This document shows, in pieces, positions 1 to 63,461 of a stretch of DNA of 63,461 nucleotides. The position numbers were made by a program, and so were the translations under genes. The notes under the pieces are model-generated. The model was given only the letters and a program-made list of their open reading frames with translations, was not told the DNA's origin and did not search any database. The stretch spans positions 1-63,461 of IMG/VR virus record IMGVR_UViG_3300009503_000033. One strand, given 5' to 3'. This DNA is from a virus. Lineage: Duplodnaviria; Caudoviricetes. Position 1 is the first letter of the stretch. Every line of letters begins with the position of its first letter.

Positions 1-123
1 ACAGAGTTATAACTTAGAAAATGTAAAGGGACATTTACAGAGGGTAGAAAAGAACTGGAGTAGGCTGTCTAAGGTAATGAAGTATGCTGTACCAATTGCT
101 ATGGGAGTAAATACTGTCTTTAC
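1..123. repeat. Terminal direct repeat (identical to 63339-63461); circular assembly overlap
   Basis: First 123 nt match the last 123 nt; the tape measure ORF reads in frame across the junction. Confidence 0.95.
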
Positions 124-1567
124 ATTGCTTAATCCTAATGTGTCTAAGTTAGGAAAGACCTTGTCAGTAGCTGGTACAGCATCATTTGCTGCTGGAATGG
201 CTCTTCAGGCTCTAGGGATAGCTTCTGGACCTATAGCGCCCATTTTAGAGGTAGTAGGATTGGCATTAAGTGCCATAGCACCCTTTATGCAGGAGGATGT
301 CAAAGTATCACAACCCCTAATAAAGGCACTGGAGGATTTGGGTTATGAAGGTGCTGAACTGTATGAAACAGCTGAACGTATTACTGGAGTATTCCAGTCT
401 ACTAAACAGACATTTGGTGACACCTTGGTGACTGATGAAGGTCTTACTAATGCAGGCAAGGCATTACAATATAGATTAGAGGAACTTGGCTTTGTTGGTG
501 AAGATGCAACGAAGATATTTTCTGCCTTGGGAATTAATTTAAATCAAACTGCTCAATTATCTTTAGAGCCATGGGGAAACACTTTCAACTACTTACAATC
601 ACAGCTGGACAAGCTGGGACAGACTGCTGAAGGAGCTATGTTACTCTTTAGAATGGCTCTGGAAAATGGAACTATAACTGAGCAAGAATGGCAGGCAATA
701 ATCAACACAGATGGCTATTTAAAATTATTGAATTCCTTACCAGACGCAGGGGTTCAGTTCATAGAAACTATGCGTACAGCATTGCTGACTGGTGGAATCA
801 CTAAAGATGAATGGGATGCATTCTTTAATAGTCCAGCTGCTGATGATACCTTAAAGAAGCTCAATGCTTTAGCAGGCTTCGCTCTATGGCAAACTAAGGC
901 TCTTCTGGACAATAAGATAGAGTATAAGGAATGGGATAGCTTCCTAAATACCAGTGATTTTTCTGCTTTGATGGCTCTATTCCCAAGTCAAATGACTGCT
1001 TTTACCAATACCGTTAAGACAGAGTTACTGCCAGGACAGGCTATTGGGAAGGACCAGTGGGATAGCTATTTAAAATCATCTAACTTTGATGCAGTACTTA
1101 AGGAGTTAAAAGACCCTATACTAATCAATGCTCTGACAGCTATACAGCAAACTATTAATTCCACTCCTATAGATTGGAGTAAGTATGCTAATTTATCAGG
1201 ATTGGCAACTGTCTTGTCAACATACACACCTCCTACCATTTCTGTACCTGTGAAACCATACTTTGACTTAAGTGGGTTATTGGGTGGAGTATGGAGCTTC
1301 ATAGCAGGAGCATTCTCTAATCTTATATCTAACATCCAGAAAATACCTGGTTATCAGACTGGTGGTTATGTGCCTACTACTGGATTGGCATGGTTACATG
1401 CTGGTGAATATGTCATACCCAGAGGCGAGTCCAGAACAGCTAACTTAAACGTTACAGTAAATATAGATAGAGCTTACCTAGAGTCAGAACAGGACATAGA
1501 GGCACTTAGCAGAAGCATATCAGAAAGGATAGCCGTGGAGGCTAGAAGAGGAGGTATCTTCTCCTAG
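1..1567 (+). CDS. Tape measure protein, 3' part (gene starts at 62443 and crosses the junction; about 820 aa in total)
   Basis: In frame with the ORF from 62443; Ala/Gly/Leu-rich helical sequence with periodic Trp; C-terminal GYQTGGYVP..GLAWLHAGEYVIP motif typical of tape measure ends; follows the tail tube and chaperone genes. Confidence 0.85.
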   Translation, partial: QSYNLENVKGHLQRVEKNWSRLSKVMKYAVPIAMGVNTVFTLLNPNVSKLGKTLSVAGTASFAAGMALQALGIASGPIAPILEVVGLALSAIAPFMQEDVKVSQPLIKALEDLGYEGAELYETAERITGVFQSTKQTFGDTLVTDEGLTNAGKALQYRLEELGFVGEDATKIFSALGINLNQTAQLSLEPWGNTFNYLQSQLDKLGQTAEGAMLLFRMALENGTITEQEWQAIINTDGYLKLLNSLPDAGVQFIETMRTALLTGGITKDEWDAFFNSPAADDTLKKLNALAGFALWQTKALLDNKIEYKEWDSFLNTSDFSALMALFPSQMTAFTNTVKTELLPGQAIGKDQWDSYLKSSNFDAVLKELKDPILINALTAIQQTINSTPIDWSKYANLSGLATVLSTYTPPTISVPVKPYFDLSGLLGGVWSFIAGAFSNLISNIQKIPGYQTGGYVPTTGLAWLHAGEYVIPRGESRTANLNVTVNIDRAYLESEQDIEALSRSISERIAVEARRGGIFS

Positions 1568-1575
1568 GTGAGTAC

Positions 1576-2010
1576 ATGGTTTTAACTATAATATGTAAGA
1601 GGTTGGATACTGGTGGGACATTAGATACTTTTACCTTTAGCATTTACCCTACAGAAATCAAGCGAGCTAGTGCTGCTGAATGGAGGGTTAGATTTCTAGG
1701 AAAGACATTCTTCCCCAGAGGGACTTGGTGGAAGAGAATTACAGACCAGCTAACCTTGACAGGTAGGCTACCTTGGAATGAGGCTGATGGACTTAGGAAG
1801 TTCTTTACCTATCCAGCTAGTCAATCTGATACATTTAATATAGCATATTATATAGAAGGAGCCAGTAGCTATGGCATAGCACCCCAAGAGAGGTGGGTAC
1901 CTATCCAGACTGTAGAAATAGCCAGTGACAGGCTATTCAAATATGTCGAATCTTCGTATATGCCCTATGCTACTTATAGGGTAGTATTACAGAAGGTAGG
2001 TGAGGGTTAG
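1576..2010 (+). CDS. Putative distal tail (Dit-like) protein
   Basis: Directly after the tape measure gene; size; GGTGA RBS. Confidence 0.5.
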   Translation: MVLTIICKRLDTGGTLDTFTFSIYPTEIKRASAAEWRVRFLGKTFFPRGTWWKRITDQLTLTGRLPWNEADGLRKFFTYPASQSDTFNIAYYIEGASSYGIAPQERWVPIQTVEIASDRLFKYVESSYMPYATYRVVLQKVGEG

Positions 2011-2040
2011 ATTTATAGGTAATCAGGATTATATAAGGAG

Positions 2041-2553
2041 GTGAGTAGTATGGTGGAAGATAAAGGTAAGATGAAGACTGAATGGACTATACTGAAGTTC
2101 AATGGTGACTATAAGAGCCTAGAGGATGCCTTAAAGAAGAAGGCAGAACCATATGAAGTGATAAAGATAGATGGCAATCTATTGCTGAATGAGGGCATAA
2201 ACACCTTATGGACCTTAGTATGTGGAGGTAGTGCTACTAACTTCAGTAATGGCAATGCCTACATAGGGGTGGGTGATAGTAATGCAGCTGAAAGTGCTAC
2301 TCAGACAGGGTTACAGGGTACTAACAAAGCATACAAGGGTATGGATAGTGGCTACCCTACCTATGGCAGTGCTCAAAAGGCTACTTGGCAGGCTACGTTT
2401 GGTTCTGATGAAGCTAACTTTACTTGGAATGAAATTACAGTAGCCAATGGTAACTCTGACAGTGCTATGAACCTCAATCGTAAGGTACGGTCTATGGGTA
2501 CTAAGGCTAGTGGTACTACTTGGGTTGTTCAGGTGTCTATAACCCTTAGTTAG
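2041..2553 (+). CDS. Virion structural protein (fibre-anchoring type)
   Basis: Gly/Ser/Thr/Asn-rich beta protein (YIGVGDS, ANFTWNE) preceding a large adhesin. Confidence 0.55.
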   Translation: MSSMVEDKGKMKTEWTILKFNGDYKSLEDALKKKAEPYEVIKIDGNLLLNEGINTLWTLVCGGSATNFSNGNAYIGVGDSNAAESATQTGLQGTNKAYKGMDSGYPTYGSAQKATWQATFGSDEANFTWNEITVANGNSDSAMNLNRKVRSMGTKASGTTWVVQVSITLS

Positions 2554-2562
2554 GGATGAGGT

Positions 2563-5475
2563 ATGGCTTGGCTAGAGGGATGGAGCTATAGAAAGCCCAT
2601 CACGGTTACTGCTGGTAGTAATGGAATGCCTAGTGACTATCAGGTGCTGGTTACCAATCCAATATATAATGAGAGCAATCTTGAAGGAAGCTGGCATTTT
2701 AATGAAGGTTCAGGTACAGTTGCTAAAGATAGCTCTGGTAAAGGTAGGGATGGAACCATCAGTGGAGCTACTTGGACTACTGGCAAGTTTGGTAATGGAT
2801 TACAATTTGATGGAGTAGATGACTATGTCCAGTATCCTAAAGCTGTCTGTGATGCTATTCTATCAGCACAGAAACTGACTATTTCTCTTTGGTTCAAATG
2901 GAGTACTTTAGCAACAGGCAAAACATTGGTAATGGGAGCAGACGGAGCAGGTTACTACCTTCATACTAATGCTTCTGATGCTAGTAAGATTGATTTTGAA
3001 ATTTACTACAGTGGTACTTGGTATAGACTCACTTCAGCTACTTCTGTAAGCACTGGAACTTGGTACCATATAGTAGCTACTTGGGATGGCTCAACTATGA
3101 GACTTTACTTCAACGGTGTTCAGGATGCTAATACCTTATCTCGTTCTGCTATGTCTGACAGAGCATCTTCTGGTGATAGAACTTTTAGTAATCTCTCTTC
3201 GGCTAATGCTATTGGAGGTATTATGGATGAAGTACGAATATATAGCAGAGCACTTTCTCCTGAGGAGATTAGGGAGCATTATTTAGCCAAAGCCAGACCA
3301 GACTATGAAGACATAAGATTCACTAAGTCAGATGGAACCACTACCTTGAGCTATTGGAAAGAGGCTGACGGTAAGTTCTGGGTTAAGGACCCTGATAGCT
3401 TGAGTGCTAATACGTCACACACTCTATATGTCTGCTACGGCAACCCGAGTGCGACAAGTACGAGTGATTTTGGGAATGTGTTTCCTGTTTTTAACGACAA
3501 CGCCGAGAGCGGAGTCCTGACGGACAAATGGACCAAATATGTAGAGGGAGGGACTGATAGTTCTGGTTACTCATCGGAGCAAGCCAGAAGTGGGGCAAAG
3601 AGCATAAAGGTGTGGAACACGGGTGGAGCTGGTTGTTGGACGTACGTTTACAAGACTCTTATAGCAACAACCTCAAGACGTTTTGTGGCTTGGTTTTACG
3701 ATACTGGCGATACGAGCTTGACAGCCAATATAGGTATTTTCAAAGACACAACCCCAACAACCGATGATTTTATTGCCAGAATGGGAATAGTAACATCAGT
3801 TAGTAGCTCCTATTACTGCTACGAATTAGAAGGTGGTAGCTGGGTAACTTCAAGCAAGGCGAGAAGTGTCGGGTGGCACAAGTTCCAAATCGACCTTGTT
3901 GGAGGAACAGTTAAAGTATATATTGATGACACCTTACTTGGTTCTCAAAGCACTTCTTCAAGTGCTCAAGATTTTGAGCTTCTGACGGGCGGGACTGGCA
4001 GTTCAGATGGGTTCTATGCCGATGATGTGTTCTTTGCTGCTTTAGTTTCGCCAGAGCCAACCACGAGTGTGGGCAACGAACAAGTTAACTTAACTGGCTG
4101 GCTCTATAGAAGGAAAATCACTATAGACCATACCAAAATAGACAGTGACTTGACAAGCTTTCCAATTACAGTATTTTTAAGCTCATCTAACTTTGACTTT
4201 AGTAAAGCAAGGTCTGATGGTTATGACATAAGGTTTGTTGCTAATGATGGAATGACACTGTTAAGCTATGAGAGGGAGAGGCATGACTCTTCTAATCAGG
4301 TAGCTGAGTATCACGTTAGAATACCTACTGTTTCTTCCTCTTCTGATACTGAATTATATATTTACTATGGTAATAGTAATGCTCAGGACATATCCAATCC
4401 TCCAGCAGTATGGGATAGTAATTATAAGGCAGTATGGCACATGGATGATTGGACATCAAGTACTATCAAAGACGCACGGGCTATCTATCATGGCACTAAA
4501 ACTGGAGTAAATGAACCTCAACAGATTGATGGTAAAATTGGTAAGGGTCAGAGTTTTGATGGAAGTAACGATAAAATAACCATTTCAGGAAACCCAATTG
4601 GAGTTAATTATACTGACCCATTCACAGTAGAGTTATGGATGAAGACCAATAGTGCTACAACATATCAATGGCTGTTTGGTAAGTATCAGGGAATAAATCC
4701 TTCTGGTTATTATGGATGGTTCCTTGCTGTAAGTGATACTGGTAAGTTAGTTTTTGTAACAAACAAGTCACAAATTGCTGATACACAGATTTATTCTGAT
4801 AACACCATTTCAGCAGCTACATGGTATTATGTGGCAGCAGTGCTTGACTCCTCAAGAACAATGAAAATGTATGTCAATGGTGTTCAACAGACACAAACTG
4901 GAACAGGACAAGATGGTTCACCCAACCCTTACAATACTAATATAGGATACAATCAATCAGGTAATAATATTTACTTTAATGGAGTCATTGATGAAGTACG
5001 AGCTTCATATGGAGCTAGGAGTGCTGCTTGGATTAAAGCTACCTATTACACCACCAGCAATAGCCTTTTGAGCATAGGCAATGAAGAGGTTCTCTTTACT
5101 ATAGTAAGTGATTCAGGAACTGGTGTAGAATCCATTGTGATTACCACCTCCATATCAATAAGTGAAAGTGGAACTGGTAGTGAAGTATCATTACTTTCTG
5201 CTTCATTGACAGTAAGTGAAACTGGTAGTGGTACAGATTCACCCAATATTACAGGTCAGATTTCAGCATCAGATAGTGGTTCAGGTAGTGAAGTAATAGA
5301 TAGTACGGGTTATGTTATAGTGTCTGAGGCTAGTGCAGGGAGTGATGCCATTACCAGAGCTGAAGCAATAGTACCAGTAGAAGACAGTGGCATGACATCT
5401 GATAGCATTAAATATATAAGGAACCCACCAACCAAGGCAGGAGTTCCTTCAGTGAGAGTGGTAAGGAGGAGGTAG
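2563..5475 (+). CDS. Adhesin/fibre protein with two DUF2341 and LamG (concanavalin-like) domains and a C-terminal repeat stalk
   Basis: W.YR..ITI and DIRF...DG.T.LSY DUF2341 motifs occur twice; LamG motifs (WYHIVATWDG, G.IDEVR); C-terminal S[DE]SG.G repeats. Confidence 0.85.
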   Translation: MAWLEGWSYRKPITVTAGSNGMPSDYQVLVTNPIYNESNLEGSWHFNEGSGTVAKDSSGKGRDGTISGATWTTGKFGNGLQFDGVDDYVQYPKAVCDAILSAQKLTISLWFKWSTLATGKTLVMGADGAGYYLHTNASDASKIDFEIYYSGTWYRLTSATSVSTGTWYHIVATWDGSTMRLYFNGVQDANTLSRSAMSDRASSGDRTFSNLSSANAIGGIMDEVRIYSRALSPEEIREHYLAKARPDYEDIRFTKSDGTTTLSYWKEADGKFWVKDPDSLSANTSHTLYVCYGNPSATSTSDFGNVFPVFNDNAESGVLTDKWTKYVEGGTDSSGYSSEQARSGAKSIKVWNTGGAGCWTYVYKTLIATTSRRFVAWFYDTGDTSLTANIGIFKDTTPTTDDFIARMGIVTSVSSSYYCYELEGGSWVTSSKARSVGWHKFQIDLVGGTVKVYIDDTLLGSQSTSSSAQDFELLTGGTGSSDGFYADDVFFAALVSPEPTTSVGNEQVNLTGWLYRRKITIDHTKIDSDLTSFPITVFLSSSNFDFSKARSDGYDIRFVANDGMTLLSYERERHDSSNQVAEYHVRIPTVSSSSDTELYIYYGNSNAQDISNPPAVWDSNYKAVWHMDDWTSSTIKDARAIYHGTKTGVNEPQQIDGKIGKGQSFDGSNDKITISGNPIGVNYTDPFTVELWMKTNSATTYQWLFGKYQGINPSGYYGWFLAVSDTGKLVFVTNKSQIADTQIYSDNTISAATWYYVAAVLDSSRTMKMYVNGVQQTQTGTGQDGSPNPYNTNIGYNQSGNNIYFNGVIDEVRASYGARSAAWIKATYYTTSNSLLSIGNEEVLFTIVSDSGTGVESIVITTSISISESGTGSEVSLLSASLTVSETGSGTDSPNITGQISASDSGSGSEVIDSTGYVIVSEASAGSDAITRAEAIVPVEDSGMTSDSIKYIRNPPTKAGVPSVRVVRRR
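5101..5410 (+). repeat. About six 18-aa stalk repeats (xxS[DE]SGxGx[DE])
   Basis: IVSDSGTGVE / SISESGTGSE / TVSETGSGTD / SASDSGSGSE / IVSEASAGSD / PVEDSGMTSD. Confidence 0.8.
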
Positions 5476-5476
5476 T

Positions 5477-7126
5477 ATGGCTGAACTTGAGGTCAATGCC
5501 AGTGACATTATGGAAGTGAATGTGCTGTCTGAGTTAGGTAAGATTACAGAATGGGTAGTCAGATTGAGGAATGTCAATGATACCTATACCAATGAATTTA
5601 CCATAGGAGATGATGTGGAGATACAGTTAGGATGGGAAGTACCAACTACAGTAGTAAGAGGATATGTTTACCATGTAGAGAGACTGGAGAATGATACCAT
5701 AGAGATTAGAGGGTTTGATTGGAAGGACTACCTAGCTGGACCTATAGTGAGCAAATCATACTATAATGAGGACTGGGGTTATATCCTCAAGGACCTAATA
5801 CAGAGCTATGCTCCTGCTCTGGATGCTAGTCAGATACAGAACATAGGAGAGACTACAGGTGGCTTACTGGAATACTATAACGTAACCCTGTGGGATGTCA
5901 TACAGGACATAGAGTCTAAGACTGATAGGGTAGTGAAGGTAGGACCAGATAGGGTGGTATACTTTGAGCCAGAGAGTACTTGGGCTAAGTACACCATTTC
6001 AGATGTGGATACTGAACAGGTATCCATTAAGAATAGTGCTACATCTGTTGTTAATAAAGTAATAGTTATAGGAGAAAAGGAACGCATATGGGATTCATTT
6101 ATGGAAGCTACCATCAGGAGTGAATATTGGTCTATTCAGTCAGGTAATTGGGAAACTACTCCTACTTTGGACCTCAAGCACAGTGGCAGTCAGAATGGAC
6201 TAATCTTTACTGCCATCAAATCATATGCTTCCACTGTAACTACACCAGTGAAACAATCTATAGAACCATATGAAGTCAGCATCTATGCCAGAACCAATGA
6301 TAGCCTGTCTGAAGGGTATAGATTAAGGCTATGGAATGATGGAACCAACTACCTTCTATCATTATATAAAGAGCCTAATGATGTACACCTAGCTAGTTAT
6401 ACCCTCAATAGCGATGAGGTAGGTAAGATACAGAATAAGGACTATATAATACTAAAGTTCAGTCTTAATAAGGAAGTAATTAAAGGCTACATAGGAGAGA
6501 CTGAACGCATTAGTGTATCAGATTGGACTTGGGAGTCTGGTAAGGTAGGATTCCTAGCTCCAGCTAATAGGGACACATACTTTGATTATATAAGGATAGA
6601 CACTGATACACCACTATACGCTATAGCAGAAGATAGTGAATCCATCAGTAAGTATGGAGAGAAGGCTGTAGTCATAAGGAGACCAGAGATTGGTCTAAAG
6701 ACACAAATTGAGGCTATAGCTAATGCTGAACTGATTAAGAGGAAGTATTCTGTCACTTCTGGTTCGTTGATAGTGGAAGGAGAGCCATCTATAGAACTTA
6801 ATGACTTACTCAAATTATATATCACTAGCCCTTATATTGATGGCACAGAGTATAGAGTGATAGGTATTGAGCATCATTATGATGATACTGGATACTATAC
6901 TACCTGTAAGCTGCAGGAGAGTATTCCAGCCTTGGAAGCAGTATTGAAGTACCTTACTACTGAACAGCTAAAGAAGGTATCAGAATTGACCATACCTAAG
7001 TCCGTACAGGTAGAGGACATCCTTCCATTGCTATCAGGCGATAGTATTATAGTATGGACAGAAGACAGTAGAATAGGACATAACAGGTTAGGATATGCCA
7101 AGGTGAGCAACTATGGTAGTGCTTGA
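5477..7126 (+). CDS. Tail hub/central tail protein with inserted beta-sandwich domain
   Basis: Hub-like motifs (IEIRGFD, VNKVIVIG, D.ESI.KYG, YRVIGIEH); position in the tail module. Confidence 0.7.
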   Translation: MAELEVNASDIMEVNVLSELGKITEWVVRLRNVNDTYTNEFTIGDDVEIQLGWEVPTTVVRGYVYHVERLENDTIEIRGFDWKDYLAGPIVSKSYYNEDWGYILKDLIQSYAPALDASQIQNIGETTGGLLEYYNVTLWDVIQDIESKTDRVVKVGPDRVVYFEPESTWAKYTISDVDTEQVSIKNSATSVVNKVIVIGEKERIWDSFMEATIRSEYWSIQSGNWETTPTLDLKHSGSQNGLIFTAIKSYASTVTTPVKQSIEPYEVSIYARTNDSLSEGYRLRLWNDGTNYLLSLYKEPNDVHLASYTLNSDEVGKIQNKDYIILKFSLNKEVIKGYIGETERISVSDWTWESGKVGFLAPANRDTYFDYIRIDTDTPLYAIAEDSESISKYGEKAVVIRRPEIGLKTQIEAIANAELIKRKYSVTSGSLIVEGEPSIELNDLLKLYITSPYIDGTEYRVIGIEHHYDDTGYYTTCKLQESIPALEAVLKYLTTEQLKKVSELTIPKSVQVEDILPLLSGDSIIVWTEDSRIGHNRLGYAKVSNYGSA

Positions 7127-7457
7127 AGGAGCTAAGGATTATATACTGGCTCTGCTGGCTAGAGAGAAGACAGGCATTAGCCATATAGGCATAGGGACTG
7201 GAACTCCTACCAGTAATGGGCTTGGTAATGAGGTAGGAAGGAGGTCTATTAGGGATGTAGTTGTACCAGCTACCAAACAGAGGATATTTGAGGCATTCTT
7301 TGAGGATACATATCCAGCTACAGACTATACTATAAGAGAGGTTGGATTAATAGGCAATGCTGGTAGTGAATATGTAGCAGCTACATCCATAGCCAGCGTA
7401 GTAAAAAGGAGTGGTATAGATAGCCTTATGATAAAATACAAACTATATTATGAGTAG
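7113..7457 (+). CDS. Tail/baseplate fibre-attachment protein
   Basis: SHIGIGTG..L.NEV.R and TIREVGL motifs typical of tail-fibre N-terminal domains. Confidence 0.55.
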   Translation: MVVLEGAKDYILALLAREKTGISHIGIGTGTPTSNGLGNEVGRRSIRDVVVPATKQRIFEAFFEDTYPATDYTIREVGLIGNAGSEYVAATSIASVVKRSGIDSLMIKYKLYYE

Positions 7458-7465
7458 GTGGTTAG

Positions 7466-7996
7466 ATGGTAGATTATACTACCGACCAATGGCTTCAGGT
7501 AGTTGATTGGCAGTCTATGGCTAGAGCTATAGGAGTAAATGGTGTATTGACAGGGCTACAGGTAAGTCCCGTATCTGGTATGAACATTAGTGTAGCTGCT
7601 GGTGAGGCTTTAATCAATGGTAAGAAAATAACTAAGTCCAGCTCTACAGAACTTACTGTTCCTGCTGCTAATGCTAACTACCCCAGAAAGGATATAGTGG
7701 TGCTAAATGACTCTGGGACTTTGTCAGTAGTTAGTGGTAGTCCAGAAGCTACCTATCCAGACCCAGACAAGGTAGGCATCTATACACCTATACCTAGACC
7801 TCCATCATTACCAAGTAATTCCATCATACTAGCTGAAATATGGGTACCAGCTGGGGCTACAAGCATAGGTAGCGATAATATATATGACAAGAGACACATA
7901 GTTGTGGACAAGATATTGTCCATAGAGTGTAGGACATCAGACCCAACAGGTAGTGAACTATGGGATGGGAGAATATGGCTTCGACTAGACCTATAG
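7466..7996 (+). CDS. Tail fibre/baseplate protein
   Basis: GLQV..GM.ISVAAGEA.ING, PRKDIVV, LAEIWVPAG..I.DKR motifs of minor tail proteins. Confidence 0.65.
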   Translation: MVDYTTDQWLQVVDWQSMARAIGVNGVLTGLQVSPVSGMNISVAAGEALINGKKITKSSSTELTVPAANANYPRKDIVVLNDSGTLSVVSGSPEATYPDPDKVGIYTPIPRPPSLPSNSIILAEIWVPAGATSIGSDNIYDKRHIVVDKILSIECRTSDPTGSELWDGRIWLRLDL

Positions 7997-8238
7997 AACC
8001 TCAATTCACCATAAAGAAGATTGAAAGTAGTATAGAACATCGTGCAGAGGGTCTGAAGGATAGCAATGGCAAGCCTGTTTCATTCAGGGTTATAGTAGGA
8101 GAAAGGAGAGGTGAAGCTACTATATACTACAGTGATGGGGTAGTAGAGAGGGTAAAGTATCCAGAGCAATGGAGTAATAAGGAAGCTGAAGATTATATAA
8201 GAAGCTACCATGGTAGGGGTGCAAAATGCCAAAGTTAA
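7960..8238 (+). CDS. Hypothetical protein in the tail module
   Basis: ORF fills the gap between tail genes; start uncertain. Confidence 0.5.
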   Translation: MGWENMASTRPIEPQFTIKKIESSIEHRAEGLKDSNGKPVSFRVIVGERRGEATIYYSDGVVERVKYPEQWSNKEAEDYIRSYHGRGAKCQS

Positions 8239-8915
8239 AGGTAAAGAAAGGTAATGTAAAGCACGTCAGCAAGTCACTGGTTACACCAGCAGGGTCTATA
8301 CCATTGAGAGTATATAGTGGAGGTAGTTCCTATGGCATTCCTTTAACCACATCTACAGCTACATCATGGTCTGATGCTTCTAATACTAAGCCATCAGAAC
8401 CAGAGTTTCGAACTCCTATCAAGATACAGAAAGGTAGTGGCTATTATATAAAGTCTGAAGTGACATATACAGATGCTGGGCATGGTGATGTAGCTCATAA
8501 TGACGTAGCTCATTCCGACAGTCATAGTAACTGGAGCAACCATTCTAACTGGAGTAATGTTCCTTCTTGGTCAAACAGTGGAACTTCTTGGCATAATGGT
8601 GATTGGTATGGTTATCATTATGATTATTTCGAATCACGTAGGACGGAAAATCTGTACGATTATTACTACCATTACGACGGTACAGTGAAGTATGACACAG
8701 CTAAAAGTAGTTACTCATGGAGTGCTGGAAGCCATGCCGACTATTGGGACTATGGAAGTGGAACTTTGAGAAGTGGTTCGGCTCATGGAGATTATACGGA
8801 CCATTCCGATGCTAGTAGCCATAGCGATACCCATAGTGATGTAGCCCATTCTGATGTATTGCATTCCGATTCTGCTCATTCTAACTGGTACAATATCTAT
8901 ACAGAGCCAATCTAA
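8226..8915 (+). CDS. His/Trp/Tyr-x-Asp/Asn repeat protein; putative radical SAM-modified tail fibre tip
   Basis: About 23 [HWY]-x-[DN] triads in two arms flanking an aromatic-rich core; last gene of the tail operon; converges on the radical SAM operon. Confidence 0.7.
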   Translation: MPKLKVKKGNVKHVSKSLVTPAGSIPLRVYSGGSSYGIPLTTSTATSWSDASNTKPSEPEFRTPIKIQKGSGYYIKSEVTYTDAGHGDVAHNDVAHSDSHSNWSNHSNWSNVPSWSNSGTSWHNGDWYGYHYDYFESRRTENLYDYYYHYDGTVKYDTAKSSYSWSAGSHADYWDYGSGTLRSGSAHGDYTDHSDASSHSDTHSDVAHSDVLHSDSAHSNWYNIYTEPI

Positions 8916-8916
8916 T

Positions 8917-9747
8917 TTATGTAACTCGAATTATGTACTTGTCTTCTGTATAGCCTGTGGTGGTAACACCAAGGAATAGGTTGGTATTTACCTGTAGTAT
9001 GCCTCTGTAAGCATTCCATTCCAGTGGCATGGATAGAAGTTTAATTAGCCATAGGTAAGCTTTCCTATCTATGCTTCTCATTGTATCTTTCCAATACCAA
9101 GCCATATCCTTGGTACTATTACACTGAAAGCTACAAGGTAAGTGAGAAGTCAGTCTGATGCCAAAGTACCTAAGTAGCTGATTACACTCCACATAAGGCT
9201 TGATGGTTATATAATGGACATAACCCTCATCTTCCATAGGTTCTGATACTTCCTTAGTTCCTGTAGCTATAGCTGCTTCCCACATAGGGTCTATCTTACC
9301 TCTTTTCCATCTGTCATTAAAGGCTATAGTACAGCACTCTGGATAACCTAACATCCTACCTACTTCTAAATGTACTTTATTGGAGTCATTAGAGGCAATT
9401 TTAAATTTCATAGCCGTATCCTTATCTCTAGCCAGAACTCCATATATAAAACGGTCTTGGTTAGGTGCTGGAGCTATATGCCTATGACTGAATCCTTGAT
9501 ACTTAGCCGAAACAGCTATAGGAAGGAATACCAGTCCATCAACAGCTATTCTAGAGAGAATATCTAGTCCATTATCCATATCTACGTGTATAGTAGCCAC
9601 ATCTCTATAGCCATTCTTGACTGTTAGGTATTCTGCTTGGGTAAACATAGAACTAATCCTATTCAGCCTATCTTGCCATAGGTTCTCTTTTGATTCAGTC
9701 TTCCATATTGTCCTAGTGAATGGGACTATATCCAATGCTACTTTCAC
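8917..9747 (-). CDS. Cys-motif protein (DUF483-like), putative radical SAM partner
   Basis: GRMLGYPECC and SHLPCSFQC motifs; 4-nt overlap with the radical SAM stop. Confidence 0.6.
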   Translation of the reverse strand: MKVALDIVPFTRTIWKTESKENLWQDRLNRISSMFTQAEYLTVKNGYRDVATIHVDMDNGLDILSRIAVDGLVFLPIAVSAKYQGFSHRHIAPAPNQDRFIYGVLARDKDTAMKFKIASNDSNKVHLEVGRMLGYPECCTIAFNDRWKRGKIDPMWEAAIATGTKEVSEPMEDEGYVHYITIKPYVECNQLLRYFGIRLTSHLPCSFQCNSTKDMAWYWKDTMRSIDRKAYLWLIKLLSMPLEWNAYRGILQVNTNLFLGVTTTGYTEDKYIIRVT

Positions 9748-11798
9748 AGGTATCCATCCATGTGCCTACAGGCACCATCTAGGTGCTCTATGCTACCAGA
9801 TGGTCTAGGCTGTATGTCATTATATATCAACTCAAATAGAGCCTTCCATACTGGACAGAACTTATCCTTTCTTCTCCAATCAGAATTAATACCGTGATTG
9901 GGGCAACCTCCCAAGCATGATTGCCACCATCTACATCCATTACAGTCAGTTTCTAGTAGTAGCTTCTCTCTAATGTCTGGTCTATAGTCCTTTGCTCTAG
10001 GAAAGGGAGGCTCATTGTGATAGAGCTTGGTACAATTGGTGTCTACTCCATCATACCTGATGGCATGTATAGAAGGTGTATTGAATGGGTCACATCTACC
10101 AAAGATACACACCGCATCCTTACCTCTAAGCCTATCTGCTATGTCTATGAAGGGAGAATAATGAAGGTTATGCTCCTTACAGAAGTAGTAAAGGTCAGTA
10201 TAGAAGTCGATAGCCTCTTCTACAGTTAATTCCCATTCCCTATTAGGCATGTTGTTAGTAATACAAGCTAAGTTCATCCTACCATGGGTTATTCCTATGG
10301 ATTTTAAATCAAGTAGCCACTTCTTATATAATTCCCTATATTTTACGGCATTGAGCTTATGGATGACACTAATGATGCTTACTGGTATGCCCTCTTCACG
10401 TAGTCTATAAATATTATGTAACACAGATTTACCCATAGCTATACGTTTCTGCTTGCTACCCTTGCCTCTTAAGGCATTGCATACTGGTGGTCCATCTACC
10501 GATACAGATACGTGGGTATTATACTTCTTAAATGCCTTTATTTGCCAGTCCTTAATATTGTAAGCACCTGTCTGGATAGATGATTGCCCTCTCATTATAT
10601 AACCAAGTTCCAGTATCTTGTTGAATACCCTCTTAGGATAGGTAGTAGGCTCACCTCCATGCAATACAATATCATGTGCAGGGCATTCCCTTGCTAGTTT
10701 AGCTATAGTGTCTATGATTTTATGTAATTTAAATTTAGGTGGTGTACTATACCATCCAGACTGCTTTATGAAACAATTGTGAAGTATGTAACCTTCAGCA
10801 ATAAAGGTTTCGATGTCAGTCTGGAGATTATATACCGTTTTAATTCCTCCTTTCTTGATATCGATAATTGCTTCAGATTTTTTAGGTCTTAATCCATCAA
10901 ATGACATTTTCCTTAATATACTAGGCTGAGTTAAAGCAAAGAATCGTTGTTTTTCTTTCCTATCTCCTTTCAGACGAACGGTTGGACAATGAGCTTTATG
11001 TCTTTCTATGACTGATTCAAAGTTAAATAAAGAGAGATAATCGTGTATTCGTTCTAGAATTTCCTCGTTTGAATTGCTTATCCTTAAGATATTGTGGCTA
11101 AAACTACCTTCTGCATCAAAAATTCCAGCTAAATACCCTCTTTTCCATTCTCTATCACCTTCATTAGAAACAAGCTCAGAGAGAATCTTAAATGAAGAGT
11201 GGTCCTCTCTGTAAATGGCTCTCATATTCTGCTGGAACTGATACTGTTTAACGTTAATGCCTAATTCTTTTAGATAAGAAGTAGCTCGTTCTAGAGCTTG
11301 CTCGTCCTTTAGAGCAATTCTGAACCTATAATAAGTGAGGTTATCTTTATAGTTATATTGCCTTAGAAGACCATCTCCATCTATTAAACCTGCTAAATAA
11401 CCTTTCTTGTAACTCAATGTTTCTTCTTGATTGTCAATAGGAATGAATGGGCGTTTAATTTTATTCAGACTTCTACCTCTCAATTTACATGGTAAAACTC
11501 TCTCAATAGTTCTCCACCCTTTAGAAGTAAGATAAGGGTGGTCAGAAGTAAGCTCTATTGAGCCTTGTTCAGTAATTAACTTAAAAGTTAGAGCTTCTCT
11601 TGAGCTTAAAGCTATTACCTTTCCTCTAGTGAACTTCCATTTACCATCTATTTTCTTTACACCGATGATTTCTTCTCCCTCCTTCAATCTTTCTATGGGT
11701 TTCCATTGGTGATTGAGCATAAGTATTCTTGTGCCTGCTGGAAGACAGTACTTACATTCATAAGGGCATTGTAAGAAGCTTTCTGTAGCTATGGTCAT
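9744..11798 (-). CDS. Radical SAM/SPASM-domain enzyme containing an intein (about 360 aa spliced)
   Basis: CPYECKY|C motif rebuilt after splicing; LHGGEPT; VSVDGP; SPASM cysteines (CIFGRC, NC, CNGCRWWQSCLGGC, FC). Confidence 0.9.
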   Translation of the reverse strand: MTIATESFLQCPYECKYCLPAGTRILMLNHQWKPIERLKEGEEIIGVKKIDGKWKFTRGKVIALSSREALTFKLITEQGSIELTSDHPYLTSKGWRTIERVLPCKLRGRSLNKIKRPFIPIDNQEETLSYKKGYLAGLIDGDGLLRQYNYKDNLTYYRFRIALKDEQALERATSYLKELGINVKQYQFQQNMRAIYREDHSSFKILSELVSNEGDREWKRGYLAGIFDAEGSFSHNILRISNSNEEILERIHDYLSLFNFESVIERHKAHCPTVRLKGDRKEKQRFFALTQPSILRKMSFDGLRPKKSEAIIDIKKGGIKTVYNLQTDIETFIAEGYILHNCFIKQSGWYSTPPKFKLHKIIDTIAKLARECPAHDIVLHGGEPTTYPKRVFNKILELGYIMRGQSSIQTGAYNIKDWQIKAFKKYNTHVSVSVDGPPVCNALRGKGSKQKRIAMGKSVLHNIYRLREEGIPVSIISVIHKLNAVKYRELYKKWLLDLKSIGITHGRMNLACITNNMPNREWELTVEEAIDFYTDLYYFCKEHNLHYSPFIDIADRLRGKDAVCIFGRCDPFNTPSIHAIRYDGVDTNCTKLYHNEPPFPRAKDYRPDIREKLLLETDCNGCRWWQSCLGGCPNHGINSDWRRKDKFCPVWKALFELIYNDIQPRPSGSIEHLDGACRHMDGYL
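10776..11747 (-). mobile_element. Intein with LAGLIDADG endonuclease (324 aa) inside the CxxxCxxC motif
   Basis: CLPAGTRI start, HN|C end, LAGLIDGDG and LAGIFDAEG motifs. Confidence 0.95.
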
Positions 11799-13081
11799 TC
11801 TTCCATCTCCAAGGTAAGCACAGGTATGGATGATGGAGCTGGTTTCATCTCCTCTTGCATCAACATCAGTAGAGCGTCTACCATATCATCTCCCTTACCC
11901 CTATCTGGATTGTAGTAAGCCAGTTCCCTAAGCACTTCATCGTACCCTTCCCATATCTTTATCCTACCCTCTTCTACCACTACTCTTAATGTTTCTATCA
12001 TTCTGGGCTTATCCTTCCTAAAGGATACTGGCACTACAGGTATGCCCATGTTCTTCAGCCTCTGCCATTCAGAGATATTTTCTGAATCAACGAGCACCTT
12101 GATGGGTTTGTACCTTTCTACCAGTGCCTGTATCCTATTAAGTTGCTCAGGGTATGGTACTTTCTTCCAGAGTTGGGCATCCAGAATTATATAGCGATTA
12201 CCTACCTTTTGGGCTACTATTACTGCTGATGGGTGTACTGCCTGTCCCCAGTCTACCAGTATGTATGTAGAGGCATCATCTATAGGCTCTGGTTTTAATG
12301 GTGTCTTTAGTCTATGTATGTCCTCTAACCTGAATAGACTGGGGGTGTCATCCATGGCAAATATACCTTCCCACATAATTTTAAATTGGGCATTGGGTAG
12401 ATGCTGTCTAGCCCACTCTATTTCATCCTTACTTATCCAAGTACACTGGCTGGCATCCCAATGGAACCTCTTCCAGTTAGGATACTTGGTCTCATTGGCA
12501 TAGTACTCCCAGAATATACTATCATAATACGGTGTGCTGGATAGAATTACCTTGGAGTAGTTCATACCAGCTACTCTGGAAGGAGCATCCAGTATCAGGT
12601 TAGGGTCTTTCTTAGCTGCATCTGATGCTTCGTCTACTATAATCATGTTCACATGGGGACCATGGTATGCTGTAGGACTAGCTGCTAGAGCTACTATTTC
12701 AGAGCCATCTAGGAAGCTAGTATAGCTCTTAAGAGGTTCCTTCTTGAGTTTAGAAGTAAGGAACTCATGCTTATATAAGTACTTCGTAAAATATGAATAC
12801 AATACGTCAGATTGCCTCTGTGAACCAGCTAGTATCATCACTCTATATGGCTCATGTATTATGGTAGGTAGGACTGTAGTAGCCCATAGGGACATTAGAG
12901 CTAATGTCAATGTCTTACCTGTGGAACTGGCATTACTAACCAGAATTCGAGTTACATTAAAATCTATTAAGGTATCCAATAACTCCTTCTGAGGTGGTAT
13001 TGGTTTGTACCCAGTGATGTCTTCAAAGAACTTACTGGGCTTGGTTTGCCACAGTAATAGCCTAGCTGGATTTACTGGCAT
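11795..13081 (-). CDS. terL: Terminase large subunit
   Basis: Walker A-like SSTGKT, Walker B IIVDEA, LSSTP, RNase H-like nuclease (LVDWG, DDMVDAL). Confidence 0.9.
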   Translation of the reverse strand: MPVNPARLLLWQTKPSKFFEDITGYKPIPPQKELLDTLIDFNVTRILVSNASSTGKTLTLALMSLWATTVLPTIIHEPYRVMILAGSQRQSDVLYSYFTKYLYKHEFLTSKLKKEPLKSYTSFLDGSEIVALAASPTAYHGPHVNMIIVDEASDAAKKDPNLILDAPSRVAGMNYSKVILSSTPYYDSIFWEYYANETKYPNWKRFHWDASQCTWISKDEIEWARQHLPNAQFKIMWEGIFAMDDTPSLFRLEDIHRLKTPLKPEPIDDASTYILVDWGQAVHPSAVIVAQKVGNRYIILDAQLWKKVPYPEQLNRIQALVERYKPIKVLVDSENISEWQRLKNMGIPVVPVSFRKDKPRMIETLRVVVEEGRIKIWEGYDEVLRELAYYNPDRGKGDDMVDALLMLMQEEMKPAPSSIPVLTLEMEE

Positions 13082-13577
13082 CCTTATCCCACAGGTCAGC
13101 TATCTTTTCTATATACTCCACAGGTACTTCAGCCTTCTTCATTAGCTCAATCAGCTTGGTGTATTGTTCCTCTAAGGTCATAGTCTTGGTAGGCATCTTA
13201 GCCTGTATCCTTTCTATAGCCTCTAATGTCTTTCTACCTTCTGATATGGCTAATAATATCTTTGGTAGCTGTTCTGTATCCACACCATTCCTAAGTATGT
13301 TGTCCAGAGAGTCATTAATAATAGTCAAGTAGTTTGTAAGGTGGTCTAATGCCTCTGGTACTTCCAGTGTCTGGCTTTGTACCATTCCTTCCACTACTGG
13401 CACTGTTTGTTTCCTATCTTTCAGAAGCTTCCAGACAGTCATTTTGGATAGGTCATAACCAGCCTCCTTTAGATAGACCTGTACTTCAGATATGCTCTTG
13501 CCTTCAGAATAATACATTTCCAGAGCCTTAGCTTTAACATCAGGTCTGATGCTATCTATCTTACTTGGAGGAGGCAT
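13062..13577 (-). CDS. Putative terminase small subunit (N-terminal HTH)
   Basis: HTH-like N-terminus, helical body, overlaps the terL start. Confidence 0.65.
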   Translation of the reverse strand: MPPPSKIDSIRPDVKAKALEMYYSEGKSISEVQVYLKEAGYDLSKMTVWKLLKDRKQTVPVVEGMVQSQTLEVPEALDHLTNYLTIINDSLDNILRNGVDTEQLPKILLAISEGRKTLEAIERIQAKMPTKTMTLEEQYTKLIELMKKAEVPVEYIEKIADLWDKDASKSS

Positions 13578-13578
13578 A

Positions 13579-13764
13579 CTACTCTATCCAATATTGATAC
13601 AATATCCTTATTAAGCTTACTGTTTCTCCAAAGTTATATAGCCAGAACCTGAGCCATATGAATCTATACGGTACTGGTGGAAGAACACTAACGAACTTGA
13701 CCCATTTAAGGCTTTTGGATTTGAATTTTAACACCCAGGTAATTACTCTTGATAGGTGAGTCAC
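13579..13764 (-). CDS. Small hypothetical protein
   Basis: Abuts the terS start on the same strand; hydrophobic and basic. Confidence 0.35.
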   Translation of the reverse strand: MTHLSRVITWVLKFKSKSLKWVKFVSVLPPVPYRFIWLRFWLYNFGETVSLIRILYQYWIE

Positions 13765-13773
13765 TTATAAAAA

Positions 13774-13790
13774 GTGATTAGCTAATATTA
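13774..13790 (+). promoter_or_regulatory. 17-bp element GTGATTAGCTAATATTA, copy 1
   Basis: Identical to 14733-14749; both intergenic and followed by ATAT-rich sequence. Confidence 0.65.
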
Positions 13791-13870
13791 CGCTATATAA
13801 TAATGGAGAAGGATAGGATGGGGGTTATGGGACTTAGTCATTTTTTCTTTCTAAGTCCACCACTTTAACG

Positions 13871-13890
13871 AATTTGAATTACATAAAATT
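13871..13890. promoter_or_regulatory. Palindromic operator-like site AATTTGAATTACATAAAATT
   Basis: Exact reverse complement of 19061-19080; member of the genome-wide family. Confidence 0.7.
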
Positions 13891-13957
13891 GGGTTAACGC
13901 TATCTTTATATAGTCTCAAGTCGATATTTAACCAAACTAAAAAGGGGGGTGAAATAG

Positions 13958-14692
13958 ATGGAGGAGAAAACAGAACTTGAAGAGACAGAAGAGACTGAAA
14001 GAACAGAAGAGACTGAAAGAACAGAAGTAAAGACTATATACTGGACAGAACCAAGACAAGGTATAAAACATATTGTATCAGGAACTAATATCGTATCGCA
14101 AAAAATCGAGGAACTGGAACAATTAAAACAAGGTATCAGTGTTGAAGAAATCGATGTTAATACTATGGATTGGTTGGATGGTATACTATATACTATGGAC
14201 TTAACACCGTCGGAAGTTGCTTATTGCCATTGGCGACGAACACTAAGATTAACTCAAGGTAAAACACGGAAAATTGTTAAGGTCGGCGATGTCCAGATGA
14301 CCGTAGAAGAAAAAATACAGATACGAATGCCTAAGGGTGTGGTGGGTTGGGGTGTGCGGCCGCCAAACACTATAGTAACGGGTGACCCATTTCGGATTAA
14401 TGCGAAATGGGTGGACGATGTTGCAATGCTATTAACACCCAAAAACAAGATAAAAATTACATGGCAAAAATTTATAATGCACGTCATACGGCCGTACATT
14501 GTACACGCAAAAATAAAAAAGAAGAACGGTTATGACTACGGTCTGTACGCATACAGAATATTCAAACCAACCAAACACAACAAACGAGCCTTGATACATT
14601 TGCTTAATACAAAATTCGATTGGCTTGAGTTTCGAAGTTATAGAGACCTGGTGTACATACGCTTGAGAAAGTTCCGAAAACCAAAATTTTAA
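13958..14692 (+). CDS. Hypothetical early protein with N-terminal TEETER repeats
   Basis: Strong RBS (GGGGGGTGA), U-rich terminator after the stop, atypical base composition. Confidence 0.75.
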   Translation: MEEKTELEETEETERTEETERTEVKTIYWTEPRQGIKHIVSGTNIVSQKIEELEQLKQGISVEEIDVNTMDWLDGILYTMDLTPSEVAYCHWRRTLRLTQGKTRKIVKVGDVQMTVEEKIQIRMPKGVVGWGVRPPNTIVTGDPFRINAKWVDDVAMLLTPKNKIKITWQKFIMHVIRPYIVHAKIKKKNGYDYGLYAYRIFKPTKHNKRALIHLLNTKFDWLEFRSYRDLVYIRLRKFRKPKF

Positions 14693-14720
14693 ATTTTAAT
14701 TCTTTTCTTTTCTTTCTTAT
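14693..14720 (+). terminator. Archaeal-type oligo-T terminator
   Basis: TTTTAATTCTTTTCTTTTCTTTCTT directly after the stop codon. Confidence 0.55.
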
Positions 14721-14732
14721 TACTCATTAAAG

Positions 14733-14749
14733 GTGATTAGCTAATATTA
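14733..14749 (+). promoter_or_regulatory. 17-bp element GTGATTAGCTAATATTA, copy 2
   Basis: Identical to 13774-13790; upstream of ORF 14788. Confidence 0.65.
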
Positions 14750-14787
14750 GCTCATATATTATTGGATAAAGAAAGGGGGGGAAAGAG

Positions 14788-15060
14788 ATGGAAATGGATT
14801 TTGAGATAGTGACAATCGGCGAAGCTAGGCAAAAGTGGGAACTTAAGGATGAAGTAATTAGGGCGCTAGTGGTTGCGACGAAAACATTGACAGACAGACA
14901 AGGCATAGTAATAAAGCCAGAATACTATACTAGGCAACCACAAATAAAGGAACCAACCGCATTAGCACAAGCACTTAAAAGGAAGTATCCTAGCTTGGCT
15001 TTTGCCGTAAGAGATAAAAACGTGGTGGCAGTAAAGCCTAAAGAAAATAACGGCAGTTAA
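14788..15060 (+). CDS. Hypothetical protein
   Basis: ORF with G-rich RBS. Confidence 0.65.
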   Translation: MEMDFEIVTIGEARQKWELKDEVIRALVVATKTLTDRQGIVIKPEYYTRQPQIKEPTALAQALKRKYPSLAFAVRDKNVVAVKPKENNGS

Positions 15061-15075
15061 TAGGCTTAACTACAT

Positions 15076-15110
15076 CTTTCTTTTTTTATGTTTACTACAC
15101 CTTTTTTTAT
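15076..15110 (+). terminator. Oligo-T terminator
   Basis: Two T7 runs, each followed by ATGTT, after the stop codon. Confidence 0.5.
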
Positions 15111-15160
15111 GTTCATTATATGTAAAAGAAGAGAGAAGGAAAGGGGAGAGATGGGGAAAT

Positions 15161-15433
15161 ATGGCATTAAGCATGGTTGAGATTGAAGCAGACCGCATAA
15201 ATCAGCTGTTGGAGAACGTAGCATTAAGACTAGCAAGGAGATATGACTATTACGCTATAGATATATATGACAAGCATGGGTTTCTACTGGATACTATTGA
15301 AGCAGGACTAAGCAGAAAGCAAGCATTGAGCATTATTCATTCGATATACTATGTTCTGCTTAAAGAGCAAGCAAGAAAGAGAAGCATATGGACAAGGATT
15401 AAAGCATGCTTGAGGAGGTTAAAGCGTGTTTGA
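15161..15433 (+). CDS. Hypothetical protein
   Basis: ORF with purine-rich RBS. Confidence 0.6.
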   Translation: MALSMVEIEADRINQLLENVALRLARRYDYYAIDIYDKHGFLLDTIEAGLSRKQALSIIHSIYYVLLKEQARKRSIWTRIKACLRRLKRV

Positions 15434-15532
15434 TGTTATATTATATGCACTGGTTGGATTTCAAGCAGTTTTAGCATTTATTAGCTTCATTATTTTAGTA
15501 AAAGCAATATATGAGCAATTGGAGGAATAGCA

Positions 15533-15988
15533 ATGCAGTTCATACTGCATTTTAACAACAAACCTATACTAAAGATAGTTTATGAAGATAACGAATGGCA
15601 GTGGTTTGAAGAGCTATATAGGAAGTTAGGGTTACAGCAAGCAACTACTAACTTAGGGCTGGGAACTGGATTGGTATTAAATTACTACAGAGAAAGAAAT
15701 GAGGAGCTCAAGCGGTACTGGCTGCAGATGATTTCTGATTTCAATCACAGCGAGAACAGAGGTTACTATAGCGTAGAAGACAACATTAATTCACCTTTCA
15801 TAACTTTAAATGGAGTTAATATAGCAGTATTCAGGATAATACCAACTGACAATACTGTATCAATACCTCTTCAGAAGTTTATTAATGTAAGAGAACTCAA
15901 TAATATTATGAGAACTATAACATCATTCTTAACAACACTTCGGAACCTTGTATGCGAAGCTGTTGTTAAGATAGACATGAAGGCATAA
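15533..15988 (+). CDS. Hypothetical protein, first gene of the amidoligase operon
   Basis: GGAGGA RBS; BRE/TATA-like AAAAGCAATATAT upstream. Confidence 0.7.
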   Translation: MQFILHFNNKPILKIVYEDNEWQWFEELYRKLGLQQATTNLGLGTGLVLNYYRERNEELKRYWLQMISDFNHSENRGYYSVEDNINSPFITLNGVNIAVFRIIPTDNTVSIPLQKFINVRELNNIMRTITSFLTTLRNLVCEAVVKIDMKA

Positions 15989-15990
15989 CT

Positions 15991-16749
15991 ATGGAATTGG
16001 AGATAGTTGAGTTGGATAAGCAGGAACCTATAACTATAAAATCGTTAGGCAAAGAACTGGAAGGAGGTATAGACAGGAGCGGGCTAGAGAATGTCAGAAG
16101 GTTCATAGCTTCAGCTAACTACAAAAAGTATTATGAAGAAGGTAGCGATGGCTCAGTACATGTATCGCTAAGGGACTACAGTGCAATAGAATTGAGATTT
16201 TGGAATAAGCCAGATGTAGTATTTGACTTTATACGAGTAGTATTCGATAATGGTTTCAAGCAAAATGAAACCTGTGGCAATCACGTTCACTATCGGTTTT
16301 CTGATATGGATATGGCATTTGCAATAATGAGTTACAGAACGTTTTGGAACAGGTTTAAGAAACGATATATTGAAGCATTTGGTAATGATAGCAAGTATCT
16401 GCATAGACTTTCTAATCGATATTGCAGATTAGCATACAGCAAGAGAGAGATGATTAACATTTGCGAGGGGTGGGGCGATAGATACAGAGCAATCAATCTA
16501 TTATCATGCTTCGAAGACCAGAGAACAATAGAAGTAAGGATTTTACCATATGCCTATGGAGCCGAAGAGTTAATCAATAGCATAATCAAGCTAAATGAAA
16601 TAGTATTAGAATTGCTTAACGAACCACGCATTAATGATAAATTGGGATATTGTTTTAGTGATGAGGTATTATATACTGAAATGGAGGTGAGAAAGTGTGC
16701 TTTACAGCAGTTGTATACAGCCCAACCAGAAGAGGAAACTATGGAATAG
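15991..16749 (+). CDS. Putative amidoligase (COOH-NH2 ligase, Amidoligase_2-like)
   Basis: GKELEG, DGS, TCGNHVH, RYRAIN and TIEVR motifs. Confidence 0.75.
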   Translation: MELEIVELDKQEPITIKSLGKELEGGIDRSGLENVRRFIASANYKKYYEEGSDGSVHVSLRDYSAIELRFWNKPDVVFDFIRVVFDNGFKQNETCGNHVHYRFSDMDMAFAIMSYRTFWNRFKKRYIEAFGNDSKYLHRLSNRYCRLAYSKREMINICEGWGDRYRAINLLSCFEDQRTIEVRILPYAYGAEELINSIIKLNEIVLELLNEPRINDKLGYCFSDEVLYTEMEVRKCALQQLYTAQPEEETME

Positions 16750-17468
16750 TATTATCGATGCTACACAACATGAAAACTAACAAGGATGGCTTTGGAATAA
16801 GAGTAGATGATGAGATAATAAGAACAACTAATAATAAGAACTTCCTTAATTACATACTAAGTAACTCTATTGCAATAGATAGGGCAAGGCTAATACATGT
16901 ACATTTCAGATTAGCAACATTTGGACTAATAAATGATAATAACGTCCACTTATGGAAAATAGGTGGATACTATTGCTCTCACAATGGTGTAGCGTCAGGA
17001 TATGGATACAATAAGGATGGTAATGCAGATAGCTATGAATTCTTCAAAAGCACAGAAGATAAGATTGCTAAAGAGGACATAAAAGGAATGAGCAAGGCTT
17101 TAAGTGAGATAAATGGAATAGTGTTTTTGACAAGGGAAGATGGGAGAAGAATCATAGCTGGAAGTTCAGGAAAACCTATGAAGATATACTTGTTTAAGAA
17201 CAATACAATAGTTTTAGCTAATCAGGACATTAAGTTCTCTAATAAGGCCGTTATTCCAGTGGTTAAAAGGTATAATATATTAGGATTTGAACTGAAAAGA
17301 GAAGATGATAAGCAGGTAAGTGCAAATATACCCAAGTTAATAGCAGAAGGAGAACAGAGTGACTTTATTTCTCTAATAGATTTAGAAGAAATGAAGACAG
17401 TAGCAAAAGAAAATGTAGCTTTACGATATAATTATTCTTACTATAAGAAATACTGGGATGGTTATTAA
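16695..17468 (+). CDS. Class II (Ntn) glutamine amidotransferase
   Basis: N-terminal Cys2 after a GTG start with GGAGGTGA RBS; N.DGFG, HFRLAT, SHNG, DS motifs. Confidence 0.8.
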   Translation: MCFTAVVYSPTRRGNYGIVLSMLHNMKTNKDGFGIRVDDEIIRTTNNKNFLNYILSNSIAIDRARLIHVHFRLATFGLINDNNVHLWKIGGYYCSHNGVASGYGYNKDGNADSYEFFKSTEDKIAKEDIKGMSKALSEINGIVFLTREDGRRIIAGSSGKPMKIYLFKNNTIVLANQDIKFSNKAVIPVVKRYNILGFELKREDDKQVSANIPKLIAEGEQSDFISLIDLEEMKTVAKENVALRYNYSYYKKYWDGY

Positions 17469-17480
17469 CGGAGGATAACT

Positions 17481-17684
17481 ATGAAAGTGAGAGTATGGTT
17501 GCCGTTTAGGCAAGCAGTACCTTATAGCATAGAAGTAGAGAAGCTTGACTTGGAAAGCATTAAGAAGGCATTGAAGCAGAAGAATCCAGCAGACTGGGAC
17601 TATGACCCTAATTTTTACGAAGTACTTGGTTCTTTGTTTGATGACTTTATCGAAAGCATTGCCAGTGACGACATAGAGTTGTAG
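17481..17684 (+). CDS. Hypothetical protein
   Basis: GGAGG RBS. Confidence 0.6.
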   Translation: MKVRVWLPFRQAVPYSIEVEKLDLESIKKALKQKNPADWDYDPNFYEVLGSLFDDFIESIASDDIEL

Positions 17685-17787
17685 CATGGAAGAGGAATCA
17701 AAGCGTTTAGGATTAGTAGAAGCAGCAGGCAAGACTCTTCAGTTATTTGTCCTATAATGTGTTCATATGCTAAGTGAGGTGGAAAAA

Positions 17788-17940
17788 ATGAGAAGTGAGA
17801 CTGAAATAAAGCAGAAGCTAAAGGAGTTATATATAGTTAAGAACTGGCTTAGCACTCACTGGAACCAGGGGCTAGCAAAAGAACTGGATATTGAAATAGC
17901 AATCCTTGAATGGGTGCTTTACAGCAATAGAAAAAGATGA
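17788..17940 (+). CDS. Small protein MRSETEI...LEWVL (50 aa, absent from ORF track)
   Basis: GAGGTGG RBS; similar to ORF 25580-25729. Confidence 0.55.
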   Translation: MRSETEIKQKLKELYIVKNWLSTHWNQGLAKELDIEIAILEWVLYSNRKR

Positions 17941-17946
17941 TATAAT

Positions 17947-18165
17947 ATGAGAACCTGTAAGCAGTGTAAGATGTATATGATGGAAGCAACCAGATTTATA
18001 GGCATAGTTCCAATAGGAACGGTATTTCAATGCCCTAATTGTGGCTTCAGGATTATAGAGCAGACTAAGGAAGAAGCAGATAGGGAAGAGAGATTGTGGA
18101 AGGAAGTAGAAAGCAAGCTGGAAAGGAAGACTATAAAGGAGTTAAAGGAGGGAAAGATATGGTAA
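17947..18165 (+). CDS. Zn-ribbon protein
   Basis: CKQC...CPNCG. Confidence 0.6.
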   Translation: MRTCKQCKMYMMEATRFIGIVPIGTVFQCPNCGFRIIEQTKEEADREERLWKEVESKLERKTIKELKEGKIW

Positions 18166-18335
18166 GGATTTGGGAAGTACGATTTGGTGACCAAATATCG
18201 ACTGTAAATGTAGAAGCAGAAACAGTAGATGAAGCAATAAAGAAGGTAAGGAAGCTATATTCAAAGGAAATTAAAGACTTACCAGATGATTACTGGATTT
18301 CTAAGGTAGAGCTGATAGCAGAAGCCGATTTCTAA
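18159..18335 (+). CDS. Hypothetical protein
   Basis: V.AET.DEAI motif common in small viral proteins; start re-called at the RBS-supported ATG. Confidence 0.55.
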   Translation: MVRIWEVRFGDQISTVNVEAETVDEAIKKVRKLYSKEIKDLPDDYWISKVELIAEADF

Positions 18336-18483
18336 AGCAGATAGTGGGCTGATACTATGGGTAAGGGAAGACCAGACCTGCGTAAAACTCCTATATGCAG
18401 GTTGTGTAGGAACAAGAAAGGAGAACTTTGTGACACTTGGTATGATAGATGTCCATATGCTACACATCCTGAGCGTGATATGA

Positions 18484-18858
18484 ATGACGTATGATATTGA
18501 TGTAGCTATAGGCAGGAATATGGTACGAACACCATTCGGTATACATGGGCTATCATATGGAGCAAATACTGAGAAGCCTATCAATATTGAAAGGGTAATA
18601 TCGAAGGTAGTTAGAGGGTTCTGTCTTTCTGAAGGCTACATAGGTAGCGAAGACGTGTCATTGGTCTATACGCACTTAGCAAGTGCATATTTGAGAACTG
18701 TAAGAAGAATATTCAAGAGCAAAGATATATACTATGTCGGTAGTGATATGTCTTGGATAGCAGATGAAGATGTAAGAACCAATCTGGAAATAGTCCAGAG
18801 ATTGCTACTTCTACTGGGATATGCTGCTGTCTATGGATACAGTGTTATATTTAGATGA
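18484..18858 (+). CDS. Hypothetical protein
   Basis: ORF track; start uncertain. Confidence 0.5.
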   Translation: MTYDIDVAIGRNMVRTPFGIHGLSYGANTEKPINIERVISKVVRGFCLSEGYIGSEDVSLVYTHLASAYLRTVRRIFKSKDIYYVGSDMSWIADEDVRTNLEIVQRLLLLLGYAAVYGYSVIFR

Positions 18859-18880
18859 ATTTAAGTATCATAATTTGTTG

Positions 18881-18898
18881 AGTAGAAAGCAATATATA
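18881..18898 (+). promoter_or_regulatory. BRE-TATA-like promoter AGTAGAAAGCAATATATA
   Basis: Near-copy at about 15497-15512; lies about 30 nt upstream of the structured element. Confidence 0.5.
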
Positions 18899-18930
18899 CA
18901 GAGGCTCATAAAATAGACACGGAAGAATAT

Positions 18931-19054
18931 GGGAGCAGTAGCAGTCCAAAATAGCAGCTGGGGCGGGATTACCTCCCTCGCCTTCTGCCTCGCCAGTCCC
19001 CTCTTCTACTTGTGCTTTAGTACCAGCTGCAACTGGGCAGATGCTACTGCTCCC
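18931..19054 (+). ncRNA. Putative structured ncRNA or 5' leader (nested stems)
   Basis: 13-bp perfect terminal stem, 8-bp inner stem, GC-rich, intergenic. Confidence 0.5.
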
Positions 19055-19060
19055 TAAGCT

Positions 19061-19080
19061 AATTTTATGTAATTCAAATT
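19061..19080. promoter_or_regulatory. Palindromic operator-like site AATTTTATGTAATTCAAATT
   Basis: Exact inverted copy of 13871-13890; directly before the ATPase RBS. Confidence 0.7.
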
Positions 19081-19091
19081 GGTGATATATA

Positions 19092-20345
19092 ATGACAGAT
19101 GGTTACGATGCTTTGATAGTGAACACTCCTCAAGAATTAAAGAAGGTACTGGTTCTGGCTATGAAGAAGGTCAGGTACCAGCTTGAAGTAAAGCATAATA
19201 CCAAGCAGAAGGGCATATTTGTTTGGGGAGAGATGGGCATAGGCAAGGATGAAATAATGGATGAAGCTACTTATGAGGTCTATGGTAATGATGCCTTCAT
19301 TATAGACTTAAGGCTGGCTGGTAGGGAGCCAGTGGATGTTTTAGGCATACCAGACCTAAAGTACCTGATAAGATGGAAGGAGAACAAGGATAGTGACTAT
19401 ACCAAGCAGCAATACTTGAATAAGGACTTAGCTGTAGAACTGTTAAGGCAACTTGGAGCTGATAGGGTAAGCATAGGAGCAGGAAGGACAGTATTCAATC
19501 CAACCTTTCCAGACCTTGCAGGTAGGAAAGGTGTAATTAAGTTTGGTGAGCTGAATTTAGGTGCTGTAGCTACCCAGCATGCTGCTTACAGCTGGATATA
19601 TGATAGGTTCGTAGGTGATACCCACCTACCAGATACAGTTCAGATACTGGCTAATGGCAATACAAGGTCAAGCAGAGCAGGTGTGAGGGAAGTACCAGCT
19701 CCATTGCTCAATAGGTTCAGGCATATAGAAATCAGACCGCCTAAAAGGGAATATGACAACCTTGTAGAATGGGTAGAGAGCTGGACTAACTATATGATAG
19801 CAAGGGGAGGAGACCCTAGAGTAATAGCCTACATCAATACCTACCCCGATGACCTATACCTATACGATGAGAAGAAGGTAGAAAGAGCATTTGCTACACC
19901 ACGTACTTGGACATTCCTAAGCGATGACATAAGTGGAATAGAGGACTTGGATACTTTAGAGCAACTATCAGCTATGCATATAGGCACTGGTTTAGCTCAT
20001 AAGTTTGCCTCTTTTGTAAGGTTTAGTCAGGAGTTTGACCTTGATAAGCTGTATAAGTACCCAGAAAAGACTATGGGTGACTTTGACAAGTGGGAAGTAA
20101 GCAAGAAATATGCCTATGTTCTGGCATACAGTAATGACCTGCTAAGCAAGTTCCATAAGGCTACTACCGATAAGGAGAAGGATAACATAGCTAAATTATA
20201 TATTGACATTCTGGCTCTAACTCCAGTGGAATTTAAAATTCTGGGTATTAAATTAGGTTCTACCTCTAAAGAACTTAGGCAGAAGTGGATTAGCAGTCAA
20301 TACTTTACTAGGAAGCTTGGTGATGTATTGAAGTATATAGGATGA
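19092..20345 (+). CDS. MoxR-like AAA+ ATPase
   Basis: WGEMGIGK Walker A, IDLRL, ELN, ANGN, PLLNRF, FATPRTW motifs. Confidence 0.85.
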   Translation: MTDGYDALIVNTPQELKKVLVLAMKKVRYQLEVKHNTKQKGIFVWGEMGIGKDEIMDEATYEVYGNDAFIIDLRLAGREPVDVLGIPDLKYLIRWKENKDSDYTKQQYLNKDLAVELLRQLGADRVSIGAGRTVFNPTFPDLAGRKGVIKFGELNLGAVATQHAAYSWIYDRFVGDTHLPDTVQILANGNTRSSRAGVREVPAPLLNRFRHIEIRPPKREYDNLVEWVESWTNYMIARGGDPRVIAYINTYPDDLYLYDEKKVERAFATPRTWTFLSDDISGIEDLDTLEQLSAMHIGTGLAHKFASFVRFSQEFDLDKLYKYPEKTMGDFDKWEVSKKYAYVLAYSNDLLSKFHKATTDKEKDNIAKLYIDILALTPVEFKILGIKLGSTSKELRQKWISSQYFTRKLGDVLKYIG

Positions 20346-20349
20346 TAGG

Positions 20350-21567
20350 ATGCTAACAGGTAGGGAAAAGCTTGTACGTGCTAGGGTAAAGCTCAAATTG
20401 ACACACCCATTCTTTGGTTATCTATCCCTATACTTAGATTTTATAGAGGATGAAAACATAGAAACAATAGGTGAAACACGGAATGGTGAGCTACATTACA
20501 ATCCAGACTTTACTGATGGACTTGATGAAGACATGCTTAGGTTCGTGCTATGTCATGAGCTGGTTCATTTAGCCTTATTGCATCCAGAAAGACAGGGCAA
20601 TAGAAACAAGATGGTTATCATTCAGGGTATTGATGGCAAACCACAACCAGTAAGTTTGTGGAACTTAGCTTGTGATATAGCTGTTAATGGGGAACTAAGA
20701 AAGAATTTAAAATTATTCAATCTGGATGAGCTTCCTGCTGGCAGTATATATCACCCTAAGTTTGATGGCAAGTGTGCTGAGGAAATATACGATATGCTGG
20801 ATAGAGAGATTCAGTCTAATAAGAAGCTACCTGTGGGCATAGGATATCAACCATTTGATAAACACCTATGGGAGGAGCCTTCTGGTGGTAATAAGGCTGC
20901 TGTAAAGAAGAATGACTGGAGCAGGATAGTTCAGGAAGCTAGGATATTTGCTGATAGATTTAAAGGTGATGTCCCTGGTGGTATGCTCAGGGAGATAGAC
21001 GAGCTGCTGCAGCCCAGACTCAGGACTAGGGACTTGCTAAAGAAGGCAATAGTAGAGAAGCTGAGCAGTGAATACAACTGGCTACAACCATCCAGAAGGT
21101 ATTACCAGACAGGAGTATATACACCAGGTATGAAGAATGGAGAAGCAGTAGAAGTAGCTATAATAGTAGATACCAGTGGGTCAATGAACAAGAGAGAAAT
21201 AGCTCAATCACTTACAGAAGTCAAGGCTATATTTGAGGAGTATGAACAGGCTAAAGTAATCCTGATGGATGTTGATGCTAAGGTTTACTCATTATGGGTA
21301 ATAGAGAGCGTAAGCCAATTGCTGGATAAGGTAAAGGAAATAAAAGGAGGAGAAGGTACTTCCTATATTCCAGCCTTTAAGAAGCTAAATGAAATGGTAG
21401 AGAATGGACAGAAGATAAGGTTGGCTATTCTATTTGGTGACTTAATGGGTGACTTCCCCAAGGAGAAGCCTCCATACGACGTGATTCTAGTAGCTACTAA
21501 ACGTGATGTAGAGAAGGAATGGGTAGACAAGGCTTCCAGAATAGGCTCTGTTATATACTTGGAGTAG
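20350..21567 (+). CDS. Metallopeptidase-like/VWA domain protein (DUF2201-like)
   Basis: HELVH, WNLACDIAVN, VDTSGSM MIDAS motif, GGEGT; usual partner of the upstream ATPase. Confidence 0.85.
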   Translation: MLTGREKLVRARVKLKLTHPFFGYLSLYLDFIEDENIETIGETRNGELHYNPDFTDGLDEDMLRFVLCHELVHLALLHPERQGNRNKMVIIQGIDGKPQPVSLWNLACDIAVNGELRKNLKLFNLDELPAGSIYHPKFDGKCAEEIYDMLDREIQSNKKLPVGIGYQPFDKHLWEEPSGGNKAAVKKNDWSRIVQEARIFADRFKGDVPGGMLREIDELLQPRLRTRDLLKKAIVEKLSSEYNWLQPSRRYYQTGVYTPGMKNGEAVEVAIIVDTSGSMNKREIAQSLTEVKAIFEEYEQAKVILMDVDAKVYSLWVIESVSQLLDKVKEIKGGEGTSYIPAFKKLNEMVENGQKIRLAILFGDLMGDFPKEKPPYDVILVATKRDVEKEWVDKASRIGSVIYLE

Positions 21568-21915
21568 GTGTTAATGAGAAGGAAATTAATAGGTTATTTA
21601 AAATGGGGTAACAATAGGTACTTTGTAGACCTTATAGCCCTTAAGCAGGAATACACTTCCAATCAGTTTGCCCTAGCTATAATTGTAAATCAGGATAAGG
21701 TCATAAGGGTATTCAAGGTACTGGAGAAGATATGGGATAAAGCATACATAAAGAAGGGTTTCAATGATGAAATATTTGAAATAAGGATGTCTGGAGAGCT
21801 GGATGACATAGTAAGCATTATAAATAAGTTGGATGGTATGCTGGACTTAAGAGTAGATATTTTCAAGGCTGTTAATGAGCTAATTATGGGTGTTCTGGAT
21901 GATAGTAGTGGATAA
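21568..21915 (+). CDS. Hypothetical protein
   Basis: C-terminus AVNELIMGV resembles that of the next ORF (AVNELIVNGV). Confidence 0.6.
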   Translation: MLMRRKLIGYLKWGNNRYFVDLIALKQEYTSNQFALAIIVNQDKVIRVFKVLEKIWDKAYIKKGFNDEIFEIRMSGELDDIVSIINKLDGMLDLRVDIFKAVNELIMGVLDDSSG

Positions 21916-22255
21916 GAAAAGACGGTGTATTATAGAGGTAGAGGAGAAGAGTTGCTTAGGAACTACCTCTGACATTTCCAATGGAGAGCTTATTCGTCCA
22001 GTTCTTACTTGTTCCCATTGTGGAGCTAAAATATACATGGATAAGAAGACAGAAGAAGCAATTGCACATGACTATACTGTAGGACAGTTTCTTGATACAA
22101 AGAAGCTGTCCATCAGCTGCTGTACTGACCCTTCTTTCTACTTTACTGACTTTAGCACTAATTATATAATTAAGTTACGTAAATTTAAAACTAAGAAGGA
22201 GTTTGATGTTGCTGTCAATGAGCTGATTGTAAATGGTGTTACTCATGAAAGGTAA
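21890..22255 (+). CDS. Cys-containing hypothetical protein
   Basis: CSHC...CC. Confidence 0.55.
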   Translation: MFWMIVVDKKRRCIIEVEEKSCLGTTSDISNGELIRPVLTCSHCGAKIYMDKKTEEAIAHDYTVGQFLDTKKLSISCCTDPSFYFTDFSTNYIIKLRKFKTKKEFDVAVNELIVNGVTHER

Positions 22256-22424
22256 CAAGAAGGAAGGTAAAGGCTTTAAGTGTACCAAATGCTCTAAAGA
22301 ACTATTCCATTCCTGTTATATGGTTGTCTATTCTTTGATAGATGAAACAGGGAGAGCCTATGAACCATCCAGAATAGTAGCTATCCTATGCGAGAAGTGC
22401 TGGAAGAGCAGTAATTTAATGTAA
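22233..22424 (+). CDS. Zn-finger protein
   Basis: CTKC...CEKC. Confidence 0.55.
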   Translation: MVLLMKGNKKEGKGFKCTKCSKELFHSCYMVVYSLIDETGRAYEPSRIVAILCEKCWKSSNLM

Positions 22425-22426
22425 CA

Positions 22427-23194
22427 ATGAATGGATGTGAGTGTATGAAGGAAGACATACAGAAGCAAATAGACCAGCTACCTGTATTCGTATTGAGGGA
22501 TGTAGCCATTTCATGTAACAACGAATGGCAAGTACAGAGGCATTTCAAGGCGGTAACTGAGGCTGATAATGCTATAGCCATAGAGGTAGTAAGCTCCCAA
22601 TACAAGCTGGTTCAGTTTAGAGACTTGTTCCATACAGCCATACAGAACCTACCTGATGACATAGAAGGCAAGATATGGTATTATTTTGGCATAGGGGAGA
22701 TGGATGTATTTCCTGTAGGAGAACAGGTAGGACTTACAATAAAGAACAGTGTGGATAGAAGACAGGCTGTAAGAATAGACTTAGCTGTAAGGGTAAATAC
22801 CCATGTCCTTACCTTACCAAGCAAGGTAATTCCATCATTCAGAAAGATGCACAGGGGTATGGTAAACATAGAAGCTAAGAACTTCTTAGAGGTAGTAGGA
22901 GAGCTTAGGGATGCTTGGAATACTATAGTAACCAAGATGAATACCACTAAGCTTACAGAGGAGATAGTTACTGAACTGCTCAAGTTGAAGCTGAACAAGA
23001 CCCTTAAGGATGTAATTTTAAATTCTACCTCTGCTCCCAACTGGCAGGAACTTACTCTCTGGGAGCTGTTTCTGAAGCTGATAGATACAGTCAATAGAAG
23101 GCATTATAAAACAGAATTACATAAAAGATGGAAATTAAGGCAACTGGGTAATGTAATTTTAAATTACTGCATGTTGCTACAACTACAGTCGTGA
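22427..23194 (+). CDS. DUF932/DUF945-like protein
   Basis: VVSSQYKLVQ, I.NSVD and H motifs resemble this phage/plasmid family. Confidence 0.5.
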   Translation: MNGCECMKEDIQKQIDQLPVFVLRDVAISCNNEWQVQRHFKAVTEADNAIAIEVVSSQYKLVQFRDLFHTAIQNLPDDIEGKIWYYFGIGEMDVFPVGEQVGLTIKNSVDRRQAVRIDLAVRVNTHVLTLPSKVIPSFRKMHRGMVNIEAKNFLEVVGELRDAWNTIVTKMNTTKLTEEIVTELLKLKLNKTLKDVILNSTSAPNWQELTLWELFLKLIDTVNRRHYKTELHKRWKLRQLGNVILNYCMLLQLQS

Positions 23195-23904
23195 GGAGTA
23201 TGGAAGTGGAAGTGACCAATGATAAGTTTCTGGAGGCTCTATTCCCTCCTTGGGAATACATACAGGCTGCTGATACACCTCTCTATGAGAATGTGATTAT
23301 ATATGGAGCACAGGGTATGGGTAAGACTACTACTTGGAGATACTTAGTAGCCAAGGCAAGAGAGAAATACGGTCCAAATAGGGTCAATGCTGTCTACAGT
23401 GAAGATATAGAGGCATTACTAAAGTATGGTCTTAAGAGTGGTAAACCCATACAAATACTGGTAGCTGAGGATGTAACCCTATCTGACCCTCCTGATGAGG
23501 CTTATAAGGAGTTCTTTACCCTTAGACACAAATTGGACACAGGAAAAGGCTTGGTTATTACAATCAGCACAGTACATGACTTCTTCTGTCTAAAGAAGTT
23601 CGTTAGGACTTACTTCCAGTTCCTACTGCTCAATAATGCCCCTACCAATCAATATGACTACTACAGGATACGACAGTATGTGGGTAAGGATATGCTGGAA
23701 CAGCTATATGAACTGACCAAACTGAAGCACTATGACCACGATGCTAAGGCATATGTAGGCTACTGGTTCTTGGGTACTAAGGGATTCATTAAGGTAGAGC
23801 CAGTACCAATTCATGTAATTCAAATTCCACCTATAGAAGAGGATGAAATATATACTCCATTCTCCAAGTGGGATAAAGTATTAAAATATGTAATTAATAA
23901 GTGA
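23191..23904 (+). CDS. P-loop NTPase
   Basis: YGAQGMGKTT Walker A, LVAED Walker B-like. Confidence 0.75.
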   Translation: MRSMEVEVTNDKFLEALFPPWEYIQAADTPLYENVIIYGAQGMGKTTTWRYLVAKAREKYGPNRVNAVYSEDIEALLKYGLKSGKPIQILVAEDVTLSDPPDEAYKEFFTLRHKLDTGKGLVITISTVHDFFCLKKFVRTYFQFLLLNNAPTNQYDYYRIRQYVGKDMLEQLYELTKLKHYDHDAKAYVGYWFLGTKGFIKVEPVPIHVIQIPPIEEDEIYTPFSKWDKVLKYVINK

Positions 23905-23909
23905 TTTGT

Positions 23910-24053
23910 ATGCCTAAGAAGATTAAAAGAAAGACATTAGATGAGTTGCTGGATGAAGTACGGCTGGAGCCAGAAGAGAATGTTGATGACAGCGAGGAAC
24001 CAGAAGGAGCAGAAAACTACTATGACTTAGATGACGAAGATACAGATGAGTAA
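23910..24053 (+). CDS. Small acidic protein (47 aa, absent from ORF track)
   Basis: MPKKIKRK...YYDLDDEDTDE; GTGA RBS. Confidence 0.5.
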   Translation: MPKKIKRKTLDELLDEVRLEPEENVDDSEEPEGAENYYDLDDEDTDE

Positions 24054-24099
24054 CGAGACAGGGAATAGCCTTATAAAGGTGATATAATAATGAAGAATT

Positions 24100-24663
24100 A
24101 TGGTGACATACCATACCTATTCCTATATGAAGGCTTGGCGAGAAAAGAACAAGGAAAGATTAAAGGAATACAGAAGGAAATACTACCTCTTGCATAAAGA
24201 CAAGGAAAGAGAGAATAACTTAAAATGGCGTTCTCAACATAAAGACCGACAAAGGGAGTGGATGCGGAAGTATGCTAAAGAACAATATCATTCAAATCTA
24301 GCCTTTAAGCAAAAGGTTTTGCAGAGAAAGAAGAAATATTATCACCTAAATAAGGAGGAAATCAGAATGGCTATAAGAAAAGAATATCAGAAGGTCAGAG
24401 CTGAGCTTTTAGTTCTGCTTGGCAATAAATGTGTGAAATGTGGATACTCAAATCAAAAGGCATTATGCTTTGACCATATTTATGGTAATGGAAAAGAAGA
24501 TAGAAAAAGATTTAATAGAAACAATTTTCGATTAATGAAATATTATTTGGAACATCCAGAAGAGGCTAAGCAGAAGCTACAAATACTTTGTGCAAACTGT
24601 AACATGATAAAGGCTTATGATATGGGTGAATGTAGGAAAAGTTTAAAATGGAATGGTACTTAG
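24100..24663 (+). CDS. Free-standing HNH-type endonuclease
   Basis: Basic helical N-terminus, CVKCG, FDHI, LQILCANCN. Confidence 0.75.
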   Translation: MVTYHTYSYMKAWREKNKERLKEYRRKYYLLHKDKERENNLKWRSQHKDRQREWMRKYAKEQYHSNLAFKQKVLQRKKKYYHLNKEEIRMAIRKEYQKVRAELLVLLGNKCVKCGYSNQKALCFDHIYGNGKEDRKRFNRNNFRLMKYYLEHPEEAKQKLQILCANCNMIKAYDMGECRKSLKWNGT

Positions 24664-24713
24664 ACGAGGAAGAAGATGATGAATAGCTTTATATAATAAG
24701 GATACAGTATCGT

Positions 24714-25079
24714 ATGGTAATGGATATGAGGAAGGAGAAGCTAAAGGTATCACTTGGGTTGCCTAGAGCCATTCTATTCATAGTGTCGCTCCTAATACCT
24801 TGTATAGGGTACTTTGTCTATGGTGGTTGGAATGGCTTTATGGCTATGCTGGTCTATGAGGCAGTGCTGGGTCTATCAACAATACTATCTGTAATACCAT
24901 TCATAGGTGTCATACTGGTAGTCTTTATTGACTATTTCTGGCTTATGCCCTCAGTATTCAGCCTAACAGGAATAGGAGAGACTTGGCTAACCATAGTAGT
25001 ATTCCTAATTGTAGTAACAATAAGCCTGATAGTGTGCCTTGTAATGTCAATGGTAGCACTTATGCTCACAAGGGATTGA
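24714..25079 (+). CDS. Multi-pass membrane protein
   Basis: Three to four hydrophobic segments. Confidence 0.7.
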   Translation: MVMDMRKEKLKVSLGLPRAILFIVSLLIPCIGYFVYGGWNGFMAMLVYEAVLGLSTILSVIPFIGVILVVFIDYFWLMPSVFSLTGIGETWLTIVVFLIVVTISLIVCLVMSMVALMLTRD

Positions 25080-25080
25080 T

Positions 25081-25419
25081 ATGTGTGATACATACCTTCA
25101 TAAGTGCTGTGTAAAAGGCTGTAAGGAAAGACTGCCATGGCATATAGCTGACTTTAAGTACCCTAGAGAGAAATTTAAAATGTGGTGTCAGAAGCACTTG
25201 CTCAAGGCACCTGGAGAAGTTGTATTTTATGCTGTAGCTACCAAGGGCAAGTGGACTTGGACAGTTAATGGTTATGACACGCCAGATGAGTTTGAAATAT
25301 GGGCTGTAAGTGGACCAGAAACAGGTGACTATAATAACCATCCCAACTTGCCAATTACTTCCTATAGAATGCTGTCAAGGTACGATGTAGAATACTTGCT
25401 GGGTGATATAGTCGATTGA
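25081..25419 (+). CDS. Cys/His-containing hypothetical protein
   Basis: CC..GC, CQKH. Confidence 0.55.
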   Translation: MCDTYLHKCCVKGCKERLPWHIADFKYPREKFKMWCQKHLLKAPGEVVFYAVATKGKWTWTVNGYDTPDEFEIWAVSGPETGDYNNHPNLPITSYRMLSRYDVEYLLGDIVD

Positions 25420-25442
25420 AATAAATTAAAAGAGGTGGTTAG

Positions 25443-25583
25443 ATGGCTAGGGCAGTAAAGTGTCCTGCCTGCGGCGGGAGCGGCAAAATTTACCTTCCCG
25501 CAGGGGAATGGACGACGGCGGGTCCGACTTACGTCACCTGCAACAGTTGTGGAGGCAGGGGCTGGGTTGAGGTGAGTGAATGA
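25443..25583 (+). CDS. Micro Zn-finger protein, DnaJ-type CxxCxGxG twice (46 aa)
   Basis: CPACGGSG...CNSCGGRG; GAGGTGG RBS. Confidence 0.65.
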   Translation: MARAVKCPACGGSGKIYLPAGEWTTAGPTYVTCNSCGGRGWVEVSE

Positions 25584-25729
25584 GCGACATAAGGAGCGGA
25601 GAGGAAATAAGGTATTGGTTAAGGGAAGTAGAGAAGGTATCTGACAAGGAATATCTAAGACGCTCTCCTAAGAGGCTCAGTACAAGGCAACACGTTATTG
25701 CAGTATTGCGATGGGTTCTCTGTGAGTAA
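25580..25729 (+). CDS. Small protein IRSGEEI...LRWVL (49 aa)
   Basis: ATGA overlap; paralog-like to 17788-17940. Confidence 0.55.
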   Translation: MSDIRSGEEIRYWLREVEKVSDKEYLRRSPKRLSTRQHVIAVLRWVLCE

Positions 25730-25824
25730 GGCAGTCGAAATGAGGAGCGAAGAACCTATCTGTGGCAAGGCGAACAGAAAGGCAGCTCTGGCGAGGAGTG
25801 AGGAAGAGATAAGAAGTGGAACAT

Positions 25825-25944
25825 ATGACTAAGACAAAGTGCCACAAATGCAATGGCACTGGATGGGAGCCTTCTTCAATGGGTCATGTTTATGTGCCCT
25901 GTCGCAACTGTGGGGGCGATGGATGGATTTTAATACCTAACTGA
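25825..25944 (+). CDS. Micro Zn-finger protein, CxxCxGxG twice (39 aa)
   Basis: CHKCNGTG...CRNCGGDG. Confidence 0.6.
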   Translation: MTKTKCHKCNGTGWEPSSMGHVYVPCRNCGGDGWILIPN

Positions 25945-26005
25945 ACTATCTAAATATGGTGAGAGTTTATAAGAAATGATGAAATATAGATAGGAGATGA
26001 GAACA

Positions 26006-26143
26006 ATGCCCAAAAGAGTGTCCAATAAAGGCATAGTGGTTGTATGTCCTAACTGTGGCTTGACCTATGTTACATTCTGGGTAGGACCAGACGACACCTT
26101 TGAATGCCCATATTGCCTAACTCAAGTAAGTATAGGAAATTGA
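26006..26143 (+). CDS. Micro Zn-ribbon protein (45 aa)
   Basis: CPNCG...CPYC; GGAG RBS. Confidence 0.6.
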   Translation: MPKRVSNKGIVVVCPNCGLTYVTFWVGPDDTFECPYCLTQVSIGN

Positions 26144-26164
26144 ATTACATAAAATGGTGGTACT

Positions 26165-26308
26165 GTGGTCTATCAGAGGCACTGGAGATACTGCAGACAC
26201 TGTAAGAAGGGATTTGTTCCAGTAGCCAGATTTCAGAAACTATGTCCAGACTGTATCAAGAAGAATAAGAAAGTCCTATCAAGATATAGGAATAGAGGAT
26301 TGTTATGA
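26165..26308 (+). CDS. Micro Zn-finger protein (47 aa, GTG start)
   Basis: CRHC...CPDC; ATGA overlap with the methyltransferase. Confidence 0.55.
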   Translation: MVYQRHWRYCRHCKKGFVPVARFQKLCPDCIKKNKKVLSRYRNRGLL

Positions 26309-27588
26309 AGCAGGATGATAATCTAAAGAAGTTGGATGAATATATAGCTAAGTTTGGTGTTCAGGAAAGTGAACCTAAGCAAGGAGAACCTCAACCGAAG
26401 CTAGTCAGGACTTTGGAAGATAAGGTCAATCAGATTATACTGGGAGACTGTCTGGACGTGCTTAATGCTATTCCAGATAACTCAATGGATTTAATAGCTA
26501 CAGACCCTCCTTATGGCATATCATTCATGGGGAAGGAATGGGATAGCTTCAATGAAGGAAGAGAACAGCCTTCTAAAATGATGAAGTTCTTTATACCTAT
26601 TTGGAAGGAGTGCTTGAGAGTTCTTAAGGATGGAGCCTTTGCCTTTGTTATGTGCTCACCAAGGCAAGATGTACTGTGTAAGCAAATTATAGCCCTTCAG
26701 GAGGCTGGGTTTGACACCAAATTTACCTCTATTTACTGGACTTATGCTACTGGATTTCCTAAGGCATATAATATAGCTAAAGAACTGAAGAATAGAGCAG
26801 CACCAGAAGCTGAAAGTTTGAATGGCTCCTATGGTGGATTCCAACCCAAACCAGCAGTAGAAGTTATAATAGTAGCCATGAAACCACTTTCTGAAGCTAC
26901 TTATGTAGAACAAGCTCTAAAGAACAGAAAGGGCATTACTTGGTTAGATGATTGTAGAATACCATACAGGGCAACGGAATCTCCCTCTGTTGGTGGAAGA
27001 CACAAGCGAAAAGGTAAGTGTATCACAACTGGAGATATGGAATATGGTTTCAAATCATTAGAGAATCCAGAAATCAACTTAAGAGGTCGATTTCCAGCCA
27101 ATCTTATAGTTAGTGATGATATTCTAAATGATGGAAGGATAACGACAACTAGACCTCATGGAGGTGATGGTAAGCCACTGGACACTAGGGAGCAAGGATG
27201 GGGTTTCAAAAGGATGCCATATGAAGGTTCTGATTCTGGTTCCTTCTCTCGTTATTTCGACCTAGATGCTTGGTTTGAGGCTGCATTCAATCAACTCCCA
27301 GAGAACGTCCAGAAGGTATTTCCTTTCCTGATAGTTCCAAAAGCAAGTAAAGGAGAGAGAGATAAGGGACTGGAGGATAAGAGGAATATCCATCCAACTG
27401 TTAAGCCTATCAAGTTAATGAGCTATTTAATAACTATGGGTAGTAGAGAAGGAGACATAGTTCTGGACCCATTTGTAGGTTCTGGTACTACAGCTATAGC
27501 TTGTAAGTTACTCAACAGGAGGTATATAGGTATAGACAATAATGAGGAGTATATAAAGATAGCTCAAGCTAGATTGAATAGTTGGTGA
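26305..27588 (+). CDS. DNA amino-methyltransferase (N6-A/N4-C, beta class)
   Basis: TDPPY, HPTVKP, LDPFVGSGTT. Confidence 0.92.
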   Translation: MKQDDNLKKLDEYIAKFGVQESEPKQGEPQPKLVRTLEDKVNQIILGDCLDVLNAIPDNSMDLIATDPPYGISFMGKEWDSFNEGREQPSKMMKFFIPIWKECLRVLKDGAFAFVMCSPRQDVLCKQIIALQEAGFDTKFTSIYWTYATGFPKAYNIAKELKNRAAPEAESLNGSYGGFQPKPAVEVIIVAMKPLSEATYVEQALKNRKGITWLDDCRIPYRATESPSVGGRHKRKGKCITTGDMEYGFKSLENPEINLRGRFPANLIVSDDILNDGRITTTRPHGGDGKPLDTREQGWGFKRMPYEGSDSGSFSRYFDLDAWFEAAFNQLPENVQKVFPFLIVPKASKGERDKGLEDKRNIHPTVKPIKLMSYLITMGSREGDIVLDPFVGSGTTAIACKLLNRRYIGIDNNEEYIKIAQARLNSW

Positions 27589-27592
27589 TAAT

Positions 27593-27763
27593 ATGGATAG
27601 AAGGACAAAGGAATTCATAAAGGATAACATTACAGCATTAGCTAAGGAGCACAAACTCAAATGTAATGGAAAGAATTGCAATGTACAGCTATTTTCTCTC
27701 TACTTAGTCTTGAAGGCACTTAGAATAGAACTTACAGAAGAGGACGAGAAAATACTTTGTTAG
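27593..27763 (+). CDS. Small hypothetical protein (56 aa)
   Basis: GGTGA RBS; fills the intergenic gap. Confidence 0.5.
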   Translation: MDRRTKEFIKDNITALAKEHKLKCNGKNCNVQLFSLYLVLKALRIELTEEDEKILC

Positions 27764-27778
27764 GATAATGGAGGGTTT

Positions 27779-28126
27779 ATGATGACCAGAAGTAATAATA
27801 AGGCAATAGGAAAGCCTGATTGGTGCTTAAGTACTGAAAGAGAGCTCAGTATGAAGGATTTAGTCAGGCTGAAGGATAAGTACCAGCACTTACTGGGACT
27901 TTGCTATTTAGGAATAGAGCTTAAAAAGACTGAGGGATGGATAGGATACTTAAAGAAGGGAGTAAATGACAGACATTGGATAATAGGAGCTTCTAATGAG
28001 AGAATTTTACTACATGAGCTACTGGAACTCTTATTGCTACAAAAGAAGGTAATAGGAAAGGAAATGATAATATTCTGTCTAACTAATGCCATACTGAAGC
28101 TAAAGGAGGTGAAGGTATGGGAGTAG
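27779..28126 (+). CDS. Hypothetical protein
   Basis: LHELLE, a weak HExxH-like motif. Confidence 0.55.
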   Translation: MMTRSNNKAIGKPDWCLSTERELSMKDLVRLKDKYQHLLGLCYLGIELKKTEGWIGYLKKGVNDRHWIIGASNERILLHELLELLLLQKKVIGKEMIIFCLTNAILKLKEVKVWE

Positions 28127-28479
28127 AATACTATCTTAAAGTACCTGAACTGAAGGCACTGTTCTGGCTGGGGAGCAACCTACCAGATGACTACTTGGAG
28201 TACTTAGACGAGATTGATAAGTTCCTAAGTGCTGTAGAGGAGTACCATTATGAACCAGTGGAAGACTGCAAGCTGAAGGACTTTACCGTAGGAATGCTAA
28301 CCAAAGTAATGAACATGGCTACCAGAAGTTACTGCATTATGAACGAGGAAGATAGAGTAAAATTACTGCCCTATGCGCTTAGCCTCTATCAGATTGACTT
28401 TGAGCTGGTAAATGACTCTGAAATGGATTTGGATGTCATGAAGAGAGGAGGATGGAAGGTGTACTACCCATGGAAATAA
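28117..28479 (+). CDS. Hypothetical protein
   Basis: GGAGGTGA RBS. Confidence 0.65.
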   Translation: MGVEYYLKVPELKALFWLGSNLPDDYLEYLDEIDKFLSAVEEYHYEPVEDCKLKDFTVGMLTKVMNMATRSYCIMNEEDRVKLLPYALSLYQIDFELVNDSEMDLDVMKRGGWKVYYPWK

Positions 28480-28504
28480 CCTGTAGAGACATAGAGGAGA
28501 TGTT

Positions 28505-28726
28505 ATGGAAGTAACTACAGTCGATGATTTGATAGAGCGACTAAAGAGAAGGGAAATAGTAGACTTAGTCATAAACCTGACCAGTGTGGATGTAGAGATT
28601 CGTAGAGATAGATGGAATGTATACTTTACCATTAGGCAAGGAAACAAGGAGGTTAAGTTAATGGCTAGTGCTGATAGTTATTACACGGACAATGACTGGA
28701 TATGGTTTGCTACCTATCAAAGGTGA
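28505..28726 (+). CDS. Hypothetical protein
   Basis: GAGGAG RBS. Confidence 0.6.
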   Translation: MEVTTVDDLIERLKRREIVDLVINLTSVDVEIRRDRWNVYFTIRQGNKEVKLMASADSYYTDNDWIWFATYQR

Positions 28727-28730
28727 TGTA

Positions 28731-29141
28731 GTGGCAATAGAAGTGTATATAGATGGCTCCTGTACACCCAATCCAGATGGCATAGCTACTTGGGCATCAA
28801 TAGTGAGAAGAGGAGAGAAAGAACTATGGAGGGCAAATGGCATAGCTGGTAAGGGCAAGGGTATGACTAACAATGTTGCTGAGTATGTAGCCCTAATACA
28901 TACATTAGACTGGCTAAGTTCCAATGGCTATAGGGACAGTGAGATACTCATCAAGAGTGACTCAGAAATGCTTGTGGAACAGATGAATGGCACAAGGAAG
29001 GCTCGTAAGGGATTATACTATCCATATTATATACAAGCTAAGGATAAGGTACAGAATTTCGATTACATAAAATTCATCCATATAGACCGTGAAGACAATA
29101 GGGATGCTGATAAGTTAGCTGAAAGAGCTATAAGGAGGTAA
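28731..29141 (+). CDS. rnhA: Ribonuclease HI
   Basis: YIDGS, TNNVAEY, SDS..V.QM.G, REDN..ADKLA. Confidence 0.9.
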   Translation: MAIEVYIDGSCTPNPDGIATWASIVRRGEKELWRANGIAGKGKGMTNNVAEYVALIHTLDWLSSNGYRDSEILIKSDSEMLVEQMNGTRKARKGLYYPYYIQAKDKVQNFDYIKFIHIDREDNRDADKLAERAIRR

Positions 29142-29143
29142 AG

Positions 29144-29977
29144 ATGACAGTTTCTGCTGTAATATATATTACTTACAGATGTAATTACTTCTGTCCCTAC
29201 TGTCATAGCTATAATAAGGATGACCCAGTGGGCTATAGAGAGTCTATGGAGAAGGAAATAGAGGCTAAGTACTGGATAGACTTTGTGAATAGATTCAGGA
29301 ATGAAAAGGCAATATGGGACCTAACTGGAGGAGAGCCTACTTTATATAAAGGCATACTGGAGTTACTGAATGCTGTTCCAGAAAGGCATAAAGTAGCAAT
29401 TACTACCAACCTTAGCCTACCATTGAAGGACTTAGTTCCAATACTATCTCATAGGAGAATATTCCACATTACATGCTCATGGCATCCATCACAGACTAAT
29501 GATGTGTCCTCCTTTATAGGCAAGATACACTCTATTAGAACCCTTGGTAAGGGCATATCAGTCAATTATGTGGCTTATAGGGACGATACCACAGACCAAA
29601 TCTCTAACATACCCACTTACAAGCAACTGTTTGAACAGAATGGCATACCATTCCATGTAGACCCATATCAAGGTAGTAGGTTCATATGGACTAAGGAGTA
29701 TATAGATAAAGTTAGAGGATATGTAACAGATAGGAACCTAGGAGAAGCTAGAGTAATACCATCAATGAAGCCTTGTAAGGCAGGATGGAAGTACTTTGTA
29801 GCTACTCCATCAGGCAACATTTGGAGGTGTACCTACTTTATGTTCAATGACCTGAAGGAGGGATACTTAGGCAATATTAAGGAAGGAACATTCAACCCTC
29901 TGCCCAAGCCCACAGATTGCCCAAGGGACATATGTTCAGCTGGGTGTGATATTGACGGTATCAGGAAGGTAGGTTAG
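29144..29977 (+). CDS. Second radical SAM enzyme (Twitch/SPASM-like C-terminus)
   Basis: CNYFCPYC, TGGEPT, TTNLS, C.AG...G..WRC. Confidence 0.88.
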   Translation: MTVSAVIYITYRCNYFCPYCHSYNKDDPVGYRESMEKEIEAKYWIDFVNRFRNEKAIWDLTGGEPTLYKGILELLNAVPERHKVAITTNLSLPLKDLVPILSHRRIFHITCSWHPSQTNDVSSFIGKIHSIRTLGKGISVNYVAYRDDTTDQISNIPTYKQLFEQNGIPFHVDPYQGSRFIWTKEYIDKVRGYVTDRNLGEARVIPSMKPCKAGWKYFVATPSGNIWRCTYFMFNDLKEGYLGNIKEGTFNPLPKPTDCPRDICSAGCDIDGIRKVG

Positions 29978-30633
29978 GCTACCTTCTTACATAACACTAA
30001 GAATATGTTACCACCATACTCTCTGGTATATACCAGCTTGGATTCTACTACTTTCAATTGGGGTATATTGACGAATGCTAGGGCATCATCTATGGTGAAT
30101 TCCCTTAAGTGTTCATAACACCTATCCTTAGATAGTTCTGGATAATCGTAATCATATGGTTTAGGCTTAATGGGAGTAGGCTTACCAGTAGGGAATGAAA
30201 AGAGTATATATCCATTGGGCTTAATGCTTTTGACTATCTTATCTCTAACCTTATAGAGGTTACAGGGAAGGTGCTCCAGAACCTCTGTCATAATAACTAA
30301 GTCCCATTCCTCTATACCATATTCATCAGTACAGATGTTTGACCTGTAGTGATAAAGTCTGTCATCAACCTTCCAATCTATGGCTTCTAAAGAGGTACAT
30401 ACTACAGTACATTTAAAGTCATTATATAAAGATAGACTGTAATATGGAACTAAAGAGCCACAATCCAATACTTTGGAAGTAGCATTTAGATTGACATGCT
30501 TCCTAATCATATTCCTACCTTCAACAAATCTGGGTAGGTGACCCAAATAGTATCTTTCACTGGTAAAATAGCTAGGAGTGAGCTTCTTTACGAAGGCTAT
30601 GACATCTTCATCCACCTTATCCATAGGTACCAA
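29974..30633 (-). CDS. Class I SAM-dependent methyltransferase
   Basis: VLDCGS, DLVIMTEVLEHL, IKPNG, HLREFT. Confidence 0.85.
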   Translation of the reverse strand: MVPMDKVDEDVIAFVKKLTPSYFTSERYYLGHLPRFVEGRNMIRKHVNLNATSKVLDCGSLVPYYSLSLYNDFKCTVVCTSLEAIDWKVDDRLYHYRSNICTDEYGIEEWDLVIMTEVLEHLPCNLYKVRDKIVKSIKPNGYILFSFPTGKPTPIKPKPYDYDYPELSKDRCYEHLREFTIDDALAFVNIPQLKVVESKLVYTREYGGNIFLVLCKKVA

Positions 30634-30662
30634 AAGATATAATAACCCTGTAATTTAAAATT

Positions 30663-31109
30663 GTGATGGTTGGAATGATTAGGCAATCCATTAGGACACT
30701 GGTAGATGTCTTGCTTACCTTCTTTATATACTGGGTATTTGGTACAGGTGTACATGAAATGAGCCATGCTCTTACAGCCCAACTCTTGGGTTGGAATGCT
30801 ACTGTGGTATTTAAGAACCCATTGGAAGGATATACGGCAATATTGAACTGGACTATGATACCACCGATGGAGAGGGTAGCCATAGCAGTAGCTGGGGGCT
30901 TGGTTACAGCAATTCTATTTGTAGTTCTATCATACTTTGTAGAGGATTGGGAGTGTGACTTAGTGCTCTGGTTCCTAGCTCCCTTGCATGGTAGTTATGC
31001 CATATTTGAAGTAGCCTATGTACTGGGTTTATTGCCCGCTTGGATATTGGCTACGGTACCAGCAATTCCTGCTTTGATGTTATTTGTCTGGAAGATGAAC
31101 TCCAGATGA
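30663..31109 (+). CDS. Membrane zinc metalloprotease (M50-like)
   Basis: HEMSH in a transmembrane context, AVAGG motif, several TM segments. Confidence 0.7.
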   Translation: MMVGMIRQSIRTLVDVLLTFFIYWVFGTGVHEMSHALTAQLLGWNATVVFKNPLEGYTAILNWTMIPPMERVAIAVAGGLVTAILFVVLSYFVEDWECDLVLWFLAPLHGSYAIFEVAYVLGLLPAWILATVPAIPALMLFVWKMNSR

Positions 31110-31114
31110 GGAGG

Positions 31115-31130
31115 AAAAGCTTTAAATAAG
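31115..31130 (+). promoter_or_regulatory. BRE-TATA promoter AAAAGCTTTAAATAAG
   Basis: Archaeal consensus about 30 nt upstream of ORF 31157. Confidence 0.6.
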
Positions 31131-31156
31131 TAAGGTTCATACAGTAGGTTGATAGT

Positions 31157-31423
31157 ATGCTGGAAGTAATTACTGGTATAGGCATGGGCTTAGTTTCTGG
31201 AGTCATAACTGCTGCTTTAGGCTATGCCAAGAGTGCTGGTGAGAACTTCAGCTATCAAAAGCTTCTACAGACGGTAATTATTGGTGGATTCATAGGTGGA
31301 GTAGCTGGAGCTATGGGTATATCCTACACTCAAGCAGAGCAGTGGTTAGGGACAATAGGAGCTATAACCCTAGTTGAGCATATAATGAAGGGTATATTGA
31401 GGAGACTCCATATCATAGAGTAA
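31157..31423 (+). CDS. Small membrane protein (holin-like)
   Basis: Two to three Gly-rich TM helices. Confidence 0.55.
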   Translation: MLEVITGIGMGLVSGVITAALGYAKSAGENFSYQKLLQTVIIGGFIGGVAGAMGISYTQAEQWLGTIGAITLVEHIMKGILRRLHIIE

Positions 31424-31441
31424 TTAACAGAGGCATAATGT

Positions 31442-32416
31442 ATGCCAATAAGGTTCCCGATAGTGGATGAGTATCTCAATAAACCTGATGCTAAGCTTTC
31501 TAACTTGCAGTCATATGTAGGCAGTAAGCTGATTGAGGAATGGGTACTTAGGCTTACTAAGCTTGGTAACTACCATAGGAATGGTAGCGTTCACATACAC
31601 GGTCTGTCCTATCCCTATACACCCTATGAGCTGGTTGTGAGCCTTGATGAGTATCAACCCACTGATGAATGGGCTAATGAGGTATGGATACTCAGTAAGC
31701 CATATGGATTCTGTCTGAGTAAGGAGAGCAGTATCCATTTATATAATGCCAATGACCTCAACAGCTCTATTGGTTATATATTTAAGGATGAGCTGGATAG
31801 GAACTTACCTGTAAGGGCTTACTGGAACCTGCCTCAATACTCAGTAATGGATAGAATAACTATAAACTTAGCCAGAATAGGTATGGTTTCTATCAATCCT
31901 GATGATGTATTTGATAACCTATCCTTCAAGCTGGAACTATGTCAGGATTATGCTCTACATAAGAAGGAAATGATTGGTAAAGCTATAGATAAGAAATTAC
32001 TTCATTCTGTTCAGGATGTCAATACTTTAATGATGTCCATTAACCTAACAGGTATGAATATTTTATGTCAATACTTGTTTCAAGAGGGAATTTTAAGTAA
32101 CATAAAATACATCCAGAAGGTTCTGAAGCATATAGTTAGGGAATGTAAGAAGTATGAATCAGAGGGCATTAAATGGGTATTGGAATCGATACCAGATGCT
32201 AAGGTGGATGCTAGGCTCAATGAGCTATCCATCAGGCTTTATGGTAAGTACTTCACTTCTACACCCTATAGTATGGAGGAAAAGATAGCCATAGCCAAGT
32301 CACTCTATCCTATATATACAGGCAGAGTCATTCATTATATTGACAAGGAGAGATTCAATTTGGATGTGCTACGTGAGTTACCTGGCATTATTCACATAGT
32401 CAGTAAAGGTGATTGA
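31442..32416 (+). CDS. Truncated, degenerate class III ribonucleotide reductase (NrdD)-like protein
   Basis: H..G..HIH.L, ITINLARIG, ESIP and YTG..IH resemble NrdD blocks; only 324 aa; no glycyl-radical tail. Confidence 0.5.
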   Translation: MPIRFPIVDEYLNKPDAKLSNLQSYVGSKLIEEWVLRLTKLGNYHRNGSVHIHGLSYPYTPYELVVSLDEYQPTDEWANEVWILSKPYGFCLSKESSIHLYNANDLNSSIGYIFKDELDRNLPVRAYWNLPQYSVMDRITINLARIGMVSINPDDVFDNLSFKLELCQDYALHKKEMIGKAIDKKLLHSVQDVNTLMMSINLTGMNILCQYLFQEGILSNIKYIQKVLKHIVRECKKYESEGIKWVLESIPDAKVDARLNELSIRLYGKYFTSTPYSMEEKIAIAKSLYPIYTGRVIHYIDKERFNLDVLRELPGIIHIVSKGD

Positions 32417-32609
32417 TATGGAACAAATAGAGAAAGTAAGCATAATAAGATTGGGTAGACCTGACTCTATGGTAGTAGTGATACCCAAGAAGTTCGCTGA
32501 GCAGCTTGGTGTACAGCCTAAGACCAAAATCAATGTGAAACTGGAGGAAGTAGAGTCAGGTGGTAAGAAGGTAAAGAGACTGGTCTATTACCCAGACCAA
32601 GAAGGATAA
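32409..32609 (+). CDS. AbrB/MazE-type DNA-binding protein
   Basis: SMVVVIPKKFAEQLGV pattern. Confidence 0.75.
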   Translation: MIDMEQIEKVSIIRLGRPDSMVVVIPKKFAEQLGVQPKTKINVKLEEVESGGKKVKRLVYYPDQEG

Positions 32610-32630
32610 GGGCATAGGAGGTGATAACAG

Positions 32631-33566
32631 ATGGAATTTAGAAATACAACCAGAGAAGAGGTTAGAAGTTTCCTCACTGGTAAGGTCTATGTCAGTACCC
32701 ATGCTGAAGATGCTGATGGAATATGTTCAGCTCTGTTGTTGGAAAGAGCTGGAGTGCCAGTAGAAGAACTGTATTTTGCTCAAGAGTTTGGTAGTTATAC
32801 CCCATCAACTAACCTGATGCTGGACATGGTACCTATGGATGAGTATCAAGGCTATGTAATAGACCACCATGCTATAGTACCCAATGTCAAGGCAGCCTAT
32901 AATGCTTCTTGTACATCCTTAATGGTTCTGGAACTACTGAAGGACAAAATAGACCCTAAGGACTACTGGCTGGCTGTAGCTGGAGCTGTAGGAGATGGTC
33001 AGGAGCTATCCATACCGACCTACATCTGGAAGCACAAACCCACTAGGGAAATTATGTTACTTAAAATCAGTAGGACTGTAGGCAGTGGTAGGGAGTACCA
33101 GACTGCTGTTTGGCAGGAGCTGCCATGGTGTATCAATGCTATGGCTAAGACCAACAGAGCCAATCAAATATATAATATACTTAAGAATGCTACATCACCT
33201 CTGGACGTAGTACTTGATGACGTGGTTAATGATGCCAGAGAGACCCTTAGGAGGGAGGAAGAGGCAGTGAGAAAGGACTATCCTTGTATAGACCTTAGGG
33301 AAGTGACCATCCTACCTTACTCATCCTCCTTGAAGGTAGGAGGTAGGATAGCTAGCAGTATTATGAATGACCGTAGAAGGACTGCTCTGGTAGTCAATAT
33401 CAATGACAAGAAGTTCTCCCTAAGAGGGCTTCTGGCTAACTACATCAGTGAACTGCTTGCTGAACGTGGTATGGCTACAGAAGGTGGACACTCTGGCTAC
33501 AGAGCAGGGACTTTAACCTGTACCATAGAAGAGCTGGTAAGAACCCTCAGAGAAGAAGGCTTATAA
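32631..33566 (+). CDS. DHH family phosphoesterase (RecJ/GAN-like)
   Basis: H..DADG, LD, IDHH, GD, SLRG and GGH motifs. Confidence 0.85.
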   Translation: MEFRNTTREEVRSFLTGKVYVSTHAEDADGICSALLLERAGVPVEELYFAQEFGSYTPSTNLMLDMVPMDEYQGYVIDHHAIVPNVKAAYNASCTSLMVLELLKDKIDPKDYWLAVAGAVGDGQELSIPTYIWKHKPTREIMLLKISRTVGSGREYQTAVWQELPWCINAMAKTNRANQIYNILKNATSPLDVVLDDVVNDARETLRREEEAVRKDYPCIDLREVTILPYSSSLKVGGRIASSIMNDRRRTALVVNINDKKFSLRGLLANYISELLAERGMATEGGHSGYRAGTLTCTIEELVRTLREEGL

Positions 33567-33594
33567 GGAAGGATGAGTCTATAGGTGATATGCT

Positions 33595-33810
33595 ATGGAA
33601 ATTACTGAAGTATATGAAGCCTCTATGAAGAGGCTGGTATATCAGATAGAAGATGTGCCTTCTAAAATACTGGTAGTGGCACCCGTTAGCCTTGAAGTCC
33701 AAGTAGTGTCTGATAGTGCTATTGCCATTAAGACCAAGGTGGTAGAAGGCATGGAAGATAAGTTGGAGGAGGTAGATAAGTATGAGTCAGGAAAGTGTAC
33801 AACCTGTTGA
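33595..33810 (+). CDS. Hypothetical protein
   Basis: GGTGA RBS. Confidence 0.6.
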   Translation: MEITEVYEASMKRLVYQIEDVPSKILVVAPVSLEVQVVSDSAIAIKTKVVEGMEDKLEEVDKYESGKCTTC

Positions 33811-33994
33811 GATAAAGAAGACAAGTAAGAGGACATGGGAAGTAAGCACCATAGATGGAGTGTACGACGTATACTTTGCTGGAGGAGTACTGAGATGTAC
33901 ATGCCCAGCATACAATAGGATGGTAAAGAAGTATCCAGACTATGCCTGTAGGCACATAGTGGCTGTAATGAGAAGGGAGGATATGGAAATATGA
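33782..33994 (+). CDS. SWIM zinc finger protein
   Basis: CTCP...CRHIVAV. Confidence 0.8.
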   Translation: MSQESVQPVEIKKTSKRTWEVSTIDGVYDVYFAGGVLRCTCPAYNRMVKKYPDYACRHIVAVMRREDMEI

Positions 33995-36015
33995 CCAATG
34001 ACAACCTTGAAGCTGTAAGAGGGATAGGACAGGAAACAGCAGCTAAATTGATGGCTAAGGGAATCACCACCATAGCTCAACTATCTAATATGAGACCAGA
34101 GGAACTAAAAGCTGAACTTGGCATTACTTTAGCCAAAGCTAAGGCTATAGTTCAGGATGCTAGGTCGATAGTGCTAAAGACAGAGGTGGAATGTAAGCTT
34201 GCCGATGAGCTGGACAAGGAAATGAAGGAAAGAATTAAGATAATTTCTACTGGGGCTAAGGGACTGGATGGCATTTTGGGAGGAGGCATAAGAACTGACT
34301 GTCTGACTGGCATTGCTGGTGAATACTGTCATAGCGAAGATACTATGGTCTTCACAGAAGAAGGATTCAAATCCTTTGAAGAAGTAAAAGTAGGAGATAA
34401 AGTTTTGGGCATTGATAAAAACCATAATATAGTCCAAACAGAAGTGATTGGTAAGTATGAATTTCCATATAGTGGAAAGTTGATTCACTTTCATAGCAGA
34501 AGGTACGATTTCTTAGTTACACCAATGCATAGAATGATATTTAAAGCCCAGGGAGAGAACGAATACAAGTATATCAATGCCTATAAGTTGCTTCATCAAG
34601 TAGGTTACTTCTTGACTTCTTTTAATTACGAAGGCAATTTAATTGAATATTTTGACATCCATCCTTATATTAAAATTAACAGGGAACCAGAACATCCAAA
34701 GAAGGCTCATCCTAAGCCTAATCTGAAGCCACTGCCAGCAAATTTGTTTATGGAATTTATGGGCTGGTACATCTCAGAAGGGTGTATATTTCATACAAAA
34801 CGAGGGGACTACATAAGCATTAGGCAAACAAGGCATTCAAATGAGCTTGAATCATTGCTAAAGAATCTGGAGCTAGATTTCAAGGTCTATGAAGGCTCAA
34901 AATATGTTATTTTCCATAGGGATTTAGCAGAATACTGTAAGAGATGTGGGCAAGGAGCTAAAAACAAGACAATTCCCAAGGAGCTGTTAAGATTATCAAG
35001 GGAGCAATTGTATCATCTATTTAAAGGGTTAATGCTTGGAGATGGTAGTTCTAGAGGCTATAGCTACTTTACTTCCTCTAAGCAATTAGCTCATGACTTC
35101 CTGCTTCTTTTGCTCAAGCTTGGATTCAATGGCAGTATTGTTGAAAGGGAAATTAAGGAAGGAGGGCTTGTTAAGGGCAAGAGAATTAGAGCGACAGATA
35201 AGGGGTACTGCATCAATATCTCCTATGAACCCAGAGGCTATTTCTCTCCTTGGGAGGATGAAGTTGAAGAAGTTGATTATCAAGGCAAAGTCTGGTGCTT
35301 TGAAACTACCACAGGCAACTTCTTTGCTTATAGGAATGGCAAGGTTGGCATTTCAGGTAATTCAGTAGGTAAGACGCAGCTATGCTTCCAGCTACTGGTG
35401 AATAATGTCATGCAGCACAATAGAAAGGGGGTATATATTGAGACAGAGCCAGGGACTTGGTATGGTGACAGGGTTAGGGAAATAGCAACTGCTGCTGGGT
35501 ATAAGGATGACATTCTGAAGCACATGTACGTCATTCCTGCTAAGTCAATACCAGATGCCTATGCTCAATACAATGCCTACCTCAGGGTAGAACAGTTATG
35601 TGAAGAGGGAGCAGACATAGGATTAACAATTATAGACAGCTTCAATGCTAAGTTCAGAAGTACGTTCACTGGTAGAGAACAGCTACCAGCACGTTCCTCA
35701 GAGTATGGTAGGCATATAGGATTGCTACAGAAGCTAGCTTCCAAATACAATATGGCTGTAGTAATGACTGTACAGGTAATGGGAGTACCAGATACTTCAG
35801 CACAGCATATTGCTATAGCCAAGACAGGAATGTACAAAGCACCTGTAGTACCAGACTTCGTCCTACACAGCTTGACATGGCTGGGCATTACACCAGTGGG
35901 TAAGAACTCATGGAAAATAACCTTGTTTGACAGCTCCTTCCTACCAAGGAATGAAGCTATCTTTACTGTAGATAAAGGTGGCATCAAGGACTATGTAGGT
36001 AAGCTCAAAGAGTGA
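33991..36015 (+). CDS. radA: RadA-family recombinase with an intein (about 329 aa spliced)
   Basis: N-terminal HhH, ISTG..GLDGILGGGI, GEY|SVGKTQL, YIETE, IIDS. Confidence 0.9.
   Translation: MTNDNLEAVRGIGQETAAKLMAKGITTIAQLSNMRPEELKAELGITLAKAKAIVQDARSIVLKTEVECKLADELDKEMKERIKIISTGAKGLDGILGGGIRTDCLTGIAGEYCHSEDTMVFTEEGFKSFEEVKVGDKVLGIDKNHNIVQTEVIGKYEFPYSGKLIHFHSRRYDFLVTPMHRMIFKAQGENEYKYINAYKLLHQVGYFLTSFNYEGNLIEYFDIHPYIKINREPEHPKKAHPKPNLKPLPANLFMEFMGWYISEGCIFHTKRGDYISIRQTRHSNELESLLKNLELDFKVYEGSKYVIFHRDLAEYCKRCGQGAKNKTIPKELLRLSREQLYHLFKGLMLGDGSSRGYSYFTSSKQLAHDFLLLLLKLGFNGSIVEREIKEGGLVKGKRIRATDKGYCINISYEPRGYFSPWEDEVEEVDYQGKVWCFETTTGNFFAYRNGKVGISGNSVGKTQLCFQLLVNNVMQHNRKGVYIETEPGTWYGDRVREIATAAGYKDDILKHMYVIPAKSIPDAYAQYNAYLRVEQLCEEGADIGLTIIDSFNAKFRSTFTGREQLPARSSEYGRHIGLLQKLASKYNMAVVMTVQVMGVPDTSAQHIAIAKTGMYKAPVVPDFVLHSLTWLGITPVGKNSWKITLFDSSFLPRNEAIFTVDKGGIKDYVGKLKE
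34327..35361 (+). mobile_element. Intein with LAGLIDADG endonuclease (345 aa) in the RadA P-loop
   Basis: CHSEDT start, GN|S end, GWYISEG and GLMLGDG motifs. Confidence 0.92.
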
Positions 36016-36019
36016 TGGA

Positions 36020-36679
36020 ATGACACTATTGCTGGATGTCCATGAACCAGATGAGATAGAGAAATACCTGTTAGGATACCATATTCCAGTGGAAAGGAAG
36101 CATTTGGAAGTAGGAGATGTAGTGATAGGTACACAGGTAATAGAAAGGAAGGAGATACATGGGTTCTTTATTGATAAACACAATGGCAGACTGGGTATCC
36201 AGATTAGCAATATGTTAGCATCATACAAGAGACCCATACTGATTGTAGAGGGTAAGTTACCATCATATGAGTTCAATCCTAGAGAGAGGATGGAGTTATA
36301 TACTTACGTAGCCCTGTCAAAGAACATACAGGTAATCTTTACTGAGGACATAAGGGATACCTGTAGGTGTTTACTGGCAATATATAATGCTGAAAATAAC
36401 CATGCTCCATATGTGGCTCCTAGGCTATTCAGTAAACATGAAACAGACCCATACAATATCAAGGTCCAAATGCTCAGGTGTATCAAAGGCATAGGGGAGA
36501 AGAAAGCCAAGCTCATTCTTGACAATTTTAAATTACATGAATTGTTTAGTGCTAATGAGGAGGACTTGGTTAAGCTGGTAAAGAATAAGGAAGCTGTAAG
36601 GCTTCTGAAGCAGGTATTCAGTAAGGATGACTTAAAGGTAGCATGTGTAACTGCTACAGATAAAGCAGAAAGGAGGTGA
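36020..36679 (+). CDS. XPF/ERCC4 nuclease (short form with HhH)
   Basis: DVHE, L.VGD, IERK, LIVEG, IKGIGEKKA. Confidence 0.88.
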   Translation: MTLLLDVHEPDEIEKYLLGYHIPVERKHLEVGDVVIGTQVIERKEIHGFFIDKHNGRLGIQISNMLASYKRPILIVEGKLPSYEFNPRERMELYTYVALSKNIQVIFTEDIRDTCRCLLAIYNAENNHAPYVAPRLFSKHETDPYNIKVQMLRCIKGIGEKKAKLILDNFKLHELFSANEEDLVKLVKNKEAVRLLKQVFSKDDLKVACVTATDKAERR

Positions 36680-36683
36680 GAAT

Positions 36684-37640
36684 ATGAAGGAAGTGACAAG
36701 TAAGGAACAGGCATTGGCTTCCCTTCAGGAACTTGTCAAGGACAAGGACTTGGGCATCGACGTAGCTAAGGTATTTGAAGAGGCTATGACTACCAGAGGA
36801 TTGCTTGGAGCATATGCCTATACAGTAGCCAAAATAAAGAAGATGGTTACTGCTATGAAAGGTACCACTAAGTACCATGGTATCATACTGGGAACTACAG
36901 GCATAGTGGACAGGATAGAGGAAATGAAGAGGATAGCTAGGATGATATGGGAGAAGGACCCAGAAAGGGCTGTATCAGAGAACTATACTGATGCCAATGG
37001 AGTACCACTGGATAGGAGAGCTAAAATAGGTGGCAATCCTAACCCCAATTACTTAGCACCATTGCCAGACAAGCAGTCCCTATTCCTGATGTATGTAGCC
37101 AGAGCCAAGGAAGTGGATGGCAATGTTTGGTCCACATATATACTGGAAGGGTATGGTTCAGTAAAGTCCCTTGTGATGCCCATAGGAATAGAGCACCCTG
37201 TGGAGTTCAGAGCTACAGTAGCCAAAAGGAACAGATTTAACCTACCTACACTGAGGATAGATGCTGAAAGCCTTGGTTACAAGGAAATACCTGTCTTTAA
37301 GGAGATAGGTAAGACACTGCCTCAGGGAGCACCATTCGACATTGCTGAAGCACTGGAAGGCATAGTTACCACACCCCTATCAGAGCTGGAAAATTATGTA
37401 ACTCAAAATAGGGGTAGCCTACTGATTACTCAAGGCATAGCCATGAACCCAGTGGAAGAGAGCTACTTTGACCTTATAGATGACGATGTGGATACTCCAG
37501 TAAGGGTATTCTTTAGAGAGCCACAGTTTATGCTGCCTCTGCCACAGGAAGGAGACATGGTTCTGACCGTGGGTAGACCAAGCAGAAGGAAGGGTAGGGA
37601 AGGCTTCAACATCAATGCCTGGGGATGGATAATGCTATGA
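36684..37640 (+). CDS. Putative ssDNA-binding (OB-fold) replication protein
   Basis: Position before PolB; C-terminal OB-like pattern (LIDDD..VRV..EGD.VLTVG). Confidence 0.45.
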   Translation: MKEVTSKEQALASLQELVKDKDLGIDVAKVFEEAMTTRGLLGAYAYTVAKIKKMVTAMKGTTKYHGIILGTTGIVDRIEEMKRIARMIWEKDPERAVSENYTDANGVPLDRRAKIGGNPNPNYLAPLPDKQSLFLMYVARAKEVDGNVWSTYILEGYGSVKSLVMPIGIEHPVEFRATVAKRNRFNLPTLRIDAESLGYKEIPVFKEIGKTLPQGAPFDIAEALEGIVTTPLSELENYVTQNRGSLLITQGIAMNPVEESYFDLIDDDVDTPVRVFFREPQFMLPLPQEGDMVLTVGRPSRRKGREGFNINAWGWIML

Positions 37641-39796
37641 TGGAGTATGCCTTACAGAGCATAGAGTATAGCGTAGAGGGGTCTAAACCAGTAGTTTACC
37701 TGTATGCTAGAGATGTTACAGGCAAGAGAGTCCTAATTAAGGACTCTTTCAGACCTTATTTCTACATAAGGACAAAGGACAGATGGAAGCTACCTACATC
37801 TATGTCTATTAGGAGATTGGAAAATGGCTACAGGAGCATATATGGTGAGGAACTAACTAAAGTGGAAATGACAATACCAGCTATGGTAAAGCTGATGAGA
37901 GAGAGGCTACATAAGAGCCAGATACATACCTATGAAGCAGACATAGAGTTCGTCTATAGGTACCTGATTGACAAGGGCATTACCTATGGATTTAATGATA
38001 AACTGGAGCCCATTCCCACCAATATTGCTCCTGTATGCCTCTATTTTGACATAGAAGCACCCAATAATGAGGTAGTTAGCATCACCTATAGGTGTAACAA
38101 TGAACTGCGTACTATGGTTCAAGGAACCAGTAAGGAGAATTTATGTAACATAAATTGTGAAGTATATAATAGTGAAAAGGAGCTACTGGAAGCCTTTATT
38201 GATGCTGTTGTTAGGCTAGACCCTGATGTATTGATAGGATGGAATATATCCTATGACCTAGGTAAGCTAAATGAACGCTGCAAGGCAGTAGGGGTGGACT
38301 CTTCCAGAATGTCACCAATGGGTATATGGAAGAGGGATAATAGAGGCTACTGGAAGGTAAAGGGCAGGGAAGTATTTGACCTGATGGAAGCATTCAGGAT
38401 ACTGATACATAAAGAGTATGAAGAGAGTCCATCCAGTAGCTTACAGTATGTAGCTAGGGCATACTTGAAGCAGGAGCCAATTACAGTATCTAATTGGGAT
38501 ACTATCTGGAAGACAGACCCAGTTAAGTTGGTTAGAAAGAACATTCAGGATGTAGAACTGATGATACAGGTCAATGAGAAGTATGGTGCCTTTGACCTGT
38601 TCGATGAAATTAGGAGGTTTATAGGATGTAGGCTGAAGGATACCCTCAAGAAGGGTACTATAGCAGACATAATGTTGCTCAGGAACACTCCCTATGTTCT
38701 ACCTAATAAGTATGTCCATACTCTGGGAGCTACTCAGGAGCATAAGTCATACTTAGGTGGCTATAGGAAGGCAGAAAGAGGTGTATATGACAACGTTCTC
38801 TATTTAGACTTCAAGGCATTCTACCCCACCATTATCATATTATATAATATAAGCATAGAGACCTTTGGTAAGGATAGTCAGGAAGAGGGTATAGTCCCTA
38901 AGCTATTGAAGAAGCTCATGGCACTTAGGGAGGAAAAGAAGCTATTAATGAAGCAGGCAAAGACTGAAGAAGAACATAGGAAGTATGATATCCAGCAGTA
39001 TTCACTAAAGACGGTAGTGAACAGCATCTATGGACAGTTTGGCTTCAATAGGAGTAGAATTTATGACTTGAAGTGTGCTGAAACCATTACAGCCTTAGCT
39101 AGGAAGCATATTCAGGAGGTAGAGGACTTACTTAGCCTCTTTACCCACGTCTGTTATATAGATACCGATGGTGCTATGTTCCCCTTTGAAGGTGATGTGA
39201 ATGAACTGATGTCTTCCCTATCCCAGCTGATAGGTCAATTCAGCATAGAGCTGGCTGATAGGTACAAGAGGGTAATTATACTGGATAAGGAACAGTATGC
39301 TGCCCTGACAGAGAATGGAGAGATTAAGGTGAAGGGACTGGAAAGCGTAAGGGCAGACTGGAGTCCTTATATAAAGGATACACAGATGGAGGTATTTAGA
39401 AGTGTATTACATGGAGCCAGTAGGGATGAAATTATAGCTAAGGTAAGAAGGGCTTACTATGACATATCCAAACAGCCCATCCACAGGCTCAAGATAGTGA
39501 AGGGCATTAAGAAGCCTATAGATGAGTATAAAGTTCAGTCATTCCACATCAAAGCCTGTGCTTTAGCTGAAAGGTTGCTTGGTATTAAATGGCAGGTGGG
39601 GGATAAACCTAACCTTATTCCATTAGAAGGAGGCATCTGGATAGCCATCAAGAGTGATACAGAGCTACCTCCAGAAATAGCCAGAAAGGTAGACTTCAAT
39701 AAGATTAGAGAACAGTTCAGACATGCTATAGGTCAGATTACAGACCTGATAGGCATCCCATGGAGCATTATAGAAGGTCAAACTACATTAGCATAA
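37625..39796 (+). CDS. polB: Family B DNA polymerase
   Basis: FDIE, GWNI.YD, DFKAFYP, K.VVNSIYG, YIDTDG, VKGLE. Confidence 0.95.
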   Translation: MDNAMMEYALQSIEYSVEGSKPVVYLYARDVTGKRVLIKDSFRPYFYIRTKDRWKLPTSMSIRRLENGYRSIYGEELTKVEMTIPAMVKLMRERLHKSQIHTYEADIEFVYRYLIDKGITYGFNDKLEPIPTNIAPVCLYFDIEAPNNEVVSITYRCNNELRTMVQGTSKENLCNINCEVYNSEKELLEAFIDAVVRLDPDVLIGWNISYDLGKLNERCKAVGVDSSRMSPMGIWKRDNRGYWKVKGREVFDLMEAFRILIHKEYEESPSSSLQYVARAYLKQEPITVSNWDTIWKTDPVKLVRKNIQDVELMIQVNEKYGAFDLFDEIRRFIGCRLKDTLKKGTIADIMLLRNTPYVLPNKYVHTLGATQEHKSYLGGYRKAERGVYDNVLYLDFKAFYPTIIILYNISIETFGKDSQEEGIVPKLLKKLMALREEKKLLMKQAKTEEEHRKYDIQQYSLKTVVNSIYGQFGFNRSRIYDLKCAETITALARKHIQEVEDLLSLFTHVCYIDTDGAMFPFEGDVNELMSSLSQLIGQFSIELADRYKRVIILDKEQYAALTENGEIKVKGLESVRADWSPYIKDTQMEVFRSVLHGASRDEIIAKVRRAYYDISKQPIHRLKIVKGIKKPIDEYKVQSFHIKACALAERLLGIKWQVGDKPNLIPLEGGIWIAIKSDTELPPEIARKVDFNKIREQFRHAIGQITDLIGIPWSIIEGQTTLA
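38138..38156. repeat. Perfect 19-bp palindrome AATTTATGTAACATAAATT inside polB
   Basis: 9-bp arms around a central base; consensus of the genome-wide family. Confidence 0.8.
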
Positions 39797-39832
39797 AGAA
39801 AGACTTAAATAGGAATTGATTTAAAATTCAAT

Positions 39833-40078
39833 GTGATTGCTATGCCAAGTCTCTTAGAGCGTTTAACTAAGCTTGAAACTAGGGTCGATGAGCTTGATAA
39901 GACCCTTCAAAGGCTGAATACTTACCTCAATAATATTAACTCCAATGTTAATAGTCTGAACAACCAGATTATACGCTTAAAGGGTAAAATGAGCTACATT
40001 GAAAAGCTCCAGTGGGGGCTATATATACCGATAATTCTTACCTTGATACTGACTATAATTAAGCTATTCATAGGGTAG
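39833..40078 (+). CDS. Coiled-coil protein with C-terminal TM helix
   Basis: Heptad pattern then hydrophobic tail; AAGACTTAAATA promoter-like site upstream. Confidence 0.65.
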   Translation: MIAMPSLLERLTKLETRVDELDKTLQRLNTYLNNINSNVNSLNNQIIRLKGKMSYIEKLQWGLYIPIILTLILTIIKLFIG

Positions 40079-41188
40079 GTGTTATATATCAGAGTATTAA
40101 TCCTTACAGAACCAATTACATCAACTGATATGTATGGAGAGATAGCTATCCAACTGGCTACCTATCTTGCTCAGGATAAGGATTACAAAGTCCATATTTT
40201 ACCCCTTCAATATGGTCCTACCAAGCCTCTTTTGCTTAATGGAGTATATATAGTGGGATTGAATGAAGGTATCCATGGTGCTGAGGCACTATCTTCCTTC
40301 CTCTCTCTTTCCAAACCAGATGTGCTAATTACTATGTGTATGCCTCAATCACTTTCTAAGTTAGATGCCAAGGCAGTTAGATGGATAGCTATGTATGATA
40401 GCATAGATTCACCCTTCTTGGATGGTGTACCGGAGGAGGCAGATGCCATAGTTACCAATACTAAATATATAAAGAAGAAGCTTAAGGAGGAGCTATTTCT
40501 TGATGCTCATTATATACCTGCTACGATAGAAGGTGCATATGCCAAGGAAGACACTACCGAATCCAGAAAGAGCTTAGGACTACCAGCAGAACCATTCTAT
40601 GTGGGTGTACTATCCAATAACCTAATGTATGAACAAATACCCACTGTAGTAATGGCATTCTCTATGGCATTCCAGAATACTCCTGTCAAGCTATCATTTC
40701 TATGTGCTCCATATAGAAGTAATGGGACTATGATACCAGAAGTCTGTAAACTGTTCAAGGTATTGGACCAGACTACCTTTCTAATGCATTCTGATGAGCT
40801 TTCTCCTTCTCAAATGGTTATAAAGGCATGGTTAAATTCATGTAACATAGTTTGTACAGCCAGTACAGGCTCCATAGACTATAGATTAGCCCTACAAGCT
40901 ATGGCTACAGGTAGACCAATAATTTATAATGGAGGTAATCCAATCCTCAAGGAGGTCATAGGTGATGCTGGATTACCCATAAAGAGTAATATGTTCTTTA
41001 GGGACATTTGGTATAGGAAGAGGTGGTGTGCTGACCCTGTAGCTATGAAGGAAGCTATGGTGGAACTTTATAATAATAGCAAGCTAAGGGAAGAGCTTTC
41101 GAGTAAGGCTGTGGATAGGTATAGGGACTATAGTCCTGCTGTGGTTCTGCCTAAGTGGAAGAGGCTTATAGAGGAGGTAGTTTCATGA
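40079..41188 (+). CDS. GT4-like glycosyltransferase, degenerate catalytic motif
   Basis: Paralogous to the next gene; GSIDYRLALQAMATGRPII replaces EGFGLPLIEA. Confidence 0.7.
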   Translation: MLYIRVLILTEPITSTDMYGEIAIQLATYLAQDKDYKVHILPLQYGPTKPLLLNGVYIVGLNEGIHGAEALSSFLSLSKPDVLITMCMPQSLSKLDAKAVRWIAMYDSIDSPFLDGVPEEADAIVTNTKYIKKKLKEELFLDAHYIPATIEGAYAKEDTTESRKSLGLPAEPFYVGVLSNNLMYEQIPTVVMAFSMAFQNTPVKLSFLCAPYRSNGTMIPEVCKLFKVLDQTTFLMHSDELSPSQMVIKAWLNSCNIVCTASTGSIDYRLALQAMATGRPIIYNGGNPILKEVIGDAGLPIKSNMFFRDIWYRKRWCADPVAMKEAMVELYNNSKLREELSSKAVDRYRDYSPAVVLPKWKRLIEEVVS

Positions 41189-42333
41189 GGGTATTAATAA
41201 TCAGTACCACACCCATGAATCCCACAGGCTATGGAATAGTAAGTAAGTACCTATCACAAGGTCTTGGAGAGGAACATGACGTATATATCTATGCTGAAGG
41301 CTATCAAGGACAGGAAATGAAGTTTGGTAAGGCTACTTTAGTTCCTACAGTAAGACCTGACGTGGAATTTAGACAGGATTCGATAGGTAGAATATATACT
41401 TCAATAAATAGGTACAAACCTGATGTGGTAATACCAATAGGTGACTTGCTATTCTATGACTACTTGGTAGAGCGTAAGAGGAATTTTAAATTGGTTCCTT
41501 ACTTCCCTGTAGATTCAGACCCTCCAAGGTATAGGGAAGTGCTGATGTGTAAGAATCTTGATGCTGTGGTAACCATCAGTAAGTGGGGTAAGAAGGTGCT
41601 GGAAAAGTATGGTGTTAAGGATGTTCATGCCATTCCCCATGGATACAATCCTGACATCTTTAAGCCTATGGATAAGAAGGTTATCAGAGAGCAGCTTGGA
41701 TTGCCCACCAATATATTCCTTCTGGGTACAGTTTCTACCAATGTCTGGCGTAAGAACATACCCAGTTTACTAGCCAGTTTTAAGTTAGCCTTTAGTGATA
41801 CGCCAGATGTTCATTTGCTAATGGTAACTCCACCTACCTCTAGGTATGGTTCAGACTTACCATCACTGGTTAAGTATTTAAAATTACAAAATAGGGTACA
41901 CTTTGTAGAGCAACTAGAATACTTAGCCTTGAGTGAGGCAGAACTAGCTCTATTATATAATGCTATGGATGTATTTGTGCTGGCTAGTACTGGAGAGGGC
42001 TTTGGATTGCCTCTGATAGAGGCTCAGGCTAGTGGAGTGCCCTGTATAGGTACTGATTACTCCAGCATAACAGAGCTACTGGAAGGCTCTGGGTTGTTAG
42101 TAAAGACTAAAGGTGGCTGGTGGGATGTCTTTGGTACTTGGAGGGCTGTAGTGGATGAGGATGCTATGGCTACAGCCATGAGAAAGTTGTATGACAATCC
42201 TGACCTTAGGGAGGAACTATCTAGGAAGGCTATAGAGAAAGCTAAGGAATATACGTGGCAGAACTCCAATAGGCAATGGTTAGATTTATTAAGCTCAATA
42301 GGTGATGTAGAGAGTGGTAAGCATGGGCATTAG
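41185..42333 (+). CDS. GT4 glycosyltransferase
   Basis: PTGYG, IPHG, RKN, GEGFGLPLIEAQASGVP. Confidence 0.9.
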   Translation: MRVLIISTTPMNPTGYGIVSKYLSQGLGEEHDVYIYAEGYQGQEMKFGKATLVPTVRPDVEFRQDSIGRIYTSINRYKPDVVIPIGDLLFYDYLVERKRNFKLVPYFPVDSDPPRYREVLMCKNLDAVVTISKWGKKVLEKYGVKDVHAIPHGYNPDIFKPMDKKVIREQLGLPTNIFLLGTVSTNVWRKNIPSLLASFKLAFSDTPDVHLLMVTPPTSRYGSDLPSLVKYLKLQNRVHFVEQLEYLALSEAELALLYNAMDVFVLASTGEGFGLPLIEAQASGVPCIGTDYSSITELLEGSGLLVKTKGGWWDVFGTWRAVVDEDAMATAMRKLYDNPDLREELSRKAIEKAKEYTWQNSNRQWLDLLSSIGDVESGKHGH

Positions 42334-43549
42334 AGATTATATAGTCAGACTAACTAGCAGGAAACCTACTCCTGTAGTTGAAGTAGCCAGACCACTGGCT
42401 CTGGATACAGAAGAGAAGTCATTTTCAGTTGATGTAACAGAAATTAGGTCCACTGGCTTGCCTAGCATGTCTGGTCTATATGAGGACTTTGAGCTGTTAT
42501 ATAGAAGGGATGGGGTAATATTTGGCATAGTCAATAAGTTTGCTAGAGATGTATCAGCTACCCAAATAGTAATTGATGCTAAGGATGAAACTGTCAAGAA
42601 GGAGTTAGAGGAATGGATGAACAGGAGTACCATATCATTTAGGGAGGTCATTAAGAATATTATAGTGGACAACTTGGTTTGGGGTAATGCCTTCTATGAA
42701 CTGAAGACCAATGCCAGTCTTGATGACATAGTTAGACTGGTAAGGAAGAATCCTAAGTATATGGACTTTGAAAGGGATATGAATGGCAATGTCATACTTG
42801 ATGAGCAGGGTAAACCTGTCAAGGTAGTTGAAGTAAGGAGTGGTAAGAAGACATATTACCCCAAGTACTTGGTAGCTCATTTTGCTCTATTTAGACTACC
42901 TGATGAACCTATAGGTATATCACCTCTAGAGTCATTGTATAACATAATAAAGTACAAGCTTAATGTAGAGAAGGCTAGCTCACAGGGCTTCTGGAGACAG
43001 GGATTCCCACCAATCATAGCTACTGTAGGGACTGATAATCAGCCAGCCACACCAGAGATGATGAAGGATGTAAAGAAGGCATTTGAGAAGCTACATAAGT
43101 CACTGGCTATATTCTTACCCCATTATGTAAAGGTTGATAGACTGGAGACAGAGCAACTTAGGGATGTGGACAAGCAGCTTAACTACCTAGTAGCTAGAAT
43201 CAAGGAAGCATATACCATGGCAGAAGGCAGTGCTACTGACTATGAAAGGACTGTAGCTAGCTATCAGAGAGAGCTGGAAACACAGATTAAGGAGGAAATA
43301 CTACAGCCTCTAGCAGACTTGAGGAAGTGGAAGGAAGTACCTTCAATAAAGTTTATAGAAGCTAGCCCTGAAACCAGATTAGCTAATGCCAGAACCCTAG
43401 CAGTCCTAGGTAGGCAGGGTCTGATAGTCTATGACCCAGAGCTGGAGAACTACCTCAGGAAGCAGTTAGGACTGCCTGAACTTGACCTTAACAAGCTTAC
43501 TGAAGAGGAAAAGCAGAAGAGGGCTGAAGTACAAAGGAGTAGGAGATAG
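42314..43549 (+). CDS. Portal protein
   Basis: VWGNAFYE, VAHF, GISPLE motifs; size; start of the head module. Confidence 0.85.
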   Translation: MVSMGIRDYIVRLTSRKPTPVVEVARPLALDTEEKSFSVDVTEIRSTGLPSMSGLYEDFELLYRRDGVIFGIVNKFARDVSATQIVIDAKDETVKKELEEWMNRSTISFREVIKNIIVDNLVWGNAFYELKTNASLDDIVRLVRKNPKYMDFERDMNGNVILDEQGKPVKVVEVRSGKKTYYPKYLVAHFALFRLPDEPIGISPLESLYNIIKYKLNVEKASSQGFWRQGFPPIIATVGTDNQPATPEMMKDVKKAFEKLHKSLAIFLPHYVKVDRLETEQLRDVDKQLNYLVARIKEAYTMAEGSATDYERTVASYQRELETQIKEEILQPLADLRKWKEVPSIKFIEASPETRLANARTLAVLGRQGLIVYDPELENYLRKQLGLPELDLNKLTEEEKQKRAEVQRSRR

Positions 43550-43834
43550 ATGAATAGGGTACAGGATGATATTGTAAGGGTAGGTAAGAAACCTAATTCT
43601 GTCTATGTACTGGCAGCATTGAATAAGCTACGTCAATATAGTGTCATAAAGATACAGGGATTTGGTATCAGGACTACTAAAGCCAGAAGGATAGCTGAAG
43701 ATGTAGTTAGTTTAACTGATAGTGAAATAGTATCATATACTCCTATTGAGGTACAGATACCATCTGGTAAGTCCTATGGCGTTGTAATTCTCATACGGAG
43801 GAAGACACATGAAGCTAAAGGAGATAAGAAATGA
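43550..43834 (+). CDS. Alba-like DNA/RNA-binding protein
   Basis: IVRVGKKP..YVLA, IKIQGFG..TTKA..IAE match the Alba pattern; 94 aa. Confidence 0.75.
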   Translation: MNRVQDDIVRVGKKPNSVYVLAALNKLRQYSVIKIQGFGIRTTKARRIAEDVVSLTDSEIVSYTPIEVQIPSGKSYGVVILIRRKTHEAKGDKK

Positions 43835-44111
43835 AGTGAGAAGGGCTAATGTAGAGAAGGTAAGGATATTCTTTAGTTCAGCACCTGATGATGAAGTATA
43901 TACAGCCAATGAGCTGGGCAATCTACTTAATCTGACTCCACAAGCTGTAAGAGGAGCAATACATAATAAGCTCATTAAAGACACCAAGCTGATTAGGAAA
44001 TTTAAAATTGGTCATAGTACGCTGTTTGGTACACCAAAGGCTATAGAGAAGCTAAAGAAGATGGTACAGGCAGAGTTTAATCACTACAAATGCAGAAAGG
44101 AGATTGAATGA
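43809..44111 (+). CDS. Winged-HTH DNA-binding protein
   Basis: YTANELGNLLNLTPQAVR. Confidence 0.65.
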   Translation: MKLKEIRNEVRRANVEKVRIFFSSAPDDEVYTANELGNLLNLTPQAVRGAIHNKLIKDTKLIRKFKIGHSTLFGTPKAIEKLKKMVQAEFNHYKCRKEIE

Positions 44112-45055
44112 AGTTAAGTAGAGCCATAGGGATGGTTAGAATAGCAGAAGAACAGGTATTGAGCTACCTCCAGAAGAGTAAGCTACCAGTGCCTAGGGCA
44201 GAACTGATGGAGAACTTAGGCTTAACATCCTTACAGCTTACCAGAATTTTAAATTCACTTAGGGAGCAAGGCTATGACATAAAAGGAGTCATTAGAGGAG
44301 GTGAGGAGTATTACTCTCTAGTAAGATATGGTAAGCTTACTACCGAGCATTACTATAAGGAACTGGGGGAAATAAGGACGCCCATACTGCTAACTGGTGA
44401 TTGGCATATTGGAGCTAAGTCCCATTCAGACATAGCCTACAGGGAGATGATAAAGGATATAGATGAATTTGACATACGCCATGTATTGGTAGCTGGTGAC
44501 GTGATACAGGGGTTGGGTGTTCATGCCTTGGAGCGTGAAGACCTATCCCTTTACTCTATAGATGAGCAGGTGGATGAGGCTATAGAGAAGCTTAAGGAAA
44601 TTCCATCAAGGGTAAAGGTCCATCTCATTATGGGTAACCATGAGCAAAAGATTAGGGCTGAGCATAAGATAGGGTTTGATGCCTGTGCTGCTATAGCTAA
44701 GGCACTAAGGAATGTAACTTACTATGGCTATACAGCTACCCTAACACTCAATAAGGACCATTCCATCTTTATGCTTCATGGTAAAGGAGGAGGCTCCTAT
44801 GCTAGTTCTTATGTTCTGGAGAAGGTATTCAGGAACCTTACTGAACGACCTTCTGTCCTATGCTTAGGACACTTCCATGAGCTAACTGTAGTTCATAAGC
44901 CCCCTAACTATCTTCTTGTCAAACCAGGTTGCTTGCAGCGTGAAACTATCTACATCATGTCTATGGGTGTAGCTGCTCAAGTAGGCTGGATAATACTGGA
45001 GGACTATAATGATGAACGTGCCACACCACTACTCAGATGCCCAAGGGTATACTAG
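44108..45055 (+). CDS. HTH-fused calcineurin-like metallophosphoesterase
   Basis: N-terminal wHTH; GDWHIG, AGD, GNHE, LHG, GHFH. Confidence 0.88.
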   Translation: MKLSRAIGMVRIAEEQVLSYLQKSKLPVPRAELMENLGLTSLQLTRILNSLREQGYDIKGVIRGGEEYYSLVRYGKLTTEHYYKELGEIRTPILLTGDWHIGAKSHSDIAYREMIKDIDEFDIRHVLVAGDVIQGLGVHALEREDLSLYSIDEQVDEAIEKLKEIPSRVKVHLIMGNHEQKIRAEHKIGFDACAAIAKALRNVTYYGYTATLTLNKDHSIFMLHGKGGGSYASSYVLEKVFRNLTERPSVLCLGHFHELTVVHKPPNYLLVKPGCLQRETIYIMSMGVAAQVGWIILEDYNDERATPLLRCPRVY

Positions 45056-45061
45056 AGAGAT

Positions 45062-45088
45062 AGGTTTATATTTTAAGTTACATAAATT
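45062..45088 (+). promoter_or_regulatory. TATA-like box abutting a palindromic site
   Basis: AGGTTTATA followed by TTTTAAGTTACATAAATT upstream of ORF 45123. Confidence 0.6.
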
Positions 45089-45122
45089 AGTGTGGTCATC
45101 CATCTCGTATGGAGGCTAAAAT

Positions 45123-48100
45123 ATGAATATAGTCTTCCTAGGGACAAGAGGTTTGGTAGAAGAACAGTCTGATACCCATAAGAGACATTCTGGATTACTC
45201 ATTAAGAGTAATACCACTAAGCTATTGATTGATGTAGGAGAGAAGAACTACTTAGACCTCAATCCTGATGCTATTATAGTAACCCATGCCCATCCTGACC
45301 ACTTCAACAAGGAAATTACTACCGTAGAGAAGCCTGTCTACTCAACTAAACAGATATTGAGGCTACTGAAGGGTGACATAAAGAACCCAGTTAGTGTGGA
45401 GGTAGAAAAGCCATTCAAGATAGGAGACATTACCTGTACTCTCTATAAGACCCTTCACTCTATCAAAACTCCATCAGTAGCTGTCAGGCTGGAGCACAAT
45501 GATAAAGTGGTAGTCTATACATCAGACGTGCTCTACATATATAATAGGGATAAGTTCCTTAATGGTGCTACTCTAGCTATAGGAGATGGGAGTAGCTTGA
45601 AGAAGGGAGGAATAGTCAGAAAGGATGAGGAACTAGGCATTTATGGTCATGAAGGTATACCTGACCAGATAGCTTGGTTCCTGAAGGCTGGTGTTAAGGC
45701 TATAGCCATTACTCACCTTGGTAAGGAGGCTATAGAGAAGGGTGATAAGGACTTAGAATTTATGTTACAAGAAATGGTTAAGGAGGAAGCTAATAGACTG
45801 GATAAACAGCCAGTTCCTATAATAGTGGCTAAGGATGGCTTGGAATTGAGTATGGAGGCTTTGGTAGACACATCAGGCATAATTTCACCTAAAGTCTTAC
45901 TACCAGAGGAAGTAAGACCCAAAGCAGGCATCATTCTGGTCAAGCCTCATGGTACATTACTCATTAAAGGTGACAAGCAGGCTATTGTGAAGTCTGTACA
46001 CCTTAAAGAGCACATAGATGAGCCATTATGGCTCATAGAGGATAAGAAGATATTGGGAATAGTGGTTTTGACAGAGCCTATAGTTATAGACCAGAAACAG
46101 TTTAAGGAACTTAGGGACAAACATAGGATTACTGATGAAGAAGCAGAGCAATGGGGCTTTAGTGACAAGAAAGAGCTGTATTATTACCCTGTAAAGGTAA
46201 TAGCTGCTTATGATACACCTTTAGAGATTGACTACCCTCAAGGTCCACAGCTATTTGTTAAGACTGATAACATAACTTGGCTTACTAAGCTATGGAAAGT
46301 TCCTTATGAACCAGAGAAAGCTACCAATGAACAGCTTGCTGATGACTATCGCCTATTGGTAGCTGTAATGGCTAAGTTACTCAAAGGTGAAAAGGTAAGG
46401 ATACAGGCTGGTAAGGATGAATACTTTAACAAGGATACTCTAAAGAACTTTGTAGTAAGGTTACTAAAAGAAGTAGCAAGGAGGAAGAAGGAAGGCACTA
46501 TAGATATGACCCTCCATATAGAGGAGTATAAGGAAGGTAGTCCATCATATGAATTGTGGAACTTAGTCAAGGATGGACTTACTGATGAAGAAATCAAGTT
46601 GCTTACTACTGCTTCTGAAGCTAAATTAGCTAAGTTCCCACCTCTGGAAAGTATTACTGAAGAATACCTCAAGACTCTATCAGATGAGGACTTGCTAAAG
46701 TTAAGGGACTATCTCCATCAACTATATCGTAAGGAAGGTAAGGTAACAGAGCCTATCTATGATGCTCATATACTGGTAGGCAAGGAAATTATAGCCAGAG
46801 GCATACCATACCCACCAGAAGAAGAGTGGGATGAGCTGGACAAGGCTACTGTCATACAATTCCTTGAATATCCTGAGCCAGCAGGTTTGGCTAAAGAGCT
46901 TACCATTAATGAGTTCCTATCTATGCTACCAGAGAGGTTTACCATATCAGAACCACCAGCTCAAATATTTGTAGCTGGAGGTATAGTCAATAGGGGTAAA
47001 GTAAGCTACCCACTGGAAGCAGGCAAGGAAGGTAGTGACATAGATATTATAATAAAACAACAATATCCAGATGATAGAATTATATATGAGCTATTGAGGA
47101 GATTGCCTCCAGATGTAGCTAAAGGAGTCCATGTTGTCTATGATAGAGAAGGTCCTATGATAGGCAATTGCATTCCCATATACCAATTAGCTTTCAGTAG
47201 AGTGACCAATCCTAAAGTAATAAGTCCATGGGAAGTACCATCCAAATTAGCTGAATTAGTCTTTGGTAAGCCAGTGGTGGGATTAAAGCCCAAGTCGGGC
47301 ATAGTAGGCAAGCTGGAATTCTGGTTAGCTAAGGATGCTTGGGAGCTATTTGCCTCTAAATATATAGAAGAGAATATACCTCTAATCATAGAACGTAAGT
47401 GTGATGGAAGACGATTCCAGCTACATGCTGACAAAGCTAAGGGTATAGCCAAGCTCTTTACAGAGGACAGGCAGAGGGATAGAGCACCAGCTATGCCTGA
47501 CATTATAAATGAGATTATGAAGGAAGGCAAGTTTGAAAATGTTATTTTGGACTGTGAAATAGAGGTATATGACATAGGGGATAAGAAACCAAAGGATGCA
47601 GAGACTAAAATTAGGCTGTTTGAGATGGTTCCAAGAGAGGATACGGCAAGCCTAACTACAGCAGAAAAGATACCAGAAAGCATGATAGATGGAGCAGTAG
47701 TGCAGGTATATGATATACTATGGCTTGATGGTAAGCCAGTGAATAACCTTACTACTCTAGAGAGGATAGAGCTAGTTCATAAGGTGGTTCCTAAAGGTCT
47801 TTACTGGTGGAGACCACTGCCTTATTACATAGCTACTAATCGTAAAGAGTTCTTTACATACCTAGAGAAAGTGAGGAGAGAGAATGGTTCAGAAGGGGCT
47901 ATAGTTAAGGCAGCTAATTCTACATATCCTATCAAGTATAGTGGTGAAAATAGGACTACTGAATGGTGTCTTACAGGAGGAAGTTTGATACTAACCGAGA
48001 ATGGATTTGAGCAAATAGCTTTTGTAAAAGAAGGAACTAGAGTGTTTGGAAAGGATGGTAAGTTACATAAAATTATTGCTAAGTCAGAAAGGCAACTACA

Positions 48101-50423
48101 GGATTGGGAAACTCTATATGATGTTAAGAGCTTCCATGGCATAAAGATAAGAGCTACTGGACAACACAAAGTCCTTCTTAGTGATGGCACATGGAAGCCT
48201 ATTGAGGAAGCTGAAGGTATTGCCTTCATTCCTCAGATAGAAGTGCCAAAAGAAGAAGCTCCTACTGAACTTGACTTGGAGTGGCATGGATATAAGAAAC
48301 ATATAGTATGTGATGAGGATTTCTGGAAGCTAATAGGATTCTGGATAGCTGAAGGCTCACTAGGCAATAATAGGAACTCGAAGTATAAGAGAGGAGAGCT
48401 AAAACTATCACAGAAGGATAGAAAAATACTAGAAAAATATGCCAAAATTATTGAGACAAAGTTGAACGTTAAGCCTAAAATTTATGACTATGATTGTTCT
48501 CATCTGATAGTGTGGGATAAGCCTTTCTGTGACTGGTTAAGTAAGCATTTCCTAGACAAGAATGATGATAAAACCTTACCTTGGTTTATAGCTTCTCTTC
48601 CTAGAAGCAAACTTATGGCTTTCCTAGAGGGTTGGAAAGAAGGAGATGGATATCGCAATAGAAAACTTATGATTTCAACTTCTGATAGAGGCTTGGCTGG
48701 AAGAGCTTATGCTATCTTAAGGAGCCTTGGTTTTGATGTGGGAATTACCTATCAGAAAATAAGAGGTTATAGAGATAATTTTAAAATTACTATTTCACAA
48801 GAACCATTCCATCAAAAGCATGTAATTGTGAAGAAGTTAGTGCCTACTGATGGTAAAGATAAAGTATATAACATACAGGTAGAAGATGTGGAGAGCTTTA
48901 TGACAGGGAATTTGGTACTTTCTAATTGTAAGATAAAAAACTTGAAGGAAATAGACCTTATGGTATGGAATAGGATACCAAAGGTAACCAAGGAAGGTAA
49001 GGAGCTGGACCAATATCAATATGATGTGGTATACCAGATACCCTGCAATAAATTCGATGAGTTCTATGGGGCTGTAAAGTGGAATGGCAAGTGCTATGCT
49101 CCCATAGGTAGAACTTATAGTACTACAGATAAATGTGAACGGGGAGACATAATTACAGTATTGGTCATTAGGGTTAGGGAGTATGAGAGAGAAGGAAAGA
49201 GGATATTTACCTTCATGTTTCCTTGTATTTCAAAAGATACTCCAGTCATTACTTCTGAAGGCTTACGTCCTGCTGGGGAAGTTAAAGTTGGCGATTACCT
49301 CTTGACAGAAAATGGTTTTGAACCAGTTAAAATTGTTGAGGAAGTTATTAAACCCGAGCAATACAATATTAAAATAGAATATTCTCCCTTCTTGATAAAG
49401 GTAGATGGTGAGCATCCATTTTTAGTAAATGAAAGAAATGCTGTGCCTCATTATCATAATTATAGCAAGACTTTCAAGCCTATTTGGAAGTTGGCTAAAG
49501 ACTTAAAACCAAATGATATCGTTTTGATGCCTAAAATAGCTGTAAGAAAGCCCTTTTTAAGTCCTGAATGGGGTAGGCTGATGGGAGCTTACCTAGGCGA
49601 TGGAACAATTAACAGTAAACGAAAAGGTTTTACTGAGTATGCTATAGTTTTCAACAAAATGGAGCAAGATTTAGTGGCTTTCTATAGACAAATTTTAAAT
49701 AAACTCTCTATCAAATCTTGGGTTAGCAATAGACATAAGAGCACCACAGAAATTTTATTTGAACTAAAGGAGGAAGAAGATTATATTAAAATGCTTTACA
49801 ATAATGGAAAGAAATTTGTTCCTAAAGCTATTCTTGAGAGTGATGAGGCATTCATTAAAGAGTTTATAGAAGGCTTAATCGATTCAGATGGAACTAGAGG
49901 TAAGCAAGTTCAATTTGTCAATACTAATTTAGATATCTGTCACTCATTAGTTTTACTATTACATAGACTTGGAATTGTTCCATCTTTCTCCATACGAGAA
50001 GTTAAGGGGCTTACTGGAAAAATAAAGAAATGCGGTCAAGTTGCTTGGTATCCAAATGCTAAAAGTAAACACTTCTGGGATTATGGGAACTACCTAGGTT
50101 TCAGAGTACTTGAAAAGAAGAAAATAGAGCCTGAACCATTAGTCAATTTAGTTACAGACTCCCATACATTTTGTGTTCCATACTGTTTAACTCACAACAC
50201 CTACAAGGAGAGGAGAACTGATAAGAAAGAACCCGATGGGCTTGAAGTGGTAGAAAGGCTGGCTGAAGTTGGTACAGCACCATTAGGAAGGTTAAGCGAA
50301 GCAGAACCCAAGAACAGACCTGAAGAGGACCTTTGGAAGGAAACTACCAAGGAAATGCTCAAATTGAGTGAGTATAAAAGGAAGTTATTAGAAAGAATAT
50401 TGGGAGTTGATAGTAATGAGTAG
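45123..50423 (+). CDS. Multidomain protein: MBL-fold hydrolase, ASCH-like domain, nucleotidyltransferase-like domain and ATP-dependent DNA ligase with two inteins
   Basis: THAHPDH; GIILVKPHG..LIKGDK; AGG...SDIDI; ligase motifs ERKCDG, LDCEI, YDIL, EGAIVK, W|CKIK, FP|TYKERRTDK. Confidence 0.85.
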   Translation: MNIVFLGTRGLVEEQSDTHKRHSGLLIKSNTTKLLIDVGEKNYLDLNPDAIIVTHAHPDHFNKEITTVEKPVYSTKQILRLLKGDIKNPVSVEVEKPFKIGDITCTLYKTLHSIKTPSVAVRLEHNDKVVVYTSDVLYIYNRDKFLNGATLAIGDGSSLKKGGIVRKDEELGIYGHEGIPDQIAWFLKAGVKAIAITHLGKEAIEKGDKDLEFMLQEMVKEEANRLDKQPVPIIVAKDGLELSMEALVDTSGIISPKVLLPEEVRPKAGIILVKPHGTLLIKGDKQAIVKSVHLKEHIDEPLWLIEDKKILGIVVLTEPIVIDQKQFKELRDKHRITDEEAEQWGFSDKKELYYYPVKVIAAYDTPLEIDYPQGPQLFVKTDNITWLTKLWKVPYEPEKATNEQLADDYRLLVAVMAKLLKGEKVRIQAGKDEYFNKDTLKNFVVRLLKEVARRKKEGTIDMTLHIEEYKEGSPSYELWNLVKDGLTDEEIKLLTTASEAKLAKFPPLESITEEYLKTLSDEDLLKLRDYLHQLYRKEGKVTEPIYDAHILVGKEIIARGIPYPPEEEWDELDKATVIQFLEYPEPAGLAKELTINEFLSMLPERFTISEPPAQIFVAGGIVNRGKVSYPLEAGKEGSDIDIIIKQQYPDDRIIYELLRRLPPDVAKGVHVVYDREGPMIGNCIPIYQLAFSRVTNPKVISPWEVPSKLAELVFGKPVVGLKPKSGIVGKLEFWLAKDAWELFASKYIEENIPLIIERKCDGRRFQLHADKAKGIAKLFTEDRQRDRAPAMPDIINEIMKEGKFENVILDCEIEVYDIGDKKPKDAETKIRLFEMVPREDTASLTTAEKIPESMIDGAVVQVYDILWLDGKPVNNLTTLERIELVHKVVPKGLYWWRPLPYYIATNRKEFFTYLEKVRRENGSEGAIVKAANSTYPIKYSGENRTTEWCLTGGSLILTENGFEQIAFVKEGTRVFGKDGKLHKIIAKSERQLQDWETLYDVKSFHGIKIRATGQHKVLLSDGTWKPIEEAEGIAFIPQIEVPKEEAPTELDLEWHGYKKHIVCDEDFWKLIGFWIAEGSLGNNRNSKYKRGELKLSQKDRKILEKYAKIIETKLNVKPKIYDYDCSHLIVWDKPFCDWLSKHFLDKNDDKTLPWFIASLPRSKLMAFLEGWKEGDGYRNRKLMISTSDRGLAGRAYAILRSLGFDVGITYQKIRGYRDNFKITISQEPFHQKHVIVKKLVPTDGKDKVYNIQVEDVESFMTGNLVLSNCKIKNLKEIDLMVWNRIPKVTKEGKELDQYQYDVVYQIPCNKFDEFYGAVKWNGKCYAPIGRTYSTTDKCERGDIITVLVIRVREYEREGKRIFTFMFPCISKDTPVITSEGLRPAGEVKVGDYLLTENGFEPVKIVEEVIKPEQYNIKIEYSPFLIKVDGEHPFLVNERNAVPHYHNYSKTFKPIWKLAKDLKPNDIVLMPKIAVRKPFLSPEWGRLMGAYLGDGTINSKRKGFTEYAIVFNKMEQDLVAFYRQILNKLSIKSWVSNRHKSTTEILFELKEEEDYIKMLYNNGKKFVPKAILESDEAFIKEFIEGLIDSDGTRGKQVQFVNTNLDICHSLVLLLHRLGIVPSFSIREVKGLTGKIKKCGQVAWYPNAKSKHFWDYGNYLGFRVLEKKKIEPEPLVNLVTDSHTFCVPYCLTHNTYKERRTDKKEPDGLEVVERLAEVGTAPLGRLSEAEPKNRPEEDLWKETTKEMLKLSEYKRKLLERILGVDSNE
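47967..48926 (+). mobile_element. Intein (320 aa, LAGLIDADG) in ligase motif V
   Basis: CLTGGS start, SN|C end, GFWIAEG and GWKEGDG motifs. Confidence 0.92.
49224..50198 (+). mobile_element. Intein (325 aa, LAGLIDADG) in the ligase motif VI region
   Basis: CISKDT start, HN|T end, GAYLGDG and GLIDSDG motifs. Confidence 0.93.
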
Positions 50424-50721
50424 CCTATTAGAAATATACGATGATAAAGAGCTGAAGAAAAAGGTAGAAACATTAGACTTAGGAGAGATAGAGGTAGGAA
50501 CTACAGTTAAAAAGATATATTACATAAAGAACACAACAGGTGGAACAATTACAAGGTTAGAATTTAAAATTGATTCTCCTTACATAAAGGTAGTTAGAGC
50601 ACCTAAACTACTGAAGCCAGATGAGGTAGGAGAGTTGGAATTGGAAATAAAGCCACCACTTGACATCAGAAAAGGCTTAAATACCAAGGTAGAAATATCA
50701 TTTAGAGTAATATATAGTTGA
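50407..50721 (+). CDS. Ig-like small protein
   Basis: LDLG..YIKN.G..L.P.E beta-sandwich pattern. Confidence 0.55.
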   Translation: MIVMSSLLEIYDDKELKKKVETLDLGEIEVGTTVKKIYYIKNTTGGTITRLEFKIDSPYIKVVRAPKLLKPDEVGELELEIKPPLDIRKGLNTKVEISFRVIYS

Positions 50722-50735
50722 AGGAAGTGGATTGA

Positions 50736-51263
50736 ATGACAGCTACATGTGATGTGGTGGAATGTAATGGTGCTTCACCTGGTACATGGACAGTAGTAAC
50801 TTCAGTCAGATTCTGTACAGCAGACACTTATAACCCAGGGCTGTCATATCCTATACCCATAGTTTCTGGACAGACAAAGAGAAGCTACTGGAAGTCAATA
50901 TGTCTATCCTTTGGAGGAACTTACACTCAAATTACCAATGTCTGTATATATACTGATGGTTCTGACTTTGGTACAGGAATCACTACTTATATAGGTGATG
51001 AAACCTTACCTGCCAACAGCTATCAACAGGCAACAGGAGTTCAAGGAGACACTGGTGATGAGATGGTTGCTACCCACTCAGGCATTACCAGTAAAACGGC
51101 ATTCTTTACCTATACTTCTACCAATAAGAAGCTGGTGGATGCAGGACCAATTACTGGTACAGCTAAGAGCAAGCACGTAGTCCTTCAGATGGATGTATCA
51201 GATACTGCCACACCAGGTGTTAAAGGACCAGAAACCATCACTTGGACTTATGATGAAATATAA
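50736..51263 (+). CDS. Virion structural protein (fibre base or decoration)
   Basis: Thr/Gly-rich beta protein (SYWK, VVLQM, TWTYDEI). Confidence 0.6.
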   Translation: MTATCDVVECNGASPGTWTVVTSVRFCTADTYNPGLSYPIPIVSGQTKRSYWKSICLSFGGTYTQITNVCIYTDGSDFGTGITTYIGDETLPANSYQQATGVQGDTGDEMVATHSGITSKTAFFTYTSTNKKLVDAGPITGTAKSKHVVLQMDVSDTATPGVKGPETITWTYDEI

Positions 51264-51279
51264 TTAGAAGGGCATAACT

Positions 51280-51630
51280 ATGGGAATCCAATCCCTAAGA
51301 TACTTCTGGAAAGCCACATACAAGGATGGCTCTTCCATCTGTCAGTTTGAAGAAGGGAAGGAGAGGCTATTTTCTGAAATAGACCAAAGTAGGTTAGAGA
51401 GCTTTGCTTGGGTGCCTTTTAATAGCTCTGACCCTGTTATCATCATTAAACTTGAACCTTGGCAGAGGTTAATAGCAGTTAGACGTAATTTTATAACTAC
51501 AGGACCAGAGGGAGAGAGCAGAAAGACTATCTATCTCTTAGGATGGCAATCGACTATTAATGGTAGAAACTATAAGAGCATTTGTTATATAGACCCATCA
51601 GAGGGAACTATAACCATGGAAGGGAAGTAA
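51280..51630 (+). CDS. Hypothetical protein
   Basis: W.A.YKDGS...QF and YLLGWQ motifs seen in viral structural cassettes. Confidence 0.6.
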   Translation: MGIQSLRYFWKATYKDGSSICQFEEGKERLFSEIDQSRLESFAWVPFNSSDPVIIIKLEPWQRLIAVRRNFITTGPEGESRKTIYLLGWQSTINGRNYKSICYIDPSEGTITMEGK

Positions 51631-51631
51631 A

Positions 51632-52009
51632 ATGAACTTCTGTTTCAGGTGTGGTGAATGCTGTAAGGGAGAAATTAGGCTCACAAGGGAGGAAATAAGC
51701 TTAATCAAGGAGAGAACTGGGGTAGAATTAAGAGGAATACAGCTGGAAGGCAATAAAGTGCTGGTGAAAGTCAATCCTTGTCCCTTCTTAGAAGGCAATC
51801 TCTGTACTATATATGACATAAGACCATGTGCGTGCAGAATGTATCACTGTGGTAGATTGAGTCCTACTGATAGCCCTAAGAAAACTATAGGAGAAGTCAG
51901 GGAGGTAATGAAGAAGAATAATGAATATAGACTCTGGTTAGAGCAAATGCAGGCAGAAGCTGCTGCTTGGGGCAACAGGCATGGATGGAACTGGAGGAAG
52001 GTAGGCTAA
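51632..52009 (+). CDS. YkgJ/CxxCxxCC family Fe-S/Zn protein
   Basis: CFRCGECC, CPFL..NLCTIY..RP.AC. Confidence 0.85.
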   Translation: MNFCFRCGECCKGEIRLTREEISLIKERTGVELRGIQLEGNKVLVKVNPCPFLEGNLCTIYDIRPCACRMYHCGRLSPTDSPKKTIGEVREVMKKNNEYRLWLEQMQAEAAAWGNRHGWNWRKVG

Positions 52010-53724
52010 TGGCAACTACTTGGTACTTTAGGAATATTAATGCAACTACTGGTCCTACTTCTAAAGCCTCTCCTGATACTGATGCCTTCCCTTCTGTACC
52101 AAGTGACAAAAATACCCCCAAGCAAATGCTTTCTGTCAAAGGAACTGGACAGACTAGTGTTTCTGGAGCTTATGCTACCACAGCCAATTGTTATACCTTA
52201 GCAAGAATATTTGTAAGTCCTCCCTTAGCAGCTCAGACACTGACAGGAGGACAGACTGGATATAAGATTGGAATAGCCATTAAGGAAAGCAATACCTCAA
52301 TGAACTTGTATCATAGAGCATTTGTCTATATATGGAGGAGTGGCTCTGGCAACGTAAAGACAATCATATCACCTACCTCCTGTGGTACGGAGCACGGTAC
52401 TTCTGAGACTGGATGTGTAATTACAGCTACAGGAGCTTCAGGAGACTTCTTCATCCAAGCGGGAGACAGAATTGTTGTAGAGGAATGGTGGGACATAAGG
52501 AATACTAAAAATACCTCTTATACTGCTACCTATTACTGGGATGGAACTACTGATGTAGTGGAAAGCACAGCTACTTCAAATGCAGCTGGTTTCTTCTACT
52601 GCCCACAAACTCTAACTCTTTTACCTACCCAGAAGACATTTAGCTTGGATACATACCTCAAGAGAGTAGCCTTTAAGACATATACAATGGATGCTGCTTT
52701 GAAGGGAGCTAAGTCCAAAACCGTGTCATTGGATTCGGCTCTTTCTACATCTAAGTCTGTTTCAAGTTCTATAGATACCTTACTTTCATTAAAGAAAATA
52801 AAGTCTATGGACATAGACAGTGCTTTATATAGAAGGCAATTAAAAATTGCTCAGTTAGACAGTGCTTTATCGAAGGGTGTTTCTAAGGATATTCCTTTAG
52901 ATGTAACTCTTTCTGTATCCAGAAGCATTCTTAGCTCCATAGATGCGCTCCTGTCTACGAAGAGAACTAAGGCTATGGATATCGATGCTGCTTTATCCAA
53001 GAGTAGCTTGAAAACCACTCAATTTGATGCTTCCTTAGTCAAGACTATACTTAAAAACGTTCTTTCTGATGCAGCTCTTTCTGCTGCTTCTTATAAGACC
53101 TTTTCTATTGGTGCTGTTCTGAAGGAAACTTCTTCTAGGGAGTTCCAACTTGATTCTGTCCTTCAAAAGACTTTATTTAAGGCACTAGCATCAGACAGTG
53201 TTTTAAAGAAAACAAAGCAAGCAGAATTTGGTTTGGATGCTGTATTGGAAGCAACAATGGGAGTAGAAAAGACCAAATACTTGGAAATTACTTCTGTTTT
53301 AAGCAAACTAAATGTTGCAGGCTTTGATTTGGATACACTCCTTGTAAAGAGAGTTAAAGCTACCTTCTTATTGGATGCGTATCTATCTGGAGAGGTTAAG
53401 CTTCCTTCAGGAGGAGTTTATTTCATCCCTCCAAGAAGGAGAACTGTAATACTGCCTATTTCAATTACTCCCTATTCAATAGCTAAGGAAATTAGGACAA
53501 TTGAAGGCAGAATTGCTTTAGAGCACTTGTCATTTAGACCATTAATAGGGAGGATTGTTCATTTAGGAAAGGTAGCTGCTCCTGTCATAGGTAGCTTTGC
53601 TTCTTCTATTGGCTTGAGCTTAGCCTTGAGAAGTACCTTGCTAAGCACCACAAGTGTGGAGTTACCCATTAAGGGTAAGAAGAGCTATAAGCTGATTATT
53701 GATTTACTGACGGAGGATTTATAA
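52009..53724 (+). CDS. Fibre protein: globular N-terminal domain plus 14-aa repeat shaft
   Basis: Start re-called at the TAATG overlap; about 18 repeats with an [LI]DxxL core. Confidence 0.7.
   Translation: MATTWYFRNINATTGPTSKASPDTDAFPSVPSDKNTPKQMLSVKGTGQTSVSGAYATTANCYTLARIFVSPPLAAQTLTGGQTGYKIGIAIKESNTSMNLYHRAFVYIWRSGSGNVKTIISPTSCGTEHGTSETGCVITATGASGDFFIQAGDRIVVEEWWDIRNTKNTSYTATYYWDGTTDVVESTATSNAAGFFYCPQTLTLLPTQKTFSLDTYLKRVAFKTYTMDAALKGAKSKTVSLDSALSTSKSVSSSIDTLLSLKKIKSMDIDSALYRRQLKIAQLDSALSKGVSKDIPLDVTLSVSRSILSSIDALLSTKRTKAMDIDAALSKSSLKTTQFDASLVKTILKNVLSDAALSAASYKTFSIGAVLKETSSREFQLDSVLQKTLFKALASDSVLKKTKQAEFGLDAVLEATMGVEKTKYLEITSVLSKLNVAGFDLDTLLVKRVKATFLLDAYLSGEVKLPSGGVYFIPPRRRTVILPISITPYSIAKEIRTIEGRIALEHLSFRPLIGRIVHLGKVAAPVIGSFASSIGLSLALRSTLLSTTSVELPIKGKKSYKLIIDLLTEDL
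52633..53390 (+). repeat. About 18 tandem 14-aa repeats Kxxx[LI]DxxLxxxxx
   Basis: KTFSLDTYL / KTYTMDAAL / KTVSLDSAL / KSMDIDSAL / KIAQLDSAL and others. Confidence 0.85.
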
Positions 53725-53741
53725 TAAGAGTAAGAATTATA

Positions 53742-53760
53742 TATTTATGTTACATAAATT
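53742..53760. promoter_or_regulatory. Palindromic site TATTTATGTTACATAAATT next to a TTATATA box
   Basis: Near-perfect family member upstream of ORF 53773. Confidence 0.7.
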
Positions 53761-53772
53761 GGGTGTGATATT

Positions 53773-53997
53773 ATGTCTGAAGATAGTGAACTGACTTTGA
53801 TGCCTTGTCCCTTCTGGAATAACTATACTGTATGCCCTCTGAGGAAGAGGATGTATGGACTACCACCACCAGAGAGGTTTAAGCCTGTAGCAGGGCTAAA
53901 GTTCCCTATTAGATGTAAGTTTGCTACAATGTATAGATGTGTATGGGTAAAGGACTACTATATGTATTTAGAACCTATAGAGGAGGTGGAAGAATGA
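53773..53997 (+). CDS. Small Cys-rich protein
   Basis: Four Cys; ATGA-coupled to the next gene. Confidence 0.6.
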   Translation: MSEDSELTLMPCPFWNNYTVCPLRKRMYGLPPPERFKPVAGLKFPIRCKFATMYRCVWVKDYYMYLEPIEEVEE

Positions 53998-56984
53998 CTT
54001 ATATATATGAGGAAGATATAGCCCTAGAAAGCCTAGCTGAAGTAGAGCCAGAGCTAGTAGAGACTCTACAGAAGAAGATAGCAGGTAGGTATAATGTCTA
54101 TCCACCTAATAATAAACCAGAACCTTTTGTCATACAAAGGCATGAAATTGGTGATTCAAACCACTTTGACTTTAGGTTTAAGGTAAATGGGTATTTGATT
54201 GGTTGGTCAGTGGTTGGGTTCAGTAAGGACAATCCAGCTACCATAGAGACCTTGCTGGCTAACATAGGTAAGGGCTTTAGAGCTGAAACTAAAGCCTCGC
54301 AACCTTGTATTGCTCCAGACACTCTAGTCTTTACTAGGGATGGACTAAAGGAAGCAGGGAGAATAACTATGAACGACTTGTTGCTAGGGAAAGATGGAGT
54401 ATTCCATAGAGTTGTTCAAATAGACAGAGGCATTAAGGATAAGGGTTATATAATTAAGACTAGTTATGGAGTAGAACAAAAGGTTACTCAACATCATCCT
54501 TACTTGGTAGTTATTAAAGCCTTCTGTCCTTATCATGGCTACTTTGATGTAAAAAGAACCTTAGAAAGCACTAGCCATTGTGAGTATTGTAGATTAGATA
54601 AAGTTCTTTACCCAATAATTGAATGGAAGGAGGCTAAAGACTTAGAGGTAAGGGACATAGTGCTATTTCCAAAGGAGATTAGAGAGTATTGGAAGCGTCC
54701 AATAAGGCAGGTCTCACCTCAATATGGAAGGTTACTTGGGTTCTTTATAGGAGATGGAACTAGGTGGAATAAGAATGGGGTCAGGCTACTCTTCAATGCT
54801 TTGAAAGAGGAATCTAAAGCTGAATATTATAATGCCATAGTCAGGGAACTAAGTGGTAATACAGGTTCCATAAGAAGGGAGAAGAACGTTCTGATACTTT
54901 CATTTACTAATGAAACTTCTAGATGCTTGCTGAAGGATGGATATGAAAATGAGACCAAAAGCATTAAATTAGAGTTCCTAGGGTATCCAAAAGGGTTCAG
55001 AAAAGAGTTGTTGTTTGGATTGATTGATTCAGATGGCTATTGGATAAGTCAAGACTGTTTCTATTTTGCAACAAGCAATCCTAGGGTAGCTGAAGGTTTC
55101 TGGTTACTTTGCTCTTCTTTAGGCATTCCATGCTCTATGAGGTACCGAGAGAATACTTCTAAACTTGTATCAAGAACAAAGAAGAAGTTTGAATTTATGG
55201 GTTACTTGAACAAGGAGCATAACGAAATACTTGACCTTGGCTATTACTGGGGCTTTAGAGTTATCGACAAGAAAGACTTGAACTGTCCAGAGTATATAAA
55301 CATAGTTACTAATGACCATACTATATTAGTACCATTTGCTATTACTCACAATACCATCTGGCTTAATGTTGAGGGTCAGGTCAAGCCTGGTGAGGTAGGG
55401 GCTGGAGTGGAAAAGCCTGGCAAGTTCACCATACTAACAGGTACTAAGAAGTACAAGGATGCTAGAGTGATATTTGGGTGTCAAAAACCCTATTTTCATG
55501 AGTACTTCCTTAAGGATGGGGTGTACTTTAAGGATTGGACTAGGATAGTGTTCAGACAGATTAAACAGGAGAAGCTAGAACCAGAAACTAAACGTCCTAC
55601 AGGTAAAACAGAGCTATTCTGGAGGTTTATGATACCCAAGGACCAGAAACCATATGCTCTGGCTAGAGGTATGAAGGAAGGATGGTACCCTCCAGAAGGC
55701 ATAATTCCATTTCCATATGACTGGGCTAAAAAGAACTATCCAGAGGATGTTGCTAAGTGGGAAGAATATATAAAGCAGGCTACTAAGGAAACTAAGTTAA
55801 GCAAGGCTAAGTTCTGTATTGTTGAGTTCAGGTACAAAGGTCCTAAGCATATCAGAGATGTATGGAGGAGGGAATGGCATTTGCTTATAGATGATGGTAA
55901 AGAGAAGGTTATGGACTTTGTAACCACCGAACATCCTATCTATATAATGCCTCTGGCTTATGTATATAATGGTAGGATAGATAAGAAATGGTTTGGCTAT
56001 GAAGGTAACTTGAAGCCACTGGAGCTTTGGAATCCTAACAAGGAGTTAAATGGCATAGTGGAAGTACTGATAGAAGGAGATATGGATATAGATAGCAAGA
56101 TAGTGAATGATAAGGAAGTATATATTATAGACATAGATAGAGGTATTATGAAGGGTAAGTATGCTATGGCTCAAGAGGAGGAAGATAGTCCCTTCTATAT
56201 ATTTAATGAACTAACTAAGCTGGCTCTAGCTGCCGATGCTGTATGGGTATATGATAAGCACACTATAGAAGGAGTTCCCCACTGGGACTTAAGGTTCAGG
56301 CTTAACATAGAAGGTGAATGGGAATCTGTGTTACATGAATTTAGTGGTATGGATAAGCCACTCCATGAAGCAGGTATTGAGGAACCTGTAGAAGTGATAG
56401 CTAAGATATGTAAAGACCTTAGCTGGATAGACCCTAACTTTAAGGAAGGTAGACGTAAGGTAGGGGGTATATGGACAGAAGTAGAGAGAATAGACCAAGG
56501 TAAGGCTATAATATATAATGCTACAGATGATTTCTGGTCATTTAACTTGGATGGAGAAATCCTTAGTGGTTATATAATAGCCAAAAGGACTGATGGAGGT
56601 TGGGTAATTATGAAGAGCAGGCTACCTTCACCTAAGCTCTCTAAGGAAGGAACAGGCAATCCAGTTACTGGGGACTACTATAAGGAATTTAAAATTGAAC
56701 AAAAGAAGGGATGGGACTACTTTATTGTTCACATCTATGACTCCAGAGCCTTTACCAGAGCTGAACCTGCTGAAATGGTAAAGGAATACCTACCTGATTT
56801 AAAATTACCAGAGGGTGTTGATGTTAGAATAGGTCTATATCCAGTGGTAGGAGCATTACACCATGTAAGGGTCATGAATGTAAAGTTCCCATCTACATGG
56901 ACAGTAGCTGAAGCTGTAGCTTGGATTAAGAAGAATAACCTTCATAAGTGGGGTAGAGAACGCATAGTTAAGAAGCAACAGTAA
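53994..56984 (+). CDS. Multidomain protein with repeated LigD-type 3'-phosphoesterase (PE)-like domains and an intein
   Basis: FVIQRH...HFDFR..NG.L.GWSV and WL.VEG..KPGE.GAG; later copy VYDKH...HWDLR; start at ATG 53994 with GGAGGTG RBS. Confidence 0.75.
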   Translation: MTYIYEEDIALESLAEVEPELVETLQKKIAGRYNVYPPNNKPEPFVIQRHEIGDSNHFDFRFKVNGYLIGWSVVGFSKDNPATIETLLANIGKGFRAETKASQPCIAPDTLVFTRDGLKEAGRITMNDLLLGKDGVFHRVVQIDRGIKDKGYIIKTSYGVEQKVTQHHPYLVVIKAFCPYHGYFDVKRTLESTSHCEYCRLDKVLYPIIEWKEAKDLEVRDIVLFPKEIREYWKRPIRQVSPQYGRLLGFFIGDGTRWNKNGVRLLFNALKEESKAEYYNAIVRELSGNTGSIRREKNVLILSFTNETSRCLLKDGYENETKSIKLEFLGYPKGFRKELLFGLIDSDGYWISQDCFYFATSNPRVAEGFWLLCSSLGIPCSMRYRENTSKLVSRTKKKFEFMGYLNKEHNEILDLGYYWGFRVIDKKDLNCPEYINIVTNDHTILVPFAITHNTIWLNVEGQVKPGEVGAGVEKPGKFTILTGTKKYKDARVIFGCQKPYFHEYFLKDGVYFKDWTRIVFRQIKQEKLEPETKRPTGKTELFWRFMIPKDQKPYALARGMKEGWYPPEGIIPFPYDWAKKNYPEDVAKWEEYIKQATKETKLSKAKFCIVEFRYKGPKHIRDVWRREWHLLIDDGKEKVMDFVTTEHPIYIMPLAYVYNGRIDKKWFGYEGNLKPLELWNPNKELNGIVEVLIEGDMDIDSKIVNDKEVYIIDIDRGIMKGKYAMAQEEEDSPFYIFNELTKLALAADAVWVYDKHTIEGVPHWDLRFRLNIEGEWESVLHEFSGMDKPLHEAGIEEPVEVIAKICKDLSWIDPNFKEGRRKVGGIWTEVERIDQGKAIIYNATDDFWSFNLDGEILSGYIIAKRTDGGWVIMKSRLPSPKLSKEGTGNPVTGDYYKEFKIEQKKGWDYFIVHIYDSRAFTRAEPAEMVKEYLPDLKLPEGVDVRIGLYPVVGALHHVRVMNVKFPSTWTVAEAVAWIKKNNLHKWGRERIVKKQQ
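54306..55352 (+). mobile_element. Intein (349 aa, LAGLIDADG, with a Cys/His insert) in the PE domain
   Basis: CIAPDT start, HN|T end, GFFIGDG and GLIDSDG motifs. Confidence 0.92.
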
Positions 56985-57014
56985 GTCTTAAATGAATTAA
57001 TGTAACATTAAATT
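56983..57014 (+). promoter_or_regulatory. TATA-like AAGTCTTAAAT followed by palindrome AATTAATGTAACATTAAATT
   Basis: Fills the whole gap before the protease gene. Confidence 0.65.
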
Positions 57015-58160
57015 GTGATAGCTATGACTGAAGCCATTAAGGAATTGATAGTTGAGTTAGAAGGTATTAAAGAAGAGAATGAGCTGTTAAAGGCACAGTT
57101 ACGGTCTATGACATCCACTTTGGCATCTGACTTCATAGTACTGTCAGAAGCACCCAAAATTGTCAAAGGCATTGCTATAGCTGAAGGTACTTGGAATGGT
57201 GATTACTACCCAGCAGAGGCACTTAGGGAAATACCCAATGTGGGTTCCATACCAGTGTTAGTGGAGCATGGTGATAGTGAAGAGTTTGGAACTAAGGCTG
57301 TTGGGTTAGTTAAAGAATGGGAATACATACCACTGATTAATGCTGTAGCTTACCAAGCAGAAATTACTGATGACAGGGCTTGGCAACTGATTAAAGAGGG
57401 TAAGCTTACTGGCATCAGTCTTCAGTCCTTTGTAGCTAAGGGTAATGGAGGACATAGGGTATTATATATGAAACCATTTGAAGCCAGTCTGACCTCCAAT
57501 CCAGCTGTAAAATATGCCTATGTAGCCTTTAGCAAAATGTATTTAAATGAGAAAGGTTCAATAAAGAGTGATATTATGACCGAAGTAGGTAAGGAAGAAG
57601 TTAAGACAGAAGCTGTTAGTGCTACAGCTCCTAATGCTACAGTTGAGGTAAAGGCTGACACTGCTACAGCACCTACATCAGCACCTAAGGAGTATGAGAT
57701 GGTACAGCTTGAAGTAAAGGACAATGAAGTGATGGTTATAGATGTGATGCCTGAGGAGGAAGCATTGAAGAAGAAGAGACCAGTAGCTAAGGTACCAGCA
57801 GGAACGTACTATTACTATGGGTCCTATGGATACCCACCGTACTACTATGGTTATCCATATGGATATGCCTATGGCTATCCATCTGGGTATGGCTATCCTA
57901 CCCCTAAGAAGAGGAAGCTAACTGATGACTACGAGGATGCTACTGCCATATTTGATGCTATCAAGAAGCTAGAGGACAAGCTTGCTGCTGTGGAGAATAA
58001 GATAAGTGAAATGACAGCTAGTCTGACCAAGGCACCTGAGGCTCCTAAGGCACCTGAGGTTGCTGAGGCTCCAAAGGCACCTGAAGCAGCTAAGCCTGAC
58101 TTGGGTAAGCTCACCCCTGCTGAGTTGATAGTACTAGAACAGAGGAAGAAAGGTTTATGA
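57015..58160 (+). CDS. Prohead protease with scaffold-like C-terminal extension
   Basis: KGIAI.EG.WNG..Y, VEH, G.LTGIS, EASL...PA; YGYP and KAPEA low-complexity tail; directly before the capsid gene. Confidence 0.8.
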   Translation: MIAMTEAIKELIVELEGIKEENELLKAQLRSMTSTLASDFIVLSEAPKIVKGIAIAEGTWNGDYYPAEALREIPNVGSIPVLVEHGDSEEFGTKAVGLVKEWEYIPLINAVAYQAEITDDRAWQLIKEGKLTGISLQSFVAKGNGGHRVLYMKPFEASLTSNPAVKYAYVAFSKMYLNEKGSIKSDIMTEVGKEEVKTEAVSATAPNATVEVKADTATAPTSAPKEYEMVQLEVKDNEVMVIDVMPEEEALKKKRPVAKVPAGTYYYYGSYGYPPYYYGYPYGYAYGYPSGYGYPTPKKRKLTDDYEDATAIFDAIKKLEDKLAAVENKISEMTASLTKAPEAPKAPEVAEAPKAPEAAKPDLGKLTPAELIVLEQRKKGL

Positions 58161-58405
58161 CTGACCTAGATGGTCTTCTAAAGGGCTTAAAGCAGCTTGA
58201 AGTAGAGATACAGAGGCTTAAGGAAGAGAATACTAAGCTAAGGAAGATGCTTGGACAGCCTGTATCATCTATATCCTCTTCTGAACCTTCCAGTGAGCCA
58301 TCAAGAGTAATTAATGGTGCTATTGCTCTAATAGCACTGCTAAAGTCTGGTCAGTGGGATTCATCAGTAAGCCTAAGAGAGCTGATGGAAAGGAAGAGAA
58401 TTTAA
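58157..58405 (+). CDS. Small coiled-coil scaffold-like protein
   Basis: LKEEN.KL coil resembling the protease N-terminus. Confidence 0.55.
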   Translation: MTDLDGLLKGLKQLEVEIQRLKEENTKLRKMLGQPVSSISSSEPSSEPSRVINGAIALIALLKSGQWDSSVSLRELMERKRI

Positions 58406-58454
58406 GTTACATAAAATTAACTGTATACCACAAGCTTTTTAAGTAACATAAATT
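58399..58454. promoter_or_regulatory. Two palindromic sites (58399-58418, 58436-58454) and the capsid promoter AAGCTTTTTAAG
   Basis: AATTTAAGTTACATAAAATT and TTTTTAAGTAACATAAATT. Confidence 0.7.
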
Positions 58455-58463
58455 ATTGTAATT

Positions 58464-59330
58464 ATGATAAGCATGCAGGAAGAAATAGCTAAGTTAGTAG
58501 AGTTACCAGATGTTACAGCCGTAACTCCTAAGGCAATACTTGATGTCATAGAGGCATCCAGAAGGAAGAGAGCTACTGGGTTACAGCTCTTAAGGCACAA
58601 TGATATCCTTAAGAGGACCAAGGCTAGGTCAGCTAATGTACCCAAGAGAGGCATACTTACTGCTGTAGAGGTCAGTGAAGGAGCTGACATTAGTGAGCAA
58701 AGCATTCCTGATGTCACTTATCAGACTACAACGGTTAGTGCTGTAAAGATAGGTACTTACTTCAAGATTACCAAGGAAGCAATTGATGCTACTGAAATTG
58801 ATGTCATTAATGACTTGCTGGAGGATGCTGGAGCAGCTATAGCTGACAAGGAAGATGACCTTATATATGATGCTATACTGTCAGCACCTACCAGCAATAT
58901 TCAAGCCAGTGCTAATGCAGGCAAAATTGTCTTTGCTGACATAGTCAAGGCTAAGTCTAAGGTTGAGGCAAGCAATTTTGAGCCTGACACTGTGGTTCTT
59001 AGTCCAGCCAGAGCTGATGACTTGCTTGTTGATGCTGCTGCTATTGCTAGGTTTGTCGATAAGTCTGAACTACCTGAAAATGAGCAGCTGGTTAGACAGC
59101 TTGGTAGGCTTGCTGGGCTTGATGTCATAGTGTCCAATGCTGTACCAGACACTACAGTGTTGGTGCTTGACAGAAAAGCCCTTGGCTGGTACTTACCAAA
59201 GAGAGATGTGGATGTGAAGAGGGATGAATCAATAACAACTGACTCTATAGAGTTTGCCGTGTTCAAGGAGTTTGGAGTAGGAGTTACACAGGCTGATGCA
59301 ATATGCTTCCTGACGGTTGCTCCAGCCTAA
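58464..59330 (+). CDS. Major capsid protein (HK97 fold)
   Basis: V.EGADI, K.G.YFKIT.E.I, A..IA.KED, G.LAGL.VIVS patterns. Confidence 0.9.
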   Translation: MISMQEEIAKLVELPDVTAVTPKAILDVIEASRRKRATGLQLLRHNDILKRTKARSANVPKRGILTAVEVSEGADISEQSIPDVTYQTTTVSAVKIGTYFKITKEAIDATEIDVINDLLEDAGAAIADKEDDLIYDAILSAPTSNIQASANAGKIVFADIVKAKSKVEASNFEPDTVVLSPARADDLLVDAAAIARFVDKSELPENEQLVRQLGRLAGLDVIVSNAVPDTTVLVLDRKALGWYLPKRDVDVKRDESITTDSIEFAVFKEFGVGVTQADAICFLTVAPA

Positions 59331-59372
59331 GCAGGCTGGTAGATGGTCTACCCCTCATCAGTAGGGGTAGAC
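59322..59372 (+). terminator. Tandem hairpins after the capsid gene
   Basis: CCAGCCT-AAGC-AGGCTGG over the stop codon and GTCTACCCCT-N7-AGGGGTAGAC. Confidence 0.6.
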
Positions 59373-59396
59373 TTACAAACCTTTTGAGGTGGTAGT

Positions 59397-60077
59397 GTGG
59401 CTTGGACTACACCTGCATCCTTAAGGATAGTATTGGGTATTACTTCTACTGAACTATCTGATAGCGATGCTAATGATTATATAGCTAAGGCTCAAGAGGC
59501 AGTAAGGAGGGACTTAGCTGAATACATTAAGGATGATGTATTGGTAGGAGCTATTAATGGTACCAATACTAAGTTCCTAGCTAATTATACTCCCATAGGT
59601 GATGGGGACTTTGACCTTGATATAGATAAGGACGATGTAGCTGTCTATGGATGGACAGATGTTAAGGATGAAAATAGCAAAGTCCAGCTGGATGTGGCTA
59701 AGCTGTCACCCAACACAGGTCTGATAGAGTTAGTTAGCCCTCCAGATACATCCTATGTTCAGCTTACTGCTACCTATTACAGGTACTGGGCACCATTGAA
59801 TACTAAGTTATACGAATTGTGTACAAACTATTTAGCTGCTTATTTATATTTGATTAACCAGTATGCTTTTGCTCCTCTGGAGATGGCTCTAGGTAGTATG
59901 AGGGTTATATACAGAGGAGGTAGGGGTTCTACATTGGGAGTAGGACTATTCCCATATACTAGGTTCTGGAATGAATATGTCAAGTTAGTGGCTTTACTGA
60001 AGAGCCAACATACCACCAGAACAGAAGCTGATGATATGGAAGTTAGGGAGCCTATACTCATACCAAGTGAGGAATGA
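59397..60077 (+). CDS. Head-tail adaptor protein
   Basis: Position after the capsid gene; helical N-terminus, beta insert, YLAAY. Confidence 0.6.
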   Translation: MAWTTPASLRIVLGITSTELSDSDANDYIAKAQEAVRRDLAEYIKDDVLVGAINGTNTKFLANYTPIGDGDFDLDIDKDDVAVYGWTDVKDENSKVQLDVAKLSPNTGLIELVSPPDTSYVQLTATYYRYWAPLNTKLYELCTNYLAAYLYLINQYAFAPLEMALGSMRVIYRGGRGSTLGVGLFPYTRFWNEYVKLVALLKSQHTTRTEADDMEVREPILIPSEE

Positions 60078-60445
60078 TGCATACCCTTAAGCCTTCCATC
60101 ATCAAGCAAGAGCTAAAGAAGCTCAAAGGCACACCCCTTAAGCTTCTCAAGCCCAATACTACCATTACTGATGATGTCTATGGCACTAAGTCTGGCTACC
60201 TTGAGTATGATATTACAGGCATAGTGTTGCCATCTGTATCTAGGGACTTCTTCTACAGGCTACAGGGCACTCTGGATGATGGCTCTGTTAGGATATTCAT
60301 ACTACCCGAACCTCTGGCTGGAGTAAAGGTAGCACTTGGTGACAAGATAAAGAACTTGGTAACAGATATGACATATGAAGTGCTGGAGGTATTTGAGTAT
60401 ATAATAGAGAATGAACTGGTAGTGATAGAGGCTATATGTAGGTGA
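60074..60445 (+). CDS. Head closure (stopper) protein
   Basis: DDVYG, GDKI...YEV pattern; gene order. Confidence 0.55.
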   Translation: MMHTLKPSIIKQELKKLKGTPLKLLKPNTTITDDVYGTKSGYLEYDITGIVLPSVSRDFFYRLQGTLDDGSVRIFILPEPLAGVKVALGDKIKNLVTDMTYEVLEVFEYIIENELVVIEAICR

Positions 60446-60449
60446 TGGT

Positions 60450-60956
60450 ATGGTACGTGTATTGCTTAGGGACTATCCCAAGGTAATTAAAAGGTTTGCT
60501 CAGGTTATGACTACTGATGTGTCAAGAAAGATACTTGATAAGTACTTGGAGAATGTAGTAGAAAGCATGAAGGATAAGCTACCTACTAGACCAGTTCTAC
60601 CTCCTGAAGAGGTAATGCACTTCAGTGATTCTCTTTACTATAGGATAGATAAGGTAGAGAATGGTTACGTAGGATATGTAGGTTCCCACTACCCTGGTGA
60701 AAGTGGTAGGCAATCTGCCTTGATAGCTAGGGCTATAGATGAAGGTAGGAGAGGCTATAGTGCTAAGCCTCCTAAGCTGGCTATACGTGTGGTGACACGC
60801 ACTGGACAGGTATTTCTAAGGAAGTATGTAGGACCATCTGAACCAAGGAACTTTATTCTACCTTCCTTCTGGGAGAATAGAGGCATACTTGGTAAGGAAT
60901 TTGTACGTAGCTGTCATGAAACTTACTATGCTGCTGCTAAGGAGTATTCCTTCTAG
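60450..60956 (+). CDS. Neck/tail completion protein (HK97 gp10-like)
   Basis: A.AIDEG, P.NFI.P pattern; gene order. Confidence 0.55.
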   Translation: MVRVLLRDYPKVIKRFAQVMTTDVSRKILDKYLENVVESMKDKLPTRPVLPPEEVMHFSDSLYYRIDKVENGYVGYVGSHYPGESGRQSALIARAIDEGRRGYSAKPPKLAIRVVTRTGQVFLRKYVGPSEPRNFILPSFWENRGILGKEFVRSCHETYYAAAKEYSF

Positions 60957-60966
60957 GTGGTAAGGA

Positions 60967-61422
60967 ATGAAGATAGAGTCATTGAATAGGTTGATAGTAA
61001 ACGTGCTAAGGAGCAATGTACCAGACCCTCTTAATAGAGGCATTACTTGGATTACATATGGTTACACACAGGATACAATAAGGTACCCATCAATAGCTGT
61101 ATTCCAGAGCAGTGCTAGGGGAGATATTCTAGCTATAGGTGATAAGACCAATGTAGTAGAGGCTCTTTACCTGATAGAGATAGTTACCAATAAGGATGCT
61201 GAAGCCACTATAGGTGGCAGTAGATATTCTGGCTATAAGCTGACCAGTTACCTTACCGATGCTGTAACTAAGGCAATAATGAACCAGAGGGACTATGCTA
61301 GAACACAGGGTATTGAGGACTGGAATATAGTTAGAATAGAAACTATGGGATATGACCCTGATAGGGAAGAGTATAAGCAGAGGGTATGGCTATCCTGTAT
61401 TGGGGTGCTGGAACCAACATAA
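60967..61422 (+). CDS. Tail terminator protein
   Basis: YPSIAV motif; directly before the tail tube gene. Confidence 0.55.
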   Translation: MKIESLNRLIVNVLRSNVPDPLNRGITWITYGYTQDTIRYPSIAVFQSSARGDILAIGDKTNVVEALYLIEIVTNKDAEATIGGSRYSGYKLTSYLTDAVTKAIMNQRDYARTQGIEDWNIVRIETMGYDPDREEYKQRVWLSCIGVLEPT

Positions 61423-61463
61423 GACTTAAATAGTGGGCTGGTTAATTAATTGTTGGTGTTAGG

Positions 61464-61886
61464 ATGCCCACCTATTATCGTGGTAAGGATGCCACCTTGT
61501 ATGTAGTGGTTGGTGGAACAGAGACTAGGATAGGTTATGCTCAGTCAGCCAGTGTAGAGATTAACCCCAATCCAGAAAGGCTCTTTGAGGTAGGTTCACC
61601 CTTGGCAGTAGGCATAGAGATGGGCAATGTGGAAATATCTGGCAGTATCTCTAGGATATGGATGGACAATTTTATGTTACAAAAATTAGGTATGACAACG
61701 CCAGCACTGTCTGCCTTTGACTTAGTGTTTAAGATAGGGACTGAGGAAGATGCTCCAGCCATCTCTCTTACTGGATGTGTGGTTAGTACTGGTTCTATAG
61801 ACATACCTCAGGATGGATGGATAATGGGAGACATAGACTTCATGGCTAAAAGCTATACCCTGTTAGGCAGAACAACTCAACCATAG
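61464..61886 (+). CDS. Tail tube (major tail) protein
   Basis: IGYAQS, EVGS, G..EISGS beta pattern; AAGACTTAAATA promoter-like site upstream. Confidence 0.75.
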   Translation: MPTYYRGKDATLYVVVGGTETRIGYAQSASVEINPNPERLFEVGSPLAVGIEMGNVEISGSISRIWMDNFMLQKLGMTTPALSAFDLVFKIGTEEDAPAISLTGCVVSTGSIDIPQDGWIMGDIDFMAKSYTLLGRTTQP

Positions 61887-61895
61887 TGATGGAGA

Positions 61896-62291
61896 ATGAC
61901 TGATGCACCTCAAGGGTATGTACCTGCCCCATCAGAAGAGGAAGAACTTAGGCTAGTGGCTAAGGAGAAACTAGTGGTAGTACCAAGAGAGACAGAGGTA
62001 GTTATACCTAAGCTTAATGGTAAGGTAAGGATTAGGTCTATCAAGCCTACTGAGTATGCTCTTCTACTGGAGAAGGTAGGTATTAAGAAGATAGAGGACT
62101 TTACTCTGGGTAAGCTCAGCATACTGATACAGGAGGTATGTAAGTTAGGTCTGGTAGAGCCTAAGATAGGTAGGGATGAGGACTTACCAAGTGATGTAGC
62201 TACTGAGGTGTCAAACAAGATACTGGAATGGAGTTACCTCACAGTACCAAAAGGTACTGAGAAGGAGGCAGAACTAAATTTTACAACCTAG
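61896..62291 (+). CDS. Tail assembly chaperone (gpG-like)
   Basis: Between the tail tube and tape measure genes; ends at a slippery site. Confidence 0.75.
   Translation: MTDAPQGYVPAPSEEEELRLVAKEKLVVVPRETEVVIPKLNGKVRIRSIKPTEYALLLEKVGIKKIEDFTLGKLSILIQEVCKLGLVEPKIGRDEDLPSDVATEVSNKILEWSYLTVPKGTEKEAELNFTT
62276..62282 (+). other. -1 programmed frameshift heptamer A AAT TTT
   Basis: X XXY YYZ in the chaperone frame; -1 frame open to TAA at 62441-62443. Confidence 0.75.
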
Positions 62292-62443
62292 TTGATAGTA
62301 CTATGGCTAAAGCTTATTTTACCCTAATGGAACACTTTGGTTGGACCTTAGAGGATGTGTCTAAGTTAGATTGGTTACAGATTAGGTGGTTGCTAGAGGA
62401 AATACACAGAAGGATGCCTAAGCTCCCTAGGAGGCAATTATAA
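62282..62443 (+). CDS. Frameshift extension of the chaperone (gpGT-like)
   Basis: -1 frame reads YNLVDSTMAKAYFTLMEHFGWTLEDVSKLDW...; its stop overlaps the tape measure ATG (TAATG). Confidence 0.7.
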   Translation, partial: YNLVDSTMAKAYFTLMEHFGWTLEDVSKLDWLQIRWLLEEIHRRMPKLPRRQL

Positions 62444-63461
62444 TGGTAGGAGACACTGATGTAGAATTAATTGCTAAAATAAAGGTAGAAGCAAAAGGGA
62501 TGGATGAAGCTAAGAAAGTGATTGATTTCTATAAGGATGTCTACAGACAGATGGGACTGTCAATAGACCAGTATAACAAAATGGTTAGAGTAGCTGATAA
62601 ATATGCTTCAGTATCTTCAGCTGCTGGTGGTGAGGCTGGCAGACAGATGAGATGGATAGCTAGAGACGTTATCAGGCTTAGCAGTATGATAGATAAGTGG
62701 CTCTCTGGAATCAGTCAGGTATGGTCTAACATGGTGAATTACTCTGAGGAACTTACTACCATTACAGAAGATACTGATAGGGAATGGCAGGATGCTTATG
62801 CTGCTATGGGTGATGCTACCAGTGGGTTAGAATCAGCATTACAGGGTGTATCAGCTAGTGTTGCTAGGTTCATAGCCACTACACCAGGAGTAGCTGCTGT
62901 GGCTGGTGTATTTGTAAAGGTAGGTACATTTGTTAAGGATATAGTTCCTCCTGTGCTATCCTTAACTGGTTTCATACTGCTGCTTAGGCACTCACTTATG
63001 GGTATAGCTGAAGAGGCTGGTATCACTTCTAAGAGGTTTGGAGTGTTAGGTACTGCCTTTGAAGTAGTGAAAGGTACTATAATGGGGACTTTGCCAGCAC
63101 AGAGGGATGCTGCTGTAGCAGAAAGACAGCTGAATAACATCAGAAGGGATGCTGGTGCTTTAATCTACTCGATAGGACAGAAGGAAGAAAAATACAGAGA
63201 TATTACTGAAAAGTTAGCTGAAGGAGTATTAAGTGGAGGAACCAGCATAGAAACTGCTGCTCAAATTATGGAAAAACAGGAAGGTGTCAATGAGGATTAT
63301 ATAAAGCAATTATATAACATGGCTGGTGCTGAAAAGGTACAGAGTTATAACTTAGAAAATGTAAAGGGACATTTACAGAGGGTAGAAAAGAACTGGAGTA
63401 GGCTGTCTAAGGTAATGAAGTATGCTGTACCAATTGCTATGGGAGTAAATACTGTCTTTAC
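62443..63461 (+). CDS. Tape measure protein, 5' part (continues to 1567)
   Basis: Open frame from ATG 62443 to the window end, in frame with ORF 77-1567. Confidence 0.85.
   Translation, partial: MVGDTDVELIAKIKVEAKGMDEAKKVIDFYKDVYRQMGLSIDQYNKMVRVADKYASVSSAAGGEAGRQMRWIARDVIRLSSMIDKWLSGISQVWSNMVNYSEELTTITEDTDREWQDAYAAMGDATSGLESALQGVSASVARFIATTPGVAAVAGVFVKVGTFVKDIVPPVLSLTGFILLLRHSLMGIAEEAGITSKRFGVLGTAFEVVKGTIMGTLPAQRDAAVAERQLNNIRRDAGALIYSIGQKEEKYRDITEKLAEGVLSGGTSIETAAQIMEKQEGVNEDYIKQLYNMAGAEKVQSYNLENVKGHLQRVEKNWSRLSKVMKYAVPIAMGVNTVF
63339..63461. repeat. Terminal direct repeat (copy of 1-123)
   Basis: Exact match. Confidence 0.95.

Follow-up and report, generated by a model that had tools for sequence, protein, structure and literature searches.

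The locus and its genes

The window, by which we mean the whole stretch of 63,461 nucleotides that was analysed, is a complete circular viral assembly, and its source is an uncultured tailed virus whose host is probably an archaeon. Two large genes, co-oriented with the head genes and tightly spaced with them in the ORF list, sit between the genes for the portal and the capsid maturation protease. One is a single ORF (45123-50423, + strand) for a protein of 1766 aa, P0001, which ends in an ATP-dependent DNA ligase. The other, likewise a single ORF (53937-56984, + strand; 1015 aa), encodes P0002, a protein with three domains resembling the PE domain of LigD, called d1 to d3 below. Its likely start codon is at 53994 (Met20) rather than at 53937, and the database copy of the protein also begins at Met20. 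The features of the region are collected in Table 1.

Table 1. Features of the region from the portal gene to the major capsid protein gene, in window coordinates.
Feature	Position	Strand	Evidence or residues
Portal protein	42314..43549	+	Pfam Portal_Mu (PF06074) E 3e-15; Phage_portal E 3.5e-11; PHROG portal families
Metallophosphoesterase (Mre11/SbcD/PolD-DP1-like, probable exonuclease)	44108..45055	+	Pfam Metallophos_2 (PF12850) E 6e-11
MBL-fold hydrolase domain, P0001 aa 1-250	45123..45872	+	Pfam Lactamase_B_2 (PF12706)
Predicted ASCH (PUA-like) domain, P0001 aa 263-388	45909..46286	+	AF2 model m91cfdfaf47a2 and fold matches
Helical region, P0001 aa 389-586	46287..46880	+	Helices in AF2 model; conserved in relatives
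Pol-beta-superfamily (minimal) nucleotidyltransferase-like domain, P0001 aa 587-699	46881..47219	+	D639, D641, D674
ATP-dependent DNA ligase adenylation domain, P0001 aa 746-948	47358..47966	+	PF01068 E 3e-16; motif I K759
Intein 1, 320 aa, LAGLIDADG, just before ligase motif V	47967..48926	+	Boundaries ..TEW/C...SN/CKIK
Ligase motif V and predicted OB domain, P0001 aa 1269-1367	48927..49223	+	53% identity to P0011 across splice junction
Intein 2, 325 aa, LAGLIDADG, inside putative ligase motif VI	49224..50198	+	Boundaries ..FMFP/C...HN/TYKERRTDK
Ligase C-terminal tail (R-x-D-K, then conserved helix) and stop	50199..50423	+	Sequence; conserved in relatives
Five intervening genes: Ig-like 104 aa, 175 aa, 116 aa, CxxCxxCC 125 aa, 585 aa	50407..53724	+	ORF list
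P0002 N-terminus and first half of PE-like d1 (H69, H76, D78, R80)	53937..54305	+	Partial LigD_N match
Intein 3, 349 aa, LAGLIDADG-like, after invariant Q-P of d1	54306..55352	+	Boundaries ..ASQP/C...HN/TIWL
Second half of d1 and strongly conserved linker (lk)	55353..55796	+	Domain HMM: d1 472-545, lk 547-620
PE-like d2, degenerate, without His/His/Asp motif	55803..56219	+	hhalign d2-d3 96.8%, E 2.4e-10
PE-like d3 (H775, H782, D784, R786)	56235..56606	+	Profile matches 3P4H, 3P43
Conserved C-terminal domain (ct) and stop	56607..56984	+	43-56% identity to relatives
Predicted capsid maturation protease, core aa 41-165 (H85, S135), disordered coiled-coil scaffold-like tail	57015..58160	+	AF2 model
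Major capsid protein (HK97 type)	58464..59330	+	PHROG major head protein families, E 2.7e-22

The placement of the enzymes between portal and prohead protease had been proposed earlier from the sequence alone, and it is borne out by the PF06074 match of the portal and by the fold matches of the protease to assemblins and prohead proteases. The same prediction had put the replication genes elsewhere, and a separate replication and recombination block with RadA, an ERCC4 nuclease and PolB does lie at about 31-40 kb. It had also noted a preceding metallophosphoesterase. That gene is present, with a PHROG ‘DNA repair exonuclease’ match (E 1.6e-16) and PolD small subunits as its best PDB relatives (E 2.5e-5), but a homologue was found in none of 25 related loci, and the gene is outside the conserved module. 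The five genes that part the P0001 gene from the P0002 gene are unrelated to the enzymes. The 125-aa product matches Pfam CxxCxxCC (E 2.7e-10), the 104-aa product has a weak Ig-like match, and the 585-aa product has no family match in Pfam or PHROG; the Ig-like gene is the only one of the five that recurs, 3' of the PE gene in three related loci (L005, L007 and L008).

The ligase protein

The original prediction had read P0001 as an MBL hydrolase followed by ASCH-like, helical, nucleotidyltransferase-like and ligase domains, and this reading holds, with exact coordinates, in the Pfam matches, AF2 and fold matches, and motifs. The MBL domain matches PF12706 at E 4.5e-8 (33.4 bits against a cut-off of 27), and its HxHxDH motif (HAHPDH, aa 55-60) is kept in 9-10 of 10 homologues. 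The ASCH, helical and nucleotidyltransferase regions were examined using an AF2 model of aa 251-745 (pLDDT 73.7). From this model, aa 263-388 are predicted to have an ASCH/PUA-like beta-barrel fold: Foldseek matched the region to 2dp9 (E 6.4e-7) and also to ZmASCH, all nine of its matches at E<=1e-3 were ASCH-type proteins, and VIA aligned 121 residues with 5guq (Z 11.1, rmsd 3.3). The region has no match to Pfam ASCH (PF04266). For the helical region, the fold search returned only unspecific helical matches, none of them convincing.

The nucleotidyltransferase-like domain has no Pfam match and middling VIA matches, namely 2rff (Z 6.2, rmsd 4.6, 94 residues aligned), 1no5 (Z 5.8) and 8xeh (Z 5.6), where a Z of about 6 lies in the range which the tool calls common. 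The G, the D-x-D and the third D of this domain (G369, D389, D391 and D424 of alignment A3) are invariant in 13 of 13 sequences. The ligase adenylation domain has the archaeal DNA ligase 4eq5 as its best PDB match (E 3e-4). In motif I, K759-x-D-G, all 22 homologues have the K, the D and the G, and they likewise have the Glu of motif III and the EG of motif IV; the K-x-K of motif V is kept in 23 of 23. There is no Pfam DNA_ligase_A_C match in the OB region, though the segment after intein 1 is conserved. The C-terminal tail resembles the C-terminus of 4eq5 (the second aligned stretch), and the R-R-T-D-K which follows intein 2 may, by comparison with the consensus, correspond to ligase motif VI. 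Pfam scans of P0001 and its fused relatives found neither a primase-type (AEP) LigD polymerase domain nor a polynucleotide kinase domain.

The triple PE-like protein

Taken alone, P0002 falls short of the Pfam threshold. Its partial LigD_N (PF13298) matches have E 0.011 and E 0.0016, and its scores of 16.3 and 14.5 bits compare with a cut-off of 31.1; the relative P0098 reaches 61.2 bits. When 33 intein-free homologues are combined into a profile, it matches the whole length of the archaeal PE structure 3P4H (residues 4-118 of 118, E 1.7e-10) and also matches 3P43 (E 1.3e-7). As judged by these profiles, P0002 can be placed in the LigD PE superfamily (PF13298), in a family of 1429 representative clusters. 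The domain-by-domain profile and structure check which had been suggested with the prediction gave a PE match to 3P4H, an ASCH fold and a PF01068 ligase, and the description of two clear PE domains and a degenerate one was also accurate: d1 and d3, which hhalign relates to each other (94%, E 1.2e-7), keep an H-x6-H-x-D-x-R motif that d2 does not have. The ct domain, present in 110 of 194 homologues, is unrelated to the PE domains by hhalign, and there was no Atlas lead on its fold.

The four motif residues of d1 (H48/H55/D57/R59) and d3 (H410/H417/D419/R421, all in P0006 numbering) are each kept in 90% or more of the 33 sequences, in an alignment with a mean column identity of just 35%. They align to His9, His15, Asp17 and Arg19 of CkoPE. 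In the available part of the CkoPE report, His9, His15 and Asp17 are the Mn ligands, Arg19 binds phosphate, and a further residue, His51, binds phosphate and is essential (PMC3082917). By alignment only, the equivalent of His51 is not conserved: d1 has an invariant Gln-Pro at this place, and d3 a K-x-C...W without a conserved His. Trp, invariant in d1, takes the place of CkoPE Tyr55. The PE branch seen here appears, from its alignment, to have a remodelled active site, and since d1 and d3 do not have the phosphate-binding His, the canonical 3'-phosphoesterase reaction is not assured.

Inteins in conserved motifs

Both genes carry inteins. Intein 1 matches Pfam LAGLIDADG_3 (E 8.3e-20), Intein_splicing and Hint_2, and it is missing from the homologue P0011. 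Intein 2 matches Pfam Hom_end and, in PHROG, intein-bearing proteins; it is 33% identical to intein 3 (BLASTP E 2.3e-46). Intein 3, with weak Pfam LAGLIDADG_3 and Hom_end matches, is missing from the 33 homologues and from P0011. Intein-free orthologues align through all three junctions, each of which has the N-terminal Cys and the C-terminal N followed by Cys or Thr. Being inserted in conserved ligase or PE motifs and absent from relatives, the inteins fit functionally constrained sites.

The neighbouring capsid maturation protease

The 381-aa protein encoded next to the PE gene has no Pfam or PHROG match. Peptidase_S78 and S78_2 found nothing in the genome at E<=10, one scan giving only an S78_2 match at E 0.16, and none of 18 members of the protease family has a Pfam S78 or S78_2 match. 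The core of its AF2 model (pLDDT 60-88) matches herpesvirus assemblins in the Foldseek PDB search (E 2.2e-4, probability 1.00), and of its 54 BFVD matches at E<=1e-3 the named ones are mostly prohead proteases. All 18 sequences compared have both His85 and Ser135. At the level of the modelled fold, we therefore assign this neighbour to the assemblin/HK97 clan as a predicted capsid maturation protease.

Conservation of the module in related viruses

A synteny check across related viruses had been proposed along with the prediction, and in the 25 related IMG/VR loci that were compared (two of them, L007 and L008, near-duplicates) the position in the head operon is conserved. The order is ligase, PE protein, protease and major capsid protein. 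All 23 loci with upstream sequence have a ligase ORF ahead of the PE ORF and in the same orientation. In 21 of the 23 loci with downstream sequence, a co-oriented protease homologue comes after the PE ORF, with a major capsid protein homologue after it; in the remaining two the protease is less than 2 kb away on the opposite strand. Among the 21 co-oriented loci, the protease directly adjoins the PE ORF or is fused to it in 12, and in the other nine 2-8 kb of other genes come between. A MAG contig (L028) has this gene order too. The module in the window is the local form of one conserved across a large lineage of uncultured tailed viruses, whose hosts are probably archaea of seep and hydrothermal sediments.

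The ligase and PE parts are found in one polypeptide in 57 of 194 homologues, 34 of which include the nucleotidyltransferase as well, and P0011 is an intein-free, end-to-end fusion of P0001 and P0002. These fusions indicate that the ligase and the PE protein belong together. The core of the module is the putative Pol-beta-type nucleotidyltransferase, the ATP-dependent DNA ligase and the triple PE, with MBL and ASCH domains as optional parts.

In some relatives the fusion extends to the protease. A C-terminal protease domain is present in 10 of the 194 homologues, six of which have the ligase too; in one of the family, P0076, it is a Pfam Peptidase_S78 (26.2 bits against a cut-off of 21). At the locus L026, an ORF of 1464 aa encodes ligase, PE and then a protease domain (hhalign 98.9%, E 2.7e-17), with the portal gene on one side and the major capsid protein gene on the other, and tblastn found no second homologue of this protease family at the locus. 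Other protease-fused relatives have extra domains, a D12 DNA adenine methylase in P0173 and a pyrimidine-dimer glycosylase in P0167. The ligase of P0173 scores 155.7 bits with PF01068 and 30.4 bits with RNA_ligase (PF09414); among the relatives generally PF01068 far outscores PF09414, to which some have weak matches.

A proposed DNA repair machine for the incoming genome

The reading we prefer, and to which we give about even credence, is that these proteins form a LigD-like machine for healing and sealing DNA, which is taken into the procapsid and travels to the next host with the genome. Its extension to a large lineage of archaeal tailed viruses, with nuclease, methylase or glycosylase domains as optional parts, in which association with the protease or fusion to it loads the machine, and injection lets it seal, circularise or repair DNA before expression, we hold a little less firmly, at just under an even chance. 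Maturation proteases of the HK97 type and of herpesviruses act inside the procapsid. The fusion of the ligase-PE polyprotein to the capsid protease in relatives, which could not be seen from the window sequence alone, is thus the best available argument that the enzymes enter the procapsid, although the fused protease could alternatively serve only to process the polyprotein. A DNA substrate is favoured over RNA on account of the better match to PF01068 than to PF09414, the archaeal DNA ligase as closest relative, the predicted OB domain, and the methylase and glycosylase of the relatives.

Virion incorporation, delivery, action on viral DNA and the order of the reactions are what we infer, as follows. 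Made late, with the head proteins, the enzymes would become part of the procapsid. Some relatives have them in one polypeptide with the maturation protease, which acts from the procapsid interior. They would then stay with the packaged DNA, exit with it at infection, and work on the incoming genome ahead of any viral gene expression. The nuclease and phosphoesterase domains may clean blocked 3' ends, the nucleotidyltransferase may fill or extend them, and the ligase would seal nicks or join the genome ends.

Packaging must be weighed against the fact that 184 of the 194 homologues are not fused to a protease, that 2-8 kb of other genes part the PE gene from the co-oriented protease in nine loci, and that, in the window, five genes split the two enzyme genes; no known capsid-targeting signal was recognised in the enzyme proteins. 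The many homologues that are not protease-fused would also suit late enzymes that are never packaged, but seal nicks and trim or join ends or branches of replicated viral DNA in the producing cell before packaging, with the head-operon position serving co-regulation only. Productive packaging in phage T4 requires its ligase and a junction-resolving nuclease, the close spacing and shared orientation with the head genes fit co-expression as well as co-assembly, and variable genes can separate the PE gene from the protease. On the other hand, an enzyme confined to the cytoplasm would have little reason to be fused recurrently, at its C-terminus, to the capsid protease, and at L026 the fused ORF between portal and capsid genes is the only protease homologue that tblastn detected; moreover, the virus already has its RadA, ERCC4 and PolB block at 34-40 kb. 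We regard unpackaged enzymes as unlikely, though as an explanation to be taken seriously.

The original prediction had left a choice between an NHEJ-like and an RNA-repair kit. A classical NHEJ system is not borne out, as the genome has no Ku match (PF02735, E<=10) and the Pfam scans gave no primase-type LigD polymerase domain. Repair of RNA, by healing and sealing tRNA or mRNA as T4 Pnkp and Rnl1 do, would counter host anticodon nucleases or CRISPR-associated collateral RNases. Pol-beta-type nucleotidyltransferases include enzymes that add to RNA 3' ends, the ASCH entries matched by the model include RNA-binding proteins and a ribonuclease (ZmASCH), and there are the weak PF09414 matches of some relatives. 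PE enzymes also resect 3' ribonucleotides, according to the portion of the CkoPE report that was available (PMC3082917). Against this stand the DNA-type ligase, with its predicted OB domain, its R-x-D-K end like motif VI and, in P0173, the far higher score with the DNA ligase family, and the fused partners, which are DNA enzymes; the 5'-OH ends of RNA would, besides, need the polynucleotide kinase that the Pfam scans did not find. We consider RNA repair improbable. Very improbable, in our estimate, is that the proteins are structural remnants, internal head or scaffold-associated proteins which kept the enzyme folds and lost activity. The loss of the metal-binding motif from d2, the missing phosphate-binding His of d1 and d3, and the scores of the window proteins under the LigD_N cut-off would agree with such decay, and it is here, with Gln in d1 and a variable residue in d3 at the place of His51, that the earlier proviso about dead domains keeps some force. 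It finds none in the ligase motifs I, III, IV and V, with their little or no variation, in the MBL motif or in the nucleotidyltransferase carboxylates, and the His/His/Asp/Arg set of d1 and d3 has been held in an otherwise divergent family.

What is new here is the synteny of ligase, PE, protease and capsid genes, the ligase and PE in one polypeptide, the fusions to the protease, and the large PE family. If the reading extended to the lineage is true, this would be the first particle-borne system for DNA ligation and repair in prokaryotic viruses, and tethering to the protease would be a new and natural way of loading cargo into HK97-type capsids, which is relevant to encapsulin-like engineering. 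If the enzymes are packaged, archaeal tailed viruses would carry their own enzymes for DNA sealing and end repair, and a ligase-based class would join the phage proteins known to be injected. That would account for the way in which genomes that suffered damage in hot or long-lived sediment particles, or were cut on entry, can come to replicate in hosts mostly without end joining. Regardless of packaging, the family offers a large and untapped supply of ligase, nucleotidyltransferase and phosphoesterase fusions, which are probably thermostable.

Comparison with known systems

The closest parallels are bacterial LigD and the stand-alone PE enzymes of archaea, CkoPE (3P4H) and MbaPE (3P43). As in LigD, a ligase, a PE-fold domain for healing 3' ends and a putative nucleotide-adding domain go together, often in one polypeptide, and d3 matches CkoPE over its whole length, with the Mn-binding His, His and Asp and the phosphate-binding Arg of the available CkoPE account kept. 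By alignment, however, the position of CkoPE His51 is Gln or variable here, and Tyr55 is replaced. The nucleotide-adding domain is apparently of the Pol-beta, minimal nucleotidyltransferase type and not the primase-type POL of LigD, and the PE-like domain occurs three times in tandem, once in degenerate form. Unlike in LigD, the genes of the module are viral and stand in the capsid operon, and in some relatives the capsid protease is part of the fusion; no Ku was found in the genome. The mycobacteriophages Corndog and Omega carry Ku and use the host LigD to circularise their genomes. They are alike in being tailed viruses that rely on end-joining enzymes to circularise the incoming genome; the difference is that they bring Ku and borrow the host ligase, whereas here the ligase and end-processing domains are supplied by the virus.

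At least one public record already holds such a gene. In the published archaeal virus record ANMV-1 (KP703175.1), the gene at 3200-5800 is annotated only as ‘ATP-dependent DNA ligase’; domain profiles find ligase, OB, PE d1, linker and d2 in its 866-aa product, which makes it a member of the same fused family, one without d3 and ct. The protease profile found no domain in the four ANMV-1 ORFs tested (22-1176, 1913-3193, 3200-5800 and 5868-9368), and the protease, capsid and portal proteins of the window gave no tblastn match in the 14.8 kb of the record that was searched. In the accessible part of an Asgard-virus preprint, a viral ‘ATP-dependent DNA ligase (ligD)’ is described as a replication gene.

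African swine fever virus, a eukaryotic nucleocytoplasmic large DNA virus, offers a precedent for carrying such enzymes. According to the text available to us, its particle contains the ligase NP419L, the Pol X O174L and the AP endonuclease E296R, and these have been proposed to mend viral DNA ahead of its replication (PMC12172490). There, as here, the virus has its own ATP-dependent ligase, a nuclease that cleans 3' ends and a minimal Pol-beta-type enzyme, the last of them putative here. They are separate small proteins in that virus, its end-cleaning enzyme is an AP endonuclease where the module here has a PE fold and an MBL domain, and its packaging rests on proteomics while here packaging is inferred.

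Lastly, packaging and injection have been predicted for multi-domain phage proteins encoded beside virion genes (Iyer et al. 2017, PMC5512222, in the portion available). P0001 and P0002 resemble these polyvalent proteins of phages and conjugative elements, and packaged enzymes such as T4 Alt, in being very large multi-domain enzymes whose genes lie near those for portal and head, and their relatives add a DNA methylase domain, a typical component of polyvalent proteins. In the available text, ‘LigD’ does not occur, and ligases come up three times, always as RNA ligases without an association with its 2H domains. The proteins described here differ from polyvalent proteins in their tether, which is the maturation protease rather than MuF or portal, and in their content, a set for ligation and end repair.

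The ligase and PE proteins as one unit

The original prediction read five domains in the 1766-aa ligase protein, P0001, and all of them were recovered by Pfam, structural models or motifs, the nucleotidyltransferase as a probable assignment. The MBL domain scores above the Pfam cut-off and keeps its HxHxDH motif in 9-10 of 10 homologues. The ASCH model of Pfam has no match in P0001 or anywhere else in the genome; the domain is clear in an AlphaFold model of residues 251-745 (13 sequences, mean pLDDT 73.7), for which Foldseek gave an E-value of 6.4e-7 with the best nine matches all ASCH-type, and VIA a Z of 11.1. The helical stretch has no convincing relative by fold comparison. It is followed by a domain of about 110 aa with an invariant Gly, Asp-x-Asp and third Asp, whose closest folds are minimal nucleotidyltransferases at a Z of only 5.6-6.2; it is probably a nucleotidyltransferase of the Pol-beta type. 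The ATP-dependent DNA ligase adenylation domain (PF01068, E 3e-16) has an archaeal DNA ligase as its closest solved relative, and motifs I, III, IV and V are conserved across 22-23 homologues. Two LAGLIDADG inteins interrupt the ligase, one just before motif V and one within the R-x-D-K end motif, and the spliced protein has 1121 aa. The ligase gene ends in a conserved peptide; a role as capsid-targeting signal was considered for it and rejected, because archaeal DNA ligases normally have a similar C-terminus behind motif VI.

The second protein, P0002, probably starts at 53994. By itself it gives a sub-threshold match to LigD_N, and its residues 474-1015 found no match in the PDB with phmmer, so that a family profile was needed to link it to solved structures. 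Its C-terminal 542 aa, used as a database query, retrieved 73 relatives. The profile of 33 intein-free relatives matched the archaeal PE (LigD 3'-phosphoesterase-like) structure CkoPE (3P4H) over its full length with an E-value of 1.7e-10, and MbaPE (3P43) with 1.3e-7. When the alignment was cut into parts and compared by hhalign, the first and third domains (d1 and d3) were linked at 94%, d2 and d3 at 96.8%, and d1 and d2 at 42%, which shows three homologous PE-like domains in one protein. In CkoPE, a His, His, Asp and Arg are described as binding manganese and the scissile phosphate (PMC3082917). These residues are at least 90% conserved in d1 and d3 of the 33-sequence profile and all lost from d2, so the earlier description of two clear domains and one degenerate one was right. 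Besides the three domains, P0002 has a strongly conserved linker and, at residues 891-1015, a C-terminal domain unrelated to them, with which a protein Atlas search returned nothing. The family is large: of 1.84 billion representatives searched, 1429 representative clusters match at E<=1e-3, and 469 of them still do so at E<=1e-30.

The PE domains of this family nevertheless differ from the canonical enzyme. His51, reported as essential in CkoPE (PMC3082917), has no conserved counterpart by alignment: d1 has an invariant Gln there, d3 a K-x-C pattern. The position of the CkoPE Tyr is taken by a conserved Trp. Judged by alignment, these domains form a distinct branch of putative PE enzymes. A third intein, 33% identical to the second ligase intein, is inserted exactly in the d1 strand aligned with CkoPE His51. 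At the same point of d1, about one third of the aligned PE homologues (e.g., P0016, P0018, P0019 and P0046; alignment A1, columns about 195-275) carry a Cys-containing insert of 40-60 aa, 'C..CNEWK...'.

By comparison with homologues, the two proteins are parts of one functional unit. In the intein-free homologue P0011 both are fused with the domain order unchanged, and it aligns uninterrupted over both ligase intein junctions. Among 194 homologues (72 from the C-terminal P0002 search and 122 from a family search, the window's own copy excluded), ligase and PE domains share one chain in at least 57, and at least 34 have the nucleotidyltransferase too; at least 20 have ASCH and at least 5 MBL, all these counts being lower bounds because many homologues are fragments. 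The core thus consists of nucleotidyltransferase, ligase and PE domains, with MBL and ASCH as accessories. In one related locus, L003, an in-frame stop falls within the C-terminal domain of a fused ligase-PE ORF (in the region 11567-11899), which reflects an error in sequencing or else a variant that is truly truncated.

A conserved place beside the capsid protease

The comparison across related viruses that the original prediction had proposed bore out its placement of the enzymes in the head module. A scan of IMG/VR gave 25 related loci, two of them (L007 and L008) near-duplicates. Wherever upstream sequence is available (23 loci), the ligase ORF precedes the PE ORF in the same orientation. 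Downstream sequence is likewise available for 23 loci, and in 21 of these a co-oriented protease homologue follows the PE ORF, adjacent or fused in 12 and at a distance of 2-8 kb in 9, with the major capsid protein coming next. In the other two loci the protease is nearby on the opposite strand. The head-operon position of the module is thus conserved.

Fusion of the ligase-PE polyprotein to the capsid protease also recurs. A single ORF of 1464 aa in locus L026, flanked by a portal gene with an intein and by the capsid gene, comprises the ligase, the PE domains and a complete protease core (hhalign 98.9%, E 2.7e-17; hmmsearch 1.5e-23). At least 10 of the 194 homologues end in a window-type protease domain, and six of these have the ligase too. 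Two protease-fused proteins bring further DNA-acting partners, a D12 DNA adenine methylase in P0173 and, just above the cut-off, a pyrimidine-dimer glycosylase domain in P0167. Another homologue, P0076, bears a Pfam S78 protease in place of the window-type one; hhalign found no link between the window protease family and this S78 region, and the P0076 protease is therefore of a different branch. In L026, the portal gene with its intein (2301-4568) is directly followed by a free-standing homing-endonuclease-like gene (4552-5838).

The window's own protease gene, which encodes 381 aa, has no Pfam or PHROG family match, and a PDB profile search with its family gave low-complexity matches only. 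An AlphaFold-type model from 18 homologues is poor overall (pLDDT 49) with a better core (60-88), and this core matches herpesvirus assemblin proteases and many phage prohead proteases in a structure search. An invariant His and Ser stand 50 residues apart in the 18 homologues, and a disordered, coiled-coil tail lies behind the core. We accept the protein, on its modelled fold, as a maturation protease fused to a scaffold-like tail; the prohead protease originally named here is supported at this level. Protein Atlas leads were weak (score 0.80-0.81, with S78 clusters ranked 4 and 7). No longer protein containing the protease domain turned up in a word-based search, which is weak evidence, and a complex prediction of its N-terminal 180 aa with the P0002 C-terminal domain scored 0.00, which is neutral as to binding. 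In relatives (alignment A2; e.g., L002:12328-14409) the protease gene encodes 560-737 aa, with Tyr/Pro-rich and Glu/Lys-rich low-complexity runs in the long tails. C2H2 zinc fingers (7/18) and a chitin-binding CBM_14 domain (5/18) occur in these tails, which is unusual for a protease-scaffold protein.

Genome, neighbouring genes and host

The virus is tailed, and its capsid is of the HK97 type. Its window, of 63,461 bp, is a complete IMG/VR record of the class "direct terminal repeats". Positions 1-123 and 63339-63461 are identical, and a tail-gene ORF crosses the junction (ORFs 62443-63459 and 2-1567), which together indicate that the assembly is circular, with a length of about 63,338 bp; the class says nothing on physical genome ends.

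Genes of the window around the ligase-PE module and elsewhere
Feature	Position	Remarks
GT4 glycosyltransferase	41155-42333	with a weakly similar 369-aa neighbour directly upstream of portal (40079-42333)
Portal	42314-43549	Pfam, PHROG
Alba-like small protein	43550-43834	directly after portal gene
Metallophosphoesterase	44108-45055	Pfam
Ligase protein P0001	45123-50423	two inteins
CxxCxxCC protein	51632-52009	putative zinc- or iron-chelating; among genes separating ligase and PE genes
585-aa protein	51967-53724	no family match; N-terminal beta-rich part, then degenerate peptide repeats
PE protein P0002	53937-56984	one intein
Maturation protease	57015-58160
Major capsid protein	58464-59330	HK97 type
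Tail genes	from 62.4 kb through to 8 kb	across junction
Large terminase	11795-13081	minus strand; GpA-type ATPase and RNaseH-like nuclease
RadA/Rad51 recombinase	33991-36015	archaeal-type; intein at about 34327-35232
ERCC4-family nuclease	36020-36679	just after RadA gene

The metallophosphoesterase ahead of the module is a real gene, closest to PolD small-subunit exonuclease domains; as a conserved part of the module it did not hold, since none of the 25 related loci has a counterpart. In L009 and L022, too, a GT4 homologue is located upstream of the module. The 585-aa protein has many repeats of the 'LD(S/A)xL(S/K)' kind, which a DNA-level tandem repeat finder missed almost entirely and which are therefore old or diverged. 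The large terminase is encoded outside the head operon, on the other strand and about 30 kb away from the portal; its GpA type gives no more than a hint as to the genome ends. The RadA intein (Hint and LAGLIDADG) is the fourth of the genome and is distantly similar to the three of the ligase and PE genes.

Several genes are of archaeal type (the Alba-like protein, RadA with its intein, the ERCC4 nuclease and a family B polymerase). Contigs that carry relatives of the PE gene were binned with MAGs of Thermoprotei, Archaeoglobales and Methanosarcinales and with one MAG that has a bacterial name, and one relative is in the published ANME-1 virus ANMV-1. Both lines make an archaeal host likely.

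What the enzymes may do

Capsid maturation proteases work inside the procapsid, as in HK97-type and herpesvirus assembly. Where such a protease shares one chain with the ligase and PE domains, the polyprotein would have to enter the procapsid, and by the usual logic of fusions the separate proteins of the window virus probably associate with the same assembly. This favours a model, to which we give about an even chance, in which the enzymes become part of the head, remain with the DNA and enter the cell along with it. Once delivered, they would clean up 3' ends, fill in or extend, and ligate nicks or genome ends. The purpose might be to circularise the genome, to mend damage that built up in the particle, or to undo cleavage by the host. 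Weaknesses of the model are that most family members have no protease fusion and that the active site of the PE domains is not the canonical one. With the first of these in mind, we regard it as a less probable alternative that the enzymes are expressed late and, unpackaged, serve DNA maturation.

The original prediction had proposed an NHEJ-like or RNA-repair kit, packaged and injected. Its observation of the enzymes and their place stands, and its interpretation is partly supported and can be sharpened. Classical NHEJ is unsupported: the Pfam model of Ku has no match in the genome, and Pfam scans of P0001 and of fused relatives show no primase-type polymerase domain. The type of ligase and the DNA-acting fusion partners make DNA the likelier substrate, and an RNA repair kit is accordingly improbable. 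Least probable is that the domains are inactive structural remnants; d2 has lost its motif, while the ligase motifs and those of d1 and d3 are kept.

Relation to known systems

A literature search gave no account of a triple-PE protein, of the head-operon synteny or of the protease fusions, and supplementary gene tables could name such genes. The ANMV-1 record labels its fused ligase-PE gene only 'ATP-dependent DNA ligase', and 'ligase' is absent from the main text of the ANME-1 virome paper. Among the replication genes given in an Asgard virus preprint is a viral 'ATP-dependent DNA ligase (ligD)'. We place the module close to two known groups, the LigD-like enzymes on one side and the multi-domain proteins that phages package on the other. 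For the latter, the phage polyvalent proteins are the nearest conceptual precedent, in a paper whose text has no mention of LigD (PMC5512222). The nearest functional precedent is the repair set of African swine fever virus (PMC12172490), whose ligase, Pol X and AP endonuclease are described as packaged; in the window virus, packaging is inferred.
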